Shown: positions 1-59,488 of the stretch, piece after piece
Position numbering within the stretch: position 1 is the stretch's first letter
Layout of the letters: the number at the start of each line of letters is the position of its first letter
Virus record (IMG/VR): IMGVR_UViG_3300047320_000091
Direction: 5' to 3' (one strand)
Length of the DNA stretch: 59,488 nucleotides
DNA from: an uncultured virus (IMG/VR IMGVR_UViG_3300047320_000091)
Lineage: Duplodnaviria; Heunggongvirae; Uroviricota; Caudoviricetes
Notes under the pieces: model-generated
What the model was told of the DNA's origin: nothing
Seen by the model: the letters and a program-made list of their open reading frames with translations, nothing else
Database searches by the model: none
Translations under genes and position numbers: made by a program

Positions 1-539
1 CGTTCGTGAACACCTCGACGTCTGCAACGATGGCGACCTGCAACTCGAACCTGGACGCGATGCTGGCGAAGTTTTCGCAGTACTCGTTCATCGAATGGAT
101 CGACCTCTACGCGCTGATCGACGAGCCTGACAAGGCCGGCGCCGAAGGACGGTTCGGCCTGATGTTCAATCTGTCATCCACCAAGCCCCTCATGGCTACG
201 GTCGACAAGTACACAGGTGGAGCCCAGCAGGCTGCTCCTGCACCAGCTCCAACTCCCGCACCTGCGCCAGCTCCTGCGCCGACGACGTCTGTGTCGTATC
301 CTGCAACGGTCGAGATCGCGAACAAGGTCTCGATGCGTCTGGCGCCGACTGTTGTCGGTGATGCAACGAATCTGGGCTGCCAAGGCATCCTGCTGCCGAC
401 CGGCCTGTCGATCGACCCGAGCACAGGTGTGATCTCCGGGACGCCGAACTATCCGGCCGGCTCCGTCAACTGGGTCACAACGACGATCATTGTTCAGAAA
501 ACCGGCCAGGTCTTCATCATGACCTGGAAGGTCTCATAA
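1..539 (+). CDS. 5'-truncated protein with Pro/Ala linker and C-terminal Ig-like (He_PIG-type) domain; possibly the end of a glycoside hydrolase domain
   Basis: ORF open to the window edge; APAPAPTPAPAPAP linker; LPTGLSIDPSTGVISGTP is a He_PIG-like signature; Y-L-D...E-RFGL resembles TIM-barrel GH C-termini. Confidence 0.6.
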   Translation, partial: FVNTSTSATMATCNSNLDAMLAKFSQYSFIEWIDLYALIDEPDKAGAEGRFGLMFNLSSTKPLMATVDKYTGGAQQAAPAPAPTPAPAPAPAPTTSVSYPATVEIANKVSMRLAPTVVGDATNLGCQGILLPTGLSIDPSTGVISGTPNYPAGSVNWVTTTIIVQKTGQVFIMTWKVS

Positions 540-1390
540 GGTGGCGCACCGCCCCGGTAACGGGTGTCGGCTCTAACGGGTAAGCCAGTAGCCCCGTAGT
601 CCTCGTAATTCCGCACCAGCGCAAACCCGACTGATCCTCGGAACGCATGCGGTTGAGGCACAGGTCGATCGACTTCTGGATTGGATCGACCCCACCTTAT
701 GGCTCGTGATGACACGCGGCGGCGGTTAACAGCGCACAGCCTATCGGCGAAGAGGTCCATGGTAAGTCGCCGACGACCGTTTGAGGTCCGCGTGATGCGG
801 ATCGAGGTCGAAAGGATCGGAGTCGTTCGTCCTGCGGGATGACGACGGTCACGAGCCAACTGTTACGCCCCCAAGAGCGGTGATGCGACATGCATCCAGC
901 GCAGGAACTGCGCGATGGCGATGGCGCCCCACGAGCCCTGAGATCCGACACGAGGCGCTCCGCTCTTGCTATCCGAAGGTTGCTGGCAACCTCCTACCCC
1001 GAAAGGGGAGGTGGCCCGAAGTGCGGGTCAAACAAAGCCAGAGCTTTTCCTCGGTCCAGCCGACGTCACCTGAAGACATAGGGGTGGCTGGTAAATTGGA
1101 GCCATGCGTCCAGCCGAGCGCTCACTCTGTGAGCACGCCCGCCGCCAACATGCTGCGGCGGGCACTATTCTGATGCGCCCCGTTTTCGCCTCTGACATCA
1201 AGTGCCCTGCGTCGACCACGCGGCTGCCGTCATTGCGTACGGGCCTCCGGGTCGTCCTGGTCAGGCGACTTCGCGGAGGGCGCTGCCGGGGAGCAGCAGG
1301 CAAGGCGCTGACCGCCATCCCCACTCATTCGCGGCTCCCCGCTAGGCAATGCCTGGGGGATAGTCAAAGGCGCACCGTATGGGCGCCGGC
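535..1390 (+). ncRNA. Large, highly structured non-coding RNA candidate (GOLLD/ROOL-like context) or array of small RNAs
   Basis: Back-to-back closing helices 535-544/692-701, 701-709/849-857, 872-880/960-968, 1137-1145/1155-1163, 1287-1294/1334-1341; GNRA-capped hairpins at 553-564 and 997-1008; no credible ORF; abuts tRNA-Phe. Confidence 0.6.
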
Positions 1391-1394
1391 CGTC

Positions 1395-1469
1395 GCCAGG
1401 ATAGCTCAGTTGGTAGAGCTACGGTTTGAAACACCGTGCGCCGAGGTTCGAAGCCTCGTCCTGGCACCA
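1395..1469 (+). tRNA. tRNA-Phe(GAA)
   Basis: Acceptor GCCAGGA/TCCTGGC+A+CCA; D arm GCTC/GAGC; anticodon stem ACGGT/ACCGT with loop TTGAAAC; T loop TTCGAAG. Confidence 0.92.
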
Positions 1470-1679
1470 TCTTTCGGTCGAGGACGGAACGGCCTCCCGT
1501 CGCGCCACTGAGCGACCATCCATAGCAGGTGGCAAAGTACTCCTTCGAGGAAGAGATGCGGGCACATGGGCAACCCGCCGACCGAACCATAAGCCGCAAG
1601 GCGCACGCACCCCTGCGTACCGACGACTGGTCTGACCGTCGCTTGAAGAAATCGGAGATGGGCGAGTTTCAACACATGC

Positions 1680-1752
1680 GTCGGTGAGCCCGTGGGGGTG
1701 GCCTGGTCTCCAAAACCAAGGTCCGAGGGTTCGACTCCCTACACCGGCGCCA
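1680..1752 (+). tRNA. tRNA-Trp(CCA), atypical or degenerate
   Basis: Acceptor GTCGGTG/CACCGGC+G+CCA; anticodon loop CTCCAAA; T loop TTCGACT; mismatches in the anticodon and T stems and an abnormal D arm. Confidence 0.7.
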
Positions 1753-1768
1753 AAGAAAAAGAAGAACA

Positions 1769-3088
1769 ATGAGCACCAAACGTTACAAGGTCATCGCCTT
1801 GAACGGCATCACGATCGGTGATGCCACCTATGCCAAGGACTCCATCGTCCCGCTCACTGATCTCGGAGCGAAGTACTTCCTGCTCAACAAACAGATCGCT
1901 CTCGCCGATGAGCAGGCGCCTGTCGGCACTCCCGGTGGTCCGAGCGAGGACGACGTCACCATCGACGTCAAGATCAACAACTTCGGCAAGACGGTCTCGC
2001 TCGCGAAGTTCATCGAAATGTTCCCCGACCTTGAGGGGCCGCAGGGCGACGTTGGGCCGAGAGGCTTCAACGGATCGAAGGGCGACAAGGGCGACAAGGG
2101 CGACATCGGGCAGGGCATCACGCTGAAGGGCGCCGTCGATAGCACGCTCTATCTGCCGGAAGGCGCCAGCGACGGCGACACCTGGCTCAGCCGAGACAAC
2201 GGCCATGGCTGGGCCTGGTCGGGCGGTCAGTGGGTCGACATCGGACCCTTCCGAGGCCCTCCGGGAGATCGAGGTCCGGCGGGTCCAGTGGGCTTGCCTG
2301 GCATTCAGGGATTCCAGGGTCCGCAAGGTATCCAAGGTCCCGTTGGTCCGAAGGGCGACAAGGGAGATCCCGGCCCTCAGGGCATCCAAGGCATTCAGGG
2401 CCCGAGAGGTGATCAGGGCATCCAGGGCCCGATCGGCCCGAAGGGTGACCAGGGCATTCAGGGACCGGCTGGCCCCATCGGAACGCCGCCGGCTTCCGGC
2501 GTCACGTTCGTTGCGACCACAAACGTCGCTGCGTCGAACGTTCAGGATGCCATCGCCGAGCTGGATGCTGAAAAGGCGCCGGTCAACCACACGCACGCCG
2601 CGGCGCAGATCAGTGACGCCACGGACATCGGCAAGACGCTTCTGAAGTCGACGGACGCTGCAGCGGCGCGCAACGCGCTTGGCGGCGCCGCGGCGAAGAA
2701 CATCGCCACCACGTCGGAAGTCCGCAACAACACCAACGCGGGCCTCGTTCAGGTCGACGCTGCATACGCAGCTGCGCAGTGGGTGGACCTCGGCAACATA
2801 TCCGGCGCGGTGACGATCAACTGCAACAACGGCTTCCGCTTCAAGGGCGTGCTGGTGGGCAACGTCGCCATCAGCTTCTCCAACGTCAAGGACGGCAAGC
2901 CCATCGAGCTCGATCTGATCCAGGACGTGACCGGCGGCCGAACCGTCAGCTGGTCCGGAGGAGTCATCTGGGCGAACAACACTGCGCCATCGGTGACCAC
3001 GACTGGCGGTCAGCATGCGCTGTTCTTCAGTGGCATCGGCCTCTGGGATAACGCCACCGTCTCGGCGGCAGCTTGGAAGTTCGGCTAA
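1769..3088 (+). CDS. Collagen-like fibre protein
   Basis: Long G-X-Y runs ([18 protein letters not shown]...); [10 protein letters not shown] and AARNALG fibre motifs. Confidence 0.85.
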
Positions 3089-3696
3089 TGTCGCTCATCC
3101 TTCCCTTCAGGCGGATCATCCCGGTCACGCGCCTGCCCGTCGTTCCTGGCTCGAACAGCTACGGTTACGGCACCCAAAGCATCGTCATCCCCGAGTACAA
3201 CGTGCTCACTGCGACCCTCTGGGGAGCCGGCGGTGGCGGCGGTGGCGTCGGTCAGCATCAGTATGGTGTCAACCAATACTGGGGCGGTACCGGCGAGACA
3301 TCCTACTTCTCCGGGGCAGCGGCCACGATCTACGCCTTCGGCGGCACAGGCGCGGGCAACTCCGACAGTAATGCGGGTGGCGGATCGCCTGGCAATCCAG
3401 GCGGTGCATCAAACGGCAACCTGCAGAACACCACTGGAGGCGGCAACGCAGGCGGCACAGGCGCCTATATGGACTTCGCCGGCCAGCGCGCTCAGGCGCC
3501 AAGTGGCGGCAACGGCGGATTGGTGCAGTCGAGGTGGACCTACGGTTCTCCCGGCGCTCCCAAGCCTGGCGATGTCTACACGCTGGTCTGCGGATCTGGT
3601 GGCGCTGGCGGCTACAGCACGCTTGGTGGCTTTGGAACTGTCGCTCAGTACGGCAATCCAGGCGCCAACGCATCCTTCAATCTTCAATGGAGTTAA
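3088..3696 (+). CDS. Glycine-rich adhesin-like fibre-associated protein
   Basis: LWGAGGGGGG and multiple GGxG loops; overlaps the fibre stop codon (TAATG). Confidence 0.7.
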   Translation: MSLILPFRRIIPVTRLPVVPGSNSYGYGTQSIVIPEYNVLTATLWGAGGGGGGVGQHQYGVNQYWGGTGETSYFSGAAATIYAFGGTGAGNSDSNAGGGSPGNPGGASNGNLQNTTGGGNAGGTGAYMDFAGQRAQAPSGGNGGLVQSRWTYGSPGAPKPGDVYTLVCGSGGAGGYSTLGGFGTVAQYGNPGANASFNLQWS

Positions 3697-3698
3697 AC

Positions 3699-4178
3699 GT
3701 GGACAAGATCGTTGTCCGCGAGACGTCTCCGAACGTGTTCGAAAAGCTGGAGTGGGGGCAGAGCATTGCCAATGGCAAAATTCTGCACCCCTGGCAGATC
3801 GTCGAGCTTTGGTCGGACGCGCAACTCGCGGCAGAAAATATCTACAAGGTCACGCCAGCGGTAATCCCGGGCGACAAGATCACGGTCAGCATGACGTTCG
3901 CCCGCAACGCGCAAGGTGTTGTCGAGCAGGTCTACACCTTCAGGCCAAAGCCGATCGCTGCTGTGACGCCGCGGCAGATCCGGCTGGCCCTGTCAATGAT
4001 CGGACTCCGCCAGCAAGTCGAGGACTATGTCAATGCCCAGGACATCACCGTCCAGGACAGCTGGCACTACTCGACGATGTTCGAGCGCAACAACCCGCTC
4101 ATGATCGCCTGCAAGGACTTCCTCGAAAAGACGGAAGAGGATCTCGACGAGCTGTTCATCCTGGCCGCGTCACTCTGA
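3699..4178 (+). CDS. Putative fibre assembly/chaperone protein
   Basis: GTG start after GGAG; C-terminal VTPRQIRLAL...DELFILAASL motif typical of genes following phage fibres. Confidence 0.6.
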   Translation: MDKIVVRETSPNVFEKLEWGQSIANGKILHPWQIVELWSDAQLAAENIYKVTPAVIPGDKITVSMTFARNAQGVVEQVYTFRPKPIAAVTPRQIRLALSMIGLRQQVEDYVNAQDITVQDSWHYSTMFERNNPLMIACKDFLEKTEEDLDELFILAASL

Positions 4179-4188
4179 AAGCACACCA

Positions 4189-4605
4189 ATGTTGTTCTCG
4201 ATCCTCATGGGGTTGATCCCGAAGCTCGGGACCTCATTCCTCGACTGGCTCGGCAAGAAGACTGACGCTGACCTGGAGAAGTTCAAGACCGCAGTCGGTG
4301 GCGACGTCACGCTCAACGTGGCGGAGCTGCGGTACAAGGTCGAGGTCGCCCGCATGGCAGCTGACATGCGCAAGGATGACCGTGAGCACTGGTTCACGGC
4401 CTGGATGGTCCCCGTCGCCTTCGCAGTTCTCTTCTTCCACGTCGCGGCAGTCGTTTTCGACTCCATCCCGCTGCTTGGCCATCAGGTAGGCAGCTGGAAG
4501 ATAGCCGCGCTCCCCGCGCCCTACGACACCATGCAGGTTCAAATCGTCCTGACGATCTGCGGTGTCGCGGGCATCTCCTCACTCAAGAAAATCTTCTCAC
4601 GATGA
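4189..4605 (+). CDS. Membrane protein, 3TM holin-like
   Basis: Amphipathic N-terminus, two hydrophobic segments, basic C-terminus. Confidence 0.55.
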   Translation: MLFSILMGLIPKLGTSFLDWLGKKTDADLEKFKTAVGGDVTLNVAELRYKVEVARMAADMRKDDREHWFTAWMVPVAFAVLFFHVAAVVFDSIPLLGHQVGSWKIAALPAPYDTMQVQIVLTICGVAGISSLKKIFSR

Positions 4606-4931
4606 AATCCGTAACCGACAGCTCCTTCTCCGCCGACGTCCTCGAAGCCAAGGGGCCAGTGGTCATCAAGTTCGAGGCACGCTGGTGCCAGCCGTGCAAG
4701 GCGATGACGCCGATGCTCGAAGCCGTCGAGAAGGAGATGGCCGGCAAGGTCACCTTCCTGAAAGCTGACGTCGAGCACTGCGTGTCAGTCACCCAGCGCT
4801 TCAAGGTCGGCCAGGTGCCGGCGCTCGTCGCCGTCAAGGACGGCATCGTCACTTCCATGAAGACGGGAGCAGCGCCGCGTCAGGAGATCCGCAAGTGGGT
4901 CGACCAGGCCTTCGCCGGCCTGAGTGACTGA
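4602..4931 (+). CDS. trxA: Thioredoxin
   Basis: WCQPC active site; thioredoxin-size protein with cis-Pro motif (GQVP). Confidence 0.9.
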   Translation: MKSVTDSSFSADVLEAKGPVVIKFEARWCQPCKAMTPMLEAVEKEMAGKVTFLKADVEHCVSVTQRFKVGQVPALVAVKDGIVTSMKTGAAPRQEIRKWVDQAFAGLSD

Positions 4932-5140
4932 TGGCCTTCACCTTCGATCTACGAAACCGCACTGCGGTTCACGAGAATGGCTTCACGCTCCCGATCGACC
5001 TCTACGACAATGATGGCGATTACACCGAGGAGCCGAAGGAAGCCGTCTCGATCGGTTTCGTGATGCCGCCTGACGGCATCTACGTCACCATCGACATGCG
5101 GAACCTCGCTGACGACGAGATCGTCACCGTCCTGCACTAG
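4931..5140 (+). CDS. Hypothetical protein
   Basis: Coupled ORF (TGATG) with phage-like codon usage. Confidence 0.6.
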   Translation: MAFTFDLRNRTAVHENGFTLPIDLYDNDGDYTEEPKEAVSIGFVMPPDGIYVTIDMRNLADDEIVTVLH

Positions 5141-5160
5141 CCAAGAAGAAGAACAAGAAC

Positions 5161-5706
5161 ATGGCTGAAGAAAAACGTCGTCGGGGTCGCCCGACGAAGG
5201 AGGAGGCTGCTGCCCGTAAGGCTGCCGCCGATGCCGCCGCCGAGAAGGAGGGCAAAGAGACCGCCTTCCTCGACGAAGTCCTTTCGCGGCCGATCAAGCG
5301 CCGCAACACCAAGCTCCAGCCGGACGAGGATACGCTCCGTACGCTCGGCGAACTGGGCAAGCTGTTCTGCACCCAGGACGAAGCCGCCGCCGTGCTCGGC
5401 GTCTGCAAGAAGACCTTCTCGACCTTCCTCGGTGAGTATCCCGAGGCGCGCGAGTCCTGGGACGACGGACTGATGCACGCGAAGGTCTCCCTGCGCCGCA
5501 AGCAGCTCGCACTCGCCGACAAGAACGCGCCCGCCGCCATCTTCCTCGGAAAGAACTACCTCGCCCAGAAGGACGAGAACACCACAAACCTGAACGTCAC
5601 CAAGCCGGCCAACGAGATGACCGAGGAGCAACTCCTCGAGATCGCGGGCCAGGCCGCAGCACCGCGGCAGCCCCCGGCGAAGAAGACCGACAGCACAGTC
5701 CACTGA
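5161..5706 (+). CDS. Probable terminase small subunit
   Basis: HTH-like segment (TQDEAAAVLGVCKKTF); AAIFLGKNYLAQKD motif; upstream of the large terminase. Confidence 0.7.
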   Translation: MAEEKRRRGRPTKEEAAARKAAADAAAEKEGKETAFLDEVLSRPIKRRNTKLQPDEDTLRTLGELGKLFCTQDEAAAVLGVCKKTFSTFLGEYPEARESWDDGLMHAKVSLRRKQLALADKNAPAAIFLGKNYLAQKDENTTNLNVTKPANEMTEEQLLEIAGQAAAPRQPPAKKTDSTVH

Positions 5707-5717
5707 GGCAGCGCCAG

Positions 5718-6575
5718 ATGACTTTCGATCGACGCCGCGCCCAAGGCGTCACCGAAAGCATCCGCCAGCAGAGGCGTGAGCAGCTGGAGGTCAGCCTCCA
5801 GCAGGCGCGAAATTTTTCCGAGACGAAGCGAGAGATCCAGCCCGAGCCTCCGCCGATCGTTCCGGTCCCAACCATCACCATCAAAGAGGAAATGAAAATG
5901 GGTCTCCCCCACCTGGTTATCGTCGGCGCCGACAAGGGCGGCGTTGGCAAGACTGTCGTTGCACGCACCGTGCTCGACTACTTCAAGGCTCAGGGCGTCG
6001 ATGCCCGAGCGATCGACACGCAAATGCCCGAGGGCAACCTCAAGCGCTTCCACCCGGACGTGACCGAGGTCATCGACCTCTCCAGCTCGGACGGCCAGAT
6101 CAAGGTGTTCGACTCGCTGCCCACCAGCCCCGTCACCGTGATCGACATCCAAGCCGGCCTGCTGACGCCCACGCTGACCCTGCTCAGCGAGATCGGCCTG
6201 CTCTCCATGGTCGAGGACGGCAAGATGAACGTGACTGTGATGCATGTCATCGGCAGCACGGTCCAATCGCTGAGCGAGATCGAGGGTGCCTCCAAGATCC
6301 TGACCGGCTCGCGCCACTTCATCGTCAAGAACCACACGAACGACGCCGCATTCTTCGCCGGCCTCAACGTGTCGACTGAAGCCCTGAAGACCGGCACCGC
6401 GTTGATCGACATCGCCAAGCTCGACGAGCGCGCCACCGAGTACGTCGAGGCTGCGGCCACGTCGTTCGCCAACTACGCCAAGACCGGCGACTCCTTCACG
6501 ATGAAGGGCAAGGTCGGCCACTGGCTGAAGGGCGTGTTCGCGCAGTACGACGCGGCCAAGCTCAACATCAAGTAA
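5718..6575 (+). CDS. ParA/MinD-like P-loop ATPase (alternative start 5892/5898)
   Basis: Deviant Walker A GADKGGVGKT; AIDT and VIDI strands. Confidence 0.8.
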   Translation: MTFDRRRAQGVTESIRQQRREQLEVSLQQARNFSETKREIQPEPPPIVPVPTITIKEEMKMGLPHLVIVGADKGGVGKTVVARTVLDYFKAQGVDARAIDTQMPEGNLKRFHPDVTEVIDLSSSDGQIKVFDSLPTSPVTVIDIQAGLLTPTLTLLSEIGLLSMVEDGKMNVTVMHVIGSTVQSLSEIEGASKILTGSRHFIVKNHTNDAAFFAGLNVSTEALKTGTALIDIAKLDERATEYVEAAATSFANYAKTGDSFTMKGKVGHWLKGVFAQYDAAKLNIK

Positions 6576-6714
6576 TCGAAGAGAACAAGCCCCCTGACGG
6601 GATCGACCGCGGCAGCCGGAAGCGCAAGTTACCCGGTGGCGGTCGACCGCAATACTAAGTCCTGAATTAACAGGACGATCCTCTTGGCCAGAGGGCGTGG
6701 GGTCATCTTCTTCT

Positions 6715-6788
6715 GACGCGGTGGCCGAGCGGCCAGGCAGCGGACTGCAACTCCGCGGAGGCTGGTTCGACTCCAGCCCGCGTCTCCA
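6715..6788 (+). tRNA. tRNA-Cys(GCA)
   Basis: Acceptor GACGCGG/CCGCGTC, discriminator T, CCA; anticodon stem GCGGA/TCCGC with loop CTGCAAC; T loop TTCGACT. Confidence 0.92.
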
Positions 6789-6802
6789 ACCTTCAAGAGA
6801 AC

Positions 6803-8266
6803 ATGCAAAATCTGATCGACGTCTCCCCCGAGGAGGCGGCGGCCGAACTCCTGCGTCGCAAGAGGGGCCGCGAGCACCTCATCGACTTCACCGAGTACAC
6901 GCTCCACAAATACTACGCCGATCCGTTCCACCACCTGGTTGCCCAGAAGCTGGAAGCGGTCGAGCGCGGCGAGATCAAGCGACTGATGCTGTTCGCTCCG
7001 CCGCGACACGGCAAGTCGGAGCTGTCCACTCGACGCTTTCCCGCCTGGTACATGGCGCGCAATCCCGAGAAAAACGTCATCTCGGCATCCTACAACGGCG
7101 ACTTCGCAACGACCTTCGGTCGCGACGTCCGCAACATCGTCCAGGGCAAGGAGTTCAAGACCCTTTTCCCGGACGCCAAGATCCGCACCGACAACCGCGC
7201 TGCCGATGAGTGGGAGCTGGAGAAGGGCGGCAAGTACTTCGCGGTCGGCGTCGGCACCGGCACCACCGGTAAGGGCGCCAACCTTTTCCTGATCGACGAT
7301 CCGATCAAGGATCGCAAGGACGCCAACTCTGCCTCGTTCCGTCAGGACCAGTGGGATTGGTACCGCGACGTCGTCTACACCCGTCTCGAAGAGGACGCTG
7401 CAATCGTCCTCACGCTGACGCGGTGGCACTACGACGACATCGCCGGCCGCCTCGTCGACCTGGCGAAATCAGGCAAGGGTTTGCCGTGGGACATTCTGTA
7501 CCTGCCGGCGCTGCCCTACACCAAGAAGATCAAGCACGAGGACGGCACCGAAGAGCTGATCCTCAACGACGACGGCACCGTCCCTGGTGATGCTCTCGGG
7601 CGCAAGCCCAACGAGCCACTGGCGCCTAACCGGTTCTCCTATGCGGCTCTCACCGACCGCATGGACGTTCTCGGCGAACGGTCCTTCGCTGCGCTCTACC
7701 AGCAGCAGCCGATGGCCGACGACGGCGGAATGTTCAGCGCTGCATGGTTCGAGGCTCCCGGCGAGATGCCGGCCCGCCGCGTTCGCGTGCGCGCATGGGA
7801 TTTGGCTGCATCAGCCGATGGCGACTACACGGTCGGCGTCCTGATGTCCAAGGACATGAACGGCGTCTTCTACATCGAGAACGTCATCCGCTTCCGCGGC
7901 TCCGCGCTCGAAGTCGAGAAGAAGATCTTCGACACCGCGCGCAGCGACGGACACTCGGTCCAGATCGTCATCCCGCAAGACCCGGGCCAGGCCGGCAAGA
8001 GCCAGGCCTCAAACTTCATCCGCCGGCTCGCCGGCTATCGCATCAAGGCAATCCGCCCCACAGGCTCCAAGGAGACCCGCGCCGCAGCGTTCGCTGCGCA
8101 GTGCGAAGGTCGCAACGTGAAGATGGTGAAGGCTCACTGGAATGAGTGCTTCACCGATGAGTTGGAAATGTTCCCGCTTGGCACCCATGATGACCAGGTG
8201 GACGCAGCGTCCGATGCCTTCAACGAACTCCTCGGACCCCGCAAGGCCGCGATCCTTGACTGGTAA
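6803..8266 (+). CDS. terL: Terminase large subunit
   Basis: PPRHGKS Walker A; LIDDP Walker B; AWDLA and DDQVDA RNase H-like nuclease motifs. Confidence 0.95.
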   Translation: MQNLIDVSPEEAAAELLRRKRGREHLIDFTEYTLHKYYADPFHHLVAQKLEAVERGEIKRLMLFAPPRHGKSELSTRRFPAWYMARNPEKNVISASYNGDFATTFGRDVRNIVQGKEFKTLFPDAKIRTDNRAADEWELEKGGKYFAVGVGTGTTGKGANLFLIDDPIKDRKDANSASFRQDQWDWYRDVVYTRLEEDAAIVLTLTRWHYDDIAGRLVDLAKSGKGLPWDILYLPALPYTKKIKHEDGTEELILNDDGTVPGDALGRKPNEPLAPNRFSYAALTDRMDVLGERSFAALYQQQPMADDGGMFSAAWFEAPGEMPARRVRVRAWDLAASADGDYTVGVLMSKDMNGVFYIENVIRFRGSALEVEKKIFDTARSDGHSVQIVIPQDPGQAGKSQASNFIRRLAGYRIKAIRPTGSKETRAAAFAAQCEGRNVKMVKAHWNECFTDELEMFPLGTHDDQVDAASDAFNELLGPRKAAILDW

Positions 8267-8286
8267 AGTCAGGACGTCCCCCAACA

Positions 8287-9882
8287 ATGGCCGACACTCA
8301 AGTTAAATACACCCCGTCCCCCAAGACGGGTAATCCCGGTCTGCTGTCTTCGGCAGCCACGACCATGCAGGCTCGCACCGCCATGCTCCGCGCCGTCTAC
8401 GGCGGCACGGAAACCATGCGCACCAAGGGCGCCGAGTTCCTTCCTCAGTACGAGAAGGAGTCGGACACCCGGTACGCCGCGCGCCTCGCTTCCACGTTCG
8501 CTCTCAACAAGCTCAGGGAGGCCGTGGATGCGGCTTCCGCCAAACCCTTCCGGACACTGCTCAAGGTCCAGAACGGCGATCCTGACCTCGATCTGTGGAC
8601 CCAGGACATCGATTTGCAGGGCAACCACCTGCACATCTTCGCGCACCAATACTTCAACAACTCGATGCTCGACGGCATGTGCCACCTGCTGGTGGACCAC
8701 CCCGACACCTACAACATGAAGAGCCTGGCCGATCAGAAGGCCTCGGGCGCTCGCCCCTTCATGAAGATGTACAAGGTCGACGACGTGGCCGCCGCCTACG
8801 ACATGTACGTCGGCGGCGACACCAAGACCGTCCACGTCCGCATCCGTGGCCAGCGCGCTGAGCGCGACGGCTTCAAGGAGGTGCTCTACAATCAAATGCG
8901 GGTCATCGAGATCGACCCCGGCAAGACCTCCGGCATCGTCCAGCTCTGGGAGCAGAAGGCGACGTCCGGCGGCTCGAACTGGGACTTCATCGAAGAGACC
9001 CCGATCCAGAACATGGCCGAGGTCCCCTTCGTGACCATGTATGCCGGCGAAAAGGAATCCGACTATCTCGCCCGGCCGATCTTCATCGATCTCGCCTACA
9101 AGCAGATCGAGCACTGGATCTCCAGCTCGGACCAGCGGTCGATCCTGTCGGCTGCCCGATTCCCGATGCTGGCGTGCTCCGGCGTCCAGATTGACCCGGA
9201 AGACGAGAAGCAGTTCGCGATCGGCCCGTACAAGGTGCTCTACGCGCCGGAGGCCAATGGCCGCTGGTACTACGTCGAGCCCCGCGGCACGGCGATCGAG
9301 TCCGGCGCCAAGGATCTCGACAAACTCGAAATGCAGATGGACATGATGGCGCTGAACCCGGTCACGGGCACGCATCGTCAGTACGTCCCGCAGAACGAGC
9401 GCGACATCCAGGAGACCCGGGTCCACTCGGTCGTCCACGACATGGCGATCAACTGCCAAGACGCGATCGAAAAGGCCATCAAGTTCATGGGCCAGTGGAC
9501 CGGCAAGGACTACAGCCAGGTCCAGGTGATCCTGAACACGGAGTTCTCGAACACCAAGGACCGGATCGAGGAGGTCAAGCAGCTCGTCGCCATGTACGAG
9601 AAGCGTGGCATCTCGCGAGAGACCCTCTTGCGCGAAGTCTACAAGCGGAACCTGCTGGGTGACGACTTCAACATGCAGAACGAGCTGGCCGCGCTCGCTG
9701 CGATCGACGCCGCCCTCGGCAGCGCAGATCCGAATGCCAGCGCAACGGCGCCGGCCGCCGACCCGGCGAAACCCGCCGACCCGGCTGCCGCGAACAGCAA
9801 CGATCCTGCAAACGGAACCGGGACCACCCCGAAGACGTTTGACTTCCCCAACGGTCAGGATCGGCCCAAAAAGCAAATCTGA
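8287..9882 (+). CDS. Portal protein (DUF4055-like)
   Basis: Follows terL; 531 aa; VYGGTETMR...FLPQ...E..Y..RL N-terminal pattern. Confidence 0.85.
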   Translation: MADTQVKYTPSPKTGNPGLLSSAATTMQARTAMLRAVYGGTETMRTKGAEFLPQYEKESDTRYAARLASTFALNKLREAVDAASAKPFRTLLKVQNGDPDLDLWTQDIDLQGNHLHIFAHQYFNNSMLDGMCHLLVDHPDTYNMKSLADQKASGARPFMKMYKVDDVAAAYDMYVGGDTKTVHVRIRGQRAERDGFKEVLYNQMRVIEIDPGKTSGIVQLWEQKATSGGSNWDFIEETPIQNMAEVPFVTMYAGEKESDYLARPIFIDLAYKQIEHWISSSDQRSILSAARFPMLACSGVQIDPEDEKQFAIGPYKVLYAPEANGRWYYVEPRGTAIESGAKDLDKLEMQMDMMALNPVTGTHRQYVPQNERDIQETRVHSVVHDMAINCQDAIEKAIKFMGQWTGKDYSQVQVILNTEFSNTKDRIEEVKQLVAMYEKRGISRETLLREVYKRNLLGDDFNMQNELAALAAIDAALGSADPNASATAPAADPAKPADPAAANSNDPANGTGTTPKTFDFPNGQDRPKKQI

Positions 9883-9917
9883 TTGACCGGTGCAAACGCA
9901 ACTGGTAGCAGGATCGG

Positions 9918-10208
9918 ATGGCTGAGATCATCCTCGAATTGAAAGCGGAACCGTACCATTGCGAGCCCTGCTCACTGCAGCAGGGCACGCTGGTGCGCGA
10001 GCTGGTGCGGATGATTCCGAGGTCCGTGGTCCTGTTCGATAAGCTGGTCGGCGACGAGTACTATTGCTGTCCGATCTGCTTTGAGCCCAAGTTCACGGTT
10101 AAGGGCAAAAAGAAGATCAAAGATGGCAAAATTGGAGAAGTGGCAGGAAATCCTGAACCTGGAGGCCGCGGCAAAAGGCCTTCCGGCCCCGTACTCGTCA
10201 AGTCCTGA
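9918..10208 (+). CDS. Hypothetical Cys-motif (Zn-ribbon-like) protein
   Basis: CEPC and CPIC pairs. Confidence 0.45.
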   Translation: MAEIILELKAEPYHCEPCSLQQGTLVRELVRMIPRSVVLFDKLVGDEYYCCPICFEPKFTVKGKKKIKDGKIGEVAGNPEPGGRGKRPSGPVLVKS

Positions 10209-10404
10209 CGCGGAGCCCTCCATAAGGTTCGGCGACTTGCCTCACCCCGAGGTCTTGGCGCCGCCGACCGCCGCCGAGAGCGTGCGGCAGATCGCTGATG
10301 ACGTCCGGATGACCCGGAATATTGGCCTCGCATTCCTGCTCGGTCGCATGGTTCCGGGGCTGTTTGCCCTCGGTTTCATCTGGCTGCTCTTCTTCCGCCA
10401 CTGA
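10123..10404 (+). CDS. Hypothetical membrane protein
   Basis: ATG at 10123; hydrophobic C-terminus; overlaps the previous ORF. Confidence 0.45.
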   Translation: MAKLEKWQEILNLEAAAKGLPAPYSSSPDAEPSIRFGDLPHPEVLAPPTAAESVRQIADDVRMTRNIGLAFLLGRMVPGLFALGFIWLLFFRH

Positions 10405-10428
10405 TTTGCATTTTTCTAGGGGGAGGGG

Positions 10429-10475
10429 TTGACAGAACCCCCATATCATGCGTATAGATTTGCTTGAATGCAAAT
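10429..10475 (+). promoter_or_regulatory. Sigma70-like promoter followed by a palindromic operator-like site
   Basis: TTGACA 10429-10434, TATAGA 10453-10458, then TTTGCTTGAATGCAAA 10459-10474. Confidence 0.6.
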
Positions 10476-10484
10476 GGAGTGACC

Positions 10485-10769
10485 GTGCAGCTCTTCCTCA
10501 GCAAATCCCTCGTCCAAGCCTTCCGCCTGCCTCTCTGGGGCCGCACCGCTGACGAGACGCCGCCGCAATGGCTGGTGGCCCGGATCCAAGCCGGAGAGCT
10601 GGAGATGAACAGCCTTGGCGGCCTCACCATGGGCACGCCGTTCGGTGCGCAGTCCTGCGTCGCGGGCGACATCGTGGTCTTCTACCCGGACAACTCGATC
10701 GGATTCGAGAAGCCCGAGACGTTTGAACGGGACTTCGAGCCCGTTCAGGATCTTCAGCAGGCCGCCTGA
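10485..10769 (+). CDS. Hypothetical protein
   Basis: GTG after GGAG; GDIVV...F...F..DF ending common in small phage proteins. Confidence 0.65.
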   Translation: MQLFLSKSLVQAFRLPLWGRTADETPPQWLVARIQAGELEMNSLGGLTMGTPFGAQSCVAGDIVVFYPDNSIGFEKPETFERDFEPVQDLQQAA

Positions 10770-10800
10770 GGCGCCGCTACTTCCTATCCTCACTCAACTT

Positions 10801-10835
10801 AGCCCGTCAGGATCAAACCTCCTGGCGGGCTTTTT
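10801..10835 (+). terminator. Rho-independent terminator
   Basis: GCCCGTCAGGA/TCCTGGCGGGC stem + T5. Confidence 0.75.
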
Positions 10836-10980
10836 GCGTCGTGGGTTCGCGCTCCTGGGTACCACCAGTAGAGCGCGAGATCGGCGGTCCTAGCTCGCAT
10901 CCCGCACAAGACGAGCAGGGATACCCAAGAGCGCGCCGCACGCCCGCGCCGCCGCCGAACATTTCAGCCGGGGTCATGAC

Positions 10981-11802
10981 ATGCAGCTCGCCACCTTCGA
11001 GCCGGTCGTCCCTCGCCAATCGGACTACGCTCGGTTCTTGAAGGAGTACCCCGGGTACCTCCACCAGATCGCGCAGCTCGGCTACTCGCAAGTCTTCTTT
11101 CCGCACAGCGTGGCGTGGGAGCCTTCGCTCATGGCCGCGCCGGACCTATTTGTCGCAGCCTTCGCTGCGCAGGTCCCGCAGCTCCGTTTCGGTATCGCCG
11201 GTTTCAACCTTCGCGCCATGGACCCGTTCTCGGTCTTCCAGCGCACGCTCTATCTATCGGCCCTGTTCCCCGGTCGCATCGACGTCGCCTTCACTTGGGC
11301 TGACACGATCGCCGGCATCGACAAGCACCACGTCGCTCACAATTCGCGGGATGCGGTCGCGGAGATGGTGGACATCTACAAGGCCGGCTCGCCGAACTTT
11401 CCTTCGCCGCCGCTCTATCAGGTGACCACCGGCATCGACCGCTGTCGCTTAGCCGGTCAGATGGGACTCGGTCTGATCACAGCTTACTTCGGGCCTGAAA
11501 GCCTGCCGGCGATCGAGGCCTACCGAGAGGCCAGCGCGCAGCCGCACCTCATGGTGATGGTGCCGGCGGTTTGCGCTGAGACGCAGGCGAAGGCAGATCT
11601 GCTGACGCAGCCGAGCCACATGTTTTACTTCAACAGCCGCTGCAACTTCATGCGCGGCACGCCAGCCGATGTGAAGTGTCGCATCGAAGAACTGGCTCAG
11701 TCCTTGGGGGATCCAAGGATCATCGTCACGGCGCCGCTCTTCAACAGGCAGCGGCGCCTGGAAGCCTACGGGCTTCTCGCCCGAGAGTTCGGGCTCCACT
11801 GA
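10981..11802 (+). CDS. Luciferase-like (LLM class) flavin-dependent oxidoreductase, divergent
   Basis: LGY...APDLFVAAFAAQ..LRFG...P......LSALFPGRID pattern of LLM TIM barrels. Confidence 0.75.
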   Translation: MQLATFEPVVPRQSDYARFLKEYPGYLHQIAQLGYSQVFFPHSVAWEPSLMAAPDLFVAAFAAQVPQLRFGIAGFNLRAMDPFSVFQRTLYLSALFPGRIDVAFTWADTIAGIDKHHVAHNSRDAVAEMVDIYKAGSPNFPSPPLYQVTTGIDRCRLAGQMGLGLITAYFGPESLPAIEAYREASAQPHLMVMVPAVCAETQAKADLLTQPSHMFYFNSRCNFMRGTPADVKCRIEELAQSLGDPRIIVTAPLFNRQRRLEAYGLLAREFGLH

Positions 11803-11807
11803 AATTC

Positions 11808-11967
11808 GCCAGCACCGATCAACCGAGCATCCGGGACGGACCTCGACCGATCGCTGCTGGCAACTTCGATTCCCCGAGACCCTCGGGGATATCACCGGCC
11901 CTTCGAGCGGGATGCTTGGCGGGCCTCTTATCACGAGGGGCGGGATGCCCCGCATTTCCGGGATGGA
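11808..11967 (+). promoter_or_regulatory. Structured leader of the scaffold gene with four GGGAY-loop hairpins
   Basis: TCC-GGGAC-GGA 11830-11840, AGC-GGGAT-GCT 11906-11916, GGGGC-GGGAT-GCCCC 11937-11951, TCC-GGGAT-GGA 11957-11967. Confidence 0.6.
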
Positions 11968-11968
11968 T

Positions 11969-12856
11969 ATGCTCAAAGCAGTCGTTACTGATCTCAACCA
12001 GCTCGATGAGAGCCTGCGTGGCTACTACGTTTCGAAGGACGGGAAGTTCTTCCTGAACGTGACGCCGACCGAAGGTTTCGAACTCGACAACGTGCAGGGC
12101 CTGAAGAACGCTCTCGGCGCGGAACGCAACAACGTTTCGATCCTGAAGGCGCAGCTGCAGCCCTACGAAGGCCTCGATGTGACCGCGGCGAAGACCGCGA
12201 TCGAACGCATCACCGCCTTCGGTGACATCACGCCGGAAGCCGCCAAGACGGCGGTCGAAACGGCGACACGATTGCAAGCACTCGATCCCCAGAAAGAGGC
12301 TGAGACGATCGCGAACACCAAGCTCGAAACCTTCAAGGGACAGATCTCCGCGCAGTACGCGACCAAGGAGACCGAGTTCAACCTGAAGGTCAAGGGCCTG
12401 GAGGACACGAACGCCAGCCTGACGGGGCAGCTTCAGACCTTGATGCGTGACAACGCGATCCAGGCCGAAGTCGCAAAAGCCAACCCACTGGACGACGCGC
12501 GGGATGCCGTCGAACTCCTGGTGTCCAAGTTCGTCAAGACGTCCATGAAGGACGGCAAGGTCGTCGTCGAGGTGCTCGACACCAACGGCAACCCCCGCAT
12601 CAAGGACGTGAATGGCACTCCGGTCACCGTCGCTGATCTCGTCGCTGAGATCCGCGAAAGCCGCGCCGCTCTCTTCAAGCCTGACGAGAAGCGCGGACTG
12701 GGCACTCAGCCCGGAAGCACTGGCGTACAGCCGGCCGGCGGGGTCGTGAACCCCTGGGCCGCTGAGACGCGCAACCTCACCCAGCAGATGGTGCTGGAAA
12801 ATACCAAACCCGAACTGGCCAAGCAGCTCAAGGCTGCAGCCGGCGTCACGGACTAA
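11969..12856 (+). CDS. Capsid scaffolding protein
   Basis: MLKAVVTDL..L.E.LR.YY...DGKF.L start; coiled-coil body; directly upstream of the capsid gene. Confidence 0.8.
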   Translation: MLKAVVTDLNQLDESLRGYYVSKDGKFFLNVTPTEGFELDNVQGLKNALGAERNNVSILKAQLQPYEGLDVTAAKTAIERITAFGDITPEAAKTAVETATRLQALDPQKEAETIANTKLETFKGQISAQYATKETEFNLKVKGLEDTNASLTGQLQTLMRDNAIQAEVAKANPLDDARDAVELLVSKFVKTSMKDGKVVVEVLDTNGNPRIKDVNGTPVTVADLVAEIRESRAALFKPDEKRGLGTQPGSTGVQPAGGVVNPWAAETRNLTQQMVLENTKPELAKQLKAAAGVTD

Positions 12857-12972
12857 CCTCCAACACGCTCATTCAATTGCACCGCCGGGACGTTCGCGCC
12901 CCGGCGTTTGCTTGAATGCAAAAAGCTGCACCCGAAGAGGGGCAAAGGCCAGTCAAAACTCAAGAGTGAGAT

Positions 12973-13953
12973 ATGACTGCAACCGCACTCGCGGACATGA
13001 TCGTCCCGACCAAGTTCAACAAGTACGTCCAGGTTCTCTCGACGCAGAAGTCCGAGCTGTTTCAGTCGGGCATCATCACGGACCTGTCCAGCGTCATCGA
13101 CGCCGAGATCGAAGGCAAGACGGTCAACATGCCGTTCTTCAACGACCTCGACGCCTCGGACGCCGAGCAGGTGCTCGACGACAACTCCGACCTGACCGTC
13201 AGCAAGATCTCCACCGGCCAGGACGTGGCCGTGAAGCTTCTGCGCGGTAAGGCGTTCGGTTCGACCGACCTCGCCGCCGACCTGTCGGGTGCTGACCCGA
13301 TCGACGCCATCGCCAACCGTTTCGCCGACTGGTGGAACAAGCGCATGCAGACCGCTCTGCTCTCGGCCCTCGCGGGCGCGATGGGCGCGGCCAGCATGGC
13401 GGCGAACGTCAACGACATCTCCGCGCTGACCGGTGGTGCTCAGTACTTCGACGCCGACTCGTTCATCGACTCGGCCTTCTTGCTCGGCGACGAGCAGGGT
13501 GGTCTGACCGGTGTCGCCGTCCACTCGCTGACCCTGAAGGCGATGGTGAAGGCCGACCTGATCGACTACATCCCCGACAGCCAGGGCAAGCTGACCATCC
13601 CGACCTATCTCGGCAAGTCCGTGATCGTCGACGACGGCATGCCGGTGAGCGGCGCGGGCGCGACCCGCATCTTCACCACCTACATCTTCGGCCCCGGCGC
13701 GATCGGCTACGGCGAACGCTCCCCGAAGGTCCCGGTGGAGGTCGAGCGCCAGGCTCTGAAGGGCATGGGCCAGGAGTACATCGTCAACCGCCGGCAGTGG
13801 GTCATGCATCCGCGCGGCGTGAAGTGGCTGGGCGGAACGCAGGCTGGCGTCACGCCGGCCAACAGCGAGCTGGCCACCGCGACGAACTGGCAGCGCGTGT
13901 ACGATCCCAAGATCGTCCGCATCGTCGCCTTCAAGCACATGCTGGCGGCCTAA
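12973..13953 (+). CDS. Major capsid protein
   Basis: 326 aa; T.LADMIVP..F..YV, VNMPFFNDL, IVDDGMP, HPRG motifs; strongly biased codons; followed by a terminator. Confidence 0.9.
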   Translation: MTATALADMIVPTKFNKYVQVLSTQKSELFQSGIITDLSSVIDAEIEGKTVNMPFFNDLDASDAEQVLDDNSDLTVSKISTGQDVAVKLLRGKAFGSTDLAADLSGADPIDAIANRFADWWNKRMQTALLSALAGAMGAASMAANVNDISALTGGAQYFDADSFIDSAFLLGDEQGGLTGVAVHSLTLKAMVKADLIDYIPDSQGKLTIPTYLGKSVIVDDGMPVSGAGATRIFTTYIFGPGAIGYGERSPKVPVEVERQALKGMGQEYIVNRRQWVMHPRGVKWLGGTQAGVTPANSELATATNWQRVYDPKIVRIVAFKHMLAA

Positions 13954-13988
13954 TCGTCTGACCCTCAGACGGTGAGCTGAAACACAGG

Positions 13989-14024
13989 ACCCTCCCTGGC
14001 TCTCGAAGCTGGGGAGGGTTTTTT
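13989..14024 (+). terminator. Rho-independent terminator
   Basis: ACCCTCCCTGGCT/AGCTGGGGAGGGT stem + T run. Confidence 0.75.
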
Positions 14025-14042
14025 GTGACTCTGGAGAAATTC

Positions 14043-14447
14043 ATGTTTGGATCGAAAGGCTTCCGCGCCAAGGAAGCGACTGCGAACTACAAGCGTCGCA
14101 TCAAAAAGCTTCAGACCGACGAGGTCCGCGCCGTTCGCTTCGCCAATCTGCACGGCAATGCCGAGCCGGCCGTTGCGCCGGAAGCGGTGGAGCCTGCCGA
14201 GGTCGAAGTGACCGAGGAGACCCAGCCCGCGACGACCGACGCCCCCGCGCCGGAGACGCCCGCCGACGAAGCCGGTGAGAACGGCGACGCGCCTGCCGAC
14301 GAGGCTGGTGACGAAGACGCCGAGGACGCTGGCGACGAAGATGCCGGCGAGGATGCCGCCGAGGGCGAGGCTGACGCCGCTCCCACGGAAGGCGAGACCG
14401 CCCCGAAGAAGAAGGCCGGCAAGGCCAAGAAGAAGTCCGCCAAGTAA
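14043..14447 (+). CDS. Acidic low-complexity protein
   Basis: ATG after GGAG; D/E/A-rich body with Lys-rich tail. Confidence 0.7.
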   Translation: MFGSKGFRAKEATANYKRRIKKLQTDEVRAVRFANLHGNAEPAVAPEAVEPAEVEVTEETQPATTDAPAPETPADEAGENGDAPADEAGDEDAEDAGDEDAGEDAAEGEADAAPTEGETAPKKKAGKAKKKSAK

Positions 14448-14462
14448 GCGGCAGGAGTAGTC

Positions 14463-14891
14463 ATGGGATACGCGACGAAGGAAGACATCGACGAGCTTTA
14501 CGGCACCGACCTCCTCGTCAAGATCGCTGACTACGACCGTGACGGCACGCCGGACCCCCTCGTTGTTGACAAGGGGCTCCAGGCTGCCGACGAGATTTGC
14601 GACGCCTACCTGTCTGCCCAGTACACCATCCCGGTGGTCCCCACGCCCGGCGTGGTGAAGAACTGCGCGATCGACATCGCGGTCTACAAGATCGCGCTCG
14701 GCCGCGGCGGGCGAACGGATGAAATGCGCGTCCGGTACGAAGACGCTCTTGCCCTGCTGGAGAAGATCTCGACCGGCAAGGTGGGCCTTGGCTTACCGCC
14801 CACGACCGGCACCGACGAGAACGGAGACCCGGTGACGACCAACCCGAACGTCAAGCGTTCCGGAGGGTCGTTCGACTGCGGGAGGGCCTGA
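14463..14891 (+). CDS. Head-tail adaptor (Mu gp36/DUF1320-like)
   Basis: YAT..D....YG; DAYL...Y.IP; DIAVY; RYEDA...LE.I..GK..LG. Confidence 0.85.
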   Translation: MGYATKEDIDELYGTDLLVKIADYDRDGTPDPLVVDKGLQAADEICDAYLSAQYTIPVVPTPGVVKNCAIDIAVYKIALGRGGRTDEMRVRYEDALALLEKISTGKVGLGLPPTTGTDENGDPVTTNPNVKRSGGSFDCGRA

Positions 14892-15382
14892 TGCCCGCCG
14901 AACTCAAGTCTCGGATGACCGTCAAAGGTCTCGCCGAGCTGAACAAACGCATCGCCGAGCTGCTGCACGACGCCGACAATCTGCGGCCGGTCTGGGATCA
15001 GGCAGCCGAGTACATGGTGCGCTCGACGCAGAACCGCATCAACCAGACGCACAAAGGTCCGGACGGAACGCCTTGGGCTCGCCTGGCCGATCTCACGGTC
15101 AAGCTGAAGGGCAACGACTGGCCACTCTATGCCACCGGCAAGCTGGTCAATGGCATCCAGGTCGGACAAGTCAACCGCGCCGGCTTCACCATTCAGTCGA
15201 CCGCGACGAATGAGGACGGCCAGAACTATTCGAACTGGGTCCAGAAGGGCGTTCGCCGCAGCAAGGGCAAGTACAAGAAGAAAACCCAGCCGCACTCTCC
15301 GGCTCGTCCGTTCATGGGCTTCTCGAAGGAGAACGTGGCCCGGATCAGCAAGATGATCCGCGATCACCTGAAGAGAACCTGA
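14891..15382 (+). CDS. Virion morphogenesis/tail completion protein (Mu G-like)
   Basis: GPDGTPWA.L...T, L..TG.L and PARPFMG motifs. Confidence 0.85.
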   Translation: MPAELKSRMTVKGLAELNKRIAELLHDADNLRPVWDQAAEYMVRSTQNRINQTHKGPDGTPWARLADLTVKLKGNDWPLYATGKLVNGIQVGQVNRAGFTIQSTATNEDGQNYSNWVQKGVRRSKGKYKKKTQPHSPARPFMGFSKENVARISKMIRDHLKRT

Positions 15383-15963
15383 TGAGTGCGATCGTAAATT
15401 TCCGCAACAAGATCATCGAGACCATCAAGGCCGCGGCTCCCAATGTGGACGTCGACTGGTACGATGGTCTCTTCGATGAGAAGGACGTTGCTGACTGGAC
15501 GCTGAAGACTCCCGCAGCTCGCGTCGCTGTCATGAAGGTCCCAGCAGAACATCACACGACCGGTGAGTTGAACGCCTGTCTCAAGGTGGTCGTCGTCATC
15601 ATCGACGAGAACCGCCACGTCCTTCTGGACGGAGACGAAGATGCGTGGAACCTGGTCGAACAGGTCGCCATCCTGGCGAACCTGAACACTTTCGGCGACC
15701 CAAACGCCGCACCCGCCACGAAGATCGACTTCAAGCGCATCAGCCAGCCTGAGCTGCGTCGAGAAGGCATCACTGTCGGCATCGTTGAATGGCAGAGCGA
15801 CTTGATGATCGGACGAAACCGGTCACGCGAGCGCGAGTACGTCTATCTCAACGGCCAGCAGGTCACACAGGTGCCTCGCAGCCGCGTCACGGCGCTCGGC
15901 CAGGTCACCCTGGCAAGCGGCGCCCACGCAGAAGAAACGCTGGACATCACCCCAGAGGACTAA
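15382..15963 (+). CDS. Tail terminator-like neck protein (Mu gp37-like)
   Basis: Position between the neck gene and baseplate spike; size. Confidence 0.6.
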   Translation: MSAIVNFRNKIIETIKAAAPNVDVDWYDGLFDEKDVADWTLKTPAARVAVMKVPAEHHTTGELNACLKVVVVIIDENRHVLLDGDEDAWNLVEQVAILANLNTFGDPNAAPATKIDFKRISQPELRREGITVGIVEWQSDLMIGRNRSREREYVYLNGQQVTQVPRSRVTALGQVTLASGAHAEETLDITPED

Positions 15964-15969
15964 CCCGCC

Positions 15970-17442
15970 ATGCGCGCTGTACACGCCATGGAGCGGCGAC
16001 TGCAGGATCTTGAACGCAAGATCCAAGGCAAGGAGCGGCTCGGCAAAATCGTCGACGTCAAGTTCGAGAAGAATCGCTGGTACGTCAAGCTCAACGATGG
16101 GCAGGACGAAAGCCCGAGCGGATCGGGCGGCAAGCGCGGCGACACCGTCAAGAGCGACTGGCAGCCGTGGAAGAGCTTCTCCCACGGCACGATCAAGTCG
16201 TCCGTCCCTCCGAAGAAAGGCCAGTACGCGCTGCTCCGCGGCGTGAACGGCATGATGGAGCTGGCGACCGCAGAGCCGTACCACTACGGCCCCGAGAACC
16301 CGTCGCCTCACGACAAGCCGGACGAGATCGTCCACCTGATCGAGGACGACGAGAACGAGCAGCAGCAGGGCGGCCAAGGTGGCCAGGCCGGCGGCGGCTC
16401 GATGTCTGCCATGTCTGAAGGTGGCGGCGAGGGCGGCGGAGGCGGAAAGTACAACACCTGGCAGCGGATCACGAAGGATCTGCACCACCTGATCATCCAG
16501 AAGAAGGGCGCCAACATGGACGCCATGGGTGATCTCGGCGGCCTCGCTGGAATGGCCGGCCTCAACGGGCTGGACATGTCGAACTTCACCAGCGCGATGG
16601 GCGGCCTCGGCAACATCGGCAATCTGGGCAACCTGAACCTCGCCAATATGGCGGACTTCAGCCAGATCAGCAGCATGATCAACATCAGCAACCTGCAGAA
16701 CTTCGCCAACCTCGGACAGATCGCGCAGTTGCAGAACATGACGCACCTGACCTCGGTCGGCAACATCATGCAGACCGTGCAAACGGTCCTCGGCGGCGGC
16801 AGTCTTCAGGCGCCCGGCGGCGACGCTGGCTCGGACGGGCAGGGCGCAGGCCAGAAGCAACAGTCCTCCCGCAAGATCCCCGAGATCCAGGAGGACGGTC
16901 ACTCCGACACCACGCAGGTGCTGGCGGACAAGGAAAAGATCGTCAAGACGGTCGGCGACAAGAAGTCGTTCTACCGGCAGGACGAAGAGAAGGTCCACAT
17001 CCGCTTCGGCGAACAGGACGAGAAGGCCGACATCCTCATGGAGGACGGCAAGCTCAAGGTCCAGTTCAAGGACAAGAAGGCGGTGATCACCCTGACCGAG
17101 GAAGACCTGACGGTCCAGTTTGGTGAGGACGAGAACGCTAAGATGGTGATGACCGACGAGGACATCACGATCACCCAGGGCGGCGAGGATGCTTCCAAGA
17201 TCTTCATGACAGACCACGAGATCGTGGTGTCGCAGGGCGAGGACGCTTCGCGCGTCACGATCCAGGAAGACTACGTCGAAGTGAAGGGCGCCGCTGAGTG
17301 CTCTGTCGGCGTCGATGGTCGCTGGGTCTACATCAATCAAGGCCGCGTCAACCTCGGCGTTTCCGGTCCCAAGGAGATGGCGCAAATGCGCGTCATGACC
17401 GAGGCCGGTCCCTCGAACCGAGTCTGGGCCAACATCGCTTAA
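15970..17442 (+). CDS. Baseplate spike/assembly protein V-like, with large low-complexity insertion
   Basis: N-terminal OB-like region (G.IVDV..SDWQPW...PP..GQ); C-terminal beta-repeats; G/N/M/Q-rich centre. Confidence 0.8.
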   Translation: MRAVHAMERRLQDLERKIQGKERLGKIVDVKFEKNRWYVKLNDGQDESPSGSGGKRGDTVKSDWQPWKSFSHGTIKSSVPPKKGQYALLRGVNGMMELATAEPYHYGPENPSPHDKPDEIVHLIEDDENEQQQGGQGGQAGGGSMSAMSEGGGEGGGGGKYNTWQRITKDLHHLIIQKKGANMDAMGDLGGLAGMAGLNGLDMSNFTSAMGGLGNIGNLGNLNLANMADFSQISSMINISNLQNFANLGQIAQLQNMTHLTSVGNIMQTVQTVLGGGSLQAPGGDAGSDGQGAGQKQQSSRKIPEIQEDGHSDTTQVLADKEKIVKTVGDKKSFYRQDEEKVHIRFGEQDEKADILMEDGKLKVQFKDKKAVITLTEEDLTVQFGEDENAKMVMTDEDITITQGGEDASKIFMTDHEIVVSQGEDASRVTIQEDYVEVKGAAECSVGVDGRWVYINQGRVNLGVSGPKEMAQMRVMTEAGPSNRVWANIA

Positions 17443-17459
17443 CAAGGAACAAGAAGAAA

Positions 17460-17696
17460 ATGCCCAAGTACAACGTCGAAAAAGCGATCTGGCTCGGCGG
17501 TCTCAAGCAGGATGCCGGCTCGGTTGTCACCCTCACCGAGGCGCAGGCCAAGTATTGGGGCCACGCGCTGAGCAAGGTCGAAGACAAGCCGGCCGAAGCC
17601 GCTCCCGTCACGAAGAAGGCTGCCAAGAAGGCCGACGCCGCGGGCGCGGTCGTGACCGAGCAGCCGGAGGCAACTGCGAATGGCGCTGGCAACTGA
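17460..17696 (+). CDS. Small virion-associated hypothetical protein
   Basis: G..V.LT..QAK motif; biased codons. Confidence 0.6.
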   Translation: MPKYNVEKAIWLGGLKQDAGSVVTLTEAQAKYWGHALSKVEDKPAEAAPVTKKAAKKADAAGAVVTEQPEATANGAGN

Positions 17697-18036
17697 GCAT
17701 CTGATCGACATCGACCGTAAGACGGGCGACTACGTTCAGGGCTGGCCGCGCATCAAGCAGAGCATCGAAACGATCCTCACCACGCGCATTGGCGTTCGCC
17801 TGATGCGCCTCTGGTGGGGTTCGAACTTCATCAACATGCAGGACAAACCGGGCAACGAAGAAACGATCATGAGCGGCATGATGGCAGCGATCTCCGCCAT
17901 CAACACCTATGAGCCCGAGTTCAAGGTCACCCGCGTGTCGATCGATGCGTTCGACTCTTCCGGCGAAATCACCATCACCATTGAGGGTGTCGACCTGATC
18001 GACGCGAGCCTCAAGCGCACAAAAACCACCGTTTAA
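17680..18036 (+). CDS. Baseplate wedge protein W/gp25
   Basis: QSI..ILTT.IG.R.MR..WGS and YEP motifs. Confidence 0.9.
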   Translation: MALATEHLIDIDRKTGDYVQGWPRIKQSIETILTTRIGVRLMRLWWGSNFINMQDKPGNEETIMSGMMAAISAINTYEPEFKVTRVSIDAFDSSGEITITIEGVDLIDASLKRTKTTV

Positions 18037-18048
18037 GGCGAGGGCCCG

Positions 18049-18918
18049 ATGCCGAGTTTTGAGTCACCCGCGCTGTACATCGACTTTGCGCGACTGCCGC
18101 CGCCGAAGGTCATCGAGGAGATCGACTACGAAGTCCTCCTCAAGGTCTACCAGGACCAGGTGGTTGCGAAGAACGGCGATCTCGCTCGTGCGGTAGCGCT
18201 TGAGCAGTCACCCACGAACATCGTCCTGGAGGCTGAAGCCTACGGCGAGATGATCGTCCGCGAGCGCATCAACGCCGCGGCGCGAGCCTCCATGCTGCCC
18301 TTCGCCACCGGTTCTGACCTAGAAGTTATCGGCGCCCGCTTCAACGTGGCGCGCATGGACGGCGAGCTGGACCCCCGCTTGCGGAGGCGCATCCAGCTTT
18401 CGATGGAGTCTTTCTCCACGGCCGGCAGCCCAGGCGCCTACATCTTCCATGCGCTGAGCACCTCACTGAGTGTTAGGGACGCCACAGCAGTCGCCGAGCG
18501 CGGCACGGGCAGGGTCACCGTCACCATCATGGCGGACGGGGCCGATCCGGTTCCGACTGGACCTCTGGTCGATGCGGTCTATGACCGCCTGATGTCAGAC
18601 GGCATCAAGCCTCTGACCGACGACATTTCCGTGCTGCCGGTGACCAAGATCCCGGCGGACATCACCGCCAACCTCACGCTCTACCCTGGCCCTGACGCAT
18701 CGCTTGTCATCGCCGACGTCAACAAGGCGCTGACCGCGCTGCGCGCCCGCGTCTCTCAGATCGGCCGCGACCTGAAGCGATCCGCGGTGCTCGCCGCCCT
18801 CAATCAGGAGGGTGTGCAGAACGTCGACACGGAGTTTCAGGATATCAACGTCGGGAACAGCGGCGTCGTCTGGATCAATTCCGCCAGCGTGAACGTGTCC
18901 AACGTACGCGAGGAATAA
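18049..18918 (+). CDS. Baseplate J-like protein
   Basis: LPPP..IEE.DYE; A.G.DL; STAG..GAY.FHAL; PLTD. Confidence 0.92.
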   Translation: MPSFESPALYIDFARLPPPKVIEEIDYEVLLKVYQDQVVAKNGDLARAVALEQSPTNIVLEAEAYGEMIVRERINAAARASMLPFATGSDLEVIGARFNVARMDGELDPRLRRRIQLSMESFSTAGSPGAYIFHALSTSLSVRDATAVAERGTGRVTVTIMADGADPVPTGPLVDAVYDRLMSDGIKPLTDDISVLPVTKIPADITANLTLYPGPDASLVIADVNKALTALRARVSQIGRDLKRSAVLAALNQEGVQNVDTEFQDINVGNSGVVWINSASVNVSNVREE

Positions 18919-18922
18919 CCAA

Positions 18923-20152
18923 ATGGCTCAGCGCCTGATGGACCAAATCCTGGCGCCGAACGCTACGGTCTACGAGCGCACTCTCGCCTCTCAGGTCGAT
19001 CGGCTCCTGTCTCTGGACACCGATCGACTGCGGCGACTCTGGGATCCTTATCGATGTCACATCGACGACCTGCCGTATCTGGCTTGGTCGTTCTCGGTGG
19101 ACTTGTGGGACACGGAATGGCCTGAAGCCAAGAAGCGCAAGGTCGTCGCCGACGCCGTCGCACACCACCGCATCAAGGGTACGAAGGCCGGCATGGCCAC
19201 CTACCTTGATCTGGTCGACTGTAATCTCGAAAACCTGATCGTGCCACCTGCGCGCGGCTATCGCATCCCTGCGATGACCAACGACGAGTTCATGTCGTGG
19301 CTGCTGCATCTGCCGCAGATCCGGCTGTACCCGTACATCATTCGCGATCCTGCCGGCGAGCGTGAGTTTCGGACGAAGGACGTCTACTTCCGGAACATCA
19401 ACTTCCGTGAGCCCAGCAACGGCCCGAACCTCTATGGCCGCAAGGCGTCGATCGTCAATAATGGGGCTGAGACCTTCGTTAAGCTCGAAGCGATGACTGA
19501 GCTTGGCGGCCAGATCATAGAGCGCGTCTCGTTCGCCAACACTTCAGCGCGCGACTATCACAGCACGGGCTTTCGCGGCGAGAAGTTCTATCAGCCGACT
19601 GACGCTGCCAACAACATCGTGACGGTGCGGCTCAGCCAAGCCTCATCCCAGCTGACGTCCGTTACGCCGGGGCTCACACCCCAGGATGTTCGACCGACGC
19701 AGATCGCCGAAGTGCATACCGCCTACGCGGATCAGCACTTCCACGACTACAACGCCTCGTTCCGAGGTAAGAATTTCCGCTGCGAGACGGATGCGGCCCG
19801 CTGGATCTACGATCGAGTGGCACTGCACAACAAGGCTGACCTGCCCGCAGGTTTGGCCGTCAAGTCTTATCGCGGTCATATGCGGTACGGCATTCAGCCC
19901 TTCACGGCTGAAGCGAAAGTCAGCATCCCGCTGAAACGGTCCCCGGCTCAAGGCTTTGGTGGCCGCTTCCGCAATGGCTTCCGCGTCCTGACCGACATGA
20001 AGAAGCTCGACGACGCCTGCGGGGCGATCGTCGCTGCCAAGCCTCTGCGCGACACTGTTCTCGTCGACACGGTCAACCACCGGGTCGTGCGTCTCAAGGA
20101 CAGGCGTCGACTCGGAACGTTCAAGCTCGGCGAAATCAAGAAGGTCGCATAG
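18923..20152 (+). CDS. Tail protein I (P2 gpI-like) with C-terminal extension
   Basis: LWDP..C....LPYLAW.FSVD.WD..W; H..KGT. Confidence 0.88.
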   Translation: MAQRLMDQILAPNATVYERTLASQVDRLLSLDTDRLRRLWDPYRCHIDDLPYLAWSFSVDLWDTEWPEAKKRKVVADAVAHHRIKGTKAGMATYLDLVDCNLENLIVPPARGYRIPAMTNDEFMSWLLHLPQIRLYPYIIRDPAGEREFRTKDVYFRNINFREPSNGPNLYGRKASIVNNGAETFVKLEAMTELGGQIIERVSFANTSARDYHSTGFRGEKFYQPTDAANNIVTVRLSQASSQLTSVTPGLTPQDVRPTQIAEVHTAYADQHFHDYNASFRGKNFRCETDAARWIYDRVALHNKADLPAGLAVKSYRGHMRYGIQPFTAEAKVSIPLKRSPAQGFGGRFRNGFRVLTDMKKLDDACGAIVAAKPLRDTVLVDTVNHRVVRLKDRRRLGTFKLGEIKKVA

Positions 20153-20171
20153 CGATCTAAGGATCAACCAC

Positions 20172-20199
20172 AAGCCGCTCCTCACCGGGGCGGCTTTTT
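20172..20199 (+). terminator. Rho-independent terminator
   Basis: AAGCCGCTCC/GGGGCGGCTT stem + T run. Confidence 0.7.
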
Positions 20200-20215
20200 C
20201 ATTTTGGGAACACCA

Positions 20216-22471
20216 GTGGAAAACAAAATCATCTTCCATGCGAACATCGACGATGATCCGACCGACTTCACGCGGTTGCAGGATTTCGCCGAAGCTTCGC
20301 TTGACCACGTCGTGCTCGACGGCATCAGCAACCTCACCAAGTACGTCGGCTTCGGCGTCACGAAGGTCGCGGTGACGCAGATCCAGGTTCAGACCGGACG
20401 TCTCTACTCTGCCGGCAAGGTCTACTCCTCGTCCGACACCGCCTGGAGCAAGGACTTCATCACGCAGCTGCCCGTCGCCGGCAAGCGTATCGCCTCGGTC
20501 GTTACCTGGGGCCAGGAGACGGACACGGACATCCGCCCGCGTCAGTTCCTGATCAACGCTGAGACCCGCCAGGCCGAGCCGCAGGCCGTGCCGCTGGTTC
20601 ATTCCCGCGTCGCCAATCTGAACGTCGTTCTCGGCGCTGAGGCTCCGGACCCGTCCGCCCCGCTGGTGGACGCCGGTTACACGGTCATCGCCAACGTGGT
20701 CCTGACGCCGACCGGCGTCGACTTGATCACGATGAACATCGACAACCAGCTGCCGAGCGTCCAGGCGCACGAGCAGCGGATCGACGACCTCGAACAGTTC
20801 GAGGAGACCGCCGGTCTCCAGATCAAGACGCTGGCCTCCGACATCGCGGCTCTGAAGGCCGCGGGCTCGAAGGGCGACGTCGACCAGGCCACCATGGGCC
20901 GCACGCTGGTCCGTCTGGCAGTGCTCGAGTCCAAGAACGGCGTGGTCTACAACGCGATCGACTCGGACGCGAACTTCTTCCTCGACACCGTCAAGTCGCA
21001 GCTGGATGACCCGCTGTCGCATGTGAAGGTGGAAGAGGGCATCCGCATGCCGCACGCCGCCGAAGGCGCCGCGGCCCTCCAGATCTTCAACCCGCTCGAT
21101 CCGAACGCGACGATCAAGAACGGGATCATGTTCCCCGCCTACACGCGGGAAGCCTGGCTCCAGTCCGGCACCATCAACGGTGAGCTGCAGGTCGCAGCCT
21201 ACTCGGTCCAGTCGTTCGACATGGTCCAGAAGATGATGTCGAAGACCCGCATCCGGTACGGCGACGAGTTCTACGTCTGTACGAACAGCCTGTTCTGGCA
21301 GACCGGCCAGTACAACGGAGCCGGCCTCTTCTTCCGCGACGGTCAGACCTACGAGGTCGAGAACCCGCAGGACACGCCCTACCATGCGTTCATCCGTCTG
21401 CGCCAGATCTGGATCGACAGGTGGGATGAGCCCTACTGGGAGAAGGTAACGACCACGACCACGGTCACCGGCACCCAGATCGCCGAGACCTGGCTCCAAG
21501 GCCAGAACATGTGGCTCGACGCCGTTGGCGTCTGGTTCACCCGTCTCGCGGCCTCCGGCTCGGCCCACTTCGCCATCGTCGAGGTCTCCGATTACGGTCT
21601 GCCGAACCTCAAGGCGTGTATCGCTCAGACCACGGTGCTCCGCGAGAACCTCGTTCTCCAGGGCGAGACCAAGGTCTCGTTCCAGCCGACCTTCCTCCAG
21701 GCCGGCAAGCGGTACGCGATCGTCGTGACCACGGCAGCCGACCACTGGGTCGCTACGGTCCCGGGTCAGCAGTTCACGTCCGGTACGTTCTTCTACGTGC
21801 TCGACGGCGCATACGCTCAGGGCGATGCGTTCAAGGATCTGTGGATGCGACTCTACCGCTGCAAGTTCAACACGGCCCGTGCGGTCATCACGTTGAACCC
21901 GCTGCAGCTGGCTGGCGGTATCTTGGCGATCGATCTGCTCACCGGCACGATCGTCCCGGACGGCACCTCGCTCACGTACGAGATCCAGGTCGGATCGACT
22001 TGGTACAACTTCCTCGACGTGGACAAGTACATGCTGGGCCAGGGCGGCACGATCCCGCCGCTGTTGCCGCTCCGCGCGGTCTTCATGGGCTCGGTCGACT
22101 GCATGCCTTGCATCAACTTGGCTGACAGCTCGGTCTACGTGTCCCGGCCGGACGTCTATGCGCAGCACGTCTCCAAGACGCGCACGCTGCCGGCGGCTTC
22201 CACGTCGATCCGAGTGATCGAGCGCTACGAGTACTTCGATCCGGCTTATCACACCGCGAGCTGCAAGCTGCTCACTGGTGCGACCTTCACGACTCAGGTG
22301 GCTCCGTCCTCGGTGACGACCTGGATCGATCCGGACGATGGCGCGACCGAGAAGACCTACGTCTTCAATCTCGGCGCCGCGATCACGCAGTTCCGCAAGC
22401 TGACCCGTCTCGACACCTCGACCAACCAGCGTGTGTTCCACGTCGGCTGGCAAAAGGACTACGCCGTCTAA
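20216..22471 (+). CDS. Large baseplate/tail-fibre-proximal structural protein
   Basis: ~750 aa, beta-rich, between gpI and the tail fibre. Confidence 0.7.
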   Translation: MENKIIFHANIDDDPTDFTRLQDFAEASLDHVVLDGISNLTKYVGFGVTKVAVTQIQVQTGRLYSAGKVYSSSDTAWSKDFITQLPVAGKRIASVVTWGQETDTDIRPRQFLINAETRQAEPQAVPLVHSRVANLNVVLGAEAPDPSAPLVDAGYTVIANVVLTPTGVDLITMNIDNQLPSVQAHEQRIDDLEQFEETAGLQIKTLASDIAALKAAGSKGDVDQATMGRTLVRLAVLESKNGVVYNAIDSDANFFLDTVKSQLDDPLSHVKVEEGIRMPHAAEGAAALQIFNPLDPNATIKNGIMFPAYTREAWLQSGTINGELQVAAYSVQSFDMVQKMMSKTRIRYGDEFYVCTNSLFWQTGQYNGAGLFFRDGQTYEVENPQDTPYHAFIRLRQIWIDRWDEPYWEKVTTTTTVTGTQIAETWLQGQNMWLDAVGVWFTRLAASGSAHFAIVEVSDYGLPNLKACIAQTTVLRENLVLQGETKVSFQPTFLQAGKRYAIVVTTAADHWVATVPGQQFTSGTFFYVLDGAYAQGDAFKDLWMRLYRCKFNTARAVITLNPLQLAGGILAIDLLTGTIVPDGTSLTYEIQVGSTWYNFLDVDKYMLGQGGTIPPLLPLRAVFMGSVDCMPCINLADSSVYVSRPDVYAQHVSKTRTLPAASTSIRVIERYEYFDPAYHTASCKLLTGATFTTQVAPSSVTTWIDPDDGATEKTYVFNLGAAITQFRKLTRLDTSTNQRVFHVGWQKDYAV

Positions 22472-22492
22472 GGCGGAAAGGACAACACCAAC

Positions 22493-22708
22493 ATGACCGA
22501 CAACACGAACGCGGCCACCCCCGAGGTGGTCGCGGTTGAGCCTGCGCCCGTGCCGGCCGATCCCGTCTATTACGACGTGAAGCTGAACGCCAGGTTCACC
22601 TGGCTCGACTTCAATTACCTGCCCAGGGACCATCACATCGTCGACAAGACCGTCTTCGATGCGATGGAGGCTGCGGGGGTGATCGCTGATGTCAAGCAAC
22701 TTTCCTGA
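22493..22708 (+). CDS. Small tail-associated hypothetical protein
   Basis: ORF with SD inside the tail operon. Confidence 0.6.
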   Translation: MTDNTNAATPEVVAVEPAPVPADPVYYDVKLNARFTWLDFNYLPRDHHIVDKTVFDAMEAAGVIADVKQLS

Positions 22709-24368
22709 GCTTGTATTCAGCGAGGATGAAGACTTCACGGCAGATCGTTTGAACGCGGCGATGCAGGTGCTGGATCAGCGCCTGCGTTCCCTCGAACCGT
22801 TCACGCCGTCCTGGCAGCAGGCGGTCAACGACCTGCGTGACGTCGGCCTCTCTCGTCTGAACGACGCCATCCTGCCGGCGTACAACCGCATCCAGCTGTT
22901 GTCCACGCTCGGCTTCCTCTTCGCTGGCTCGTCCAGCGAGGTCACTCTCACCAACGACATGACTGCGACCTTCGTCATCGACGATGAGACGCAGAAGTCG
23001 TTGTTCACGCCGACTCCATTCCTGGCGCTGACGCGCTCCTCGACGGTCGATGATTTTGCAATCGCTCAGTTGATCTCGTACGAGGCAGCCACCGGCACGC
23101 TGATGGTGCAGGTCAAGTCGATCACCGGCAACCCCGGTCCACACACGGACTGGCAGATCGGCGCTTGTGCGGCGAGCACCATCGCTGCCATGGCCTACTT
23201 CGGCCAGATCGACACGGCTCGTACCCAAGTCAACGCTTCGAAGGTGGCCACCGCTGCCGATCGCGTTCAGACTGGTCTCGACCGAGTCCAGACAGGCGCG
23301 GATCGCAATGCCGCCTCTACCTCGGCTTCTGCTGCCGCGGCTTCGGCTGCGCTCGCCGGCACCTGGGATCCGACCAACTACGCCCTCAAGTCGTATGTGG
23401 ACGGAAAGATCCAAGCTCTGATCGGCACCGCGCCGTCGAGTCTGGATACGTTCCAGGAACTCGCTGCCCAGATGGCGGCGGACGAAAGCGGGTTCACCGC
23501 GCTGTCCACCACGGTCTCTGGAAAGCTGGGTGCTTCGAACAACCTGAGCGACCTGACCGACAAGGCGCAGGCTCGCATCAACCTCGGCGTCACCTTCGCG
23601 AACCCGACCAGCAAGTCGACCATGGTGGTGCAGAACGGCTCTGCCGTCACCTACATGCGATCGGACGCGGCCCCCGCGATCGATGCTGCGATTGCTCCGA
23701 CCTGGACTGGTGCTCACACCTGGACCAGCAACATCGGCGCCAGCTTCATCAACCGCGCGACCTTTGGATTCGTGAACGTCTACGCCACAGACAGTGGATC
23801 GGCGTTCATCACGTTCCATCGGACTGCGTACGCGATGCACATGGGTCTCGACACCGACAACACCTTCAAGTGGGGCGGTTGGTCGGATGGCGCGGCTGTG
23901 CGAATGCAGTGTACGGCGGCTGGTCTGCTTTACAGCAACGGCTACGGCGCAGCCACGACCCCGGTCGCAAACCAGGTTCGAGCCGCTGGCGACATCGTCT
24001 ACGGCGTCTCAGACGTGCGGCTGAAGAAGGACATCGAGATCATCACCAACGCGCTGGAGAAGATCCGGCAGTTGCGTGGCGTCACCTGGGATCAGAGTGA
24101 TCTGGCCAAGGAACTGAAAGCTCCCGAGCAACCGCGTCGCAAGGCCGGTCTGCTGGCGCAGGATCTGCAGAGGGTTCTGCCGGAAGCCGTTGGTCTCGCG
24201 CCGTTCGACACCGACAAGTTCGGCAAGAGCAAGTCGGGCCTCGATCTCCTGAACATCTACTACGAGCAGCTCTCCGGCCTCCTGGTCGAGGCTGTGAAGG
24301 AGTTGGCTGACAGGAGCGATGCACTCGAAGCGCGCCTCGCGGCGATCGAAGCAAAGTTGGGGATCTAA
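22689..24368 (+). CDS. Tail fibre with C-terminal intramolecular chaperone (peptidase S74-like)
   Basis: AP.SLDT..ELA and NNLSDL.DKA.AR.NLG fibre motifs; SDVRLKKDI...GLLAQDLQ.VLPEAV autocleavage domain; terminal coiled coil. Confidence 0.9.
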   Translation: MSSNFPELVFSEDEDFTADRLNAAMQVLDQRLRSLEPFTPSWQQAVNDLRDVGLSRLNDAILPAYNRIQLLSTLGFLFAGSSSEVTLTNDMTATFVIDDETQKSLFTPTPFLALTRSSTVDDFAIAQLISYEAATGTLMVQVKSITGNPGPHTDWQIGACAASTIAAMAYFGQIDTARTQVNASKVATAADRVQTGLDRVQTGADRNAASTSASAAAASAALAGTWDPTNYALKSYVDGKIQALIGTAPSSLDTFQELAAQMAADESGFTALSTTVSGKLGASNNLSDLTDKAQARINLGVTFANPTSKSTMVVQNGSAVTYMRSDAAPAIDAAIAPTWTGAHTWTSNIGASFINRATFGFVNVYATDSGSAFITFHRTAYAMHMGLDTDNTFKWGGWSDGAAVRMQCTAAGLLYSNGYGAATTPVANQVRAAGDIVYGVSDVRLKKDIEIITNALEKIRQLRGVTWDQSDLAKELKAPEQPRRKAGLLAQDLQRVLPEAVGLAPFDTDKFGKSKSGLDLLNIYYEQLSGLLVEAVKELADRSDALEARLAAIEAKLGI

Positions 24369-24371
24369 GAG

Positions 24372-24608
24372 ATGGCCGTTCCTGGATCAGGAGCGGTCGC
24401 CTTTTCGACCGTCAACTCCGTCTTCGGCTACGGCATTGCGATGAGCAGCTACGTCGGCCGAACCTATTATTTCCTGAATGGCGGACCAACGGGCACAGGG
24501 ACATTCCCTGGCTCGAACTTCCCCATGTCCATGTTCTACGGGAAATCGAACCACGACGAATGGAACTGTGCCTGCGCGTGCGACTGCGCGTGTGCGTGCA
24601 GTAAGTGA
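24372..24608 (+). CDS. Small fibre-tip cap-like protein with Cys-rich C-terminus (putative RiPP-like substrate)
   Basis: 78 aa, 3 bp after the fibre stop; N-term MAVPGSGAV...PMSMFYGKS; C-term WNCACACDCACACSK. Confidence 0.8.
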   Translation: MAVPGSGAVAFSTVNSVFGYGIAMSSYVGRTYYFLNGGPTGTGTFPGSNFPMSMFYGKSNHDEWNCACACDCACACSK

Positions 24609-24614
24609 GGATCA

Positions 24615-24935
24615 ATGACCACGCCGCTGAGCACCACCTTCAGCTACAAGATCAACATCTGGAGCAAGGATGGCTGGGCTCAGGTCGAATATCGACACGA
24701 GACGCTCGGCAGCTTGGTCAAGCGCGTCTTCATTCCTCTGAACCATTCTGAAGAGGAGCAGCGTGGCGCAATCGTCATGCAGTTCCCCTGGCAATCCTTC
24801 CACGCCAGGTACCTCGACACTCTGGCGCGGGAGGCCTCACCGGCCCCCGCCGCCTTGGAAGGACAATTCACGCACCGCATCGATCGTCCCATGGAAGATC
24901 CGGTCGGTCTGCCCATGGAAACCCACAAGGTGTGA
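24615..24935 (+). CDS. Hypothetical protein in the modification cassette
   Basis: SD GAGG; co-oriented and tightly packed. Confidence 0.7.
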   Translation: MTTPLSTTFSYKINIWSKDGWAQVEYRHETLGSLVKRVFIPLNHSEEEQRGAIVMQFPWQSFHARYLDTLAREASPAPAALEGQFTHRIDRPMEDPVGLPMETHKV

Positions 24936-25483
24936 CGATGCAGTTCAGGCGCATCCGCTTCGAGAATTTCACGATCACGATCTTCACGGCGCATGCCGGC
25001 GAGGAGAGGGTTTGTCCCCCGTCTGAACTGACCCGCGGCATGACTGCGGCGGACGCGCCGGCTATCGCCCACTTGCTGGAAGGCAAGGACGACGCCAGGC
25101 CGCTCCACACCATCCCCGTCTACACCAAGGGCGGCTTCGAGGCTCTCGGCGGCGACCACGCGCCAGACCCTCGTCCAGCTGGAAGCGGCGCCACGCAGAT
25201 CGTGCGAGGCATCGACAATTACAAGCTCCGCGCCACCGCGCCGGACAGCGAGTATCACTGCATCACCCCGAAGAGTAAGGAGCCGGTCTTCTGGCAGCGC
25301 TCATTCGTTGGCGGCAAAGCCGGCGACACGTTCGAGGTGGAGCCAAACAGTTTCCTCTACATCGCAGAGGGCAAGATCGAGCTGGCTCACCAGACCTTCG
25401 TCGGCCCCACGATGCTGGAGATCACCAATCCGCATACGGCCAAGATCACCGAGCCGGTGATGGGCGCCAAGCTCTGGCGCTGA
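24932..25483 (+). CDS. Hypothetical beta-rich (possibly cupin-like) protein
   Basis: Coupled GTGA overlap; FLYIAEGKIE beta-strand pattern. Confidence 0.65.
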   Translation: MTMQFRRIRFENFTITIFTAHAGEERVCPPSELTRGMTAADAPAIAHLLEGKDDARPLHTIPVYTKGGFEALGGDHAPDPRPAGSGATQIVRGIDNYKLRATAPDSEYHCITPKSKEPVFWQRSFVGGKAGDTFEVEPNSFLYIAEGKIELAHQTFVGPTMLEITNPHTAKITEPVMGAKLWR

Positions 25484-25493
25484 AGGGAGCACC

Positions 25494-26123
25494 ATGCCGA
25501 AGATCCGACATCTAACGCCTGCCGATCTGGACGAGATGCATGCCATCATCGAGAAGCACAGCAGCGGCGTAGGAGCGTGGTGCAACGATCCAAGCGCTCC
25601 GGTGCGATCGGACTTCAGGCGCTTCGCCAAGGACCACATCGACCAGCTGTTCCCCCAGGCGATGGCTCATTACTTCGGCTACTTCGACCACAGCGACCAG
25701 CTCGTCGCATGGGCCGGCTTTTACCGATGGGTCGACAACACCAACATCACCGTCGCCACTTTCATAGAAGACCCGGACGCCAACCTTCCGCGCGGGAGCG
25801 GATGCGTCTGGTCTGACGCGCTCATTGACGTCGTGAACTGGGGCGTCGGTCACTTCTGGTCTGAGGGAGTCGAGTGCTTCTGGTCCCGTGTTTACGCGGG
25901 CAGGGAGGACCGGCATCCGTTCAGCCACCCGAACTGCCTGCTGAACAGCTACCACCCGGAGCGAATGTGCTTCATTCCGGCAGGTCAGGGAGCGCCAATC
26001 GAATACCGAAGGGTCTCGTGGGTCTGTGTGGGAGACGACTCGATGATCTACCGGTTCAAGGACCCGCTGCCGCTGGCAGCCTATCTCGAAAGCGAAAATG
26101 ATCAGACTGGAAATGCTGGGTAA
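25494..26123 (+). CDS. GNAT-like fold protein
   Basis: IRHLTPADLDEM N-terminus and YFGYFD..DQLVAWAGF hairpin typical of GNAT acyltransferases. Confidence 0.55.
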   Translation: MPKIRHLTPADLDEMHAIIEKHSSGVGAWCNDPSAPVRSDFRRFAKDHIDQLFPQAMAHYFGYFDHSDQLVAWAGFYRWVDNTNITVATFIEDPDANLPRGSGCVWSDALIDVVNWGVGHFWSEGVECFWSRVYAGREDRHPFSHPNCLLNSYHPERMCFIPAGQGAPIEYRRVSWVCVGDDSMIYRFKDPLPLAAYLESENDQTGNAG

Positions 26124-27396
26124 GGACGGAGAGGTCGTGCCTCTGTTCTACGATCAGCACACCTCACGCTTGCTCGGCCAGGACGGCTTCCAGGCCGTCG
26201 ACCTCACCAGCAACCCGTTCTACGATCCGACTCCGGGCCAGGCCCGCCCCTTCATCGCCGTGGACTACGATCAGCCCGGCCGCAAGGTCCGGGAGATCAC
26301 CAAGCTGAAGATTCAGCTCGGCCTCGGCTGCAACTATTCGTGCTCCTATTGCCTCCAGGCCCTCCAAGTGCAGATGGCCGCGGCATCGAGCACCCGGGAC
26401 GCCAGCGAGTTCATCGCCAACATCGACAACTGGATCGCCAGCCCGGAAGGGATGCAGAAGGTTGAGCTGTGGGGCGGCGAGCCGCTGCTCTACTGGAAGA
26501 AGATCGAGATCCTCGTGCCGGCGCTGAAGGAGAAGTTCCCGAACGCCCGGTTCTCGATCATCACGAACGGCTCGCTCTTCACCCGCGAGATCATCGATCA
26601 GCTCAAGGCCTGGGACTTCTCGGTCACCATGAGCCATGACGGCCCCGGGCATTCGATCCGCGGCGAGGACCCGTTCGAGGATCCCGCCAAGTTCGCGATG
26701 ATCCAGTACGCGCAGCAGACCTTTCATCCGCGCTTCTCGTTCAACGCGGTGCTGACGCCCAAGAGCCACAACGTCAACGAGGTCATCGACTGGTTTCAGG
26801 ACTATTTCCCGGGCTGCAACGTCGGCTTCGAGGGTGTGGTCCACAGCTATGCGAGCGACCCGTCCTCGATCTTCTCGATCGAGCAGTTGGCCGCCTTCAG
26901 CGACACGCTCTCGCGCCAGCTGGCAGACGGAAGCGCGCTGCGCTCGCCGATGCTGATGCAGAAGCTCCAGCGGGCCGTGAAGTCGATCGTGAACCAGCAC
27001 ACCTCGGAGAACCTGTTCCAGAAGTGCGGCATGGACATGCCGGAGTATCTGGCGGTCGACCTGAAGGGCAACGTCATGACCTGCCAGAACGTGGGCGCCA
27101 ACGGCAACCACAAGATCGGGCACGTCGACGACTTCGACAATATCGCACTCAACACCTCCAAGCACTGGAGCAAGCGCCCAGAGTGCCAGAGCTGCCCCGT
27201 GCTGCAGCTTTGCCAGGGCGCCTGCATGTACCAGGGCGGAGACAACTGGACGCACAGCTGCAACGCGGAGTTCTTCTACAACCTGGCCTTCTTCAGGGCG
27301 GCACTGTTCGTCCTGACGGGCCGGTGGATGGTCGGCTTCAGCGGCGACATTGTGCGTCCGAAACTGAAGAAGGATCGCGATGTCGAAGTTCGCTGA
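26098..27396 (+). CDS. Radical SAM/SPASM-domain enzyme (peptide maturase-like)
   Basis: CNYSCSYC (CX3CX2C), WGGEP, ITNG, SHDG; C-terminal KCG...TC...CQSC.....CQGAC...C SPASM cysteines. Confidence 0.95.
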   Translation: MIRLEMLGKDGEVVPLFYDQHTSRLLGQDGFQAVDLTSNPFYDPTPGQARPFIAVDYDQPGRKVREITKLKIQLGLGCNYSCSYCLQALQVQMAAASSTRDASEFIANIDNWIASPEGMQKVELWGGEPLLYWKKIEILVPALKEKFPNARFSIITNGSLFTREIIDQLKAWDFSVTMSHDGPGHSIRGEDPFEDPAKFAMIQYAQQTFHPRFSFNAVLTPKSHNVNEVIDWFQDYFPGCNVGFEGVVHSYASDPSSIFSIEQLAAFSDTLSRQLADGSALRSPMLMQKLQRAVKSIVNQHTSENLFQKCGMDMPEYLAVDLKGNVMTCQNVGANGNHKIGHVDDFDNIALNTSKHWSKRPECQSCPVLQLCQGACMYQGGDNWTHSCNAEFFYNLAFFRAALFVLTGRWMVGFSGDIVRPKLKKDRDVEVR

Positions 27397-28111
27397 ACTG
27401 GCTCGATCCCTTGACAAAATCCCCCATTTGTGGTTGGAAAAGGCATACGATGCGCAACGTTTGCAAGTCGAACTTGATGCCATCGATCCGGCACTTTTCG
27501 TGCCCTTCCGTTCCAAAAGCCGAAACGCCGACCACATCGCCAAGTTCTGGCGGGGGCTTTCGCTTGTCGCACAGAACGGGTCCATCCATGACGACCTGAC
27601 CGAGGTTCCATACGAAGGCCGCACAGGCTACGTGTGGACGCCGGTCGCCGACAGCAGCCCGTACATCAAGCAGGTCGTGACCGAGCTTGGTGGCGAGGGG
27701 CAGCGCGCCCGGCTCATGTGCGTCAAGGCAGGCGGCAGTCTGACCTGGCACCGCCACGGATCAGAGCTTTCGATGATCATGGGTGCCGGCGGCCGGCGGC
27801 CGAACTGGTACGAGCTGATCGTCCACGTCCCTATCCGCACCAATCTGGACTTCAGCTACGAGGTCATCGACACTCAGGTCTATGAGCTGGCGGACTACTC
27901 GGCCGGTAAGCTGGAGATCCACCGCAAGAACTACCCGCAGGCGCAGGCCTGGGCGTTCAACGGTGCCCACTACCACAACGTCTTCAACCGCTCCGAGACC
28001 GAAGACCGCTACGCCATCATGCTGACGCTCGACATCAGGATGAGGAAGACGTTCGACATCGTGTCGAAGGCGGTCGAGAGCTACGAGGGGCCACTCCTGA
28101 CAGGGCTCTGA
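27380..28111 (+). CDS. Asp/Asn beta-hydroxylase-like Fe(II)/2OG oxygenase
   Basis: RARLM....GG.L.WHRH; HVPIRTN; AW.FN....H.VFN.S..DR..IM. Confidence 0.8.
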   Translation: MSKFAELARSLDKIPHLWLEKAYDAQRLQVELDAIDPALFVPFRSKSRNADHIAKFWRGLSLVAQNGSIHDDLTEVPYEGRTGYVWTPVADSSPYIKQVVTELGGEGQRARLMCVKAGGSLTWHRHGSELSMIMGAGGRRPNWYELIVHVPIRTNLDFSYEVIDTQVYELADYSAGKLEIHRKNYPQAQAWAFNGAHYHNVFNRSETEDRYAIMLTLDIRMRKTFDIVSKAVESYEGPLLTGL

Positions 28112-28113
28112 CC

Positions 28114-28536
28114 ATGCAAACCATTCTCTCCGCGAGCCCTCCTCAGGTGCTCATGGATGACTTTCACGCTGCCACGAACGAAGATTGGGTTCGCGACTGG
28201 CAGCTGATCAACGACGGCGAGACCATCCCCCTCGACCAAAGCTGGAAGCTGTACATGCAGCTCCAGAAGAAATCGACCGGCGACCTCTCTGTAACGTGCT
28301 CCACCGATAACGGTCGCCTCGCGGTCGTCGATCGGCAAGCCGGCAAATTTGGCCTCAGGTTGAAGCAAGCGGACGCCGCCCAGATCCCGCCCGGGTCCTA
28401 TTCGTATGACATCGTCCTCGTTGCTGGCGATGGCATCTACCGCCTGGTCTCAGGCACCATCACCGTCGAGCAGGGGGTCACCAATATCCCCGGCCAGGAG
28501 AAGTGGACCCACTATCCGCTGATCCTTCGACCGTAA
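28114..28536 (+). CDS. BppU-like baseplate/fibre adaptor
   Basis: G.Y.YDI.L......RLV.G.ITV..GVT motif. Confidence 0.65.
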   Translation: MQTILSASPPQVLMDDFHAATNEDWVRDWQLINDGETIPLDQSWKLYMQLQKKSTGDLSVTCSTDNGRLAVVDRQAGKFGLRLKQADAAQIPPGSYSYDIVLVAGDGIYRLVSGTITVEQGVTNIPGQEKWTHYPLILRP

Positions 28537-28558
28537 CATCGCCACAACCAACCCCCTC

Positions 28559-28584
28559 AGCCGCCCCTCCCGGGCGGCTTTTTT
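28559..28584 (+). terminator. Rho-independent terminator closing the fibre/modification operon
   Basis: AGCCGCCC/GGGCGGCT stem + T run. Confidence 0.75.
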
Positions 28585-28599
28585 CGTTTGGGAGAACCC

Positions 28600-30036
28600 A
28601 TGACTGTTCAATACCTCCACGGTCTCGAAACGATCGAACTGGACAGCCCGTCCGGCCCGGTTGAGACCGTCAAGTCCAACGTGATCGGCCTCGTCGGCAC
28701 GGCGCCGGACGCTGACCCCGATCTCTTCCCGCTCAACACTCCGGTGCCGGTCTTCGCCGACGCACTGAAGGCGGGTCAGCTCAAGTCCACCGGTACGCTG
28801 CTCGACGCGGTCGACGCCATCTACAGCCAGAAGTCGGCTGTCATCGTCGTGGTTCGTGTCGCCGAGGGCGAGAGCCAGGAAGAGAGCTGGTCGGCTGCGG
28901 TCGGCTCGCCGTCCGGCAAGACCGGCGTCTGGTCGCTGCTCAAGGCGCGTCCGATGCTCCGCGTCGTTCCGAAGCTGCTCATCGCCCCCGGTCTGACCGG
29001 AGGTCGCCCGACCAACGGCGTCAAGAACCTCGTTCTCGGCAGCCAGGGCACCGGCTACGTGCAGGCCACGACCAACGTCGCGATCTCCGCTCCCGCGACC
29101 GGCGGACGCCAGGCCACGGCAGTTGCCTCCGTCATCGGCGGCAAGGTGAGCGCGCTCATCATCACCGACCCCGGCTACGGCTACGACGCAGTCCCGACCG
29201 TGACCATCACGGGCGCGGGCACGGGCGCTGCGGCCACCGTCACCCTCGGCCACGTCGCCAATCCGGTCGGCGTGTCGTTCGCCTCGATCGTCGATCGCCT
29301 CCGCGCGGTCGCCTTCCTCGACGGCCCCGGCACCTCGTACGAAGACGCGGTCGAGTACCGCGGCGACTACGGCAGCCAGCGCATCTCGATCGTCGACCCC
29401 GGCGTTCTGAGCTGGGACACCGAGAACTCCGTCTACGTGAACAAGCCGGCCTCCGCCTACGCGGCGGGCATCCAGGCGCGCGTCGATGAGGAGAAGGGCT
29501 TCTGGTACTCGTTCTCGAACGAGCTGATCCAGAACATCGGCGGCCCCGCCCGTCCGGTCGACTTCATGCCGAACGACCGCGACTGCGAAGCGAACATGCT
29601 CAACGCCTCCCAGGTGACGACCATCATCCACGATGATGGTTTCCGCTTCTGGGGTGTGCGCGGCACCGGCACCGACCCGCTCTGGGCGCACCTCTCGGTT
29701 CGCCGCACCGCGGACATGGTGTACGAGAGCCTGGAGCGCGCCGAGCGCAGCCGAATGGACAAGCCGTTCAGCTACCAGCTGCTCGCCGACATCCAGGGAG
29801 ACGTCAACTCCTACCTCCGTCTGCTCCGCTCCCGCGGCGCGCTGATCGGCGGCAAGTGTTGGATCGACCCGAACATCAACACCCCGGCGACCTTCTCCGC
29901 GGGTGAGCTGTCGGTCGACTTCGACCTCGAACCCCCGGCGCTCCTGGAGCACCTGCAGTTCCGCGCTCGCCGCAACCCGCAGTACTACGTGGACTTCATC
30001 GAGGAGTTCTCGCGGGCGATCGCGAGCAACGGCTAA
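28600..30036 (+). CDS. Contractile tail sheath protein (P2 FI-like)
   Basis: YLHG.E.IE; VIGLVGTAP.AD...FPLNTPV; GFRFWG.R. Confidence 0.95.
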   Translation: MTVQYLHGLETIELDSPSGPVETVKSNVIGLVGTAPDADPDLFPLNTPVPVFADALKAGQLKSTGTLLDAVDAIYSQKSAVIVVVRVAEGESQEESWSAAVGSPSGKTGVWSLLKARPMLRVVPKLLIAPGLTGGRPTNGVKNLVLGSQGTGYVQATTNVAISAPATGGRQATAVASVIGGKVSALIITDPGYGYDAVPTVTITGAGTGAAATVTLGHVANPVGVSFASIVDRLRAVAFLDGPGTSYEDAVEYRGDYGSQRISIVDPGVLSWDTENSVYVNKPASAYAAGIQARVDEEKGFWYSFSNELIQNIGGPARPVDFMPNDRDCEANMLNASQVTTIIHDDGFRFWGVRGTGTDPLWAHLSVRRTADMVYESLERAERSRMDKPFSYQLLADIQGDVNSYLRLLRSRGALIGGKCWIDPNINTPATFSAGELSVDFDLEPPALLEHLQFRARRNPQYYVDFIEEFSRAIASNG

Positions 30037-30128
30037 GGCCGGACGCTCACCCTCACCAACAACAATGAGCCTACCAAGCCGCTCGGTCCTTCGTGACCGG
30101 GCGCGCTTCGGCATGGCCGGAGAACTAA

Positions 30129-30653
30129 ATGAGCAACCTTCGCGACTCCAACATTCTGCAAGACTTCACCGTCTGGATCGACGGTGTCGGCAAGATCGGC
30201 GAAGCGCCGAACTTCCAGCCGCCCGAGATCAACATGTCCATCGAAGAGTTCCGCGGTGGCGGCATGGACGGCACGGTCGAAATCCCCTTCGGCATCGAGA
30301 AGATCGAGTTCGATTTCACGCTTCATACGTGGGACGAGCAGATCTGGACGAAGCTCGGCTACGGCCCGGGTTCGCTCGACGTGCCGATCACGTTCCGTGG
30401 CTACCTGCTCTCCCCGGGCGGCGGCGAGAAGGGCGTGATGATCACCACGTTCTGTCTGGTGAAGGCGATCAAGACCTCCAAGGCGGAAGCCGGCAAGAAG
30501 GTCGAGATGACGATCAACGTCGTCGCCAACTACTACCAGCACGTTGTCGAGGGCAACACCGTTGCCGAAATCGACGTGTTCAACAAGGTCACCATGATCG
30601 GTGGCGTTGATAAGAGCGCCAGCGCTCGCCGGATCCTCGGCTTCACCTACTAA
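30129..30653 (+). CDS. Tail tube protein (P2 FII-like)
   Basis: EEFRGGGMDG; YY....G....EID..N...IGGVD. Confidence 0.93.
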   Translation: MSNLRDSNILQDFTVWIDGVGKIGEAPNFQPPEINMSIEEFRGGGMDGTVEIPFGIEKIEFDFTLHTWDEQIWTKLGYGPGSLDVPITFRGYLLSPGGGEKGVMITTFCLVKAIKTSKAEAGKKVEMTINVVANYYQHVVEGNTVAEIDVFNKVTMIGGVDKSASARRILGFTY

Positions 30654-30676
30654 GGTCAGCCAGGCTCCCAACTACG

Positions 30677-30712
30677 AGGCCCCGTCAACCCGGCGGGGCC
30701 TTTTTCTTTTTT
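30677..30712 (+). terminator. Rho-independent terminator
   Basis: AGGCCCCGTC/GGCGGGGCCT stem + T run. Confidence 0.7.
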
Positions 30713-30732
30713 CGAAATAGGTGTGCAAACCA

Positions 30733-31008
30733 ATGACGACCGAAATCAAGACCGAAATCTTCACGCTCTCCCAGCCCTTCGAGTACCGCGGCGCGACGTA
30801 CTCCGAGATGAAGGCTCGCCGCCCCAAGGTGCGCGACCTCCGCAACTTCATCAAGGGCATGGAGAAGGACGCCATCGCCGCGATGGAGAAGGTTCTGTCC
30901 GACCTGTGCGAGGTCGACGAGAAGGTGATCTCCGAGATGGACATCGAAGACTTCGCGCCCATGAAGAAGTGGTTCGAAGATTTTTTGAAGCCCATGGCGA
31001 GCGAGTAA
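30733..31008 (+). CDS. Tail assembly chaperone (P2 E-like)
   Basis: L..P......RRPKVRD...MD..DF motif; precedes the tape measure. Confidence 0.88.
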   Translation: MTTEIKTEIFTLSQPFEYRGATYSEMKARRPKVRDLRNFIKGMEKDAIAAMEKVLSDLCEVDEKVISEMDIEDFAPMKKWFEDFLKPMASE

Positions 31009-31172
31009 GCAACATCATCGTCGATGCATTCCCGATCTTCGAGCGTTTCGGATGGACGCTCGAAGACGTGGATCGCATGGACTTCGATGACTTCATGCTC
31101 GTCGCTGACGGCGTCCAAGCACTGAACACACGAGACGCTGAAGCGCTCAAGAATGCCCAGGGCGGGAGATAG
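30981..31172 (+). CDS. -1 frameshift extension of the tail chaperone (E+E' type)
   Basis: Slippery TTTTTTG at 30981-30987; -1 frame open to 31172 encoding FGWTLEDVDRMDFDDF. Confidence 0.8.
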   Translation, partial: FFEAHGERVSNIIVDAFPIFERFGWTLEDVDRMDFDDFMLVADGVQALNTRDAEALKNAQGGR

Positions 31173-31185
31173 CCCTGGGTCTTTT
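31155..31185 (+). terminator. Possible terminator hairpin
   Basis: CCCAGGGC/GCCCTGGG stem + TCTTTT. Confidence 0.5.
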
Positions 31186-31209
31186 CATTTGGATCTCTAG
31201 GGAGCTGGG

Positions 31210-34200
31210 ATGTCTGACGAACACTTGAAGGTCATAGCCGAGCTGGAGCTTCGCGCCAGCGGTTCGGCGACCATCGCAGCTCTGCAAGCAAAGATTAAGG
31301 CGCTCAAGGACCAGATCAACAAGTCCTTCGCGCCCAACGCGATCCAGGACAGGATCATCTCCCCCAAGATCATGAAGGATCTTCAGGGGACCGGTAAGGC
31401 CATCAACGGCCTGACCAAGAAATACACCGACATGGCGAAAGAGGCCCGTGAACTGGGCCAGATGAACGCCCGTGTCTGGGACGGCATGCGCCGTGACATC
31501 GAAAAGACCCAGAAGCTGTGGCGAAAGTCCAGCGGCGAAGACAAGCGGCGGTACGCCGACGACCTGAAGGAAAAGGTCAAGTACGCGCAGGCCTATCGCT
31601 CGATCTACAACAGGGAGCATCAGGCCTATCTTCGCTCCGTAGCGGCCAGGGACAAGGCTGAGAGCGCTCTGACGCTCGCCAGATTCCGGCAGCAGGAGAG
31701 GCTGGATCGTCAGGCCCGCGCATCAGCGCTGCGGTCGCGAGCGGCCTTCACCCGTTCTCTGCAGAACGTTGCCGGCTCGGTGCGAAGCGGAGGCTATCAG
31801 GCCGCGCTCGTGGGCGGCGCCCTCGCGTACGGCGGCGGCCGGGCGGTCTCGTCCTCGATCCGGTCGGCAACCGACATGGACCGTGCTGAGGCGAACGCTC
31901 GCATCAACATGGACGAGAAGCAGATCGCGGGCGGCTTCGGCGGCTTGCGGAGCCGCATCCTTCCGAAGGCCGTTCAGCTGGGTCAAGACCCGGCTCGCTA
32001 CATGCAGACCGTCGTCGAAGCTGCCAAGGCCGGCGTTCCGGAAAGCATGGCCGAAGCCACTGGTGAGATGGTCACCATGCTCGCCAAGACGTTTGGCGTC
32101 GAGGTCGATCAGGCCATGGACGGCATGGGCTACGCCATCGCGCAGGAGCACGGTGCAGGGCGACTGAAGGATATGACCGGCGTCCGCCGGCTCGGCAACA
32201 TCGCCGCCTTCCTCTCGGCCAAGACCGCCGCGCGTCCCGATCAGATGTTCTCGTTCCTCCGCACCGGTATGGGTTCTGGTGCGATGCTGGGTATGAACCA
32301 GCAGTCGACTCTGGCCTTCGGCGCGTCGGCCATCCAGGCCGGTGCTCAGGGTCAGCAGGCAGCCCGATTCCTTGGCAGCCTCGGTACCAATCTGGCCGAG
32401 CTGACGATGGAAGCGGACAAGATCACCAAGAAGCATCACCGCTCCAAGGAAGACAACCTCTTCATGGGCCTGCCCGGTCAGCTGGGCTATGGCTCGTATC
32501 AGGACATCGAAGCGCGGATCAAGAAGAACCCGAACACGGCAATCTTCGACCTGATCAAGTCGTTCGGCAAGATCAAGGAGCCGCTCGACCGCAAGAAGGC
32601 GATGTCGCAGATCTTCGGCGAGGACTTCTCGCGCTTCCTGGCGAACATGATCGCGTCGCCTGACATGTTGAAGCGCACGCAGGAGCTGGCAGAGGAAGCC
32701 GCAAACCAGAAGGAAGGCAACGACTTCATCAGCGAGGCTTGGAGCGAATACGCCAAGAGCCTTGAGTTCCTGATGGATCGCATCAGCGCCGTGTGGAAGG
32801 TCGTCAAGACCGAACTCGGCGACACGATGAAGCCGTTCGTGGAGCAGCTCAGCCAGTACGTCACTGACTGGTACAACGCTGTCAAGACTGGCGGACTCAA
32901 GGAGAAGTTCAAGGCCATCCTGGATGGTCTCACCGAGGGCTTCCTCGGCAAGAAGGGCACGTTCCGTGACCTGCTTGAGAACATCTTCGGCAAGCCCGGT
33001 GAGGGCAGCGCAGGAAACACCGACAACTACTTCAAGTTCGCTCGCGGCTTCGCGGCCGGTCTGCGAGAGGTTGCCTCCACGATCGGCGACATCTTCACGA
33101 CCCTGTCGAAGTACTTCGGCGGCGGCTCGGATGCGGAAGCACTCGGAAAGTTCACCGCCAAGATCGTCGCCCTGGTGGCTGCGCTCACGGCACTGTCTCC
33201 GGTTATCTCGGTCTTCTCGACCTTGGTTACCCTCGTGGCAGGCCTGGCTGCGATCCTCGGAGGTCCCGCGACCATGGCTCTCGCAGCCACGGCCATGAAC
33301 GACGTCGGAACGTCTGACACCTCTCGCAAGATGAGGAAGCCGGACGGCACAATGGAAACGACCAGCGAGTGGCGCGCTCGCCAGAGCACAGCCAAGAACA
33401 AGCTGTACCACAAGCAGTCCGGCTCGGGCTTCAACCCCTCAGACGTTCACCCGATGAACTATCTGGGCGAGAAGCTCGACAAGTTCGGCGGAAAGATCGA
33501 ACGGGCCAGCCTCATGAGCACTGACATCAGTGCCATGCGGCGCGGCGGGCTCAGCAACGCCTACGCAGGCGCCGGCTCATCCGGTGGCGGCGGAAGCGCT
33601 GGCGGCGGCATGGGTCGACTCCTCAGTGGAGTCGGCACTCCCGATGCTCTGATCAACGGCGCCACGCCTGGCGGCCTGCTCCCCAACTTCGGCGTTGGTT
33701 CTGGCGGCATCATCAGGCGCGGCGGCAAGGTCGGCATGGGATACAGCAGCCCCGACGTTGGGACCAGCGTTCCGTCTGGCGGGCCTGCCGACATGAGTGT
33801 CGGCGAGGGTCTCAGCGGCAACGCCTTCCTTCAGGCTCGTCGTGGTAAATTCGCGGAGGAGCTGCAGAACGATCCGAACCTTCGCCTGCATCTCGCGGCC
33901 ATGCAAATGACCGAGGGTGCGAGCCGTGGCGGAACGATCGAAAGCCTCATGAACCGCTCGGATATGCAAGGCAAGTCGATGCGATCGATGCTCGGCTACT
34001 CGGCTGATGGCAGGATCAATCCGAAGAGCTTCTACGGTCCCATCCGTCGAGGCGAACTTGGACCTGCGATCGAGCAGCTGAAGCGCGACCCGAAGCTCTT
34101 TGCGAAGTACGACGCCTACACGCAGCGTGCTCTCGCGGGAAGCCATGTCATTGGTGGTTACACCGACCAAGGTCTGCCGACCGATCCCAACGGATCGGCG

Positions 34201-34578
34201 CGCACCGGCATCCCGGGGCTCCGGCTCCGCGACCCGAAGACCGGAAAGATCGACGGCAACGAGTTCACCGACTGGGCAGGCGCAGGCCGTCAGAAGGCGA
34301 TCAACTTCCGTAAGTTCCTGGAGAACGGTATCGCCGGCAGCGGAGACTCGCCGGTCAACAAGGTTCCGTCGCCGGCCGAGTCGATCAGGAACGTTCCTGC
34401 TGCTCCCATGTCTGGCGTCCCGATGAAGGGTGACTTTGGTGGCGGCGGTCGCGGCTCTGTCGCGATCCACATCAATGGCAACAGCCACGATCCGGAAGCT
34501 CTGGCCAACCTGGTCCAGCGCCGCGTCGACGAGGGAATGAACTGGCGCGCTCACGACAGCGAGTCCGAATACACCTAA
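31210..34578 (+). CDS. Tape measure protein with possible C-terminal cell-wall hydrolase domain
   Basis: 1122 aa, helical and Ala/Gly-rich, after the chaperones; globular region with TE....IESLMNR near the C-terminus. Confidence 0.9.
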   Translation: MSDEHLKVIAELELRASGSATIAALQAKIKALKDQINKSFAPNAIQDRIISPKIMKDLQGTGKAINGLTKKYTDMAKEARELGQMNARVWDGMRRDIEKTQKLWRKSSGEDKRRYADDLKEKVKYAQAYRSIYNREHQAYLRSVAARDKAESALTLARFRQQERLDRQARASALRSRAAFTRSLQNVAGSVRSGGYQAALVGGALAYGGGRAVSSSIRSATDMDRAEANARINMDEKQIAGGFGGLRSRILPKAVQLGQDPARYMQTVVEAAKAGVPESMAEATGEMVTMLAKTFGVEVDQAMDGMGYAIAQEHGAGRLKDMTGVRRLGNIAAFLSAKTAARPDQMFSFLRTGMGSGAMLGMNQQSTLAFGASAIQAGAQGQQAARFLGSLGTNLAELTMEADKITKKHHRSKEDNLFMGLPGQLGYGSYQDIEARIKKNPNTAIFDLIKSFGKIKEPLDRKKAMSQIFGEDFSRFLANMIASPDMLKRTQELAEEAANQKEGNDFISEAWSEYAKSLEFLMDRISAVWKVVKTELGDTMKPFVEQLSQYVTDWYNAVKTGGLKEKFKAILDGLTEGFLGKKGTFRDLLENIFGKPGEGSAGNTDNYFKFARGFAAGLREVASTIGDIFTTLSKYFGGGSDAEALGKFTAKIVALVAALTALSPVISVFSTLVTLVAGLAAILGGPATMALAATAMNDVGTSDTSRKMRKPDGTMETTSEWRARQSTAKNKLYHKQSGSGFNPSDVHPMNYLGEKLDKFGGKIERASLMSTDISAMRRGGLSNAYAGAGSSGGGGSAGGGMGRLLSGVGTPDALINGATPGGLLPNFGVGSGGIIRRGGKVGMGYSSPDVGTSVPSGGPADMSVGEGLSGNAFLQARRGKFAEELQNDPNLRLHLAAMQMTEGASRGGTIESLMNRSDMQGKSMRSMLGYSADGRINPKSFYGPIRRGELGPAIEQLKRDPKLFAKYDAYTQRALAGSHVIGGYTDQGLPTDPNGSARTGIPGLRLRDPKTGKIDGNEFTDWAGAGRQKAINFRKFLENGIAGSGDSPVNKVPSPAESIRNVPAAPMSGVPMKGDFGGGGRGSVAIHINGNSHDPEALANLVQRRVDEGMNWRAHDSESEYT

Positions 34579-34632
34579 GAAACAGCTCGGCCCTACGGGG
34601 CCGGGCTCTCCTTCAACAACTGAGAGGCACCC

Positions 34633-35184
34633 ATGGCATTCATGCTGCTGGGGCTTGCCCCGGTCCTGAACAAAGGGGAGACGCCTGCCAAGGACGGCAG
34701 CGACATGATCCTCTTCTACGTTCCTCTTCCGAACCACGAGACCCCGAACTTCGAGACGATCCAACGCGACCACCAGTTCACCTGGGTGTCGAACGATCGT
34801 CTCTCGCGCGATCCCGCGATGCAGTTCGTCGGACCTGGCGAAGAGAACGTCTCGATCGACGGCAAGATGTACCCCTATCACTTCGGCGGTCTCGACACGA
34901 TTGCGCGTCTGCGCGCGGCCGGCAAACGAGGCAAGCCGATGCAGATGGTGCGGTTCTATCCCCTGCAAAATCCTGCCGGATACGCGGCCGAGTTCGTCGG
35001 AAACTACGCGCTCAAGCGCGTGCGCACCGTCGAGCAGAAGATCGGCGCGATCGGCATCGCCCACAAGATCGACTTCACCGTTGAGCTGACGAAGTACGGG
35101 GATGACCTGTACACGGGCGGCGTGGTGATCCCTGAAGACTCGACGCCCAGGGTCGTCGACAACTCGAAGCTCGGTGAGGCCTGA
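34633..35184 (+). CDS. Tail protein U (P2 gpU-like)
   Basis: W...DR....PA.QF.GPG.E.V.I.G..YP. Confidence 0.88.
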   Translation: MAFMLLGLAPVLNKGETPAKDGSDMILFYVPLPNHETPNFETIQRDHQFTWVSNDRLSRDPAMQFVGPGEENVSIDGKMYPYHFGGLDTIARLRAAGKRGKPMQMVRFYPLQNPAGYAAEFVGNYALKRVRTVEQKIGAIGIAHKIDFTVELTKYGDDLYTGGVVIPEDSTPRVVDNSKLGEA

Positions 35185-35405
35185 TGTCCACCTATGTCAC
35201 CAAGCTTTTCGATCGGCTCGATCGCATCTGCTACTCGCGGTACGGCAACTCGTCGAACCAGATCGTGGAGTGGGTGATCGAGCAGAACCCAGGCATCGAG
35301 CTCTACGGCATCGTGCTGCCGTTGGGCATCACCATCAACCTTCCAGACGCTCCGAAGAAGCTCGACGCACCTCCGGTGCTCAAGCAGGTCTTCCTCTGGA
35401 AATAA
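35184..35405 (+). CDS. Tail protein X (LysM-like)
   Basis: D.LD.IC...YG...NPG....LP.G..I.LP...LW. Confidence 0.88.
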   Translation: MSTYVTKLFDRLDRICYSRYGNSSNQIVEWVIEQNPGIELYGIVLPLGITINLPDAPKKLDAPPVLKQVFLWK

Positions 35406-35435
35406 CTCTCTCCTGACGAGCATGTCTCGCCAGAC

Positions 35436-35466
35436 AGGTCGCCCTTCGGGGCGGCCTTTTTCTTTT
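35436..35466 (+). terminator. Rho-independent terminator
   Basis: AGGTCGCCC-TTCG-GGGCGGCCT + T run. Confidence 0.75.
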
Positions 35467-35479
35467 GTGCGGAGTGAAT

Positions 35480-36592
35480 ATGGCCACCGGCTACACGCCG
35501 ATTTATCGGATCATGAAGGGCGGCATCGATATCACGGGCAACTTCAACGACCGATGCACCCAAATCAAAGTTGAGCTGATCGCTGGCGGCGGCGAAGGCG
35601 ACAACTGCACCATCACCTTGGACGACCGTGACTGGGCAATTCAGGCGGTCGATCCTGGTGATCAGATCGGGCTTTATCTCGGCTACAAAGAGATCGGTCT
35701 CGCCTATCTCGGCACCTACAATCTCATCGACGTCACCTGGAAGGGTAAGCCCCGCAGCGTCCAGCTGACCGGCACGTCGACCAAGTTCGCCGATCTCAAC
35801 AAGACGCCGACCACGACCGAATACATCAACATGACGGTCGGAGACATCCTCAAGAGCATGGGCAAGGACACCGACGTCCTGACCGCCATCTCCGGCAACC
35901 TGGCCAATCAGGAAGTCACCACCAAAAACCAGATCACCAGCAACTACCACTTGATCCACGAGCTGGAGCGCCGCTACGGCGCCGTCGCGAAGGTCGTGGA
36001 CGGAAAGCTGATGTTCGTTCCGCGGGACTCGCTGCAGAGCGCCAACGGAACGGACATCCCAACGCTGGTCTTGAAACCGGAGCACTTCGGCGACTGGTCG
36101 GTTCGCTACTCACAGCGCAACGACTACAGCGGCGTGAAGGCGTTCTGGTGGGATGAGCACGACAAGGTCCGCAAATGGGTCCAGTCTGGCGTCCAGGCGT
36201 TTGGCAGCGGATCAGGCGGCGAGTTTCCGATCGGCGATTGGTTCAAGTCTGCCGGCGAAGCGCAAGCGGCGGCCGACTCCAAGATGCAGGCCTTCAACCG
36301 AGCCTCGGTCGAGGCGACGTTCGATCTTGCGAAGGGCGATCCGTGGATCCGCGACACTCAGGCCATCGCGGTCGAAGGAATGCGGGACCGTATCAACGGC
36401 TCGTACATCGTGAACCGCGCGATCCACACGTACATCAAGAGCACCGGTATCCGCACCACGCTGGAATGCCGAGCGCCTGGCAACGGCGTCGATGTCAGCG
36501 ACCGCGCTGACGACCTGCTGCTGTCACCTCTCCCGGGAGAACCCATGGGCACCGTGCTGCCAGAGAAGTGGAACTTCCCGGACGACCTCTAA
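35480..36592 (+). CDS. Baseplate hub / late control D-like protein
   Basis: TP.YRI...G.DIT; D...ITLDD; LGY; YGA..KV.DG.L. Confidence 0.88.
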   Translation: MATGYTPIYRIMKGGIDITGNFNDRCTQIKVELIAGGGEGDNCTITLDDRDWAIQAVDPGDQIGLYLGYKEIGLAYLGTYNLIDVTWKGKPRSVQLTGTSTKFADLNKTPTTTEYINMTVGDILKSMGKDTDVLTAISGNLANQEVTTKNQITSNYHLIHELERRYGAVAKVVDGKLMFVPRDSLQSANGTDIPTLVLKPEHFGDWSVRYSQRNDYSGVKAFWWDEHDKVRKWVQSGVQAFGSGSGGEFPIGDWFKSAGEAQAAADSKMQAFNRASVEATFDLAKGDPWIRDTQAIAVEGMRDRINGSYIVNRAIHTYIKSTGIRTTLECRAPGNGVDVSDRADDLLLSPLPGEPMGTVLPEKWNFPDDL

Positions 36593-36606
36593 CGAAAGAC
36601 CCCACC

Positions 36607-37773
36607 ATGTTCAGTAAGGAAATTGTCGACGCCATCGTGGCGGCGGCGAACGAGAACGGCTGGCCGGCGTCCGCGCTGCTCGCCGTTGTCGAATGCGAGA
36701 CTTCGGGGAAGCCGTTCGAACAGGACAACCACACCCCGTCGCTGCTCTTCGAGCGGCACAAGTTTTATTCCGAGCTTCAGTCGCACAAGCCGCTGAAGCT
36801 GAAGGACGCCATCAAGGCGGGCCTCGCCATCCCGAAGTGGAGCCGGAATACCCAGTACAAGGACCAGGGCACCTCGGCCGGTCGATTGAATGTCATCGCA
36901 AAAGCGAGGCAGATCGACGAGGAAGTCGCCAACAGAGCGGCGTCCTGGGGCCTTGGCCAGACCATGGGCTTCAATGCCGAACGCCTGCACTACGACAACG
37001 CCACCGCCATGGTGGACGAGTTGTCGAAGGGCATCGCCGAGCAGATCGACGCCCTCGTCCGGGAGATCAAGACCAGCAAGCTGGATCGTTTCCTGAAAGC
37101 CAAGGACTTCGCTTCGTTCGCCCGCGGCTACAACGGCGCCGGCTACAAGCAGAACAACTACGACGTCCGGATGCGCAACGCAGACGCTGTCTGGGCTCGC
37201 CGCCTGGTCAACGGCTTCGAAGCCAAGCCGGGCAAGACCATCACGCTGGTCTACCAGAGCAAGCTCAAGGAGCTGGGTTACCCGATCGGCAAGATCGACG
37301 GTGACTGGGGCGATCTGACCACGGGCGCCACGTCCGCGTTCCAGCGCAAGGAAGGCCTGAAGATCACGGGCCATCCGAACGATGAAACGACCGGGCACCT
37401 CGACAGCGTCGGCTCCGAGCAGGCCCGCCAGCCCGCGCCGGAGCGCCAGACCGCGACAGTCGACGACCTCCGCGCTGCTGGCTCCCAGACGGTCGAAGCT
37501 GCCGACAAGGGATCCCTGGTGTCGAAGGTTCTGGTTGGTGCTGGCGCCCTCGGCGGCGCGCAGCAGACCGGCATCCTCGATCAGGCCCAGGACATGGTCG
37601 GCCACGCGCAGACCGCCAAGGCCATCCTCGACTCCGTCAAAGACCTCGCCTCCGGCCTCGCGCCGTACTGGTGGGTCGGCGTGATCGTGGTCGGCTTCGT
37701 CATGTGGCGGCTCTACGGCGACGTGATCAAGCGTCGCCTCGAAGATCACCAGACAGGAGTTCACCTTGGATAA
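36607..37773 (+). CDS. Endolysin: N-acetylmuramidase (DUF3380-like) + peptidoglycan-binding domain + C-terminal membrane segment
   Basis: AV..CE.SG, LFERH.F, SWG..Q.MGFN, FARGYNG..Y..N.YD; DGDWG..T..A...FQ...GL. Confidence 0.9.
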   Translation: MFSKEIVDAIVAAANENGWPASALLAVVECETSGKPFEQDNHTPSLLFERHKFYSELQSHKPLKLKDAIKAGLAIPKWSRNTQYKDQGTSAGRLNVIAKARQIDEEVANRAASWGLGQTMGFNAERLHYDNATAMVDELSKGIAEQIDALVREIKTSKLDRFLKAKDFASFARGYNGAGYKQNNYDVRMRNADAVWARRLVNGFEAKPGKTITLVYQSKLKELGYPIGKIDGDWGDLTTGATSAFQRKEGLKITGHPNDETTGHLDSVGSEQARQPAPERQTATVDDLRAAGSQTVEAADKGSLVSKVLVGAGALGGAQQTGILDQAQDMVGHAQTAKAILDSVKDLASGLAPYWWVGVIVVGFVMWRLYGDVIKRRLEDHQTGVHLG

Positions 37774-38194
37774 GGCCATCGAAAAGGCCAGGGCATTCTT
37801 CGCGACCACGGCAGGCAGGGCACTTGTTGCCCTGTCCATCCTGGCGGCGATCATCGCCTACGCCCATCACCGCGGAGTCGTCTCGACCTCCGCAAAGTTC
37901 ACCGCGCAGGTGGAGCAGCTGAAGCAGCAGCTCGCCGACGCGCAAGCGAAGCCTGTTCAGCAGGAGCCCCCGTACTGGGAGTGCAACGGTCCCAAAGAGA
38001 CCCGCCACCCCAACTGCCGGGACGAGGACGCCGAAGCCGATCAGGCCGGCAAGCTGAAGCAGGCTGAAACGGCGAACGCCGCTCTCCAGAAGAAGGTCAA
38101 GGACTATGAAACGCAGCTGGCTCACCGGCCTGCGAAGGGCGGCAGTTTTGCTCTGTCTCCCGCTGACGCTCGCAGCCTGCAAAACATTCGGTGA
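37766..38194 (+). CDS. Inner-membrane spanin (Rz-like)
   Basis: N-terminal TM, coiled coil, after the endolysin. Confidence 0.65.
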   Translation: MDKAIEKARAFFATTAGRALVALSILAAIIAYAHHRGVVSTSAKFTAQVEQLKQQLADAQAKPVQQEPPYWECNGPKETRHPNCRDEDAEADQAGKLKQAETANAALQKKVKDYETQLAHRPAKGGSFALSPADARSLQNIR

Positions 38195-38399
38195 CGCGAC
38201 GCCCCAGGAGCAGATGGACATCCAGTCCTGCATGCGCCTGGCGAATGCCGTGGAGCTTCCCCCGATCAAGGCGGGTATGGATGCCCGCATCGTGATCGCG
38301 CGCTACCGGGCCGCCCTCGTGGCGGCAAACGCCAACATTCACGACACCAAGGCCTGCATGGCCCTGCTCGACCGGGCAGAACAGGACGGTAAATTCTAA
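38106..38399 (+). CDS. Outer-membrane spanin lipoprotein (Rz1-like)
   Basis: Signal peptide with lipobox LAAC; overlaps the Rz-like gene in another frame. Confidence 0.7.
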   Translation: MKRSWLTGLRRAAVLLCLPLTLAACKTFGDATPQEQMDIQSCMRLANAVELPPIKAGMDARIVIARYRAALVAANANIHDTKACMALLDRAEQDGKF

Positions 38400-38728
38400 T
38401 GGCTCTTTCCGACGTTACTCTGGACGCTGTCCTGAGCCTCGCCGGCCCCCTCATCGCCGCCACCGGCCTCATCTCCGGCGTCTGGTACCGGATGGAGACG
38501 AAGGTGGAGAGCGTCCGCCGCGATGCCGCCGACTCGGTCCACGCGGTCGAGAAGGAACTGTCCAACTTCAAGATGAAGGTCGTCGAGGAGTACGCCTCCT
38601 GGGACACCGTGCGCTCGATCGAGACCCGTCTGACCGAGCGGATGGACGGACTGTCGAATCAGGTCATGGCCATGCCGGACGCGGTGGTCGACCGCATCAC
38701 GAAGTTCCTCAATCTGAAATCGACCTGA
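38399..38728 (+). CDS. Single-TM coiled-coil protein (holin/antiholin-like)
   Basis: N-terminal hydrophobic helix plus coiled coil; in the lysis cassette. Confidence 0.55.
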   Translation: MALSDVTLDAVLSLAGPLIAATGLISGVWYRMETKVESVRRDAADSVHAVEKELSNFKMKVVEEYASWDTVRSIETRLTERMDGLSNQVMAMPDAVVDRITKFLNLKST

Positions 38729-38825
38729 TAAGCCCTGTGCGGGCCGGGACGCCCCGGCCATCTACCGACACCAAACCGCACACGCAGACCCTGAGGCCTC
38801 AGGGGCAGCCGGTGAAAGCCCGGCA

Positions 38826-39131
38826 TTAGCGCATGTTACGATATGCGTTGTTGACCTTTTCTCGATCGCTTGAGCCTCGCATGATCAGATCGACCGTGCA
38901 GGAGCCGACGCCGGGCCCGTTGCCGTATTCCTTTTGGCAAGCCCGTTCAGCGCGTGTCGCAAGATCAGGCGGGTTCATCGTCGTGAAAATCCCATAGGCA
39001 ATGCCGAGCACGGCGAGCACACCGCCGAGAACGAAAATCCGTTTATCCAAAGAATCCTCCCCAATGTGGGCGGTTCCAATATCCCGATCGGCCGGAGGTT
39101 GCAACCCGACTTTCCGACCAACCGTTTGCAT
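38826..39131 (-). CDS. Counter-oriented small membrane protein (moron-like)
   Basis: TM segment IFVLGGVLAVLGIAYGIF; two Cys; lower GC; start uncertain (39131 or 39152). Confidence 0.5.
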   Translation of the reverse strand: MQTVGRKVGLQPPADRDIGTAHIGEDSLDKRIFVLGGVLAVLGIAYGIFTTMNPPDLATRAERACQKEYGNGPGVGSCTVDLIMRGSSDREKVNNAYRNMR

Positions 39132-39209
39132 TATCCCGAAGCTCATTTGCATTCAAGCAAAAGTTATGGTAGTCCCTCAGGAAGAAATCCACAGCTCCTG
39201 AAGGACCCC

Positions 39210-41201
39210 ATGGCTCCGCCGCAAACGCCATCCGCTGAACGCGCCCGCAGAAAACAGGTCATCGAAGATCTGCTGAAGCAGGGGTATCACCCCCAGGGGC
39301 AGCGCGGCGGCATCGCGTCCGCGACGAAGACGGCGGAGCGCCGTGAGAACATCAATTATCCGAACTGGGTCCGCGCCGAAGAGGCGCTGAAGCGCAAGCG
39401 CAAAGAGAACTACGCGATCGACTGGTCGCTGTACGTTCCGCCGACACCCAAGGCTACCGTCACCTCTGGTGGCGAAGAACTGTCCGCCGAAGAAGTCGAC
39501 CCGTTGATCCGGGCGAAGACGCTCTCGGCCGAGGTTACCGAACTCATCACCCGATCGAAATACCCGGTCATCAATCCGGAAGCCGTCATCGTCGACACGC
39601 CAATGCTGCGGAGCTGGTCTGCCAAGCACCACCGCTACGTGGAGAAGGAAGGCAAGCCCCGGACCTGGATGGTCGAGACCCTGCGCGTCGCGCCGTACCG
39701 CGACCCCCGCGGCAAGAACTTCATCTTCACGGGCGCGCAGAACGATGCGCTCCTGCACGAGGAGTTCTGGGTCAACCTGAAAGCCTATGCTGCCTACATC
39801 GACGCCGAGATCATCGTTGGTCCTTGGACCTACGAAACTCAGTGGTGGTCCGAGAACGACCCACAGGCGCGCGAGTATGCCCCCGAGCTGGCTGAGCACC
39901 TGTGCTTCGGCCAGATGAAGATCGGCAGCAACTTCGTGTTCTGCGGCGAGATGAACACGCTGCCGACCGCGTCGCAGCCGATCTCCGACCTGGTCACGTA
40001 CAGCCGGGGCCGCTGGGCCGTGTTTCCGCACGCCAAGCGCCAGCTGAAGAGCGTCCCGTCGAATGACCCCAACGTCCAGGCCCATCAGGTCATGACGTCG
40101 GGCGCCTGCACGCGGCCGAAGATCATCCCGCGCAAGGCGGGCGTGAAGTCGCTGTTCCACCAGGTGGTGGGCGCGACCGTCGTGCAGTTCGACGAGGACG
40201 GAGACGTCTTCTGCCGGCAGATCACGGCTGACGACGACACCGGGGCGTTCTACGACCTCGACGCCTACGTGGCGAACGCAGAGGTGACCACGGGCCATCG
40301 GGCTCGTGCGGTCACGCTGCCGGATCTGCACGTCCGCAAGATGGATCAGGCGAACTGCATGGCCATCTTCGGGTGGGACATGCGGGGCGGCCGGTCGCAG
40401 TATCGAAACAGCATGATCGACGTTCTCGATCCCGAGAACCTCATCGGCCACGACATCTTCGACAACGAAGCGCGGAATCACCACCACGTCCACGACAACG
40501 CCTACAGCTACGAGATGGCCATCCGAGGCCGTGACAGCGTGGAGGAGGAGGTCGACCAGTGCGGTCGATTCCTGCTGACGGCGGTCGGCCTGAGCGACCT
40601 GATGCCGATGGTCACGGTTGGCGACCGGACCTTCGTCGTTGCGGAAGGCAACCACGACATCGCTCTGGAGAAGTACGCCCGAGAAGGCCGGTACCGAAAC
40701 GACGGCAAGAACGTCCGCTTCGGCATGCAGCTCGAAGACGCCTACCTGGACTATGTCGAGCGGCGCTCCATCGCCATCGACAATGACCAGCCGGTGCCGC
40801 GGTTCTCAACGTTGGAGCACGCCATCCGCCTGAAGTATCCGCAGCTCGGCGAGCGGGTGGTCTGGTGCCATGACGGCTACAGCCATCTGATCGACGGCAT
40901 CGAGGTCGGCAACCACGGCTTCCGCGGCGCGAACGGCGCCAAGGGTACGGTGGCAGGCTTTGCGCGGGCAGGGCGCAAGATGTCGATCGGCGACAAGCAC
41001 AGCCCCGAGATCATGGAGGGCGTGTACGTGGCCGGCGTCATCAACCTGCGCCATGGCTACAACAAGGGCCTGTCGGGTTGGGCGGTCACCGTGATCATCC
41101 AGTACCCGGACGGCAAGCGCTCGCTGCTGACGTTGCAGAAGGGCAAGTGGCGGCCGGGGCGTCGGGTCGTGCGCGTGCCTGCGCCGTCTCTCGCTGCCTG
41201 A
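39210..41201 (+). CDS. Large metallophosphoesterase-like protein resembling T5 A1
   Basis: DLH, GHD, GNHD, HG, GDKHS motifs; FIFTGAQN...H..F...L..Y region recalled from A1-like proteins. Confidence 0.7.
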   Translation: MAPPQTPSAERARRKQVIEDLLKQGYHPQGQRGGIASATKTAERRENINYPNWVRAEEALKRKRKENYAIDWSLYVPPTPKATVTSGGEELSAEEVDPLIRAKTLSAEVTELITRSKYPVINPEAVIVDTPMLRSWSAKHHRYVEKEGKPRTWMVETLRVAPYRDPRGKNFIFTGAQNDALLHEEFWVNLKAYAAYIDAEIIVGPWTYETQWWSENDPQAREYAPELAEHLCFGQMKIGSNFVFCGEMNTLPTASQPISDLVTYSRGRWAVFPHAKRQLKSVPSNDPNVQAHQVMTSGACTRPKIIPRKAGVKSLFHQVVGATVVQFDEDGDVFCRQITADDDTGAFYDLDAYVANAEVTTGHRARAVTLPDLHVRKMDQANCMAIFGWDMRGGRSQYRNSMIDVLDPENLIGHDIFDNEARNHHHVHDNAYSYEMAIRGRDSVEEEVDQCGRFLLTAVGLSDLMPMVTVGDRTFVVAEGNHDIALEKYAREGRYRNDGKNVRFGMQLEDAYLDYVERRSIAIDNDQPVPRFSTLEHAIRLKYPQLGERVVWCHDGYSHLIDGIEVGNHGFRGANGAKGTVAGFARAGRKMSIGDKHSPEIMEGVYVAGVINLRHGYNKGLSGWAVTVIIQYPDGKRSLLTLQKGKWRPGRRVVRVPAPSLAA

Positions 41202-41230
41202 TCGTTTGCGTGAATGCAAAAGGAGGAACT

Positions 41231-41701
41231 ATGAAGCCGCTCGTCTACCTGGCGGGCCCGATCTCCGGGCTCGACTTCGATGGAGCTACCGACTGGCGCC
41301 AGACAGCGAAGGAGCTGCTGCGCCAGTTCGGGATCAAGACGCTGAACCCGCTGCGGAGCCAGGAGCATCTGCGGAAGGTCGGCACCTTCACGAACGCCGC
41401 CGCTGAGACGGCGCGGCTCGAGTCTCCGATGTCGATGCCCAAGGGCCTCACGACGCGGGACCGCTGGGATGCCATGCGCTGCGACGTGCTGCTGGTGAAC
41501 CTGCTCGGCGCGAAGACCGTATCGATCGGCACCGTGATGGAGATCGCCTGGGCCGACTCGCTGCGCAAACCCATCGTCGCAGCGATCGAGCCGGACGGCT
41601 CCAATCCGCACGAGCACGCGATGCTCAACGACTGCATCGGCTTCCGCGTCCCGTCGCTCTGGGACGCAGCAGACGTCACTCGGCAGCTGCTTGCCTGCTG
41701 A
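41231..41701 (+). CDS. Nucleoside 2-deoxyribosyltransferase-like protein
   Basis: VYLAGPI; D......CD.LL; S.GT.MEI.WA. Confidence 0.85.
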   Translation: MKPLVYLAGPISGLDFDGATDWRQTAKELLRQFGIKTLNPLRSQEHLRKVGTFTNAAAETARLESPMSMPKGLTTRDRWDAMRCDVLLVNLLGAKTVSIGTVMEIAWADSLRKPIVAAIEPDGSNPHEHAMLNDCIGFRVPSLWDAADVTRQLLAC

Positions 41702-41731
41702 TTTGCTTGAATTGAAACGAGGAGAAGACAA

Positions 41732-42415
41732 ATGACGGTAGTGGTAGGACTCTCAGGCTTCGCGCAGTCGGGCAAGACCACGGCGGCGCTGTACCTGGAG
41801 CAGAAGTACGGCATCCGCCGCAAGCACATCGCCGAGCCGCTGCGGGCGATGCTCGCCGTGCTGTTGCAGGCGAACGGCATGTCGTCGGACGAGATCACGG
41901 AATACCTGGAGGGCGCCAAGAAGGAGCAGGTCATCCCGTGCCTGGGCGTCACCTCGCGCTACGCGCAGATCACGATCGGCACCGAGTGGGGCCGCGAGAT
42001 GATCAACCAGAACCTCTGGGCCAACACCTGGGCTGCCGGCGTCAAGGATGGCGAGTCCGTGATGAACGACTCCGTGCGCTTCCCGAATGAGGCCGCGGCG
42101 ATCCGCCAGCTCGGCGGCTTCGTGATCATGATCAAGCGTCCGGGGACCAAGCCGGCGAAGTTCAAGAACAAGCTGGGCGAGTTCCTCTACAGCAAGTTCG
42201 GCATCATGTGGGGCGTGCATCCCAGCGAGCGCATCGACCTGATCAAGCCTGACTTCATCATCCACAACGATGCGGACGTGGAGACGATGTACCGCGACCT
42301 CGATGCGGCCATGGCCAAGTATTTCGAGAAGACGCAGCTGATCAGCTTCAAGCACTCGCGGCAGGCCATCGCGGCTGCGCACGGCCTCGCACTCGCCACC
42401 GGGTTCAGCCGCTAA
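41732..42415 (+). CDS. Deoxynucleoside monophosphate kinase
   Basis: GLSGFAQSGKTT; GTEWGR; RFPNE; HPSE. Confidence 0.9.
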   Translation: MTVVVGLSGFAQSGKTTAALYLEQKYGIRRKHIAEPLRAMLAVLLQANGMSSDEITEYLEGAKKEQVIPCLGVTSRYAQITIGTEWGREMINQNLWANTWAAGVKDGESVMNDSVRFPNEAAAIRQLGGFVIMIKRPGTKPAKFKNKLGEFLYSKFGIMWGVHPSERIDLIKPDFIIHNDADVETMYRDLDAAMAKYFEKTQLISFKHSRQAIAAAHGLALATGFSR

Positions 42416-42792
42416 TGGCTGGGCTCGGGCTCAAATGGAAGCATGACGACAGGCCGCAGCGGCATGGATGGGCTCCAGGTGAGTACGTCCATAGCCGTTG
42501 CGTCGGTCAGTTGTGCCGGGAGCTGGAGGATTCCAGCTTCATCGGCGCCAAGCGGGCGATCATCTGCGCCGACTGTGCGTACGCGATGCCTGACGAGTTG
42601 CCGAAGCCGGTGAAGGAGAAGCTCGACCGCAAGGGCCTGCTCTTGGCGCTGAAAAGCGCGCTCATGGACATGGACTCGATGATCTACCAGCCCAACGATG
42701 AGCCGTGGACCATCTACAGGTCTCACACCGCGAAGTACACGGCCAAGCGGCGTGAGGCGGCGGTGCTCATCCAAGAGCTGATAGACGAATAA
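42415..42792 (+). CDS. Hypothetical protein
   Basis: GWAPG.Y...C...C...F.G.KRA..CADC motif. Confidence 0.7.
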   Translation: MAGLGLKWKHDDRPQRHGWAPGEYVHSRCVGQLCRELEDSSFIGAKRAIICADCAYAMPDELPKPVKEKLDRKGLLLALKSALMDMDSMIYQPNDEPWTIYRSHTAKYTAKRREAAVLIQELIDE

Positions 42793-42820
42793 GGCAACGG
42801 CCCCTCGCGGGGCCTTCGTC
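42784..42820. terminator. Hairpin at the convergence of the two arms
   Basis: GGCCCC-TCGC-GGGGCC flanked by GACGAA/TTCGTC. Confidence 0.55.
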
Positions 42821-42821
42821 G

Positions 42822-43097
42822 TTAGTGGCGGTAGGTCGAACCGCTGCCGTGCTGCGCGCCGGGGACGTTGAACGGGACGCTGTACCGCAGGTGCGGGTGC
42901 CCCAGCTCCTCAGCCACGATGCGCACGGCCTTTCCGGCCGTTGCCAGCTCACCGTCAGTGAGGATGCCGAAGTGGTCACGGATCACCTTCTGCAACACGG
43001 CGAGGGCCGGGATTTCCTCTTCTGCGGCGATGTTGATCAGGTTGCGGGAGCGGACTTGGCGGAAGACGACAAGGAAAGCTTGAAGGGTAACAGACAT
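42822..43097 (-). CDS. Hypothetical protein
   Basis: ATG after GAGG on the - strand. Confidence 0.6.
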   Translation of the reverse strand: MSVTLQAFLVVFRQVRSRNLINIAAEEEIPALAVLQKVIRDHFGILTDGELATAGKAVRIVAEELGHPHLRYSVPFNVPGAQHGSGSTYRH

Positions 43098-43274
43098 AAG
43101 AACCTCTTTGGGTGAGGCATCCGGACGGAGCATTCACGCCCCGTCCGTGCCAATACCCTAAGTGAGCTATATGGAAGCCCCTCGAAAGAGATTTTCGAGA
43201 TTTATTTTGGCCTGACCCACCACCGTTTGGTCATGCCGATCACGGAGGACTCCAGCTCGCCCAGCGCCTTGGCG

Positions 43275-43475
43275 TCAGTAGTCCCCGCTGTCGAGATAGA
43301 CGATCTGTTCTTTGTCGTGGGATGCGGATCGCACGACCTGGATTCCGTTCGTGCTGATCTTCCGCTCGGTCAGGTCGAACTTGACCATTGCCAGCGCGCG
43401 GGCTTCGGACTCCGCGATGACGATCGACTTCCCGCCCAGCCACATGCCGTCGAAGGTGATCTCGTAGACATTCAT
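43275..43475 (-). CDS. Hypothetical protein
   Basis: Coupled ORF in the - strand array. Confidence 0.55.
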   Translation of the reverse strand: MNVYEITFDGMWLGGKSIVIAESEARALAMVKFDLTERKISTNGIQVVRSASHDKEQIVYLDSGDY

Positions 43476-43684
43476 TGGCGCGACTCTCGCGGCAGCCGGG
43501 CGGCGCTCGCCAGCGTCTGGATCCACGCCGGGATCGAGGAGTCCTTGGTCAGGGCGTGGATGAACAGATCGTGGTTATGGATGTCAGCCTTCGGGATCAC
43601 GGCGTAGCCGTGTGTCTCCAGGATCTTGATCACGTCGCAGAGGGGATACCCGTAGACAGTTTTTCGGTGCTCGCCGTTTCTCAT
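43472..43684 (-). CDS. Hypothetical protein
   Basis: ATGA overlaps at both ends. Confidence 0.55.
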   Translation of the reverse strand: MRNGEHRKTVYGYPLCDVIKILETHGYAVIPKADIHNHDLFIHALTKDSSIPAWIQTLASAARLPRESRQ

Positions 43685-43869
43685 AGCTTTACGATGTCTC
43701 CGTTGCATTTGATGGTGAGCCACTCGTAGGGCTCCGCGAAGTAGGGATGGTCGTAGTAGAGCTTGCCGCACACGTTGCAGACGACATCACCGCCCGCGCG
43801 GTACATGTCGCCGGCCTCGATGCGCGCGAGCTGCTCGGCGGTCGGAACCGGTCGAGGTCGAAAGGGCAT
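43681..43869 (-). CDS. Small Cys/His protein
   Basis: RAGGD.VC..CGK.Y..HP...C.G..VKL. Confidence 0.6.
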   Translation of the reverse strand: MPFRPRPVPTAEQLARIEAGDMYRAGGDVVCNVCGKLYYDHPYFAEPYEWLTIKCNGDIVKL

Positions 43870-44112
43870 TCAGGCCTCCAGGTTCTTGACCAGCTCCCGC
43901 ACGTCGACGGGGGCCTTCTTCGTGCGAACAGGGCCATCGCCGCGGTCGCCGGCAGCGCGCCGCCGCTCGACTTCGTCCATCGCCTTGTTGATCTCGGCGC
44001 ACAGCTCCTCCTTGGTGGAGGGCTTGTCGCCGGGGGTGATCTTGAAGTTGCGCACCTTGCGGGTCGGATCGTTGAAGAGCCGATTCATCAGTCGCTGTTG
44101 CTCCGGCCCCAT
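43870..44112 (-). CDS. Hypothetical protein
   Basis: Coupled ORF. Confidence 0.55.
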   Translation of the reverse strand: MGPEQQRLMNRLFNDPTRKVRNFKITPGDKPSTKEELCAEINKAMDEVERRRAAGDRGDGPVRTKKAPVDVRELVKNLEA

Positions 44113-44603
44113 CAGCGGAACTCCACTGACGGGTGCTTGTGGCCCTCGGTGCAGATGGTGTCTCCGTTCGGACGCTTCTCCATCATGTTGCCGGGCTCCC
44201 CGCAGGTCGGGCAGAACCCGAGTCCGAGTCGCTTCTCTCGCTCGGCGAACCACGTCTTGATCTTGTGGTCGAGCTTCGGAGCCGTGGCATGCAGGCGAGA
44301 GAGACCGGTACCGATGCCATCCTCCGGCACCACGACCGTCTTACCCTCATCGAGCACCTTCTGGACGACATGCAGATCCTGCAAGACGAGGATCTGGCAC
44401 TGGATGCTGTCGTCGAAGAAAGCCCCAGGAGCCATGCTGGGCTTCCATTTGGTGACGACGCCGATCGCGTTGGGCTCGCCGCGCATCTGCGCTGCCTGCC
44501 CGCCGTAGCCCCGGCGTTCGACGTTGTCGCCGAAGACGTAGAACCTGTCCGGGTTCGCCTTCAGATCTTTGCGGTCGATCCACTTCTGTCTGATGATGGG
44601 CAT
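44112..44603 (-). CDS. Conserved phage protein (FGDN...GGQA..RG.PN motif) with C-terminal Zn ribbon
   Basis: YVFGDN, GIGTGL and CPTCG...C..GH motifs. Confidence 0.7.
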   Translation of the reverse strand: MPIIRQKWIDRKDLKANPDRFYVFGDNVERRGYGGQAAQMRGEPNAIGVVTKWKPSMAPGAFFDDSIQCQILVLQDLHVVQKVLDEGKTVVVPEDGIGTGLSRLHATAPKLDHKIKTWFAEREKRLGLGFCPTCGEPGNMMEKRPNGDTICTEGHKHPSVEFR

Positions 44604-45169
44604 CAGCAACCTGCCTCCGAGCACTCGCGGGCGATTTCAGCGGCGACGGCATCGAAGTCGATGTCGAGCGAACCGCTGACGGTGATGTTGACCTCCGGCT
44701 CGATCTCGCCGGGGACGATGATTGGCTCCTTGCGGAGCATGCTGACGACCAACGGCCAGCTCGGCGCGTCCTTCGAGCGGATCGGAGCCGGCACGACCTC
44801 GCGCCAGGTGGGCCAGTGCAGCCAATTCGTCTTCGACGACGGCTCCAGCAGGCCTGCCCAATCCGGGATCTCTTCCGGCCGCAGCAGCCCAGGTGGCGTG
44901 ACGAAGTAGAACTGGTCGGAGAACAGCCGCGCGCCGCGCTGCTTGAGCGGCTGCTTCACGTCCTTCTGGAAGTCGGAGCGCGAGACCTTGATCTCGTAGC
45001 TCGTGGCAGGACAGCCCTTCGTGGCTGCGGCTTCGATGACCCACAGGTCGATCGAGCGGTCTGCACCGCCCGCGTACCCGCACCCGATCCGCAGTTCCTG
45101 GCGCGCGACGGCGCCAGGCTTGTGTCTGCGGAGGAGTCCATCCCGAAGCATTTCGGTTGTGAACTTCAC
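44603..45169 (-). CDS. PD-(D/E)XK nuclease-like (MmcB-like) protein
   Basis: E....ID...YEIKVSRSDF..D...KQ; FYFVTP.GL....E.P.WAGL. Confidence 0.8.
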   Translation of the reverse strand: MKFTTEMLRDGLLRRHKPGAVARQELRIGCGYAGGADRSIDLWVIEAAATKGCPATSYEIKVSRSDFQKDVKQPLKQRGARLFSDQFYFVTPPGLLRPEEIPDWAGLLEPSSKTNWLHWPTWREVVPAPIRSKDAPSWPLVVSMLRKEPIIVPGEIEPEVNITVSGSLDIDFDAVAAEIARECSEAGC

Positions 45170-45179
45170 TGCGGGCTCC

Positions 45180-45695
45180 TTATGACGGTGAGACCCAGGC
45201 GCGGATGCGGCTGCGGGAATAGACCGCCTCGCGCACTCGACCGCCGTGGTTGCCGCTGATGACGATTGGGTCACCCTTGGCAGTGAATCCGGAGACGACT
45301 CCGACGTGTCCGCCGCCGCGGCGGCCCATGGTCACGACTGCTCCAACCTGCGGGGCGATGCGCTGGTGCTTCTCCCAGGAGAGGGCGCGGTCATCGACGT
45401 CTTGGGCGCCCGTGACCTTGCGGAGGAACGCCGAGCACCAGAGGGTGCTGCGAACGCCCACCTGGTGAGCGGTCTCGCCGACGAACTGGCGGGCGCGGTC
45501 GACGACGCCGACCCCTGCGCTGATGCCGCTCTGAAGGTCGCCGAAGAACGAGTGCTCCTGGGGAGCTGTGACGTTGATCTTGGCCACGCGAGCGTGGTGG
45601 TGATGGTGGTGATGATGCCTTGGACGTGCTTCAGCGGCCGAAAAAGACAAAGCGATGATCGCGGCGCCGACGAGCGCCGTGCTCAGGGTTTTCAT
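45180..45695 (-). CDS. Secreted CHAP/NlpC-like (TIGR02594-like) peptidase with His8 tract
   Basis: Signal peptide; WCSAF, GHVG and SGN catalytic pattern. Confidence 0.75.
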   Translation of the reverse strand: MKTLSTALVGAAIIALSFSAAEARPRHHHHHHHHARVAKINVTAPQEHSFFGDLQSGISAGVGVVDRARQFVGETAHQVGVRSTLWCSAFLRKVTGAQDVDDRALSWEKHQRIAPQVGAVVTMGRRGGGHVGVVSGFTAKGDPIVISGNHGGRVREAVYSRSRIRAWVSPS

Positions 45696-45720
45696 TTTTG
45701 GTAGCTCCGTTTGAGGTAAA

Positions 45721-46014
45721 TCAGACCGCCGAGTTGCGGGCAGCGATCCGTTGGCGGTCGGCTTCGACCGCGGCGTAGGTGGGCAGGCGGGTCCATTCGT
45801 CACCACGTTCGATGGCGAAGGCCTCCTGCACACGGCTGATGAAGAAGCGCGCAGCCTCCTCACCCATGTCTGCGAGGACGTTGCCCCCGCAGACCATTCG
45901 GAATTTGATGACGGGCTGCTCGCCCTCGCGTTCGACCTTGGTCGCGGCGAAGCCGATCGGGCCTGCTCTGACGACAGTGATGTTCGTGATCTTGGCGGTG
46001 ATGTTCTCGGTCAT
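45721..46014 (-). CDS. Hypothetical protein
   Basis: ORF with SD. Confidence 0.6.
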   Translation of the reverse strand: MTENITAKITNITVVRAGPIGFAATKVEREGEQPVIKFRMVCGGNVLADMGEEAARFFISRVQEAFAIERGDEWTRLPTYAAVEADRQRIAARNSAV

Positions 46015-46601
46015 GCTGCGATCTCCTGCTGCGGGTTAAACTTCGAGGTTTCGTTGCCCCAGGAGTCCCAGCCGGGACGCTGCTCGCGGCTGAAGATGTC
46101 GGCCTTCGGATAAGGGCCAGCCATCTTCTCGGCCTCGACGTAGCCCTCGTCGGGCTTGCGCGAGTGCTCGCGGCGCGGGGAGAGGATTGCAGAGCGGATG
46201 TTGCGCGCGTGGATCTTCGGCTTGCCGACCTTCCCGATCAGGAAGGGTTCATGGCAGTTGCGGAGCGCGTAGCCGGTACCGAAGGTCGGCTTGCTGCCGT
46301 CCTTCACCATCTTCACCCAGACACCCATGGTGACGAAGGAGACGCCCCACTTGTCGAAGCAGGCGCGTGCCTGGTCGTACATCGGCGCGGTGGCGTAGAG
46401 CCAAACCCACATGCCGTCGCGATGCGCGAGATCAGCGATCGGCATCGCGTAGATGTCGTCGATGGTCATCGTGTCGTAGTGCTGCTCGGCGGACTTGCCT
46501 TTGCCCTTGGCCGAGTAGGTCTTGAACGCCCACGGCGGATCGATCTTGGCGAGGCCGTAGTGTCTGCGCTTCAGTGGGTGGAGTGCGAAGTTGTCGTTCA
46601 T
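46011..46601 (-). CDS. MT-A70 family N6-adenine methyltransferase
   Basis: DPPW; G.GY..R...E; REHSRKP; F.R..R.GW..WGNE. Confidence 0.92.
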   Translation of the reverse strand: MNDNFALHPLKRRHYGLAKIDPPWAFKTYSAKGKGKSAEQHYDTMTIDDIYAMPIADLAHRDGMWVWLYATAPMYDQARACFDKWGVSFVTMGVWVKMVKDGSKPTFGTGYALRNCHEPFLIGKVGKPKIHARNIRSAILSPRREHSRKPDEGYVEAEKMAGPYPKADIFSREQRPGWDSWGNETSKFNPQQEIAA

Positions 46602-46660
46602 CTGCTCACATTTGCATTCAAGCAAACGACAGGACACACGTATCCCGTCGTCGCGGAGGG

Positions 46661-46882
46661 TTAGGAGGAGAAGCTGGCTTCCAGTTTGGCGAAGGTCGCG
46701 TTGATCCGATCGATGCGGGCAACGTTGCAGTCGTAGCACCACGGACCCCAATGAGTTTTGCGGCACGATGCCTTGCATCCGGCACAGCTCACCAGCTTTC
46801 CGGTCTTGTAGTTCTCGCGATCACGCCACGGGTCGATCGGGCGCTCCTTCTTTGCCTTCAGGTTCTTGTCGGATGGAAACAT
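46661..46882 (-). CDS. Small Cys-rich protein
   Basis: C..C...C...WGPWC..CN. Confidence 0.55.
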   Translation of the reverse strand: MFPSDKNLKAKKERPIDPWRDRENYKTGKLVSCAGCKASCRKTHWGPWCYDCNVARIDRINATFAKLEASFSS

Positions 46883-46884
46883 GT

Positions 46885-47085
46885 TCAGCGCGGCCTCACT
46901 TTGATCTCGTCGTACTTGGCGATGCCGGCGGCGGTGATGCGCCACTGCTTGCCGTAGCTCGGGTGCTGCTCCTTCTCGAAGTAGCCGAGGCCGGCGAGCT
47001 TCTCGGTAGTCTTGGGGTGGAAGAGGCCCCATCCGCCAGGGCGGGTAGCGGCATCTCGCAGTGCGTCCATCTCTCGCTTGTTCAT
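46885..47085 (-). CDS. Small winged-helix-like protein
   Basis: T..KL..LG...WRIT.AG pattern. Confidence 0.5.
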   Translation of the reverse strand: MNKREMDALRDAATRPGGWGLFHPKTTEKLAGLGYFEKEQHPSYGKQWRITAAGIAKYDEIKVRPR

Positions 47086-47276
47086 CGCGGGGTCACCGTC
47101 ATCTCGATCTCGCGGCCCACGTAGAAGGCGCGCTTGTTCCGGTCGGTCATCGGAACGTTCACAAGGATGCTCATGCAGGGCTGCCAATCAGCGGCCCCGA
47201 CCGCCTTGCCCTGAGCTGTGACGGCCAGCTTGTCGCCCCTGTCGCTTACTTCGAGTACGTGTGCATTGATCTTCAA
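47082..47276 (-). CDS. Hypothetical protein
   Basis: Coupled ORF. Confidence 0.5.
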   Translation of the reverse strand: MKINAHVLEVSDRGDKLAVTAQGKAVGAADWQPCMSILVNVPMTDRNKRAFYVGREIEMTVTPR

Positions 47277-47387
47277 AACGGTATTCTCCGGGTCCGATGG
47301 GTATGGGCTTGGTCTTCTCGAAGCAGGTCATGTCGATGCCCTGCCTCTCAGCTTCGTCGTAGAGCGACGGCGAGATGAAGATCGGCG

Positions 47388-47561
47388 TCACGTCTTCTCC
47401 GCCTTGCGGGCGTGGTCGACGCCAGCGAGGAAAGCGTCCATCACAGCCCAGCCGTGCCAGAGCGGAGCAGGGCCGTTCCAGGCATCAGCACGAGGCTTGA
47501 GCGAACGACGGAACTCGTCTCCTGCCAGCAGGTCTTCGATGGGTCTGTCCTTAACTTCCAT
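47388..47561 (-). CDS. Hypothetical 57-aa protein (absent from the ORF track)
   Basis: MEVKDRPIEDLL...WHGWAVMDAFLAG; fills the gap between neighbours. Confidence 0.4.
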   Translation of the reverse strand: MEVKDRPIEDLLAGDEFRRSLKPRADAWNGPAPLWHGWAVMDAFLAGVDHARKAEKT

Positions 47562-47850
47562 TCTTCGCTCGCCACTCTTTCGCTTCAGCGGTCAGCCGCT
47601 TGTCGATGATCTCGTCGTCGTTCTTCGCCATGATCGCCTGAACGAGCACGCCGTCTGGCAGGGTGGACTGGCACGGCTGCTTCTTGTCGGGACGCTTGCA
47701 GGAGGGTTGCGTCAGCTTCTCCCGCACCACGAACATCTCGCGGTCAGGTCCGAAGCGCTCGACCAGACCATCCTTGTTGAGGCGGCCCTCGCGATCACAC
47801 TTCGAACATTTCACGCGGACATAAGGCAGCGGCCACTCGCCGAGCTTCAT
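47551..47850 (-). CDS. Zn-binding hypothetical protein
   Basis: VRVKC.KC.R.G.....L..RFG.D. Confidence 0.7.
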   Translation of the reverse strand: MKLGEWPLPYVRVKCSKCDREGRLNKDGLVERFGPDREMFVVREKLTQPSCKRPDKKQPCQSTLPDGVLVQAIMAKNDDEIIDKRLTAEAKEWRAKNGS

Positions 47851-48338
47851 GCTGCCTCCTCGGGTTCGATCAGTTCCCAGGCAACGCCGGCTTCGTCGTA
47901 GATGCGGGCGGCATCGGCGACAGACTGAGCCCAGCGCTCCTTCAGATGGTCGGGGAGCTGCGGCGCAACGGCACGCTTGATGCCGGACTGCGTGACCAGC
48001 AGGGAGCAGTTTTTGCAGGTGATGAACGGCCAGGTGTAGAGGGTGTAGCCGTGCAGAGGCTCGCGCGCCGTGAGGATGGCGTTGATCTCGCCATGGACGA
48101 CCAAGCCGTACTTGACCTCGCGGTTGTTCAGCCGCTCCTCGGTGTCGGCGATCCCCCGGGGGAATCCGTTGTAGCCGAAAGACGCCATGGTCCGGTCGGG
48201 GCGCACGATGACGGCACCGACTTTAGTCGAAGGATCCTTCGAGGCTGTGGAGACCGCCTCGGCCACGGTGAGGAAGTAGCGGTCCCAGAAGACCTGAGGG
48301 CGCCGATCGAGGTCCGGCTCCGATAGGAATGATGTCAA
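47847..48338 (-). CDS. dCMP deaminase (start uncertain)
   Basis: SKDPSTKVGA; GYNGFPRG; HGEINA; C..C. Confidence 0.9.
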   Translation of the reverse strand: MTSFLSEPDLDRRPQVFWDRYFLTVAEAVSTASKDPSTKVGAVIVRPDRTMASFGYNGFPRGIADTEERLNNREVKYGLVVHGEINAILTAREPLHGYTLYTWPFITCKNCSLLVTQSGIKRAVAPQLPDHLKERWAQSVADAARIYDEAGVAWELIEPEEAA

Positions 48339-48734
48339 ACGTGCGATGATACCGGAGTTTGCAACTCGGGTTCGCAAAGCGTCAGTGCTGTTGACCAATC
48401 CGAGGCCGCTCAGAAACGCGGAAACACGCGGAAACACTGAAGGAAGCTGGGCTCTGGAACCGGCTGACAATCGACACTCCATTTGCTTTGTGCCGTTTGC
48501 ATTAAGGCAAATCACGAGTCTTGGCAAGGGGGTTGCCTTACTTTGTTCACCCCTGAACATTTATTCAGATGTAACCAGAAGCCCGGGATTTTCCGGGCTT
48601 TTGTTCCTAATTTGGGGTAAACGCATCCGTGGTTCTACGGACAATTGTGGCGCTTGTGTTTCAATGCAAATGCCGTTAGCAGTCTGCGAGCGGAGGCGGG
48701 CCTTTGGTAGGCCAGCGAACGAGAAAATTAGAAA

Positions 48735-49043
48735 ATGAAAACGTCCATCAACTACCGCTCTTACGTCGTGAGTCACGACGGGAGCGCCTACAATGCCATT
48801 GCAGCTGACGGGGAGCCGTTCCAACTCAGATCCAAGAACATACTGCGTGTCACCAGGGCCATCGACGCTCTCTGGAATGCCCTTGAGGGAAAGATCCCCC
48901 TCCCGGCCTGGTTCTTGATGGCCACGGACGTTATCGACATCGACGCCGCCACCTGCGAAGCCATGCTGGTCGTCGACCAGCCAGCCGCAGCCACCACCCG
49001 TCAGCTCGTGCCGTGCGTCGTCCCGGCCAAAGCAGTCGCCTGA
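48735..49043 (+). CDS. Hypothetical protein (paralog of the N-terminus of the next gene)
   Basis: Counter-oriented; YR.Y.V...AID.LW...P.WF...ID.D. Confidence 0.65.
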   Translation: MKTSINYRSYVVSHDGSAYNAIAADGEPFQLRSKNILRVTRAIDALWNALEGKIPLPAWFLMATDVIDIDAATCEAMLVVDQPAAATTRQLVPCVVPAKAVA

Positions 49044-49053
49044 GGTGGTCGCC

Positions 49054-49650
49054 ATGACAACCATTTACCGCAACTATGAAGTCGCGAAGCTCAATGACAC
49101 CTTCGTTGGCCAATCCGATGACGACGACAGCTTGCTGATCTCCCGCAGCCACGCGCGGCTGATGCAGGCAATCGACCAGATGTGGGACTGCCTCGACCGC
49201 GGCGGGTCGCCAACCTGGTTCAGCGGCAGCAGCGCAATCGACTTGGACATTGTAAACCTCGACGCAACAGGTGGCCCGGAATCAGTTCCATCGGAGACCG
49301 ATCCACCTAAGATGCCGTGGCTCGTGCCTCACTGGCTGTTCGGCTTCGCTGCTCTCGGCGTGTCCGCACCAGTCGCCTTCGCGATGGACTTCCTTAAGAT
49401 CGACGCAAGGATCGACGTGATGTTGACCCTCGCGGTCTGCGCCGTCGCCCTGGCGTTCGGACGGAGCTACGCGCTGGTCGCCGCTGGGATCTCTGGCTTC
49501 ATCGTCAACTTCTTCGCAGTTGAGCCGTGGTACGTCTTCAGCATGCCGACTGGCAGCGAGGTCGTTAACATCTTGATCAACTTCGCTGCTGCCTGGGTGA
49601 TCCCGATGCTCGTCAAGGAAGAAGAGCGCCTTCGACAGTGGCTGGGATGA
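49054..49650 (+). CDS. Membrane protein with DUF4118-like (KdpD TM-like) C-terminus
   Basis: Four hydrophobic helices with NFF..EP.Y.F motif. Confidence 0.7.
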   Translation: MTTIYRNYEVAKLNDTFVGQSDDDDSLLISRSHARLMQAIDQMWDCLDRGGSPTWFSGSSAIDLDIVNLDATGGPESVPSETDPPKMPWLVPHWLFGFAALGVSAPVAFAMDFLKIDARIDVMLTLAVCAVALAFGRSYALVAAGISGFIVNFFAVEPWYVFSMPTGSEVVNILINFAAAWVIPMLVKEEERLRQWLG

Positions 49651-50269
49651 TCCCGTACGCGAGGCACCGCGTCGCCATGTCAGCGGTGCCCGTCCCACCA
49701 GGACATTTGATTGCGAACTGCGGGCGACCTTCCCGCAGCATCTGCTCGTTGCGGACGTGGCCGGCGAGAGCGTCGTAGAGCTTGCCACGCTTGTTCCGAC
49801 GAACGACCGCGCCGGGCCGCTCGATGTTGTCCCAGTCAGCCGGGTAGGGATCAACCGTGACATTGCGCTCGTCAGCCCATTCCTGAGCCAGCCTGTCAGC
49901 GCCAGACGCCTCGCCCTCAACGATGCATGTGATCCGCCTGAACGCATGGACGGCATCGAGAGCGCGATACAGCGTGCTTCTGTCGTCATAATTCCGGCCA
50001 CCGAACACGAGCACCCGGAAGTTCGCCTTCAGCCAGATCGAGTCGCCGTGGCAGTGGTGCGGCGCGCAGTAGCAGGTCAGATCCTTGCCGGCGAGATCTG
50101 ACACGTCGAGCTGCGGCAGCACCTCGCATTCGAAGCGGCGGCAGACCTGATCCCGATCGCCATCCTTGCCGATGACAAACGGATTGCCCCAGTGCGAGCC
50201 GCGGCCGATGTAGACGTTACCACGGGGAGCGTCCCCGTGGTGGATGTTGTAGACTCGAGGTGCAGGCAT
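49613..50269 (-). CDS. DUF4326 + YspA/SLOG-like (DUF2493) fusion
   Basis: YIGR.S.WGNPF...L.GK.L.C.CAP..CHGD; VFGGR.Y...G.A.GAD...RN..ML...GG.GT..M. Confidence 0.8.
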   Translation of the reverse strand: MPAPRVYNIHHGDAPRGNVYIGRGSHWGNPFVIGKDGDRDQVCRRFECEVLPQLDVSDLAGKDLTCYCAPHHCHGDSIWLKANFRVLVFGGRNYDDRSTLYRALDAVHAFRRITCIVEGEASGADRLAQEWADERNVTVDPYPADWDNIERPGAVVRRNKRGKLYDALAGHVRNEQMLREGRPQFAIKCPGGTGTADMATRCLAYGIIPATVEGALLP

Positions 50270-50472
50270 CAGTGCTTCTTTCCGAGCGTGACCGTCTTCT
50301 TGAACTCGACCGCGTCCCACTCGCCCAGTTTCTTCTCGCATTTCGGACACGCGACCCAGTCGTCAGCATTTGGCTGCATCTTTGTTCCGCAATTCCCGCA
50401 GGTGATCTCGATCGACCCATTCCGGATCAGGCCCGCGTACTGCGACCTGTCCATCTTCATCATCTTGGCCAT
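50269..50472 (-). CDS. Zn-ribbon protein
   Basis: CGNC...CPKC. Confidence 0.6.
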   Translation of the reverse strand: MAKMMKMDRSQYAGLIRNGSIEITCGNCGTKMQPNADDWVACPKCEKKLGEWDAVEFKKTVTLGKKH

Positions 50473-50474
50473 GA

Positions 50475-50771
50475 TCAGCGCTTCATGTCGCAGTCGTGGT
50501 TAATCCCGTTCAGTTCGAAGTCGGCAACGCCCTGGGTGGCGGTGCAGAAATCGAATCCGACTCCGTCCTTCTCGGCGTGCCAGCCATACCTACCGCAGTC
50601 CTCCTTGACCTTGATGCTGTAGGTGACGCCCTTCCAGGTCAGGGTGTTCTTCGTCTCGTCGATCTTCACCGGCAACCTGCGGCCCTGATCCTTGCACATG
50701 TAGGTGTAGGAGGGGTCTGCATTGGCCCGAGTAATGCCAAGAGCGAGGGCGATCAGCAGCAGTTTCTTCAT
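50475..50771 (-). CDS. Small secreted Cys-containing protein
   Basis: MKKLLLIALAL signal peptide. Confidence 0.65.
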   Translation of the reverse strand: MKKLLLIALALGITRANADPSYTYMCKDQGRRLPVKIDETKNTLTWKGVTYSIKVKEDCGRYGWHAEKDGVGFDFCTATQGVADFELNGINHDCDMKR

Positions 50772-50773
50772 TG

Positions 50774-51196
50774 TTAAGCTCCAAGTTCATTCTTCATCCA
50801 GCTGAGCTGCTCGCCCATCTGAAGTCCCTGCATCGGGATTTTGACGTTCTGAAATCGTGTCCGTAGTTGCGTCAAGAGGAACTCGCGATATCTCTCGCCC
50901 GCCAACACGAAGGCGTGGTCACCGCGGAGGCCCAGCTCTTCCATCTGCCCTTCGACTCGGGATGCCCAGCCCCTGCGGTCCTTGATCCCCATGCGGTTGA
51001 GCGTCGTCTCGTAGGGGTCGACCAACGTGCTTGGCGACAGCAGTCCGTGCTCGGCCGACAGGATGAACCAGCGCTCCGAGTTGCGGCGAGCCCACTCCCT
51101 CGCCATCCGGAACCACGGCGAGATGTAGAGGTGCTCGGCCAGCTCCGGCGTCGTCGACTTGGTCTTGACGCAGGAGACGAATGCTACCCGGTTCAT
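50774..51196 (-). CDS. DUF6884-like protein
   Basis: SC...K....A..LY.S..F...W.ILSA.HGL....PYE..L. Confidence 0.7.
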   Translation of the reverse strand: MNRVAFVSCVKTKSTTPELAEHLYISPWFRMAREWARRNSERWFILSAEHGLLSPSTLVDPYETTLNRMGIKDRRGWASRVEGQMEELGLRGDHAFVLAGERYREFLLTQLRTRFQNVKIPMQGLQMGEQLSWMKNELGA

Positions 51197-51576
51197 GCTG
51201 CCACTCCCGCCCAGTGGCCGACGAGCTGATCGAAATTCCAGTTGGTGATCGGGCCCACCTGGCTCGGCTTCACGCGGTTCGCCCGCATCCAGCTGTAGGC
51301 TGCGCCCTCGGCAAAGGTCGTCACGCGGACGCCGAATCCGCTGGACCTGATCTCGTGCGCCGAACCCAGCATGAACTGACGGGCGGGGGTGAGGTGATCC
51401 CAGCCATCAGCGAGGCGCTGGCACATGGCGTCGAAGTCGTGGTCCGACATGAACGAGTGGTCGTGCCGGTAGTAGAGCAGGGAGGCGACGACCGCCTGCC
51501 GGGCCCAAAGGTCCAGCTTGGGGTCAGCCTTCGGGGCCGGCGCCAGGTCGGCGAACAGGTCCAACGTCTCGCTCAT
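51193..51576 (-). CDS. Stand-alone NAD-dependent ligase Ia-like domain protein
   Basis: S.LYY......MSD..FD....L matches the LigA N-terminal Ia motif; no adenylation core. Confidence 0.7.
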   Translation of the reverse strand: MSETLDLFADLAPAPKADPKLDLWARQAVVASLLYYRHDHSFMSDHDFDAMCQRLADGWDHLTPARQFMLGSAHEIRSSGFGVRVTTFAEGAAYSWMRANRVKPSQVGPITNWNFDQLVGHWAGVAA

Positions 51577-51661
51577 TTCGACTCCATCCTCAGCAACGCT
51601 TCACGGTGCGGCATCACGTTGGGGCCAGTCCACAGAACGAACTGGCCCCAACGCTTCCCGC

Positions 51662-51883
51662 TCAAGCCCCAAAGGGGTTTGGCATCATCCGCATCGAGCG
51701 CTTCCAGCTCGCGACGGCGTCCTTGGCTGCCTTCGGAGCGGCGGCGCCGAGTTGCGTTACGGCTTCCTCCAGCTCCTTCCAGTCGGCCACAGTGTTGGCC
51801 CAGGCCCGCTCGGTCAGGCGGGCGACGGCGGCGTGCAGGTCGGAGTTACCGCGCCGGCTGGCGGGCTTCGTCTTCTTGGCCAT
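51662..51883 (-). CDS. Hypothetical protein
   Basis: Coupled ORF. Confidence 0.55.
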   Translation of the reverse strand: MAKKTKPASRRGNSDLHAAVARLTERAWANTVADWKELEEAVTQLGAAAPKAAKDAVASWKRSMRMMPNPFGA

Positions 51884-52149
51884 CAGCGGAACTCCTTGCA
51901 GTAGTCCCCGCTGGCGAAGGTCCCAGCCGGGCAGGGGGCACCCTTGATCTTGGGGTAGGCGCGGGGGGTGTCCTGGTGGAGCGCCTCGCACTTGCTGCCC
52001 AGGCCGACGTACCCGGACGGGCAGGTCCCTTGGCGCTGGAGGCGCTCCAGGCCGTCTCGGCTGGGGGTCGGATAAGGCGTCTCCGAGAGAGCGATGGATG
52101 GCATAAGAGCAACTACAGCGAGCGTAAGAAAACGGCAGACTTTCATCAT
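51883..52149 (-). CDS. Small secreted Cys-rich protein
   Basis: Signal peptide; CPSGY...C and CPAG...SGDYC repeats. Confidence 0.6.
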   Translation of the reverse strand: MMKVCRFLTLAVVALMPSIALSETPYPTPSRDGLERLQRQGTCPSGYVGLGSKCEALHQDTPRAYPKIKGAPCPAGTFASGDYCKEFR

Positions 52150-52187
52150 GATTTGATGTCCTCGGGGTGAACGGGTGGAGAACAGAC

Positions 52188-52435
52188 TGCACACCGATTG
52201 CACACTTTTGCACATCGGTTCACGTTCTGTGCTTGGTATTGGACGGTATTCGGAGCCCCGTGGTATGCCACGAAGTTTCGAAATCCGTATGTTATTTCAG
52301 GGGGTTAGAATGGTGGGCGCAGTAGGGATCGAACCTACGACCTCTCCCGTGTGAAGGCACGGGTCCAACTCATTTGACCCTATGAAACAAGGGGGCTTTT
52401 GATCTTCTCGTCATCGCTGCACACATTTTGCACAC
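52188..52435. mobile_element. attP site: tRNA-Val(CAC) 3'-half core with arm-type repeats
   Basis: 52311-52357 on the - strand reads CCTTCACACGGGAGAGGTCGTAGGTTCGATCCCTACTGCGCCCACCA; TGCACAY direct repeats at 52188, 52199, 52209, 52418, 52429; adjacent to the integrase 3' end. Confidence 0.85.
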
Positions 52436-52444
52436 TCCACTTTT

Positions 52445-53602
52445 TCAGGCCAACTTGGCCATCTTGGCCTTCTTCTCCTTGGTCAGAGGCTTCAGCCGAT
52501 CCGACTCGTAGCGAAGAGGCTCGCTCATCCAGGGCATACTCGCCCAGGCCTTGAAGGTCGGCAGGGTGTTGATCGCCTTGATCAGGGCGGCCCGCGGGAC
52601 CTCGGTGTACTTGTGGCTCATGTCGTCGACGACGTGGCCCAAGATCTGGTCCTTGACGTACTCGTGGACGCCATTGACCACGAGCTGGGTCGAGACCGTA
52701 TGGCGTGCCGTGTAGGGCGCGATGTCGAGGATGCCGGTGCGGCTGCGGGCGTTCTTGATGCCCTTCTTCATCTGGCCGCCATTGCCCTCCACGACCGTCC
52801 AGGGCTCTCCCTCCCACGTCCTGACAAGCCGGGTGCCGTCCTTCCGCTTGAGCAGCCCCTTCATCAGCGGGACCAGGAACTCGTGCAGCGGCACGCCGCG
52901 GGGCTCGCCCGTCTTGGACGACGGCAGGGTAATCCACCGGTTCGCGACGTTGACCTGCTCCCGGTCCATCAGGAACAGCTCGATCGGCCGCATCCCCGTG
53001 TAGAACAGGATGGTCATAACGATGGCGTTGGCCGGCGACATGGCGCACACGAACGGGCAGGCCCGGTCGTAGGTCGTCGGGAAGCTGCCGACCCGACGCT
53101 TCTTGACGGCGAAGGAGCGGGTGCCCTTGGGCTTCTTCGGACGCTTCCACTTCCGGAAATCCGCCCACTCGTTGCCGACCGCGTGGTTCCAAACGGCAAT
53201 GAACGGGGTGTAGACCTGGCGGTTCAGGGTGTCGGGCTGGACATTCGGCAGCAGTTCGAGCGCGACCTTATCGAGCACCGCCTGGGTTATGGACCTGAGC
53301 TTCACGCCCTCCAGCTTCCCGGCAATCCCGGTCATCTTGTCCGTCTGTTCATCGTACTGGCCGAGAAAGCGCGTCGAACCGCCCGCCTCGATGTAGGACG
53401 ACGCTGCCTGGTCGAAGGTCACCACGGACTTCTTGCCGTGGACCGCCTCTGACAGCAGCTCGCTCTCCATCTTTATGCGGATTTTTTCCGCGGTGGCTTT
53501 GTCAGTAGTTTTCGCAGATTTGAAGACCTTACAGCCTTCGCTGTCGGTGCCGCGGATGACGTAGTTCGATCCAGGTGAACGTTGGTAGAGGTAGAGGCGC
53601 AT
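52445..53602 (-). CDS. int: Tyrosine integrase
   Basis: YTGMR, KTG, YTARHT, LGH and catalytic Y (HKY). Confidence 0.93.
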   Translation of the reverse strand: MRLYLYQRSPGSNYVIRGTDSEGCKVFKSAKTTDKATAEKIRIKMESELLSEAVHGKKSVVTFDQAASSYIEAGGSTRFLGQYDEQTDKMTGIAGKLEGVKLRSITQAVLDKVALELLPNVQPDTLNRQVYTPFIAVWNHAVGNEWADFRKWKRPKKPKGTRSFAVKKRRVGSFPTTYDRACPFVCAMSPANAIVMTILFYTGMRPIELFLMDREQVNVANRWITLPSSKTGEPRGVPLHEFLVPLMKGLLKRKDGTRLVRTWEGEPWTVVEGNGGQMKKGIKNARSRTGILDIAPYTARHTVSTQLVVNGVHEYVKDQILGHVVDDMSHKYTEVPRAALIKAINTLPTFKAWASMPWMSEPLRYESDRLKPLTKEKKAKMAKLA

Positions 53603-53790
53603 CTCATGGATTCCCAAATTGCCATCAGGTCCGCGTCCGAGAAACGGTAGACGCGGCCCTTCTTGCTGTAGAAGTTGGTGCCGGCGATCAGGTCAGTGAG
53701 CGACTGTCTGCTGATCCTCAGCTTGGCGCAGACCTCGTCAAAGGTATAGATCTGGCCAAGCTTCTTATTGTCGTTCGCGGGGTCAGGCAT
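53473..53790 (-). CDS. xis: Excisionase-like HTH protein overlapping the int start
   Basis: YTFDEVCAKLRISRQSL...GR.YRF...DL. Confidence 0.7.
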   Translation of the reverse strand: MPDPANDNKKLGQIYTFDEVCAKLRISRQSLTDLIAGTNFYSKKGRVYRFSDADLMAIWESMRCASTSTNVHLDRTTSSAAPTAKAVRSSNLRKLLTKPPRKKSA

Positions 53791-54028
53791 CCGCCTTGTC
53801 CTCGGGCTTCGCATAGAAGCCGGTCGGCGGGCGGCCGACAACCCAATCCGTCTTGCGATCGGTGAAGCTGACCGGCCGATGGCGCCAGGTACCGCGCAGA
53901 TTGGCGTCGCCGAAGATGTTCATTTCGACCTCCCAATCGTCGCCGTACGTGGTCACGTCGTGCCACTCCTCAGGCGTCTCCGGAACGTAGTCGTCAGGAC
54001 GGAACAGCCAGGCCTTGTGCTCACTCAT
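53783..54028 (-). CDS. Hypothetical protein
   Basis: Coupled ORF. Confidence 0.55.
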   Translation of the reverse strand: MSEHKAWLFRPDDYVPETPEEWHDVTTYGDDWEVEMNIFGDANLRGTWRHRPVSFTDRKTDWVVGRPPTGFYAKPEDKADA

Positions 54029-54345
54029 TTCTTACTCCCGAAAACGGACTCCACGGTATGCTGCTCCGGCTTCTCCGCAGACCGGAACACCTTGATGCCG
54101 CCCTTGCGCTTGTAGCCCTTCATCTCGAAGCTTTGGACAGCGCGAGCACGGTTCAGCTTGGTCATCATCACGCGGAAGCCGGCGACCTCCGCCTCGACGG
54201 CATCCCTGAAGATTTTGGGGCTGCCGTCCGTGTCGGTGACCCACATGGCTGGTTCACCCGGGATGGCGAAGGAGCCGAGATAGCAGCCCGGCACCTCCCG
54301 ATGATTGACCGCTGTCGAATAGTAGGACTGCGCGACCCTCGTCAT
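54025..54345 (-). CDS. Hypothetical protein
   Basis: Coupled ORF. Confidence 0.6.
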
Positions 54346-55199
54346 ACGGAGACCTCCGCCTTGATGCCAGGGTGGGGGTCGTATCCCTGGAGCTGCATGT
54401 CTTCGAGCTGGAAGCCGAAGATGCTGTCCATCGCCTGGTTGAAGGTCACGCGAGGCAGAGCGCGCGTCTCCCGGGTGAGCTGGAGCTTCGCCTGCTCGAT
54501 GTGGTTCAGATACAGGTGCGTGTCGCCGAACGAATGCACGAAGTCACCAGGCTGCAGACCCGTCACATGGGCGATCATCATCGTCAGCAGGGCGTACGAG
54601 GCGATGTTGAATGGAACGCCGAGGAAGACGTCTGCCGATCGCTGGTACAGTTGGCAGGACAGCTTGCCGTTAGCCACGTAGAACTGGAAGAGGCAGTGGC
54701 AGGGCGGCAGCGCCATCTGGTCAACCTCTGCCGGGTTCCAGGCGGTGACCATCAGGCGGCGCGAGTTGGGATTGCGCTTGATCTGATCGACGACGTTGGC
54801 GATCTGGTCGATGGACTTGGTGAAACCAACGCTCAGGATCTTACCGAAATGCTCACCATGGTTGATGGTCATAGCACCGGTCTGCTCGAACGACGGCCAC
54901 GACCGCCACTGCTTGCCGTATACCGGGCCGAGATCACCGTTGGCATCCGCCCACTCGTCCCAGATGGTGACGCCATGGTCATGCAGAAACTTGATGTTGG
55001 TGTCGCCGCGCAGGAACCAGAGCAACTCGACAGCGATGGCCTTGAACGGCAGGCGCTTCGTCGTGAGCATCGGGAAGCCCTCACTCAGATCGAAACGCAT
55101 CTGGTGACCGAAGATAGAGATCGTCCCGGTGCCGGTGCGGTCGCCCTTCTGGACGCCTTCGGTCAGGATTTTGTCGAGCAGATCGTGATATTGCTTCAT
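54342..55199 (-). CDS. thyA: Thymidylate synthase
   Basis: [44 protein letters not shown]. Confidence 0.97.
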
Positions 55200-55441
55200 T
55201 GGGTTTCCTTGGTGCAGTCGCAGCGGGGCCAGACGCACCAGTCTCCGTGTCGTGCTTGCGGGCAGGGTTGAGGGGCGGGGTTGGCGAGACGTGCAGCTTC
55301 TTCCTTGCTGTCGTAGGGACCGATGGCGTCCCAGCAGCCTTCCAGCTCCAGCTGGAGGATCCACCATCCTGACAGCTCCTCGCCGACTTCCTCCGGCGGA
55401 AGGAACTTCACCTCGGTCGTGTTCAGTGCCGCCTCAGTCAT
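55196..55441 (-). CDS. Hypothetical protein
   Basis: GPY.SKEEA motif; Cys-rich end. Confidence 0.5.
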
Positions 55442-55564
55442 TGGAGCAGCTCGTCGCGAGGCAGATCGAAAACTGGGTGGAGAAGGAGAGCTGCTTCCCG
55501 TGGATCGCGCTGGCGATGGCCGCACCAGCCACCACGATCAGCACCACAAACAACACTTCCTTCA

Positions 55565-55732
55565 TCATCGAAATAACTCCTTGGCCTTTTGCATTTTGGA
55601 ATCGAGGCAGAGCGAGAAGTGCTCTGAGGAAACGCGGGCTTGGCAGGCGTCTTGCCGCTGGCCCTCGATCACGTTGGAGATGGCCATACCCAGAGCCACG
55701 CCCATGAAGAGTCCGAACACGATGTACTTCAT
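55565..55732 (-). CDS. Small membrane protein
   Basis: N-terminal hydrophobic helix. Confidence 0.45.
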   Translation of the reverse strand: MKYIVFGLFMGVALGMAISNVIEGQRQDACQARVSSEHFSLCLDSKMQKAKELFR

Positions 55733-55876
55733 GCCTGGGCTCCCGGGATCTGGCTCAGCAGCCACCCGATCTGGGCCTTCTGCTGCGCGATGATCGCCCG
55801 TTGCTTCCGGTTCTCCATGAGTTGCGCGTTGTTGTGCTCCAGCAGCTCGGTGATGCGGTCGTTCAATCTCTTCTGT

Positions 55877-56317
55877 TCAGCGTCGGTCATCGTCGGTCTC
55901 GGCCTCGGGCTTGTAGTTGAGATAGGCTTTGCGGATGGCTCGGTACTGCTTGTCGGTGAGACGTTGCCGTTTGAGCCAGTGGGCGTGGACGCTCAGGACG
56001 AAGCTGCGGAAATTGCTCTCGGGAGAGACTTCCTTCAGCAGGGTCTCGAACATCGCGTTGATCAGGTCGGTCTTCGGATCGGATGCCGGCTTCGGGTCAG
56101 GCTTCCGATGCTGTTGTTGCTGCGGCTGCGGCTCAGGCCGTGGCGGCGGCTCCGGTCTTCTCGCGAAAGGCGTGAGCAGGATGTCCTGCCAGTTCTTCTG
56201 AGAGGCCCCGAGCACAGCGTTGGCCTTGCGCATCGCGACTAAGGCTTCGTTGTCGTTGGATGACGTCGTCATCATCATCAACTTCACGAGCCGCGTGACA
56301 TCGAAATGCTGGGTCAT
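55877..56317 (-). CDS. Hypothetical protein with DUF2786-like N-terminus
   Basis: L.KL...TTS..D.EAL.A.RKAN; Pro/Gln linker; LTDKQ motif. Confidence 0.6.
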   Translation of the reverse strand: MTQHFDVTRLVKLMMMTTSSNDNEALVAMRKANAVLGASQKNWQDILLTPFARRPEPPPRPEPQPQQQQHRKPDPKPASDPKTDLINAMFETLLKEVSPESNFRSFVLSVHAHWLKRQRLTDKQYRAIRKAYLNYKPEAETDDDRR

Positions 56318-56369
56318 GTTCGGTCGTGACGCGCCCCAGACAGGAACATCGGGGGCGCGTCGGGGTCCG

Positions 56370-57251
56370 TTACTTCGGCTGGACCAGCTTCTCGATGTCG
56401 GGCTTGGCGTTGGCGAAGCCGTCGACGATCTTCTCGAAGTCGCTGGTGTGGGCTGCGACCCAGTCACGGTTGGCGACGAACACGGCATCAACCTGGATGG
56501 TGGCTACCGACTTGGAGCCGAACATGCCGGAGGGCTGGATGCCCTTGTACGTGCCGGCCGGGATCTCACCGTAGGTGTAGACCGGGTTGTTGCGGGCATC
56601 CTTGGCGTTCTTCGTCATGTCGCGGTCGTCGGTCTCGACCAGCACCAGGCCGCTCGCATACTTCGGGGCTTCGTTCTTGAGCATCGAGGCATTGAGCGCG
56701 GTGATGATGAGAGCGCACTGCACTTCCGAACCGTCGTTGACGGCGCTGAGCGCGAGGGTGCCGGTCAGGTCGGACGTGCGGACCTTGCCGTAGCGAGCCT
56801 TGTCGGCGGCAACGAAGGCGGCCCAGGTGGTGTTGGCGCCAGAGCCATCGGGGCCGATCGCGACCGTGAAGTTGGAGTTCAGGTCGACCATGCGGGACGA
56901 CGTGTAGGCTTTGCGGTTGCAGAGCAGGTTCGCCTGCTCCTGGTAGAGCACGCCGGCACGCTGCAGGGCCGAGATGGCCTTCGCGTTGCGTTGCGCGTAG
57001 ACGAGCAGGGCATCGTTCTGGACGAAGGCGCCGTCGCACTCACCAGCCGTGACCTTGTCGAGGTTGTCCAGCGAGCCCTTGGTCTCGACGACATCGACGT
57101 TGCCGGCGTGGCGCTTCAGGTGCTGGCCGGCGGCGTAGTAGTTCAGCTTGGCATTGCCGGTGCAGAGGCGGAACTTCTCGGCGGCCTGAGCCGAGCTTGC
57201 AGCCGACAGACCGAGGGTCGCGGCAGCGATCAACAAAAACAGCTTCTTCAT
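56370..57251 (-). CDS. TAXI-family TRAP-type solute-binding protein
   Basis: Signal peptide; TG....YY; T.GS..NL...G..D.A.VQ.D; LY.E; G..GSG...T. Confidence 0.8.
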   Translation of the reverse strand: MKKLFLLIAAATLGLSAASSAQAAEKFRLCTGNAKLNYYAAGQHLKRHAGNVDVVETKGSLDNLDKVTAGECDGAFVQNDALLVYAQRNAKAISALQRAGVLYQEQANLLCNRKAYTSSRMVDLNSNFTVAIGPDGSGANTTWAAFVAADKARYGKVRTSDLTGTLALSAVNDGSEVQCALIITALNASMLKNEAPKYASGLVLVETDDRDMTKNAKDARNNPVYTYGEIPAGTYKGIQPSGMFGSKSVATIQVDAVFVANRDWVAAHTSDFEKIVDGFANAKPDIEKLVQPK

Positions 57252-57443
57252 GTGGTCTCCTTTTGCGAGCCCCACTAGGGGGCCCGCTCTCCAAAAAACG
57301 AACGTTTGCTTTTGAACAAACGGTAGATCACCAAAAAGCGCGGAAGAACCCGTACTTCTTGAACTTCGCGAGCTTCCAGCAGACGGACAGGGCGTACCAG
57401 AGGCCGAGCGCGTCGAGGACGTGGTTCAGCAGGAAGATGCCGA

Positions 57444-57854
57444 TCATGCGGTCACCGGGTTGGGGAGACCCGTCTCCGGGTTGTAGGGCTGCTGAGCCGT
57501 GCGGCTCAGGCGGGTGAGATCTTCTCCGTTCATCGCCAATCTCTTCATCTCCTGGACGAGGAAAGTGGCCGCGACGCCGATGTTCGCGAAGTCACCGCCG
57601 TAGCTGCGGAAGCCGCTCCACGTCTGCGGATAGATCTCAGGGGCAGACTCGAAGGCTTCCGTCTCACCGTTGCGACGGTCGAACGTGGCGTCCAGCTGGG
57701 CGACGCCCGCCTGGAACAGCTCGCCATTCGAGACGTCAACGCGCTCGTTGGCAGGGCCCCACATTTCGTTCTGCCGAGCCAGCTCGGCCATGATGAAGCC
57801 GAGGGCGGCGTATTGTGCTTGCTGTGCGTCCAAGTTGATAGCTCCTGTTTGCAT
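57444..57854 (-). CDS. Hypothetical protein
   Basis: E..RQ...WG...GEL..A pattern. Confidence 0.65.
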   Translation of the reverse strand: MQTGAINLDAQQAQYAALGFIMAELARQNEMWGPANERVDVSNGELFQAGVAQLDATFDRRNGETEAFESAPEIYPQTWSGFRSYGGDFANIGVAATFLVQEMKRLAMNGEDLTRLSRTAQQPYNPETGLPNPVTA

Positions 57855-57895
57855 TATCTATTTGCATTCAAGCGAACGAGTCGTCAAGAGGAAAC

Positions 57896-58279
57896 TCAAC
57901 GATTGTCGCCGTCTCCTTGCAGGGTTCCGCGATCGACGCGGCCCCGGAGTTCCTGGATGTTGGCGAGGGCGATCTCGCCGAGGCTCATGCCCATGCCGTG
58001 GGCGAGCGCTGCGAGATACCAGAGGTTTCCGCCCATCTCCTTGACGATGTCAGTCCGGCGCTTTTCGGTCAGCACGCCGCCGTCGTCCCGGAAGACCTTC
58101 TTAACCTTGTTCTGGACTTCGCCGGCCTCGCCGAGGCCCAGCGCCGGGTACCAGAGCTTCATGTCGTCGCCATAGGCGATCGTCTTGATGGACTGCTCCT
58201 GATAGAGGTCGAAGCCGCGGATCAGCTCTTCAGCTCTGATCGGCGCCTTGGTGTCGATGTTGGTGTTAACGATGCTCAC
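57896..58279 (-). CDS. MazG-like nucleotide pyrophosphohydrolase
   Basis: LGL.EAGEV..KVKK..RD; KEMGGNLWY; N..KL-like..R..RG...G.GDNR. Confidence 0.88.
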   Translation of the reverse strand: MSIVNTNIDTKAPIRAEELIRGFDLYQEQSIKTIAYGDDMKLWYPALGLGEAGEVQNKVKKVFRDDGGVLTEKRRTDIVKEMGGNLWYLAALAHGMGMSLGEIALANIQELRGRVDRGTLQGDGDNR

Positions 58280-58605
58280 GTCGTCTCCTTAAAACGCAGT
58301 TCGTCGGCGAGGTCTTGAAACATCCGGACGACATCTCGCTGGTTGCGACCCGACACGTCGTTCCAGTCGAACGGATGCTTTGCGAGCTGACTCTTGATCA
58401 GCTTGACGAAGCGCGCATACGCGCCTCGATCTTCTTTGCCAGCGGCTCGCCGGATGGCTCCCTCGATGTCGAAGGCTCGGGCCTCGTCGCTGAACACGGG
58501 ACAGGGCTTACCAAGCCCATCCCGTGCGCACGTCTTCTGGGTCCACCTTCCGGGCTTCGAGAACAGCGACAGGCACCGCTCCACAATTTCGAGTTCGGTG
58601 AACAT
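58276..58605 (-). CDS. Hypothetical protein (DUF6197-like)
   Basis: WTQ...ARD..G; GAI; WND...R....V...F. Confidence 0.6.
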   Translation of the reverse strand: MFTELEIVERCLSLFSKPGRWTQKTCARDGLGKPCPVFSDEARAFDIEGAIRRAAGKEDRGAYARFVKLIKSQLAKHPFDWNDVSGRNQRDVVRMFQDLADELRFKETT

Positions 58606-58610
58606 GGAAT

Positions 58611-59471
58611 CTAATTATCTCTCAGCTCGGCATTGAGCTGTTTCGCTGCCTCCGGCACCTTGGTTTGCAGATCCGGAGGGAGCAGGCTCAGGAGATTGCT
58701 TGCCTTTTTGTAAAGCATCTTGGACCTGTAGTAGGTTCGGTCAGCCCGCGCCTTCGCTACAACAGCAGCCTTGAAGTTACTCTCAGTTCGATCGTTGTTC
58801 GCATCCTGAGGACTCTCGGCAATGCCTATTTTAACCTGGGTCGCTTCAGTGATTGCGCAGAAAGGAACCTTAACAGACCTGCCGTTATCCAATTGACAGC
58901 TGAAGCTGTCGTCGGAGACGACCAGAGTTGACGAGCGCTCGTTGAGCCCTATCTTCATAAACAGCGCGTCCGTGTCGAAGATCGACTTTGATGCCTCCAC
59001 ACCGTGACCGGCTAACCAAAACTCAACTTCCAACTCGCAATCCGATGGAAATCGGCCTTCGACGATCGACTGCAAAGAGGCTTTTGCCTGCCTTGCCACC
59101 TCCTCGCGTCGTTTATCCCAATCAACCTGATCGTTAACGCTCTCGTTAACGTACCGAACCCACCTTCTTTGGTCGAAGGCGAGAATTTTGACACCATCGC
59201 GCAGGACATCGACAGTCTGTTTTAGGACGTGCTTGAGATAGGATCGCTGAGCCCTATGGGAGTACAGGTCGAAGCACTCGTAGGCGCGATCGAGCTTGGA
59301 TGCGTCGATAAACAGCATGCTATCGGAGTAGTGACCGATCGAACGCATGAGTGAACGACCAGTTACGACCTCCAGTCCACATTGCTTTGCCGTATCGGTC
59401 CTTTCATCGATCGTTCGGCCGAATGCGTTGTGCAGTTCTGCGTTATTGAAATCCCAAACTGACAGCAGCAT
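58611..59471 (-). CDS. Lower-GC hypothetical protein, possibly 5'-truncated by the window edge
   Basis: 286-aa ORF with codon usage unlike its neighbours. Confidence 0.6.
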   Translation of the reverse strand: MLLSVWDFNNAELHNAFGRTIDERTDTAKQCGLEVVTGRSLMRSIGHYSDSMLFIDASKLDRAYECFDLYSHRAQRSYLKHVLKQTVDVLRDGVKILAFDQRRWVRYVNESVNDQVDWDKRREEVARQAKASLQSIVEGRFPSDCELEVEFWLAGHGVEASKSIFDTDALFMKIGLNERSSTLVVSDDSFSCQLDNGRSVKVPFCAITEATQVKIGIAESPQDANNDRTESNFKAAVVAKARADRTYYRSKMLYKKASNLLSLLPPDLQTKVPEAAKQLNAELRDN

Positions 59472-59488
59472 CGTGGCATCGCGATGAA

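What the first reader, a model, noticed from the sequence alone, without database searches (positions are those of the whole stretch)
24372..28111. RiPP-like tailoring cassette inside the tail-fibre operon: Cys-rich fibre-tip protein + radical SAM/SPASM + 2OG oxygenase + GNAT-like protein
Seen: 3 bp after the tail fibre gene is a 78-aa ORF ending WNCACACDCACACSK (six alternating Cys, codons 24567-24599). It is followed by tightly coupled ORFs: two unknowns, a GNAT-like protein, a CX3CX2C radical SAM enzyme with a SPASM Cys set, and an Asp/Asn beta-hydroxylase-like oxygenase. A BppU-like structural gene and a terminator (28559) come next, so the enzymes lie inside the virion-structural transcript. 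Established: rSAM/SPASM maturases install thioether cross-links on Cys-rich peptides (sactipeptides, ranthipeptides such as SCIFF), and T-even-type fibres with a self-cleaving C-terminal chaperone are capped by a small gp38 adhesin. Inference: the N-terminal part (MAVPGSGAV...PMSMFYGKS) is a fibre-attachment domain, and the Cys-rich tail is a core peptide that is cross-linked, hydroxylated or acylated and displayed at the fibre tip. This would be a post-translationally built receptor-binding or metal-binding tip rather than a secreted natural product.
Basis: partly seen in the sequence, partly recalled or inferred. Interest (0 to 1): 0.93.

Follow-up and report, generated by a model that had tools for sequence, protein, structure and literature searches.

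The report
Radical-SAM cassette for cysteine-tailed fibre protein
A Bradyrhizobium prophage encodes, right after its tail-fibre gene, a tiny protein ending in alternating cysteines plus an iron-sulfur "radical SAM" enzyme and two tailoring enzymes, and the same cysteine tail and enzyme travel together in most related phages sampled, so these viruses probably modify the tips of their host-binding fibres chemically.

Summary
A 78-aa ORF (24372-24608) begins 3 bp after an S74-type tail-fibre gene and ends in six alternating Cys. Tightly coupled ORFs follow: two unknowns, a GNAT-fold protein, a radical SAM/SPASM enzyme, a 2OG-oxygenase-fold protein of the Asp/Asn-hydroxylase family, a small fibre-assembly-like gene and a terminator-like hairpin. 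"BppU-like" was not supported.

The key result is co-occurrence. Of 121 diverged rSAM loci with at least 3 kb of upstream flank, 94 carry a same-strand (Cys-X)n tract of four or more Cys; 10 carry one on the opposite strand. The tract nearly always forms the C-terminus, or sits directly before a self-cleaving Hint or S74 domain, often on fibre-like proteins. X is mostly Asn, Ala or Asp.

The best reading is that the rSAM modifies the Cys tail of a fibre-associated protein, probably with thioether cross-links. Hydroxylation and acylation would be clade-specific extras. The chemistry and the virion location are inferred, not shown.

About 11 cellular homologues sit in YcaO RiPP clusters without such tails.

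This scan has noted the same system before on other DNA (for example e1-5916281). None of my seven literature searches found a paper describing it.

The parts
20172..20196 (+). terminator-like hairpin closing the baseplate genes; upstream boundary of the fibre module
   Evidence: 10-pair stem, 7 GC pairs, T-rich tail
20204..22471 (+). 755-aa tail or baseplate-associated protein, first gene of the fibre module
   Evidence: phrog_17470, 5e-171 (function unknown); conserved upstream of the fibre gene in related loci.
22493..22708 (+). 71-aa ORF, unknown function
   Evidence: conserved in 8 related loci
22689..24368 (+). tail fibre with a C-terminal S74 self-cleaving intramolecular chaperone (residues 441-501; SD-RLK motif at 441)
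   Evidence: PF13884, 56 bits against cutoff 22; tail-fibre PHROGs, 1e-26; alignment.
24372..24608 (+). 78-aa Cys-tailed protein, the presumed substrate. It has a conserved N-terminal module and a C-terminal (Cys-X)6 tract at 24567-24599, followed by Ser-Lys and the stop codon.
   Evidence: the tract is an 18-nt unit repeated 1.9 times; distant relatives, e.g. L136 at E 1.9e-6.
24615..24935 (+). 106-aa protein, unknown function, restricted to the Bradyrhizobium clade
   Evidence: no family hit; 11 loci only.
24932..25483 (+). 183-aa protein, unknown function (weak cupin lead only), clade-restricted
   Evidence: Atlas score 0.91 to a cluster in which 22% of members carry Cupin_7; no profile or Pfam relation.
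25494..26123 (+). 209-aa GNAT-fold protein, a putative acyltransferase, clade-restricted
   Evidence: AF2 pLDDT 91.3. RimI 5isv 8.9e-8, SpeG and others; viral GNATs. No Pfam or PDB sequence hit.
26098..27396 (+). 432-aa radical SAM/SPASM enzyme, the conserved core enzyme
   Evidence: (phrog_1802, 7e-58)
27380..28111 (+). 243-aa 2OG/Fe(II)-oxygenase-fold protein of the Asp/Asn beta-hydroxylase family (PF05118), clade-restricted
   Evidence: 21 of 24 members hit PF05118; fold; invariant H124, H126, H149, H199, R210.
28114..28536 (+). 140-aa protein resembling tail-fibre assembly proteins; not BppU by any test run
   Evidence: phrog_1084, 7e-13; phrog_3304, 4.6e-8; no Pfam hit.
28559..28579 (+). 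terminator-like hairpin ending the fibre module, just before the tail sheath gene (28588-30036)

Best explanation
The 78-aa protein is a small fibre-associated protein, and the adjacent radical SAM/SPASM enzyme modifies its C-terminal (Cys-X)n tail after translation.

The most likely chemistry is thioether (ranthionine or sactionine-type) cross-linking. Cys sulfur would be joined to a carbon of the interleaved Asn, Asp or Ala residues, either within one tail or between the tails of a trimer. This would give a reduction-proof, protease-resistant C-terminal knot.

In this Bradyrhizobium clade three further steps are added. A PF05118-type 2OG oxygenase probably hydroxylates Asp or Asn. A GNAT-fold enzyme possibly acylates an amine, such as the invariant terminal Lys or the N-terminus. 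Two proteins of unknown function complete the set.

The whole set is transcribed with the tail-fibre genes, and the product ends up on or at the distal end of the fibre.

Shown here: the anatomy, the enzyme families and folds, and the conserved pairing of Cys tail and rSAM across phages.

Inferred: the substrate relation, the type of bond, the targets of the oxygenase and the GNAT, and the virion location of this small protein.
For: (1) Co-occurrence. 119 of 169 loci holding an rSAM relative carry a same-strand strictly alternating tract of four or more Cys; 11 of 169 carry one on the opposite strand. Among loci with rSAM below 60% identity and at least 3 kb of upstream flank the counts are 94 of 121 against 10 of 121. 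Dereplicated at 60% rSAM identity, the counts are 27 of 36 clusters against 6.

(2) Position. Of 121 tracts, 105 lie upstream of the rSAM at a median of 1006 nt. 96 end within 10 residues of the stop codon.

(3) Self-cleaving domains. The tract is followed directly by a Hint domain in 6 of 6 proteins of that class tested. In L127 it is followed directly by Peptidase_S74 (2.5e-13, starting at the residue after the tract). Self-cleavage would therefore leave the tract as the mature C-terminus.

(4) Carriers. 30 of the 124 ORFs in the fibre-like cluster carry a tract. Examples are JWF gp028 and a collagen-like 545-aa ORF in L120.

(5) Composition. X is Asn 44%, Ala 17% and Asp 13%, and the residue before the first Cys is Asn in 96 of 114 unique contexts. 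[quoted passage not shown]

(6) Enzyme affinities. The best NCBIfam matches are thioether-forming SPASM maturases, with PapB at 3e-23 and CcpM and QhpD next. The PDB profile hits are 8vpo, anSME and CteB.

(7) Cellular relatives. Homologues at 38-41% identity sit in YcaO RiPP clusters next to a small ORF carrying Asp/Asn-Cys.

(8) Oxygenase partners. A PF13759 2OG oxygenase lies just upstream of the rSAM in 97 of 169 loci. This clade has a PF05118 oxygenase instead.

(9) Precedent. Thioether cross-links installed by rSAM on whole proteins are known: CrpC/CrpA and QhpD/QhpC (PMC13692751, abstract and passages).

(10) Same arrangement elsewhere. L136 has an S74 fibre, then an 85-aa Cys-tailed relative (E 1.9e-6), then an rSAM only 35% identical to this one.
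Against: No experiment or mass measurement exists, so the bond type is unknown.

Every curated maturase model scores far below its cutoff: PapB 82.5 against 340, QhpD 67 against 453, anSME 45.9 against 349. Membership of a characterised family therefore fails.

The strict tract is missing from 27 of the 121 diverged loci that have at least 3 kb of upstream flank. Some of these have shorter tails: RSP15 ends NCQCGN and L060 ends PCACGQGK. L152 has CxxC-type repeats. About 11 loci are cellular YcaO clusters with no (CX)n tail.

The window's own tail has only one Asp, plus the preceding Asn, so Ala would have to serve as acceptor.

No RRE was detected or tested. The N-terminal extension before the rSAM core is only about 57 residues, by the alignment bounds.

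The oxygenase, the GNAT, p106 and p183 occur only in 11-16 Bradyrhizobium-clade loci. Their link to the tail rests on adjacency alone.

Nothing places the 78-aa protein in virions.
Confidence: 0.6

Rival explanations
1. The pairing is the same but the chemistry differs. The rSAM oxidises Cys to formylglycine as anSME does, or makes another modification such as C-C cross-links, epimerisation or methylation, rather than thioethers.
For: anSME (4k36/4k37) scores as well as CteB in the PDB profile search, 1e-16 against 1.7e-16, and the top hit 8vpo comes from a cyclopropyl-synthase study (search listing only). Like anSME, the enzyme has a short N-terminus, and anSME acts on whole proteins (recalled). 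JWF's annotators called their homologue an 'anaerobic sulfatase-maturating enzyme'.
Against: anSME TIGR03942 scores 45.9 against a cutoff of 349. The tails lack the C/S-x-P/A-x-R sulfatase motif (the motif is recalled). The strong Asn/Asp/Ala bias at X, with strict Cys alternation, fits a donor-acceptor pattern better than serial Cys oxidation.
Confidence: 0.13
2. The Cys tract is mainly a metal or iron-sulfur binding tail at a trimeric fibre end, comparable to the His-x-His iron sites of the T4 gp37 needle. The rSAM would then be a chaperone or act elsewhere.
For: Alternating Cys in a beta-strand would place all the thiols on one face, and three chains would give stacked tri-Cys layers (inference). 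CrpA may bind metals according to its authors (PMC13692751, discussion passage). The T4 gp37 parallel is recalled.
Against: A metal site needs no dedicated rSAM/SPASM enzyme, yet the enzyme co-occurs in 27 of 36 dereplicated lineages. The X positions are selected for Asn, Asp and Ala rather than being free. Oxygenase partners recur.
Confidence: 0.1
3. The cassette is a moron-type RiPP cluster. The 78-aa protein would be a precursor whose modified tail is released as a peptide (bacteriocin, signal or lysis/defence factor), not a virion part.
For: Cellular homologues of the rSAM lie in genuine YcaO RiPP clusters with small precursors. A cyanophage paper read a phage rSAM maturase as an 'antibiotic synthesis gene' (PMC12801897, passages). 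No virion data exist for this protein.
Against: No protease or exporter gene lies in the module. The genes sit between the fibre and sheath genes inside one terminator-bracketed unit. In other phages the same tract is part of large fibre-like proteins or directly precedes Hint or S74 self-cleavage sites. The N-terminal 60 residues are more conserved than a typical leader and are shared with about 300-aa proteins.
Confidence: 0.1
4. The enzymes modify the fibre itself or another protein or small molecule, and the Cys-tailed protein is only a neighbour, for example an assembly factor.
For: Adjacency alone does not prove a substrate relation. p140 resembles fibre assembly proteins.
Against: Only the Cys tract tracks the rSAM across lineages. 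The fibre types, accessory genes and morphotypes all change.
Confidence: 0.05

Closest known systems
NxxcB/NxxcA (streptococcal radical SAM RiPP; PMC9389541, passages read)
   Same: It is an rSAM/SPASM-type enzyme that links Cys sulfur to the beta-carbon of Asn, and it tolerates Ala, Gln and Asp as acceptor. The phage tract N-C-X-C formally contains N-x-x-C, and its X residues are mostly Asn, Ala and Asp.
   Different: NxxcA is a short leader-dependent peptide with one motif and a secreted product. Here there are 4 to 27 contiguous Cys-X units at the very C-terminus of phage fibre-associated proteins. Sequence relatedness to NxxcB was not tested because no NxxcB sequence was at hand.
PapB/PapA (freyrasin ranthipeptide; NF047865; PMC12373016, abstract read)
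   Same: It is the best NCBIfam match (3e-23). PapB makes multiple thioethers in one Cys-rich tract, targets the carbon next to a carboxylate, and can use the C-terminal carboxylate. The phage tract is C-terminal in 96 of 121 cases.
   Different: The score of 82.5 is far below the cutoff of 340. PapA has Cys-x3-Asp motifs, which strict alternation excludes. PapB uses an RRE and a leader (recalled).
CrpC/CrpA (Methanococcus voltae) and QhpD/QhpC (PMC13692751, abstract and passages read)
   Same: These are SPASM rSAM enzymes that install thioether cross-links on proteins rather than short peptides. QhpD links Cys to Asp beta-carbon and Glu gamma-carbon.
   Different: They are cellular proteins with no virion context. 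The family models miss their cutoffs: TIGR04463 at 47.4 against 525 and TIGR03906 at 67 against 453. QhpD uses an RRE.
Anaerobic sulfatase-maturating enzyme (anSME; PDB 4k36)
   Same: It has a compact rSAM+SPASM architecture without a long N-terminal domain and acts on whole proteins. The PDB profile hit is 1e-16.
   Different: It converts one Cys or Ser in a C/S-x-P/A-x-R motif to formylglycine (recalled). TIGR03942 scores 45.9 against 349. The substrate motif is absent here.
gp38-type adhesins capping T2/S16-like long tail fibres (recalled)
   Same: A small separate protein is encoded directly after a fibre gene whose C-terminal chaperone is cut off. It is proposed to sit on the fibre tip.
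   Different: There is no sequence or family similarity. gp38 is about 250 aa with Gly-rich motifs and no enzymatic maturation. Binding of the 78-aa protein to this fibre is not shown.

Membership tests
Radical SAM superfamily (PF04055) | CX3CX2C cluster motif and a Pfam score above the gathering cutoff | tested here: met
   C78, C82 and C85 are invariant. PF04055 scores 45.5 bits against 29.5.
SPASM domain (TIGR04085) | Seven-Cys motif CX9-15GX4C ... CX2CX5CX3C ... C for two auxiliary clusters | tested here: met
   C310-x13-G-x4-C329, C363/366/372/376 and C388, all invariant in A2. TIGR04085 scores 39.9 against 27.
PapB-family ranthipeptide maturase (NF047865) | Score above the curated cutoff; substrate with Cys-x3-Asp/Glu motifs | tested here: not met
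   82.5 bits against cutoff 340. The substrate has strict Cys-X alternation.
RiPP maturases with an RRE | N-terminal PqqD-like RiPP recognition element | tested here: inconclusive
   Only about 57 residues precede the region aligned to 8vpo (from residue 106) and CteB (from residue 93). No RRE model or fold was run.
Anaerobic sulfatase maturase (TIGR03942) | Score above cutoff; C/S-x-P/A-x-R substrate motif | tested here: not met
   45.9 against 349.45. The motif is absent from the tails.
QhpD (TIGR03906) | Score above cutoff; QhpC-type partner | tested here: not met
   67 against 453. No QhpC-like gene is in the module.
Asp/Asn beta-hydroxylase family (PF05118), 2OG/Fe(II) oxygenase fold | Pfam match; double-stranded beta-helix fold; conserved His...His metal ligands and a basic 2OG-binding residue | tested here: inconclusive
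   The window protein scores 13.9 bits against 22.6. 21 of 24 family members hit at E<=0.01, the best at 4.4e-7. The fold matches proline hydroxylases and human AspH, with TM 0.47-0.58. H124, H126, H199 and R210 are invariant, but their roles are assigned by spacing only.
GNAT acyltransferases | GNAT fold; acyl-CoA-binding R/Q-x-x-G-x-G/A loop | tested here: inconclusive
   The fold is met: pLDDT 91.3, RimI, SpeG and others at E about 1e-7. There is no Pfam or PDB sequence hit. The loop is only partly conserved (R-x-x-G in the close clade) and is not invariant.
Peptidase_S74 intramolecular chaperone fibres | C-terminal S74 domain above cutoff with the Ser-Asp start | tested here: met
   PF13884 scores 56 bits against 22 at residues 441-501. 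S441-D442 are invariant.
gp38-like fibre-tip adhesins | Homology to gp38, or demonstrated binding to the fibre tip | tested here: not met
   The 78-aa protein has no PHROG, Pfam or NCBIfam hit. Binding is untested by experiment.
BppU baseplate/structural proteins | BppU domain match | tested here: not met
   The 140-aa protein has no Pfam hit at E<=0.1, nor at E<=10.

The most novel reading that the evidence does not exclude
Many tailed phages of proteobacteria and other hosts build a non-proteinogenic tip on their host-binding fibres. The tip would be a C-terminal Cys-Asn tract that a dedicated radical SAM enzyme knots with thioethers, possibly between the three chains of the fibre. 2OG oxygenases, and in this clade an acyltransferase, would decorate it further. 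Its length would change through slippage of the short DNA repeat (4 to 27 Cys were seen), which would tune stability or receptor binding. This would be RiPP chemistry used as virion construction rather than for secreted natural products.
Probability: 0.4. Interest if true: 0.92.

Novelty: new variant of a known kind. Interest (0 to 1): 0.85.

Why it matters
Enzymatic post-translational cross-linking of a virion host-recognition part has not been described in any paper I could find (searches).

If true, it adds a chemical layer to how phages build and vary receptor-binding fibres. It also gives radical SAM/SPASM enzymology a very large new substrate class.

It would also correct annotations that read these phage genes as 'antibiotic synthesis' or 'sulfatase maturation'.

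The system is directly testable by co-expression and mass spectrometry. It could matter for engineering stable phage fibres or tailocins, and as a source of sequence-tolerant thioether ligases.

Tried and rejected
- Complex prediction. I submitted fibre residues 296-440 in three copies plus the 78-aa protein, both with alignments. The job was lost twice and then returned no answer, with run scores of 0.00, 0.78 and 0.00. It says nothing either way.
- RNA evidence. No RNA holder was listed; 24 DNA runs from rhizosphere metagenomes hold the stretch.
- The window's own assembly is not held, so I could not search for other copies in the genome.
- Sequence searches for p106, p183 and p140 in Pfam at E up to 10 found nothing meaningful.
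- hhalign of p183 against the PF13759 oxygenase cluster and against p243, and of p243 against PF13759, gave probabilities below 1%.
- PDB sequence searches with p243, with p209 and with their profiles gave nothing.
- BLASTP of p243 against RSP15 ORF046 showed no relation.
- A loose screen for three or more Cys in 14 residues was too noisy in GC-rich DNA to use.
- BLAST and HMM searches for the four accessory genes outside the Bradyrhizobium clade found none.
- I considered and rejected chance or simple-repeat origin of the Cys tail. The protein family is conserved and the frame is maintained, although the tract itself is an 18-nt duplication.
- Supplementary files of the papers were not consulted.

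Full report
**What is in the window.** The window is a complete myovirus-type prophage. It holds a terminase (6803-8266), portal (8287-9882), major head protein (12973-13953), baseplate wedge genes (17680-20152), tail sheath (28588-30036), tail tube (30129-30653), tape measure (31210-34578), endolysin (36568-37773) and an integrase (52445-53617, minus strand). Named relatives of its proteins come from Bradyrhizobium.

Terminator-like hairpins lie at 20172-20196 and 28559-28579. Between them sits a single plus-strand module of ten genes:
- a 755-aa tail protein;
- a 71-aa ORF;
- a 559-aa tail fibre with a C-terminal Peptidase_S74 chaperone (56 bits against cutoff 22);
- the 78-aa Cys-tailed ORF;
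- ORFs of 106, 183 and 209 aa;
- the 432-aa radical SAM/SPASM enzyme;
- a 243-aa ORF;
- a 140-aa ORF.

The gaps and overlaps between the eight genes from the fibre to the 140-aa ORF run from -26 to +10 bp.

**The small protein is a real gene.** A search of 5.8 billion proteins found 22 hits. I dropped one, P0022, which shares only the first 25 residues. The other 21 are 65-100% identical to the window's protein. They share an invariant N-terminus (M-A-V-P, then G7, F11-S-T-V-N15 and more), a variable middle, and the block H-D-E-W-N followed by 4 to 6 alternating Cys and a terminal Lys. Some relatives (L008, L013) carry two tandem copies. In this window the tract is an 18-nt unit repeated 1.9 times. 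This is consistent with change in length by duplication or slippage.

**The enzymes.**
- *rSAM.* It has the CX3CX2C motif and a complete seven-Cys SPASM set, all invariant over 22 homologues of 40-78% identity. It matches phrog_1802 (7e-58). Its best curated matches are peptide or protein thioether maturases: PapB 3e-23, nif11-type, CcpM and QhpD. All fall far below their family cutoffs. A family profile hits PDB 8vpo (4e-24), anSME (1e-16) and CteB (1.7e-16). Only about 57 residues precede the aligned core, less than in 8vpo or CteB.
- *243-aa protein.* It is a divergent PF05118 member. 21 of 24 relatives hit at E<=0.01, and 6 of 24 also hit Cupin_2. Its AF2 model (pLDDT 86.2) matches proline hydroxylases and human AspH. 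H124, H126, H149, H199 and R210 are invariant.
- *209-aa protein.* It has no sequence match and only 11 relatives among 1.84 billion representatives. It folds with pLDDT 91.3 into a GNAT fold, with RimI, SpeG and others at about 1e-7.
- *106-aa and 183-aa proteins.* Both stay unknown.

**The decisive evidence comes from other phages.** tblastn against phage records found rSAM homologues of 37-39% identity in Ralstonia phage RSP15 (an ackermannvirus) and Achromobacter phages JWF and 2-1 (JWF's own record gives no family), each just downstream of tail-fibre genes. JWF's fibre gp028 contains N-C-N-C-D-C-N-C-N-C-S-C running straight into a Hint domain. RSP15's side fibre ends N-C-Q-C-G-N.

With a family alignment I then fetched 80 loci from species-representative genomes (out of 194 relatives) and 80 from viral contigs (out of 381). 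That made 169 loci in all. A six-frame scan for strictly alternating tracts of four or more Cys gave these counts:

| Set of loci | Same strand as rSAM | Opposite strand |
|---|---|---|
| All loci | 119 of 169 | 11 of 169 |
| rSAM below 60% identity, at least 3 kb upstream flank | 94 of 121 | 10 of 121 |

After clustering the rSAMs at 60% identity, 27 of 36 eligible clusters had the tract, against 6 with an opposite-strand match.

Of the 121 tracts in diverged loci, 105 lie upstream of the rSAM at a median of 1006 nt. 96 end within 10 residues of the stop codon, and 21 are followed by a domain of 100-220 residues. That following domain is Hint in 6 of 6 proteins of the 'C-F-x-x-x-T' class tested, though only two reach the Pfam cutoff. 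In L127 a 27-Cys (Cys-Lys)n tract ends at residue 159 and Peptidase_S74 begins at residue 160 (2.5e-13).

So whether the tract is followed by a stop codon, a Hint domain or an S74 domain, the mature protein ends in the tract. Many carriers are fibre-like: 30 of the 124 ORFs in the fibre cluster carry a tract, including a collagen-like 545-aa ORF.

The window's arrangement of S74 fibre, then small Cys-tailed protein, then rSAM recurs in L136. There the rSAM is only 35% identical, and the 85-aa protein matches the family HMM at 1.9e-6.

**Clues to the chemistry.** Over 114 unique contexts, and leaving out two giant Cys-Lys arrays, the X positions are Asn 44%, Ala 17% and Asp 13%. The residue before the first Cys is Asn in 96 of 114.
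- NxxcB links Cys to the beta-carbon of Asn and accepts Ala, Gln and Asp (PMC9389541, passages). N-C-X-C formally contains N-x-x-C.
- PapB links Cys to the carbon next to a carboxylate, including the C-terminal one (PMC12373016, abstract). That fits the C-terminal position.
- rSAM-installed thioethers on whole proteins have precedent in QhpD/QhpC and CrpC/CrpA (PMC13692751).

A second recurrent partner is an oxygenase. A PF13759 2OG oxygenase sits just upstream of the rSAM in 97 of 169 loci, with 4 of 5 sampled members hitting the model. The Bradyrhizobium clade instead has the unrelated-in-sequence PF05118 enzyme downstream. Two oxygenase families recruited to the same pair suggests that hydroxylation belongs to the maturation. 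Asn and Asp are the obvious targets, but this is inference.

The GNAT, p106 and p183 occur only in the 11-16 Bradyrhizobium-clade loci. The terminal Lys after the tract was seen in 7 of the 92 unique C-terminal contexts. Every K-terminated tail I read in the listings is from that clade, apart from one C-K ending in L158. An acylated terminal Lys or N-terminus is therefore a guess worth testing.

**Results against the reading.** 50 of 169 loci lack the strict tract.
- 23 of these 50 have less than 3 kb of upstream flank.
- 5 have a shorter C-terminal C-x-C-x-C.
- Some have two-Cys tails (RSP15, L060) or CxxC repeats (L152).
- About 11 are not phage loci at all. These are from Variovorax, Ramlibacter and Polaromonas. 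In them the rSAM homologue (38-41% identity) sits beside a YcaO-nitroreductase fusion and an ATP-grasp-like protein. A conserved 64-72-aa ORF between them carries Ser-(Asp/Asn)-Cys.

It also shows that the family's cellular members are peptide maturases acting near Asp/Asn-Cys.

A class of 13 proteins of about 300 aa has the tract followed by a conserved domain beginning K-I-I-C and ending in hydrophobic stretches. It has no Pfam match in 4 of 4 tested. Whether these are virion parts is open.

No data place the window's 78-aa protein in virions.

**Comparison with what is known, and novelty.** The system works like a ranthipeptide or sactipeptide maturase or QhpD-type pair, but it fails every curated family cutoff. 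It differs in substrate (contiguous Cys-X units at a protein C-terminus) and in biology (phage fibre modules).

Seven literature searches found no description of it (and for 8vpo). One cyanophage paper lists a phage rSAM maturase as an 'antibiotic synthesis gene' (PMC12801897, passages).

This scan has met the same system before on other DNA. One case is a related Bradyrhizobium prophage (e1-5916281). Others are fused Hint and oxygenase-rich variants. Those notes gave me the NxxcB and CrpC papers as leads, and I tested the co-occurrence afresh here.

**Verdict.** It is a new variant of a known kind of system and of high interest.

Noticed in passing
L127:1113-1910 (viral contig locus): A fibre-like ORF carries a 27-Cys (Cys-Lys)n tract that ends exactly where a Peptidase_S74 self-cleaving chaperone domain begins (Pfam 2.5e-13). 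L132 has a similar 25-Cys array, followed by about 100 residues with no Pfam hit.
   Followed up: partly
L029, L031, L037, L039-L041, L049-L052, L061 (genome-contig loci; e.g. L041:5206-7647 and 7726-7941): Cellular homologues of the rSAM in Variovorax, Ramlibacter and Polaromonas sit next to a YcaO-nitroreductase fusion and an ATP-grasp-like gene. A conserved 64-72-aa ORF carrying Ser-(Asp/Asn)-Cys-x-x-Ile-Ser-Pro lies between them. This looks like an undescribed RiPP cluster type.
   Followed up: partly
L109, L115-L117, L123-L125, L129, L135, L140, L154, L156, L169: Thirteen proteins of about 300 aa, mostly downstream of the rSAM, have an N-terminal module distantly like the 78-aa protein. 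They also have several Asn-Cys tracts, then a conserved domain of about 170 aa that starts Lys-Ile-Ile-Cys and ends in hydrophobic, membrane-like stretches. There is no Pfam match.
   Followed up: partly
L008 / L013 5348-5810 and 9283-10769; L007 3010-4505: Some Bradyrhizobium relatives carry two tandem copies of the small Cys-tailed gene and two paralogous PF05118 oxygenase genes.
   Followed up: no
82 of 169 loci, e.g. L001:5281-6096 (RSP15 ORF047): A conserved protein of about 300 aa and unknown function, with an Ig-like-looking C-terminal end, lies between the Cys-tailed gene and the oxygenase or rSAM in many loci. It is absent from this window.
   Followed up: no
window 1769-3088 (+): A second tail-fibre or collagen-like protein gene (phrog_819, 4e-38) lies at the far left of the window, upstream of the terminase and apart from the main fibre module.
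   Followed up: no
window 24565-24599: The Cys tract is an 18-nt tandem duplication (1.9 copies). Relatives have 4-6 Cys, which suggests that length changes by repeat slippage.
   Followed up: partly
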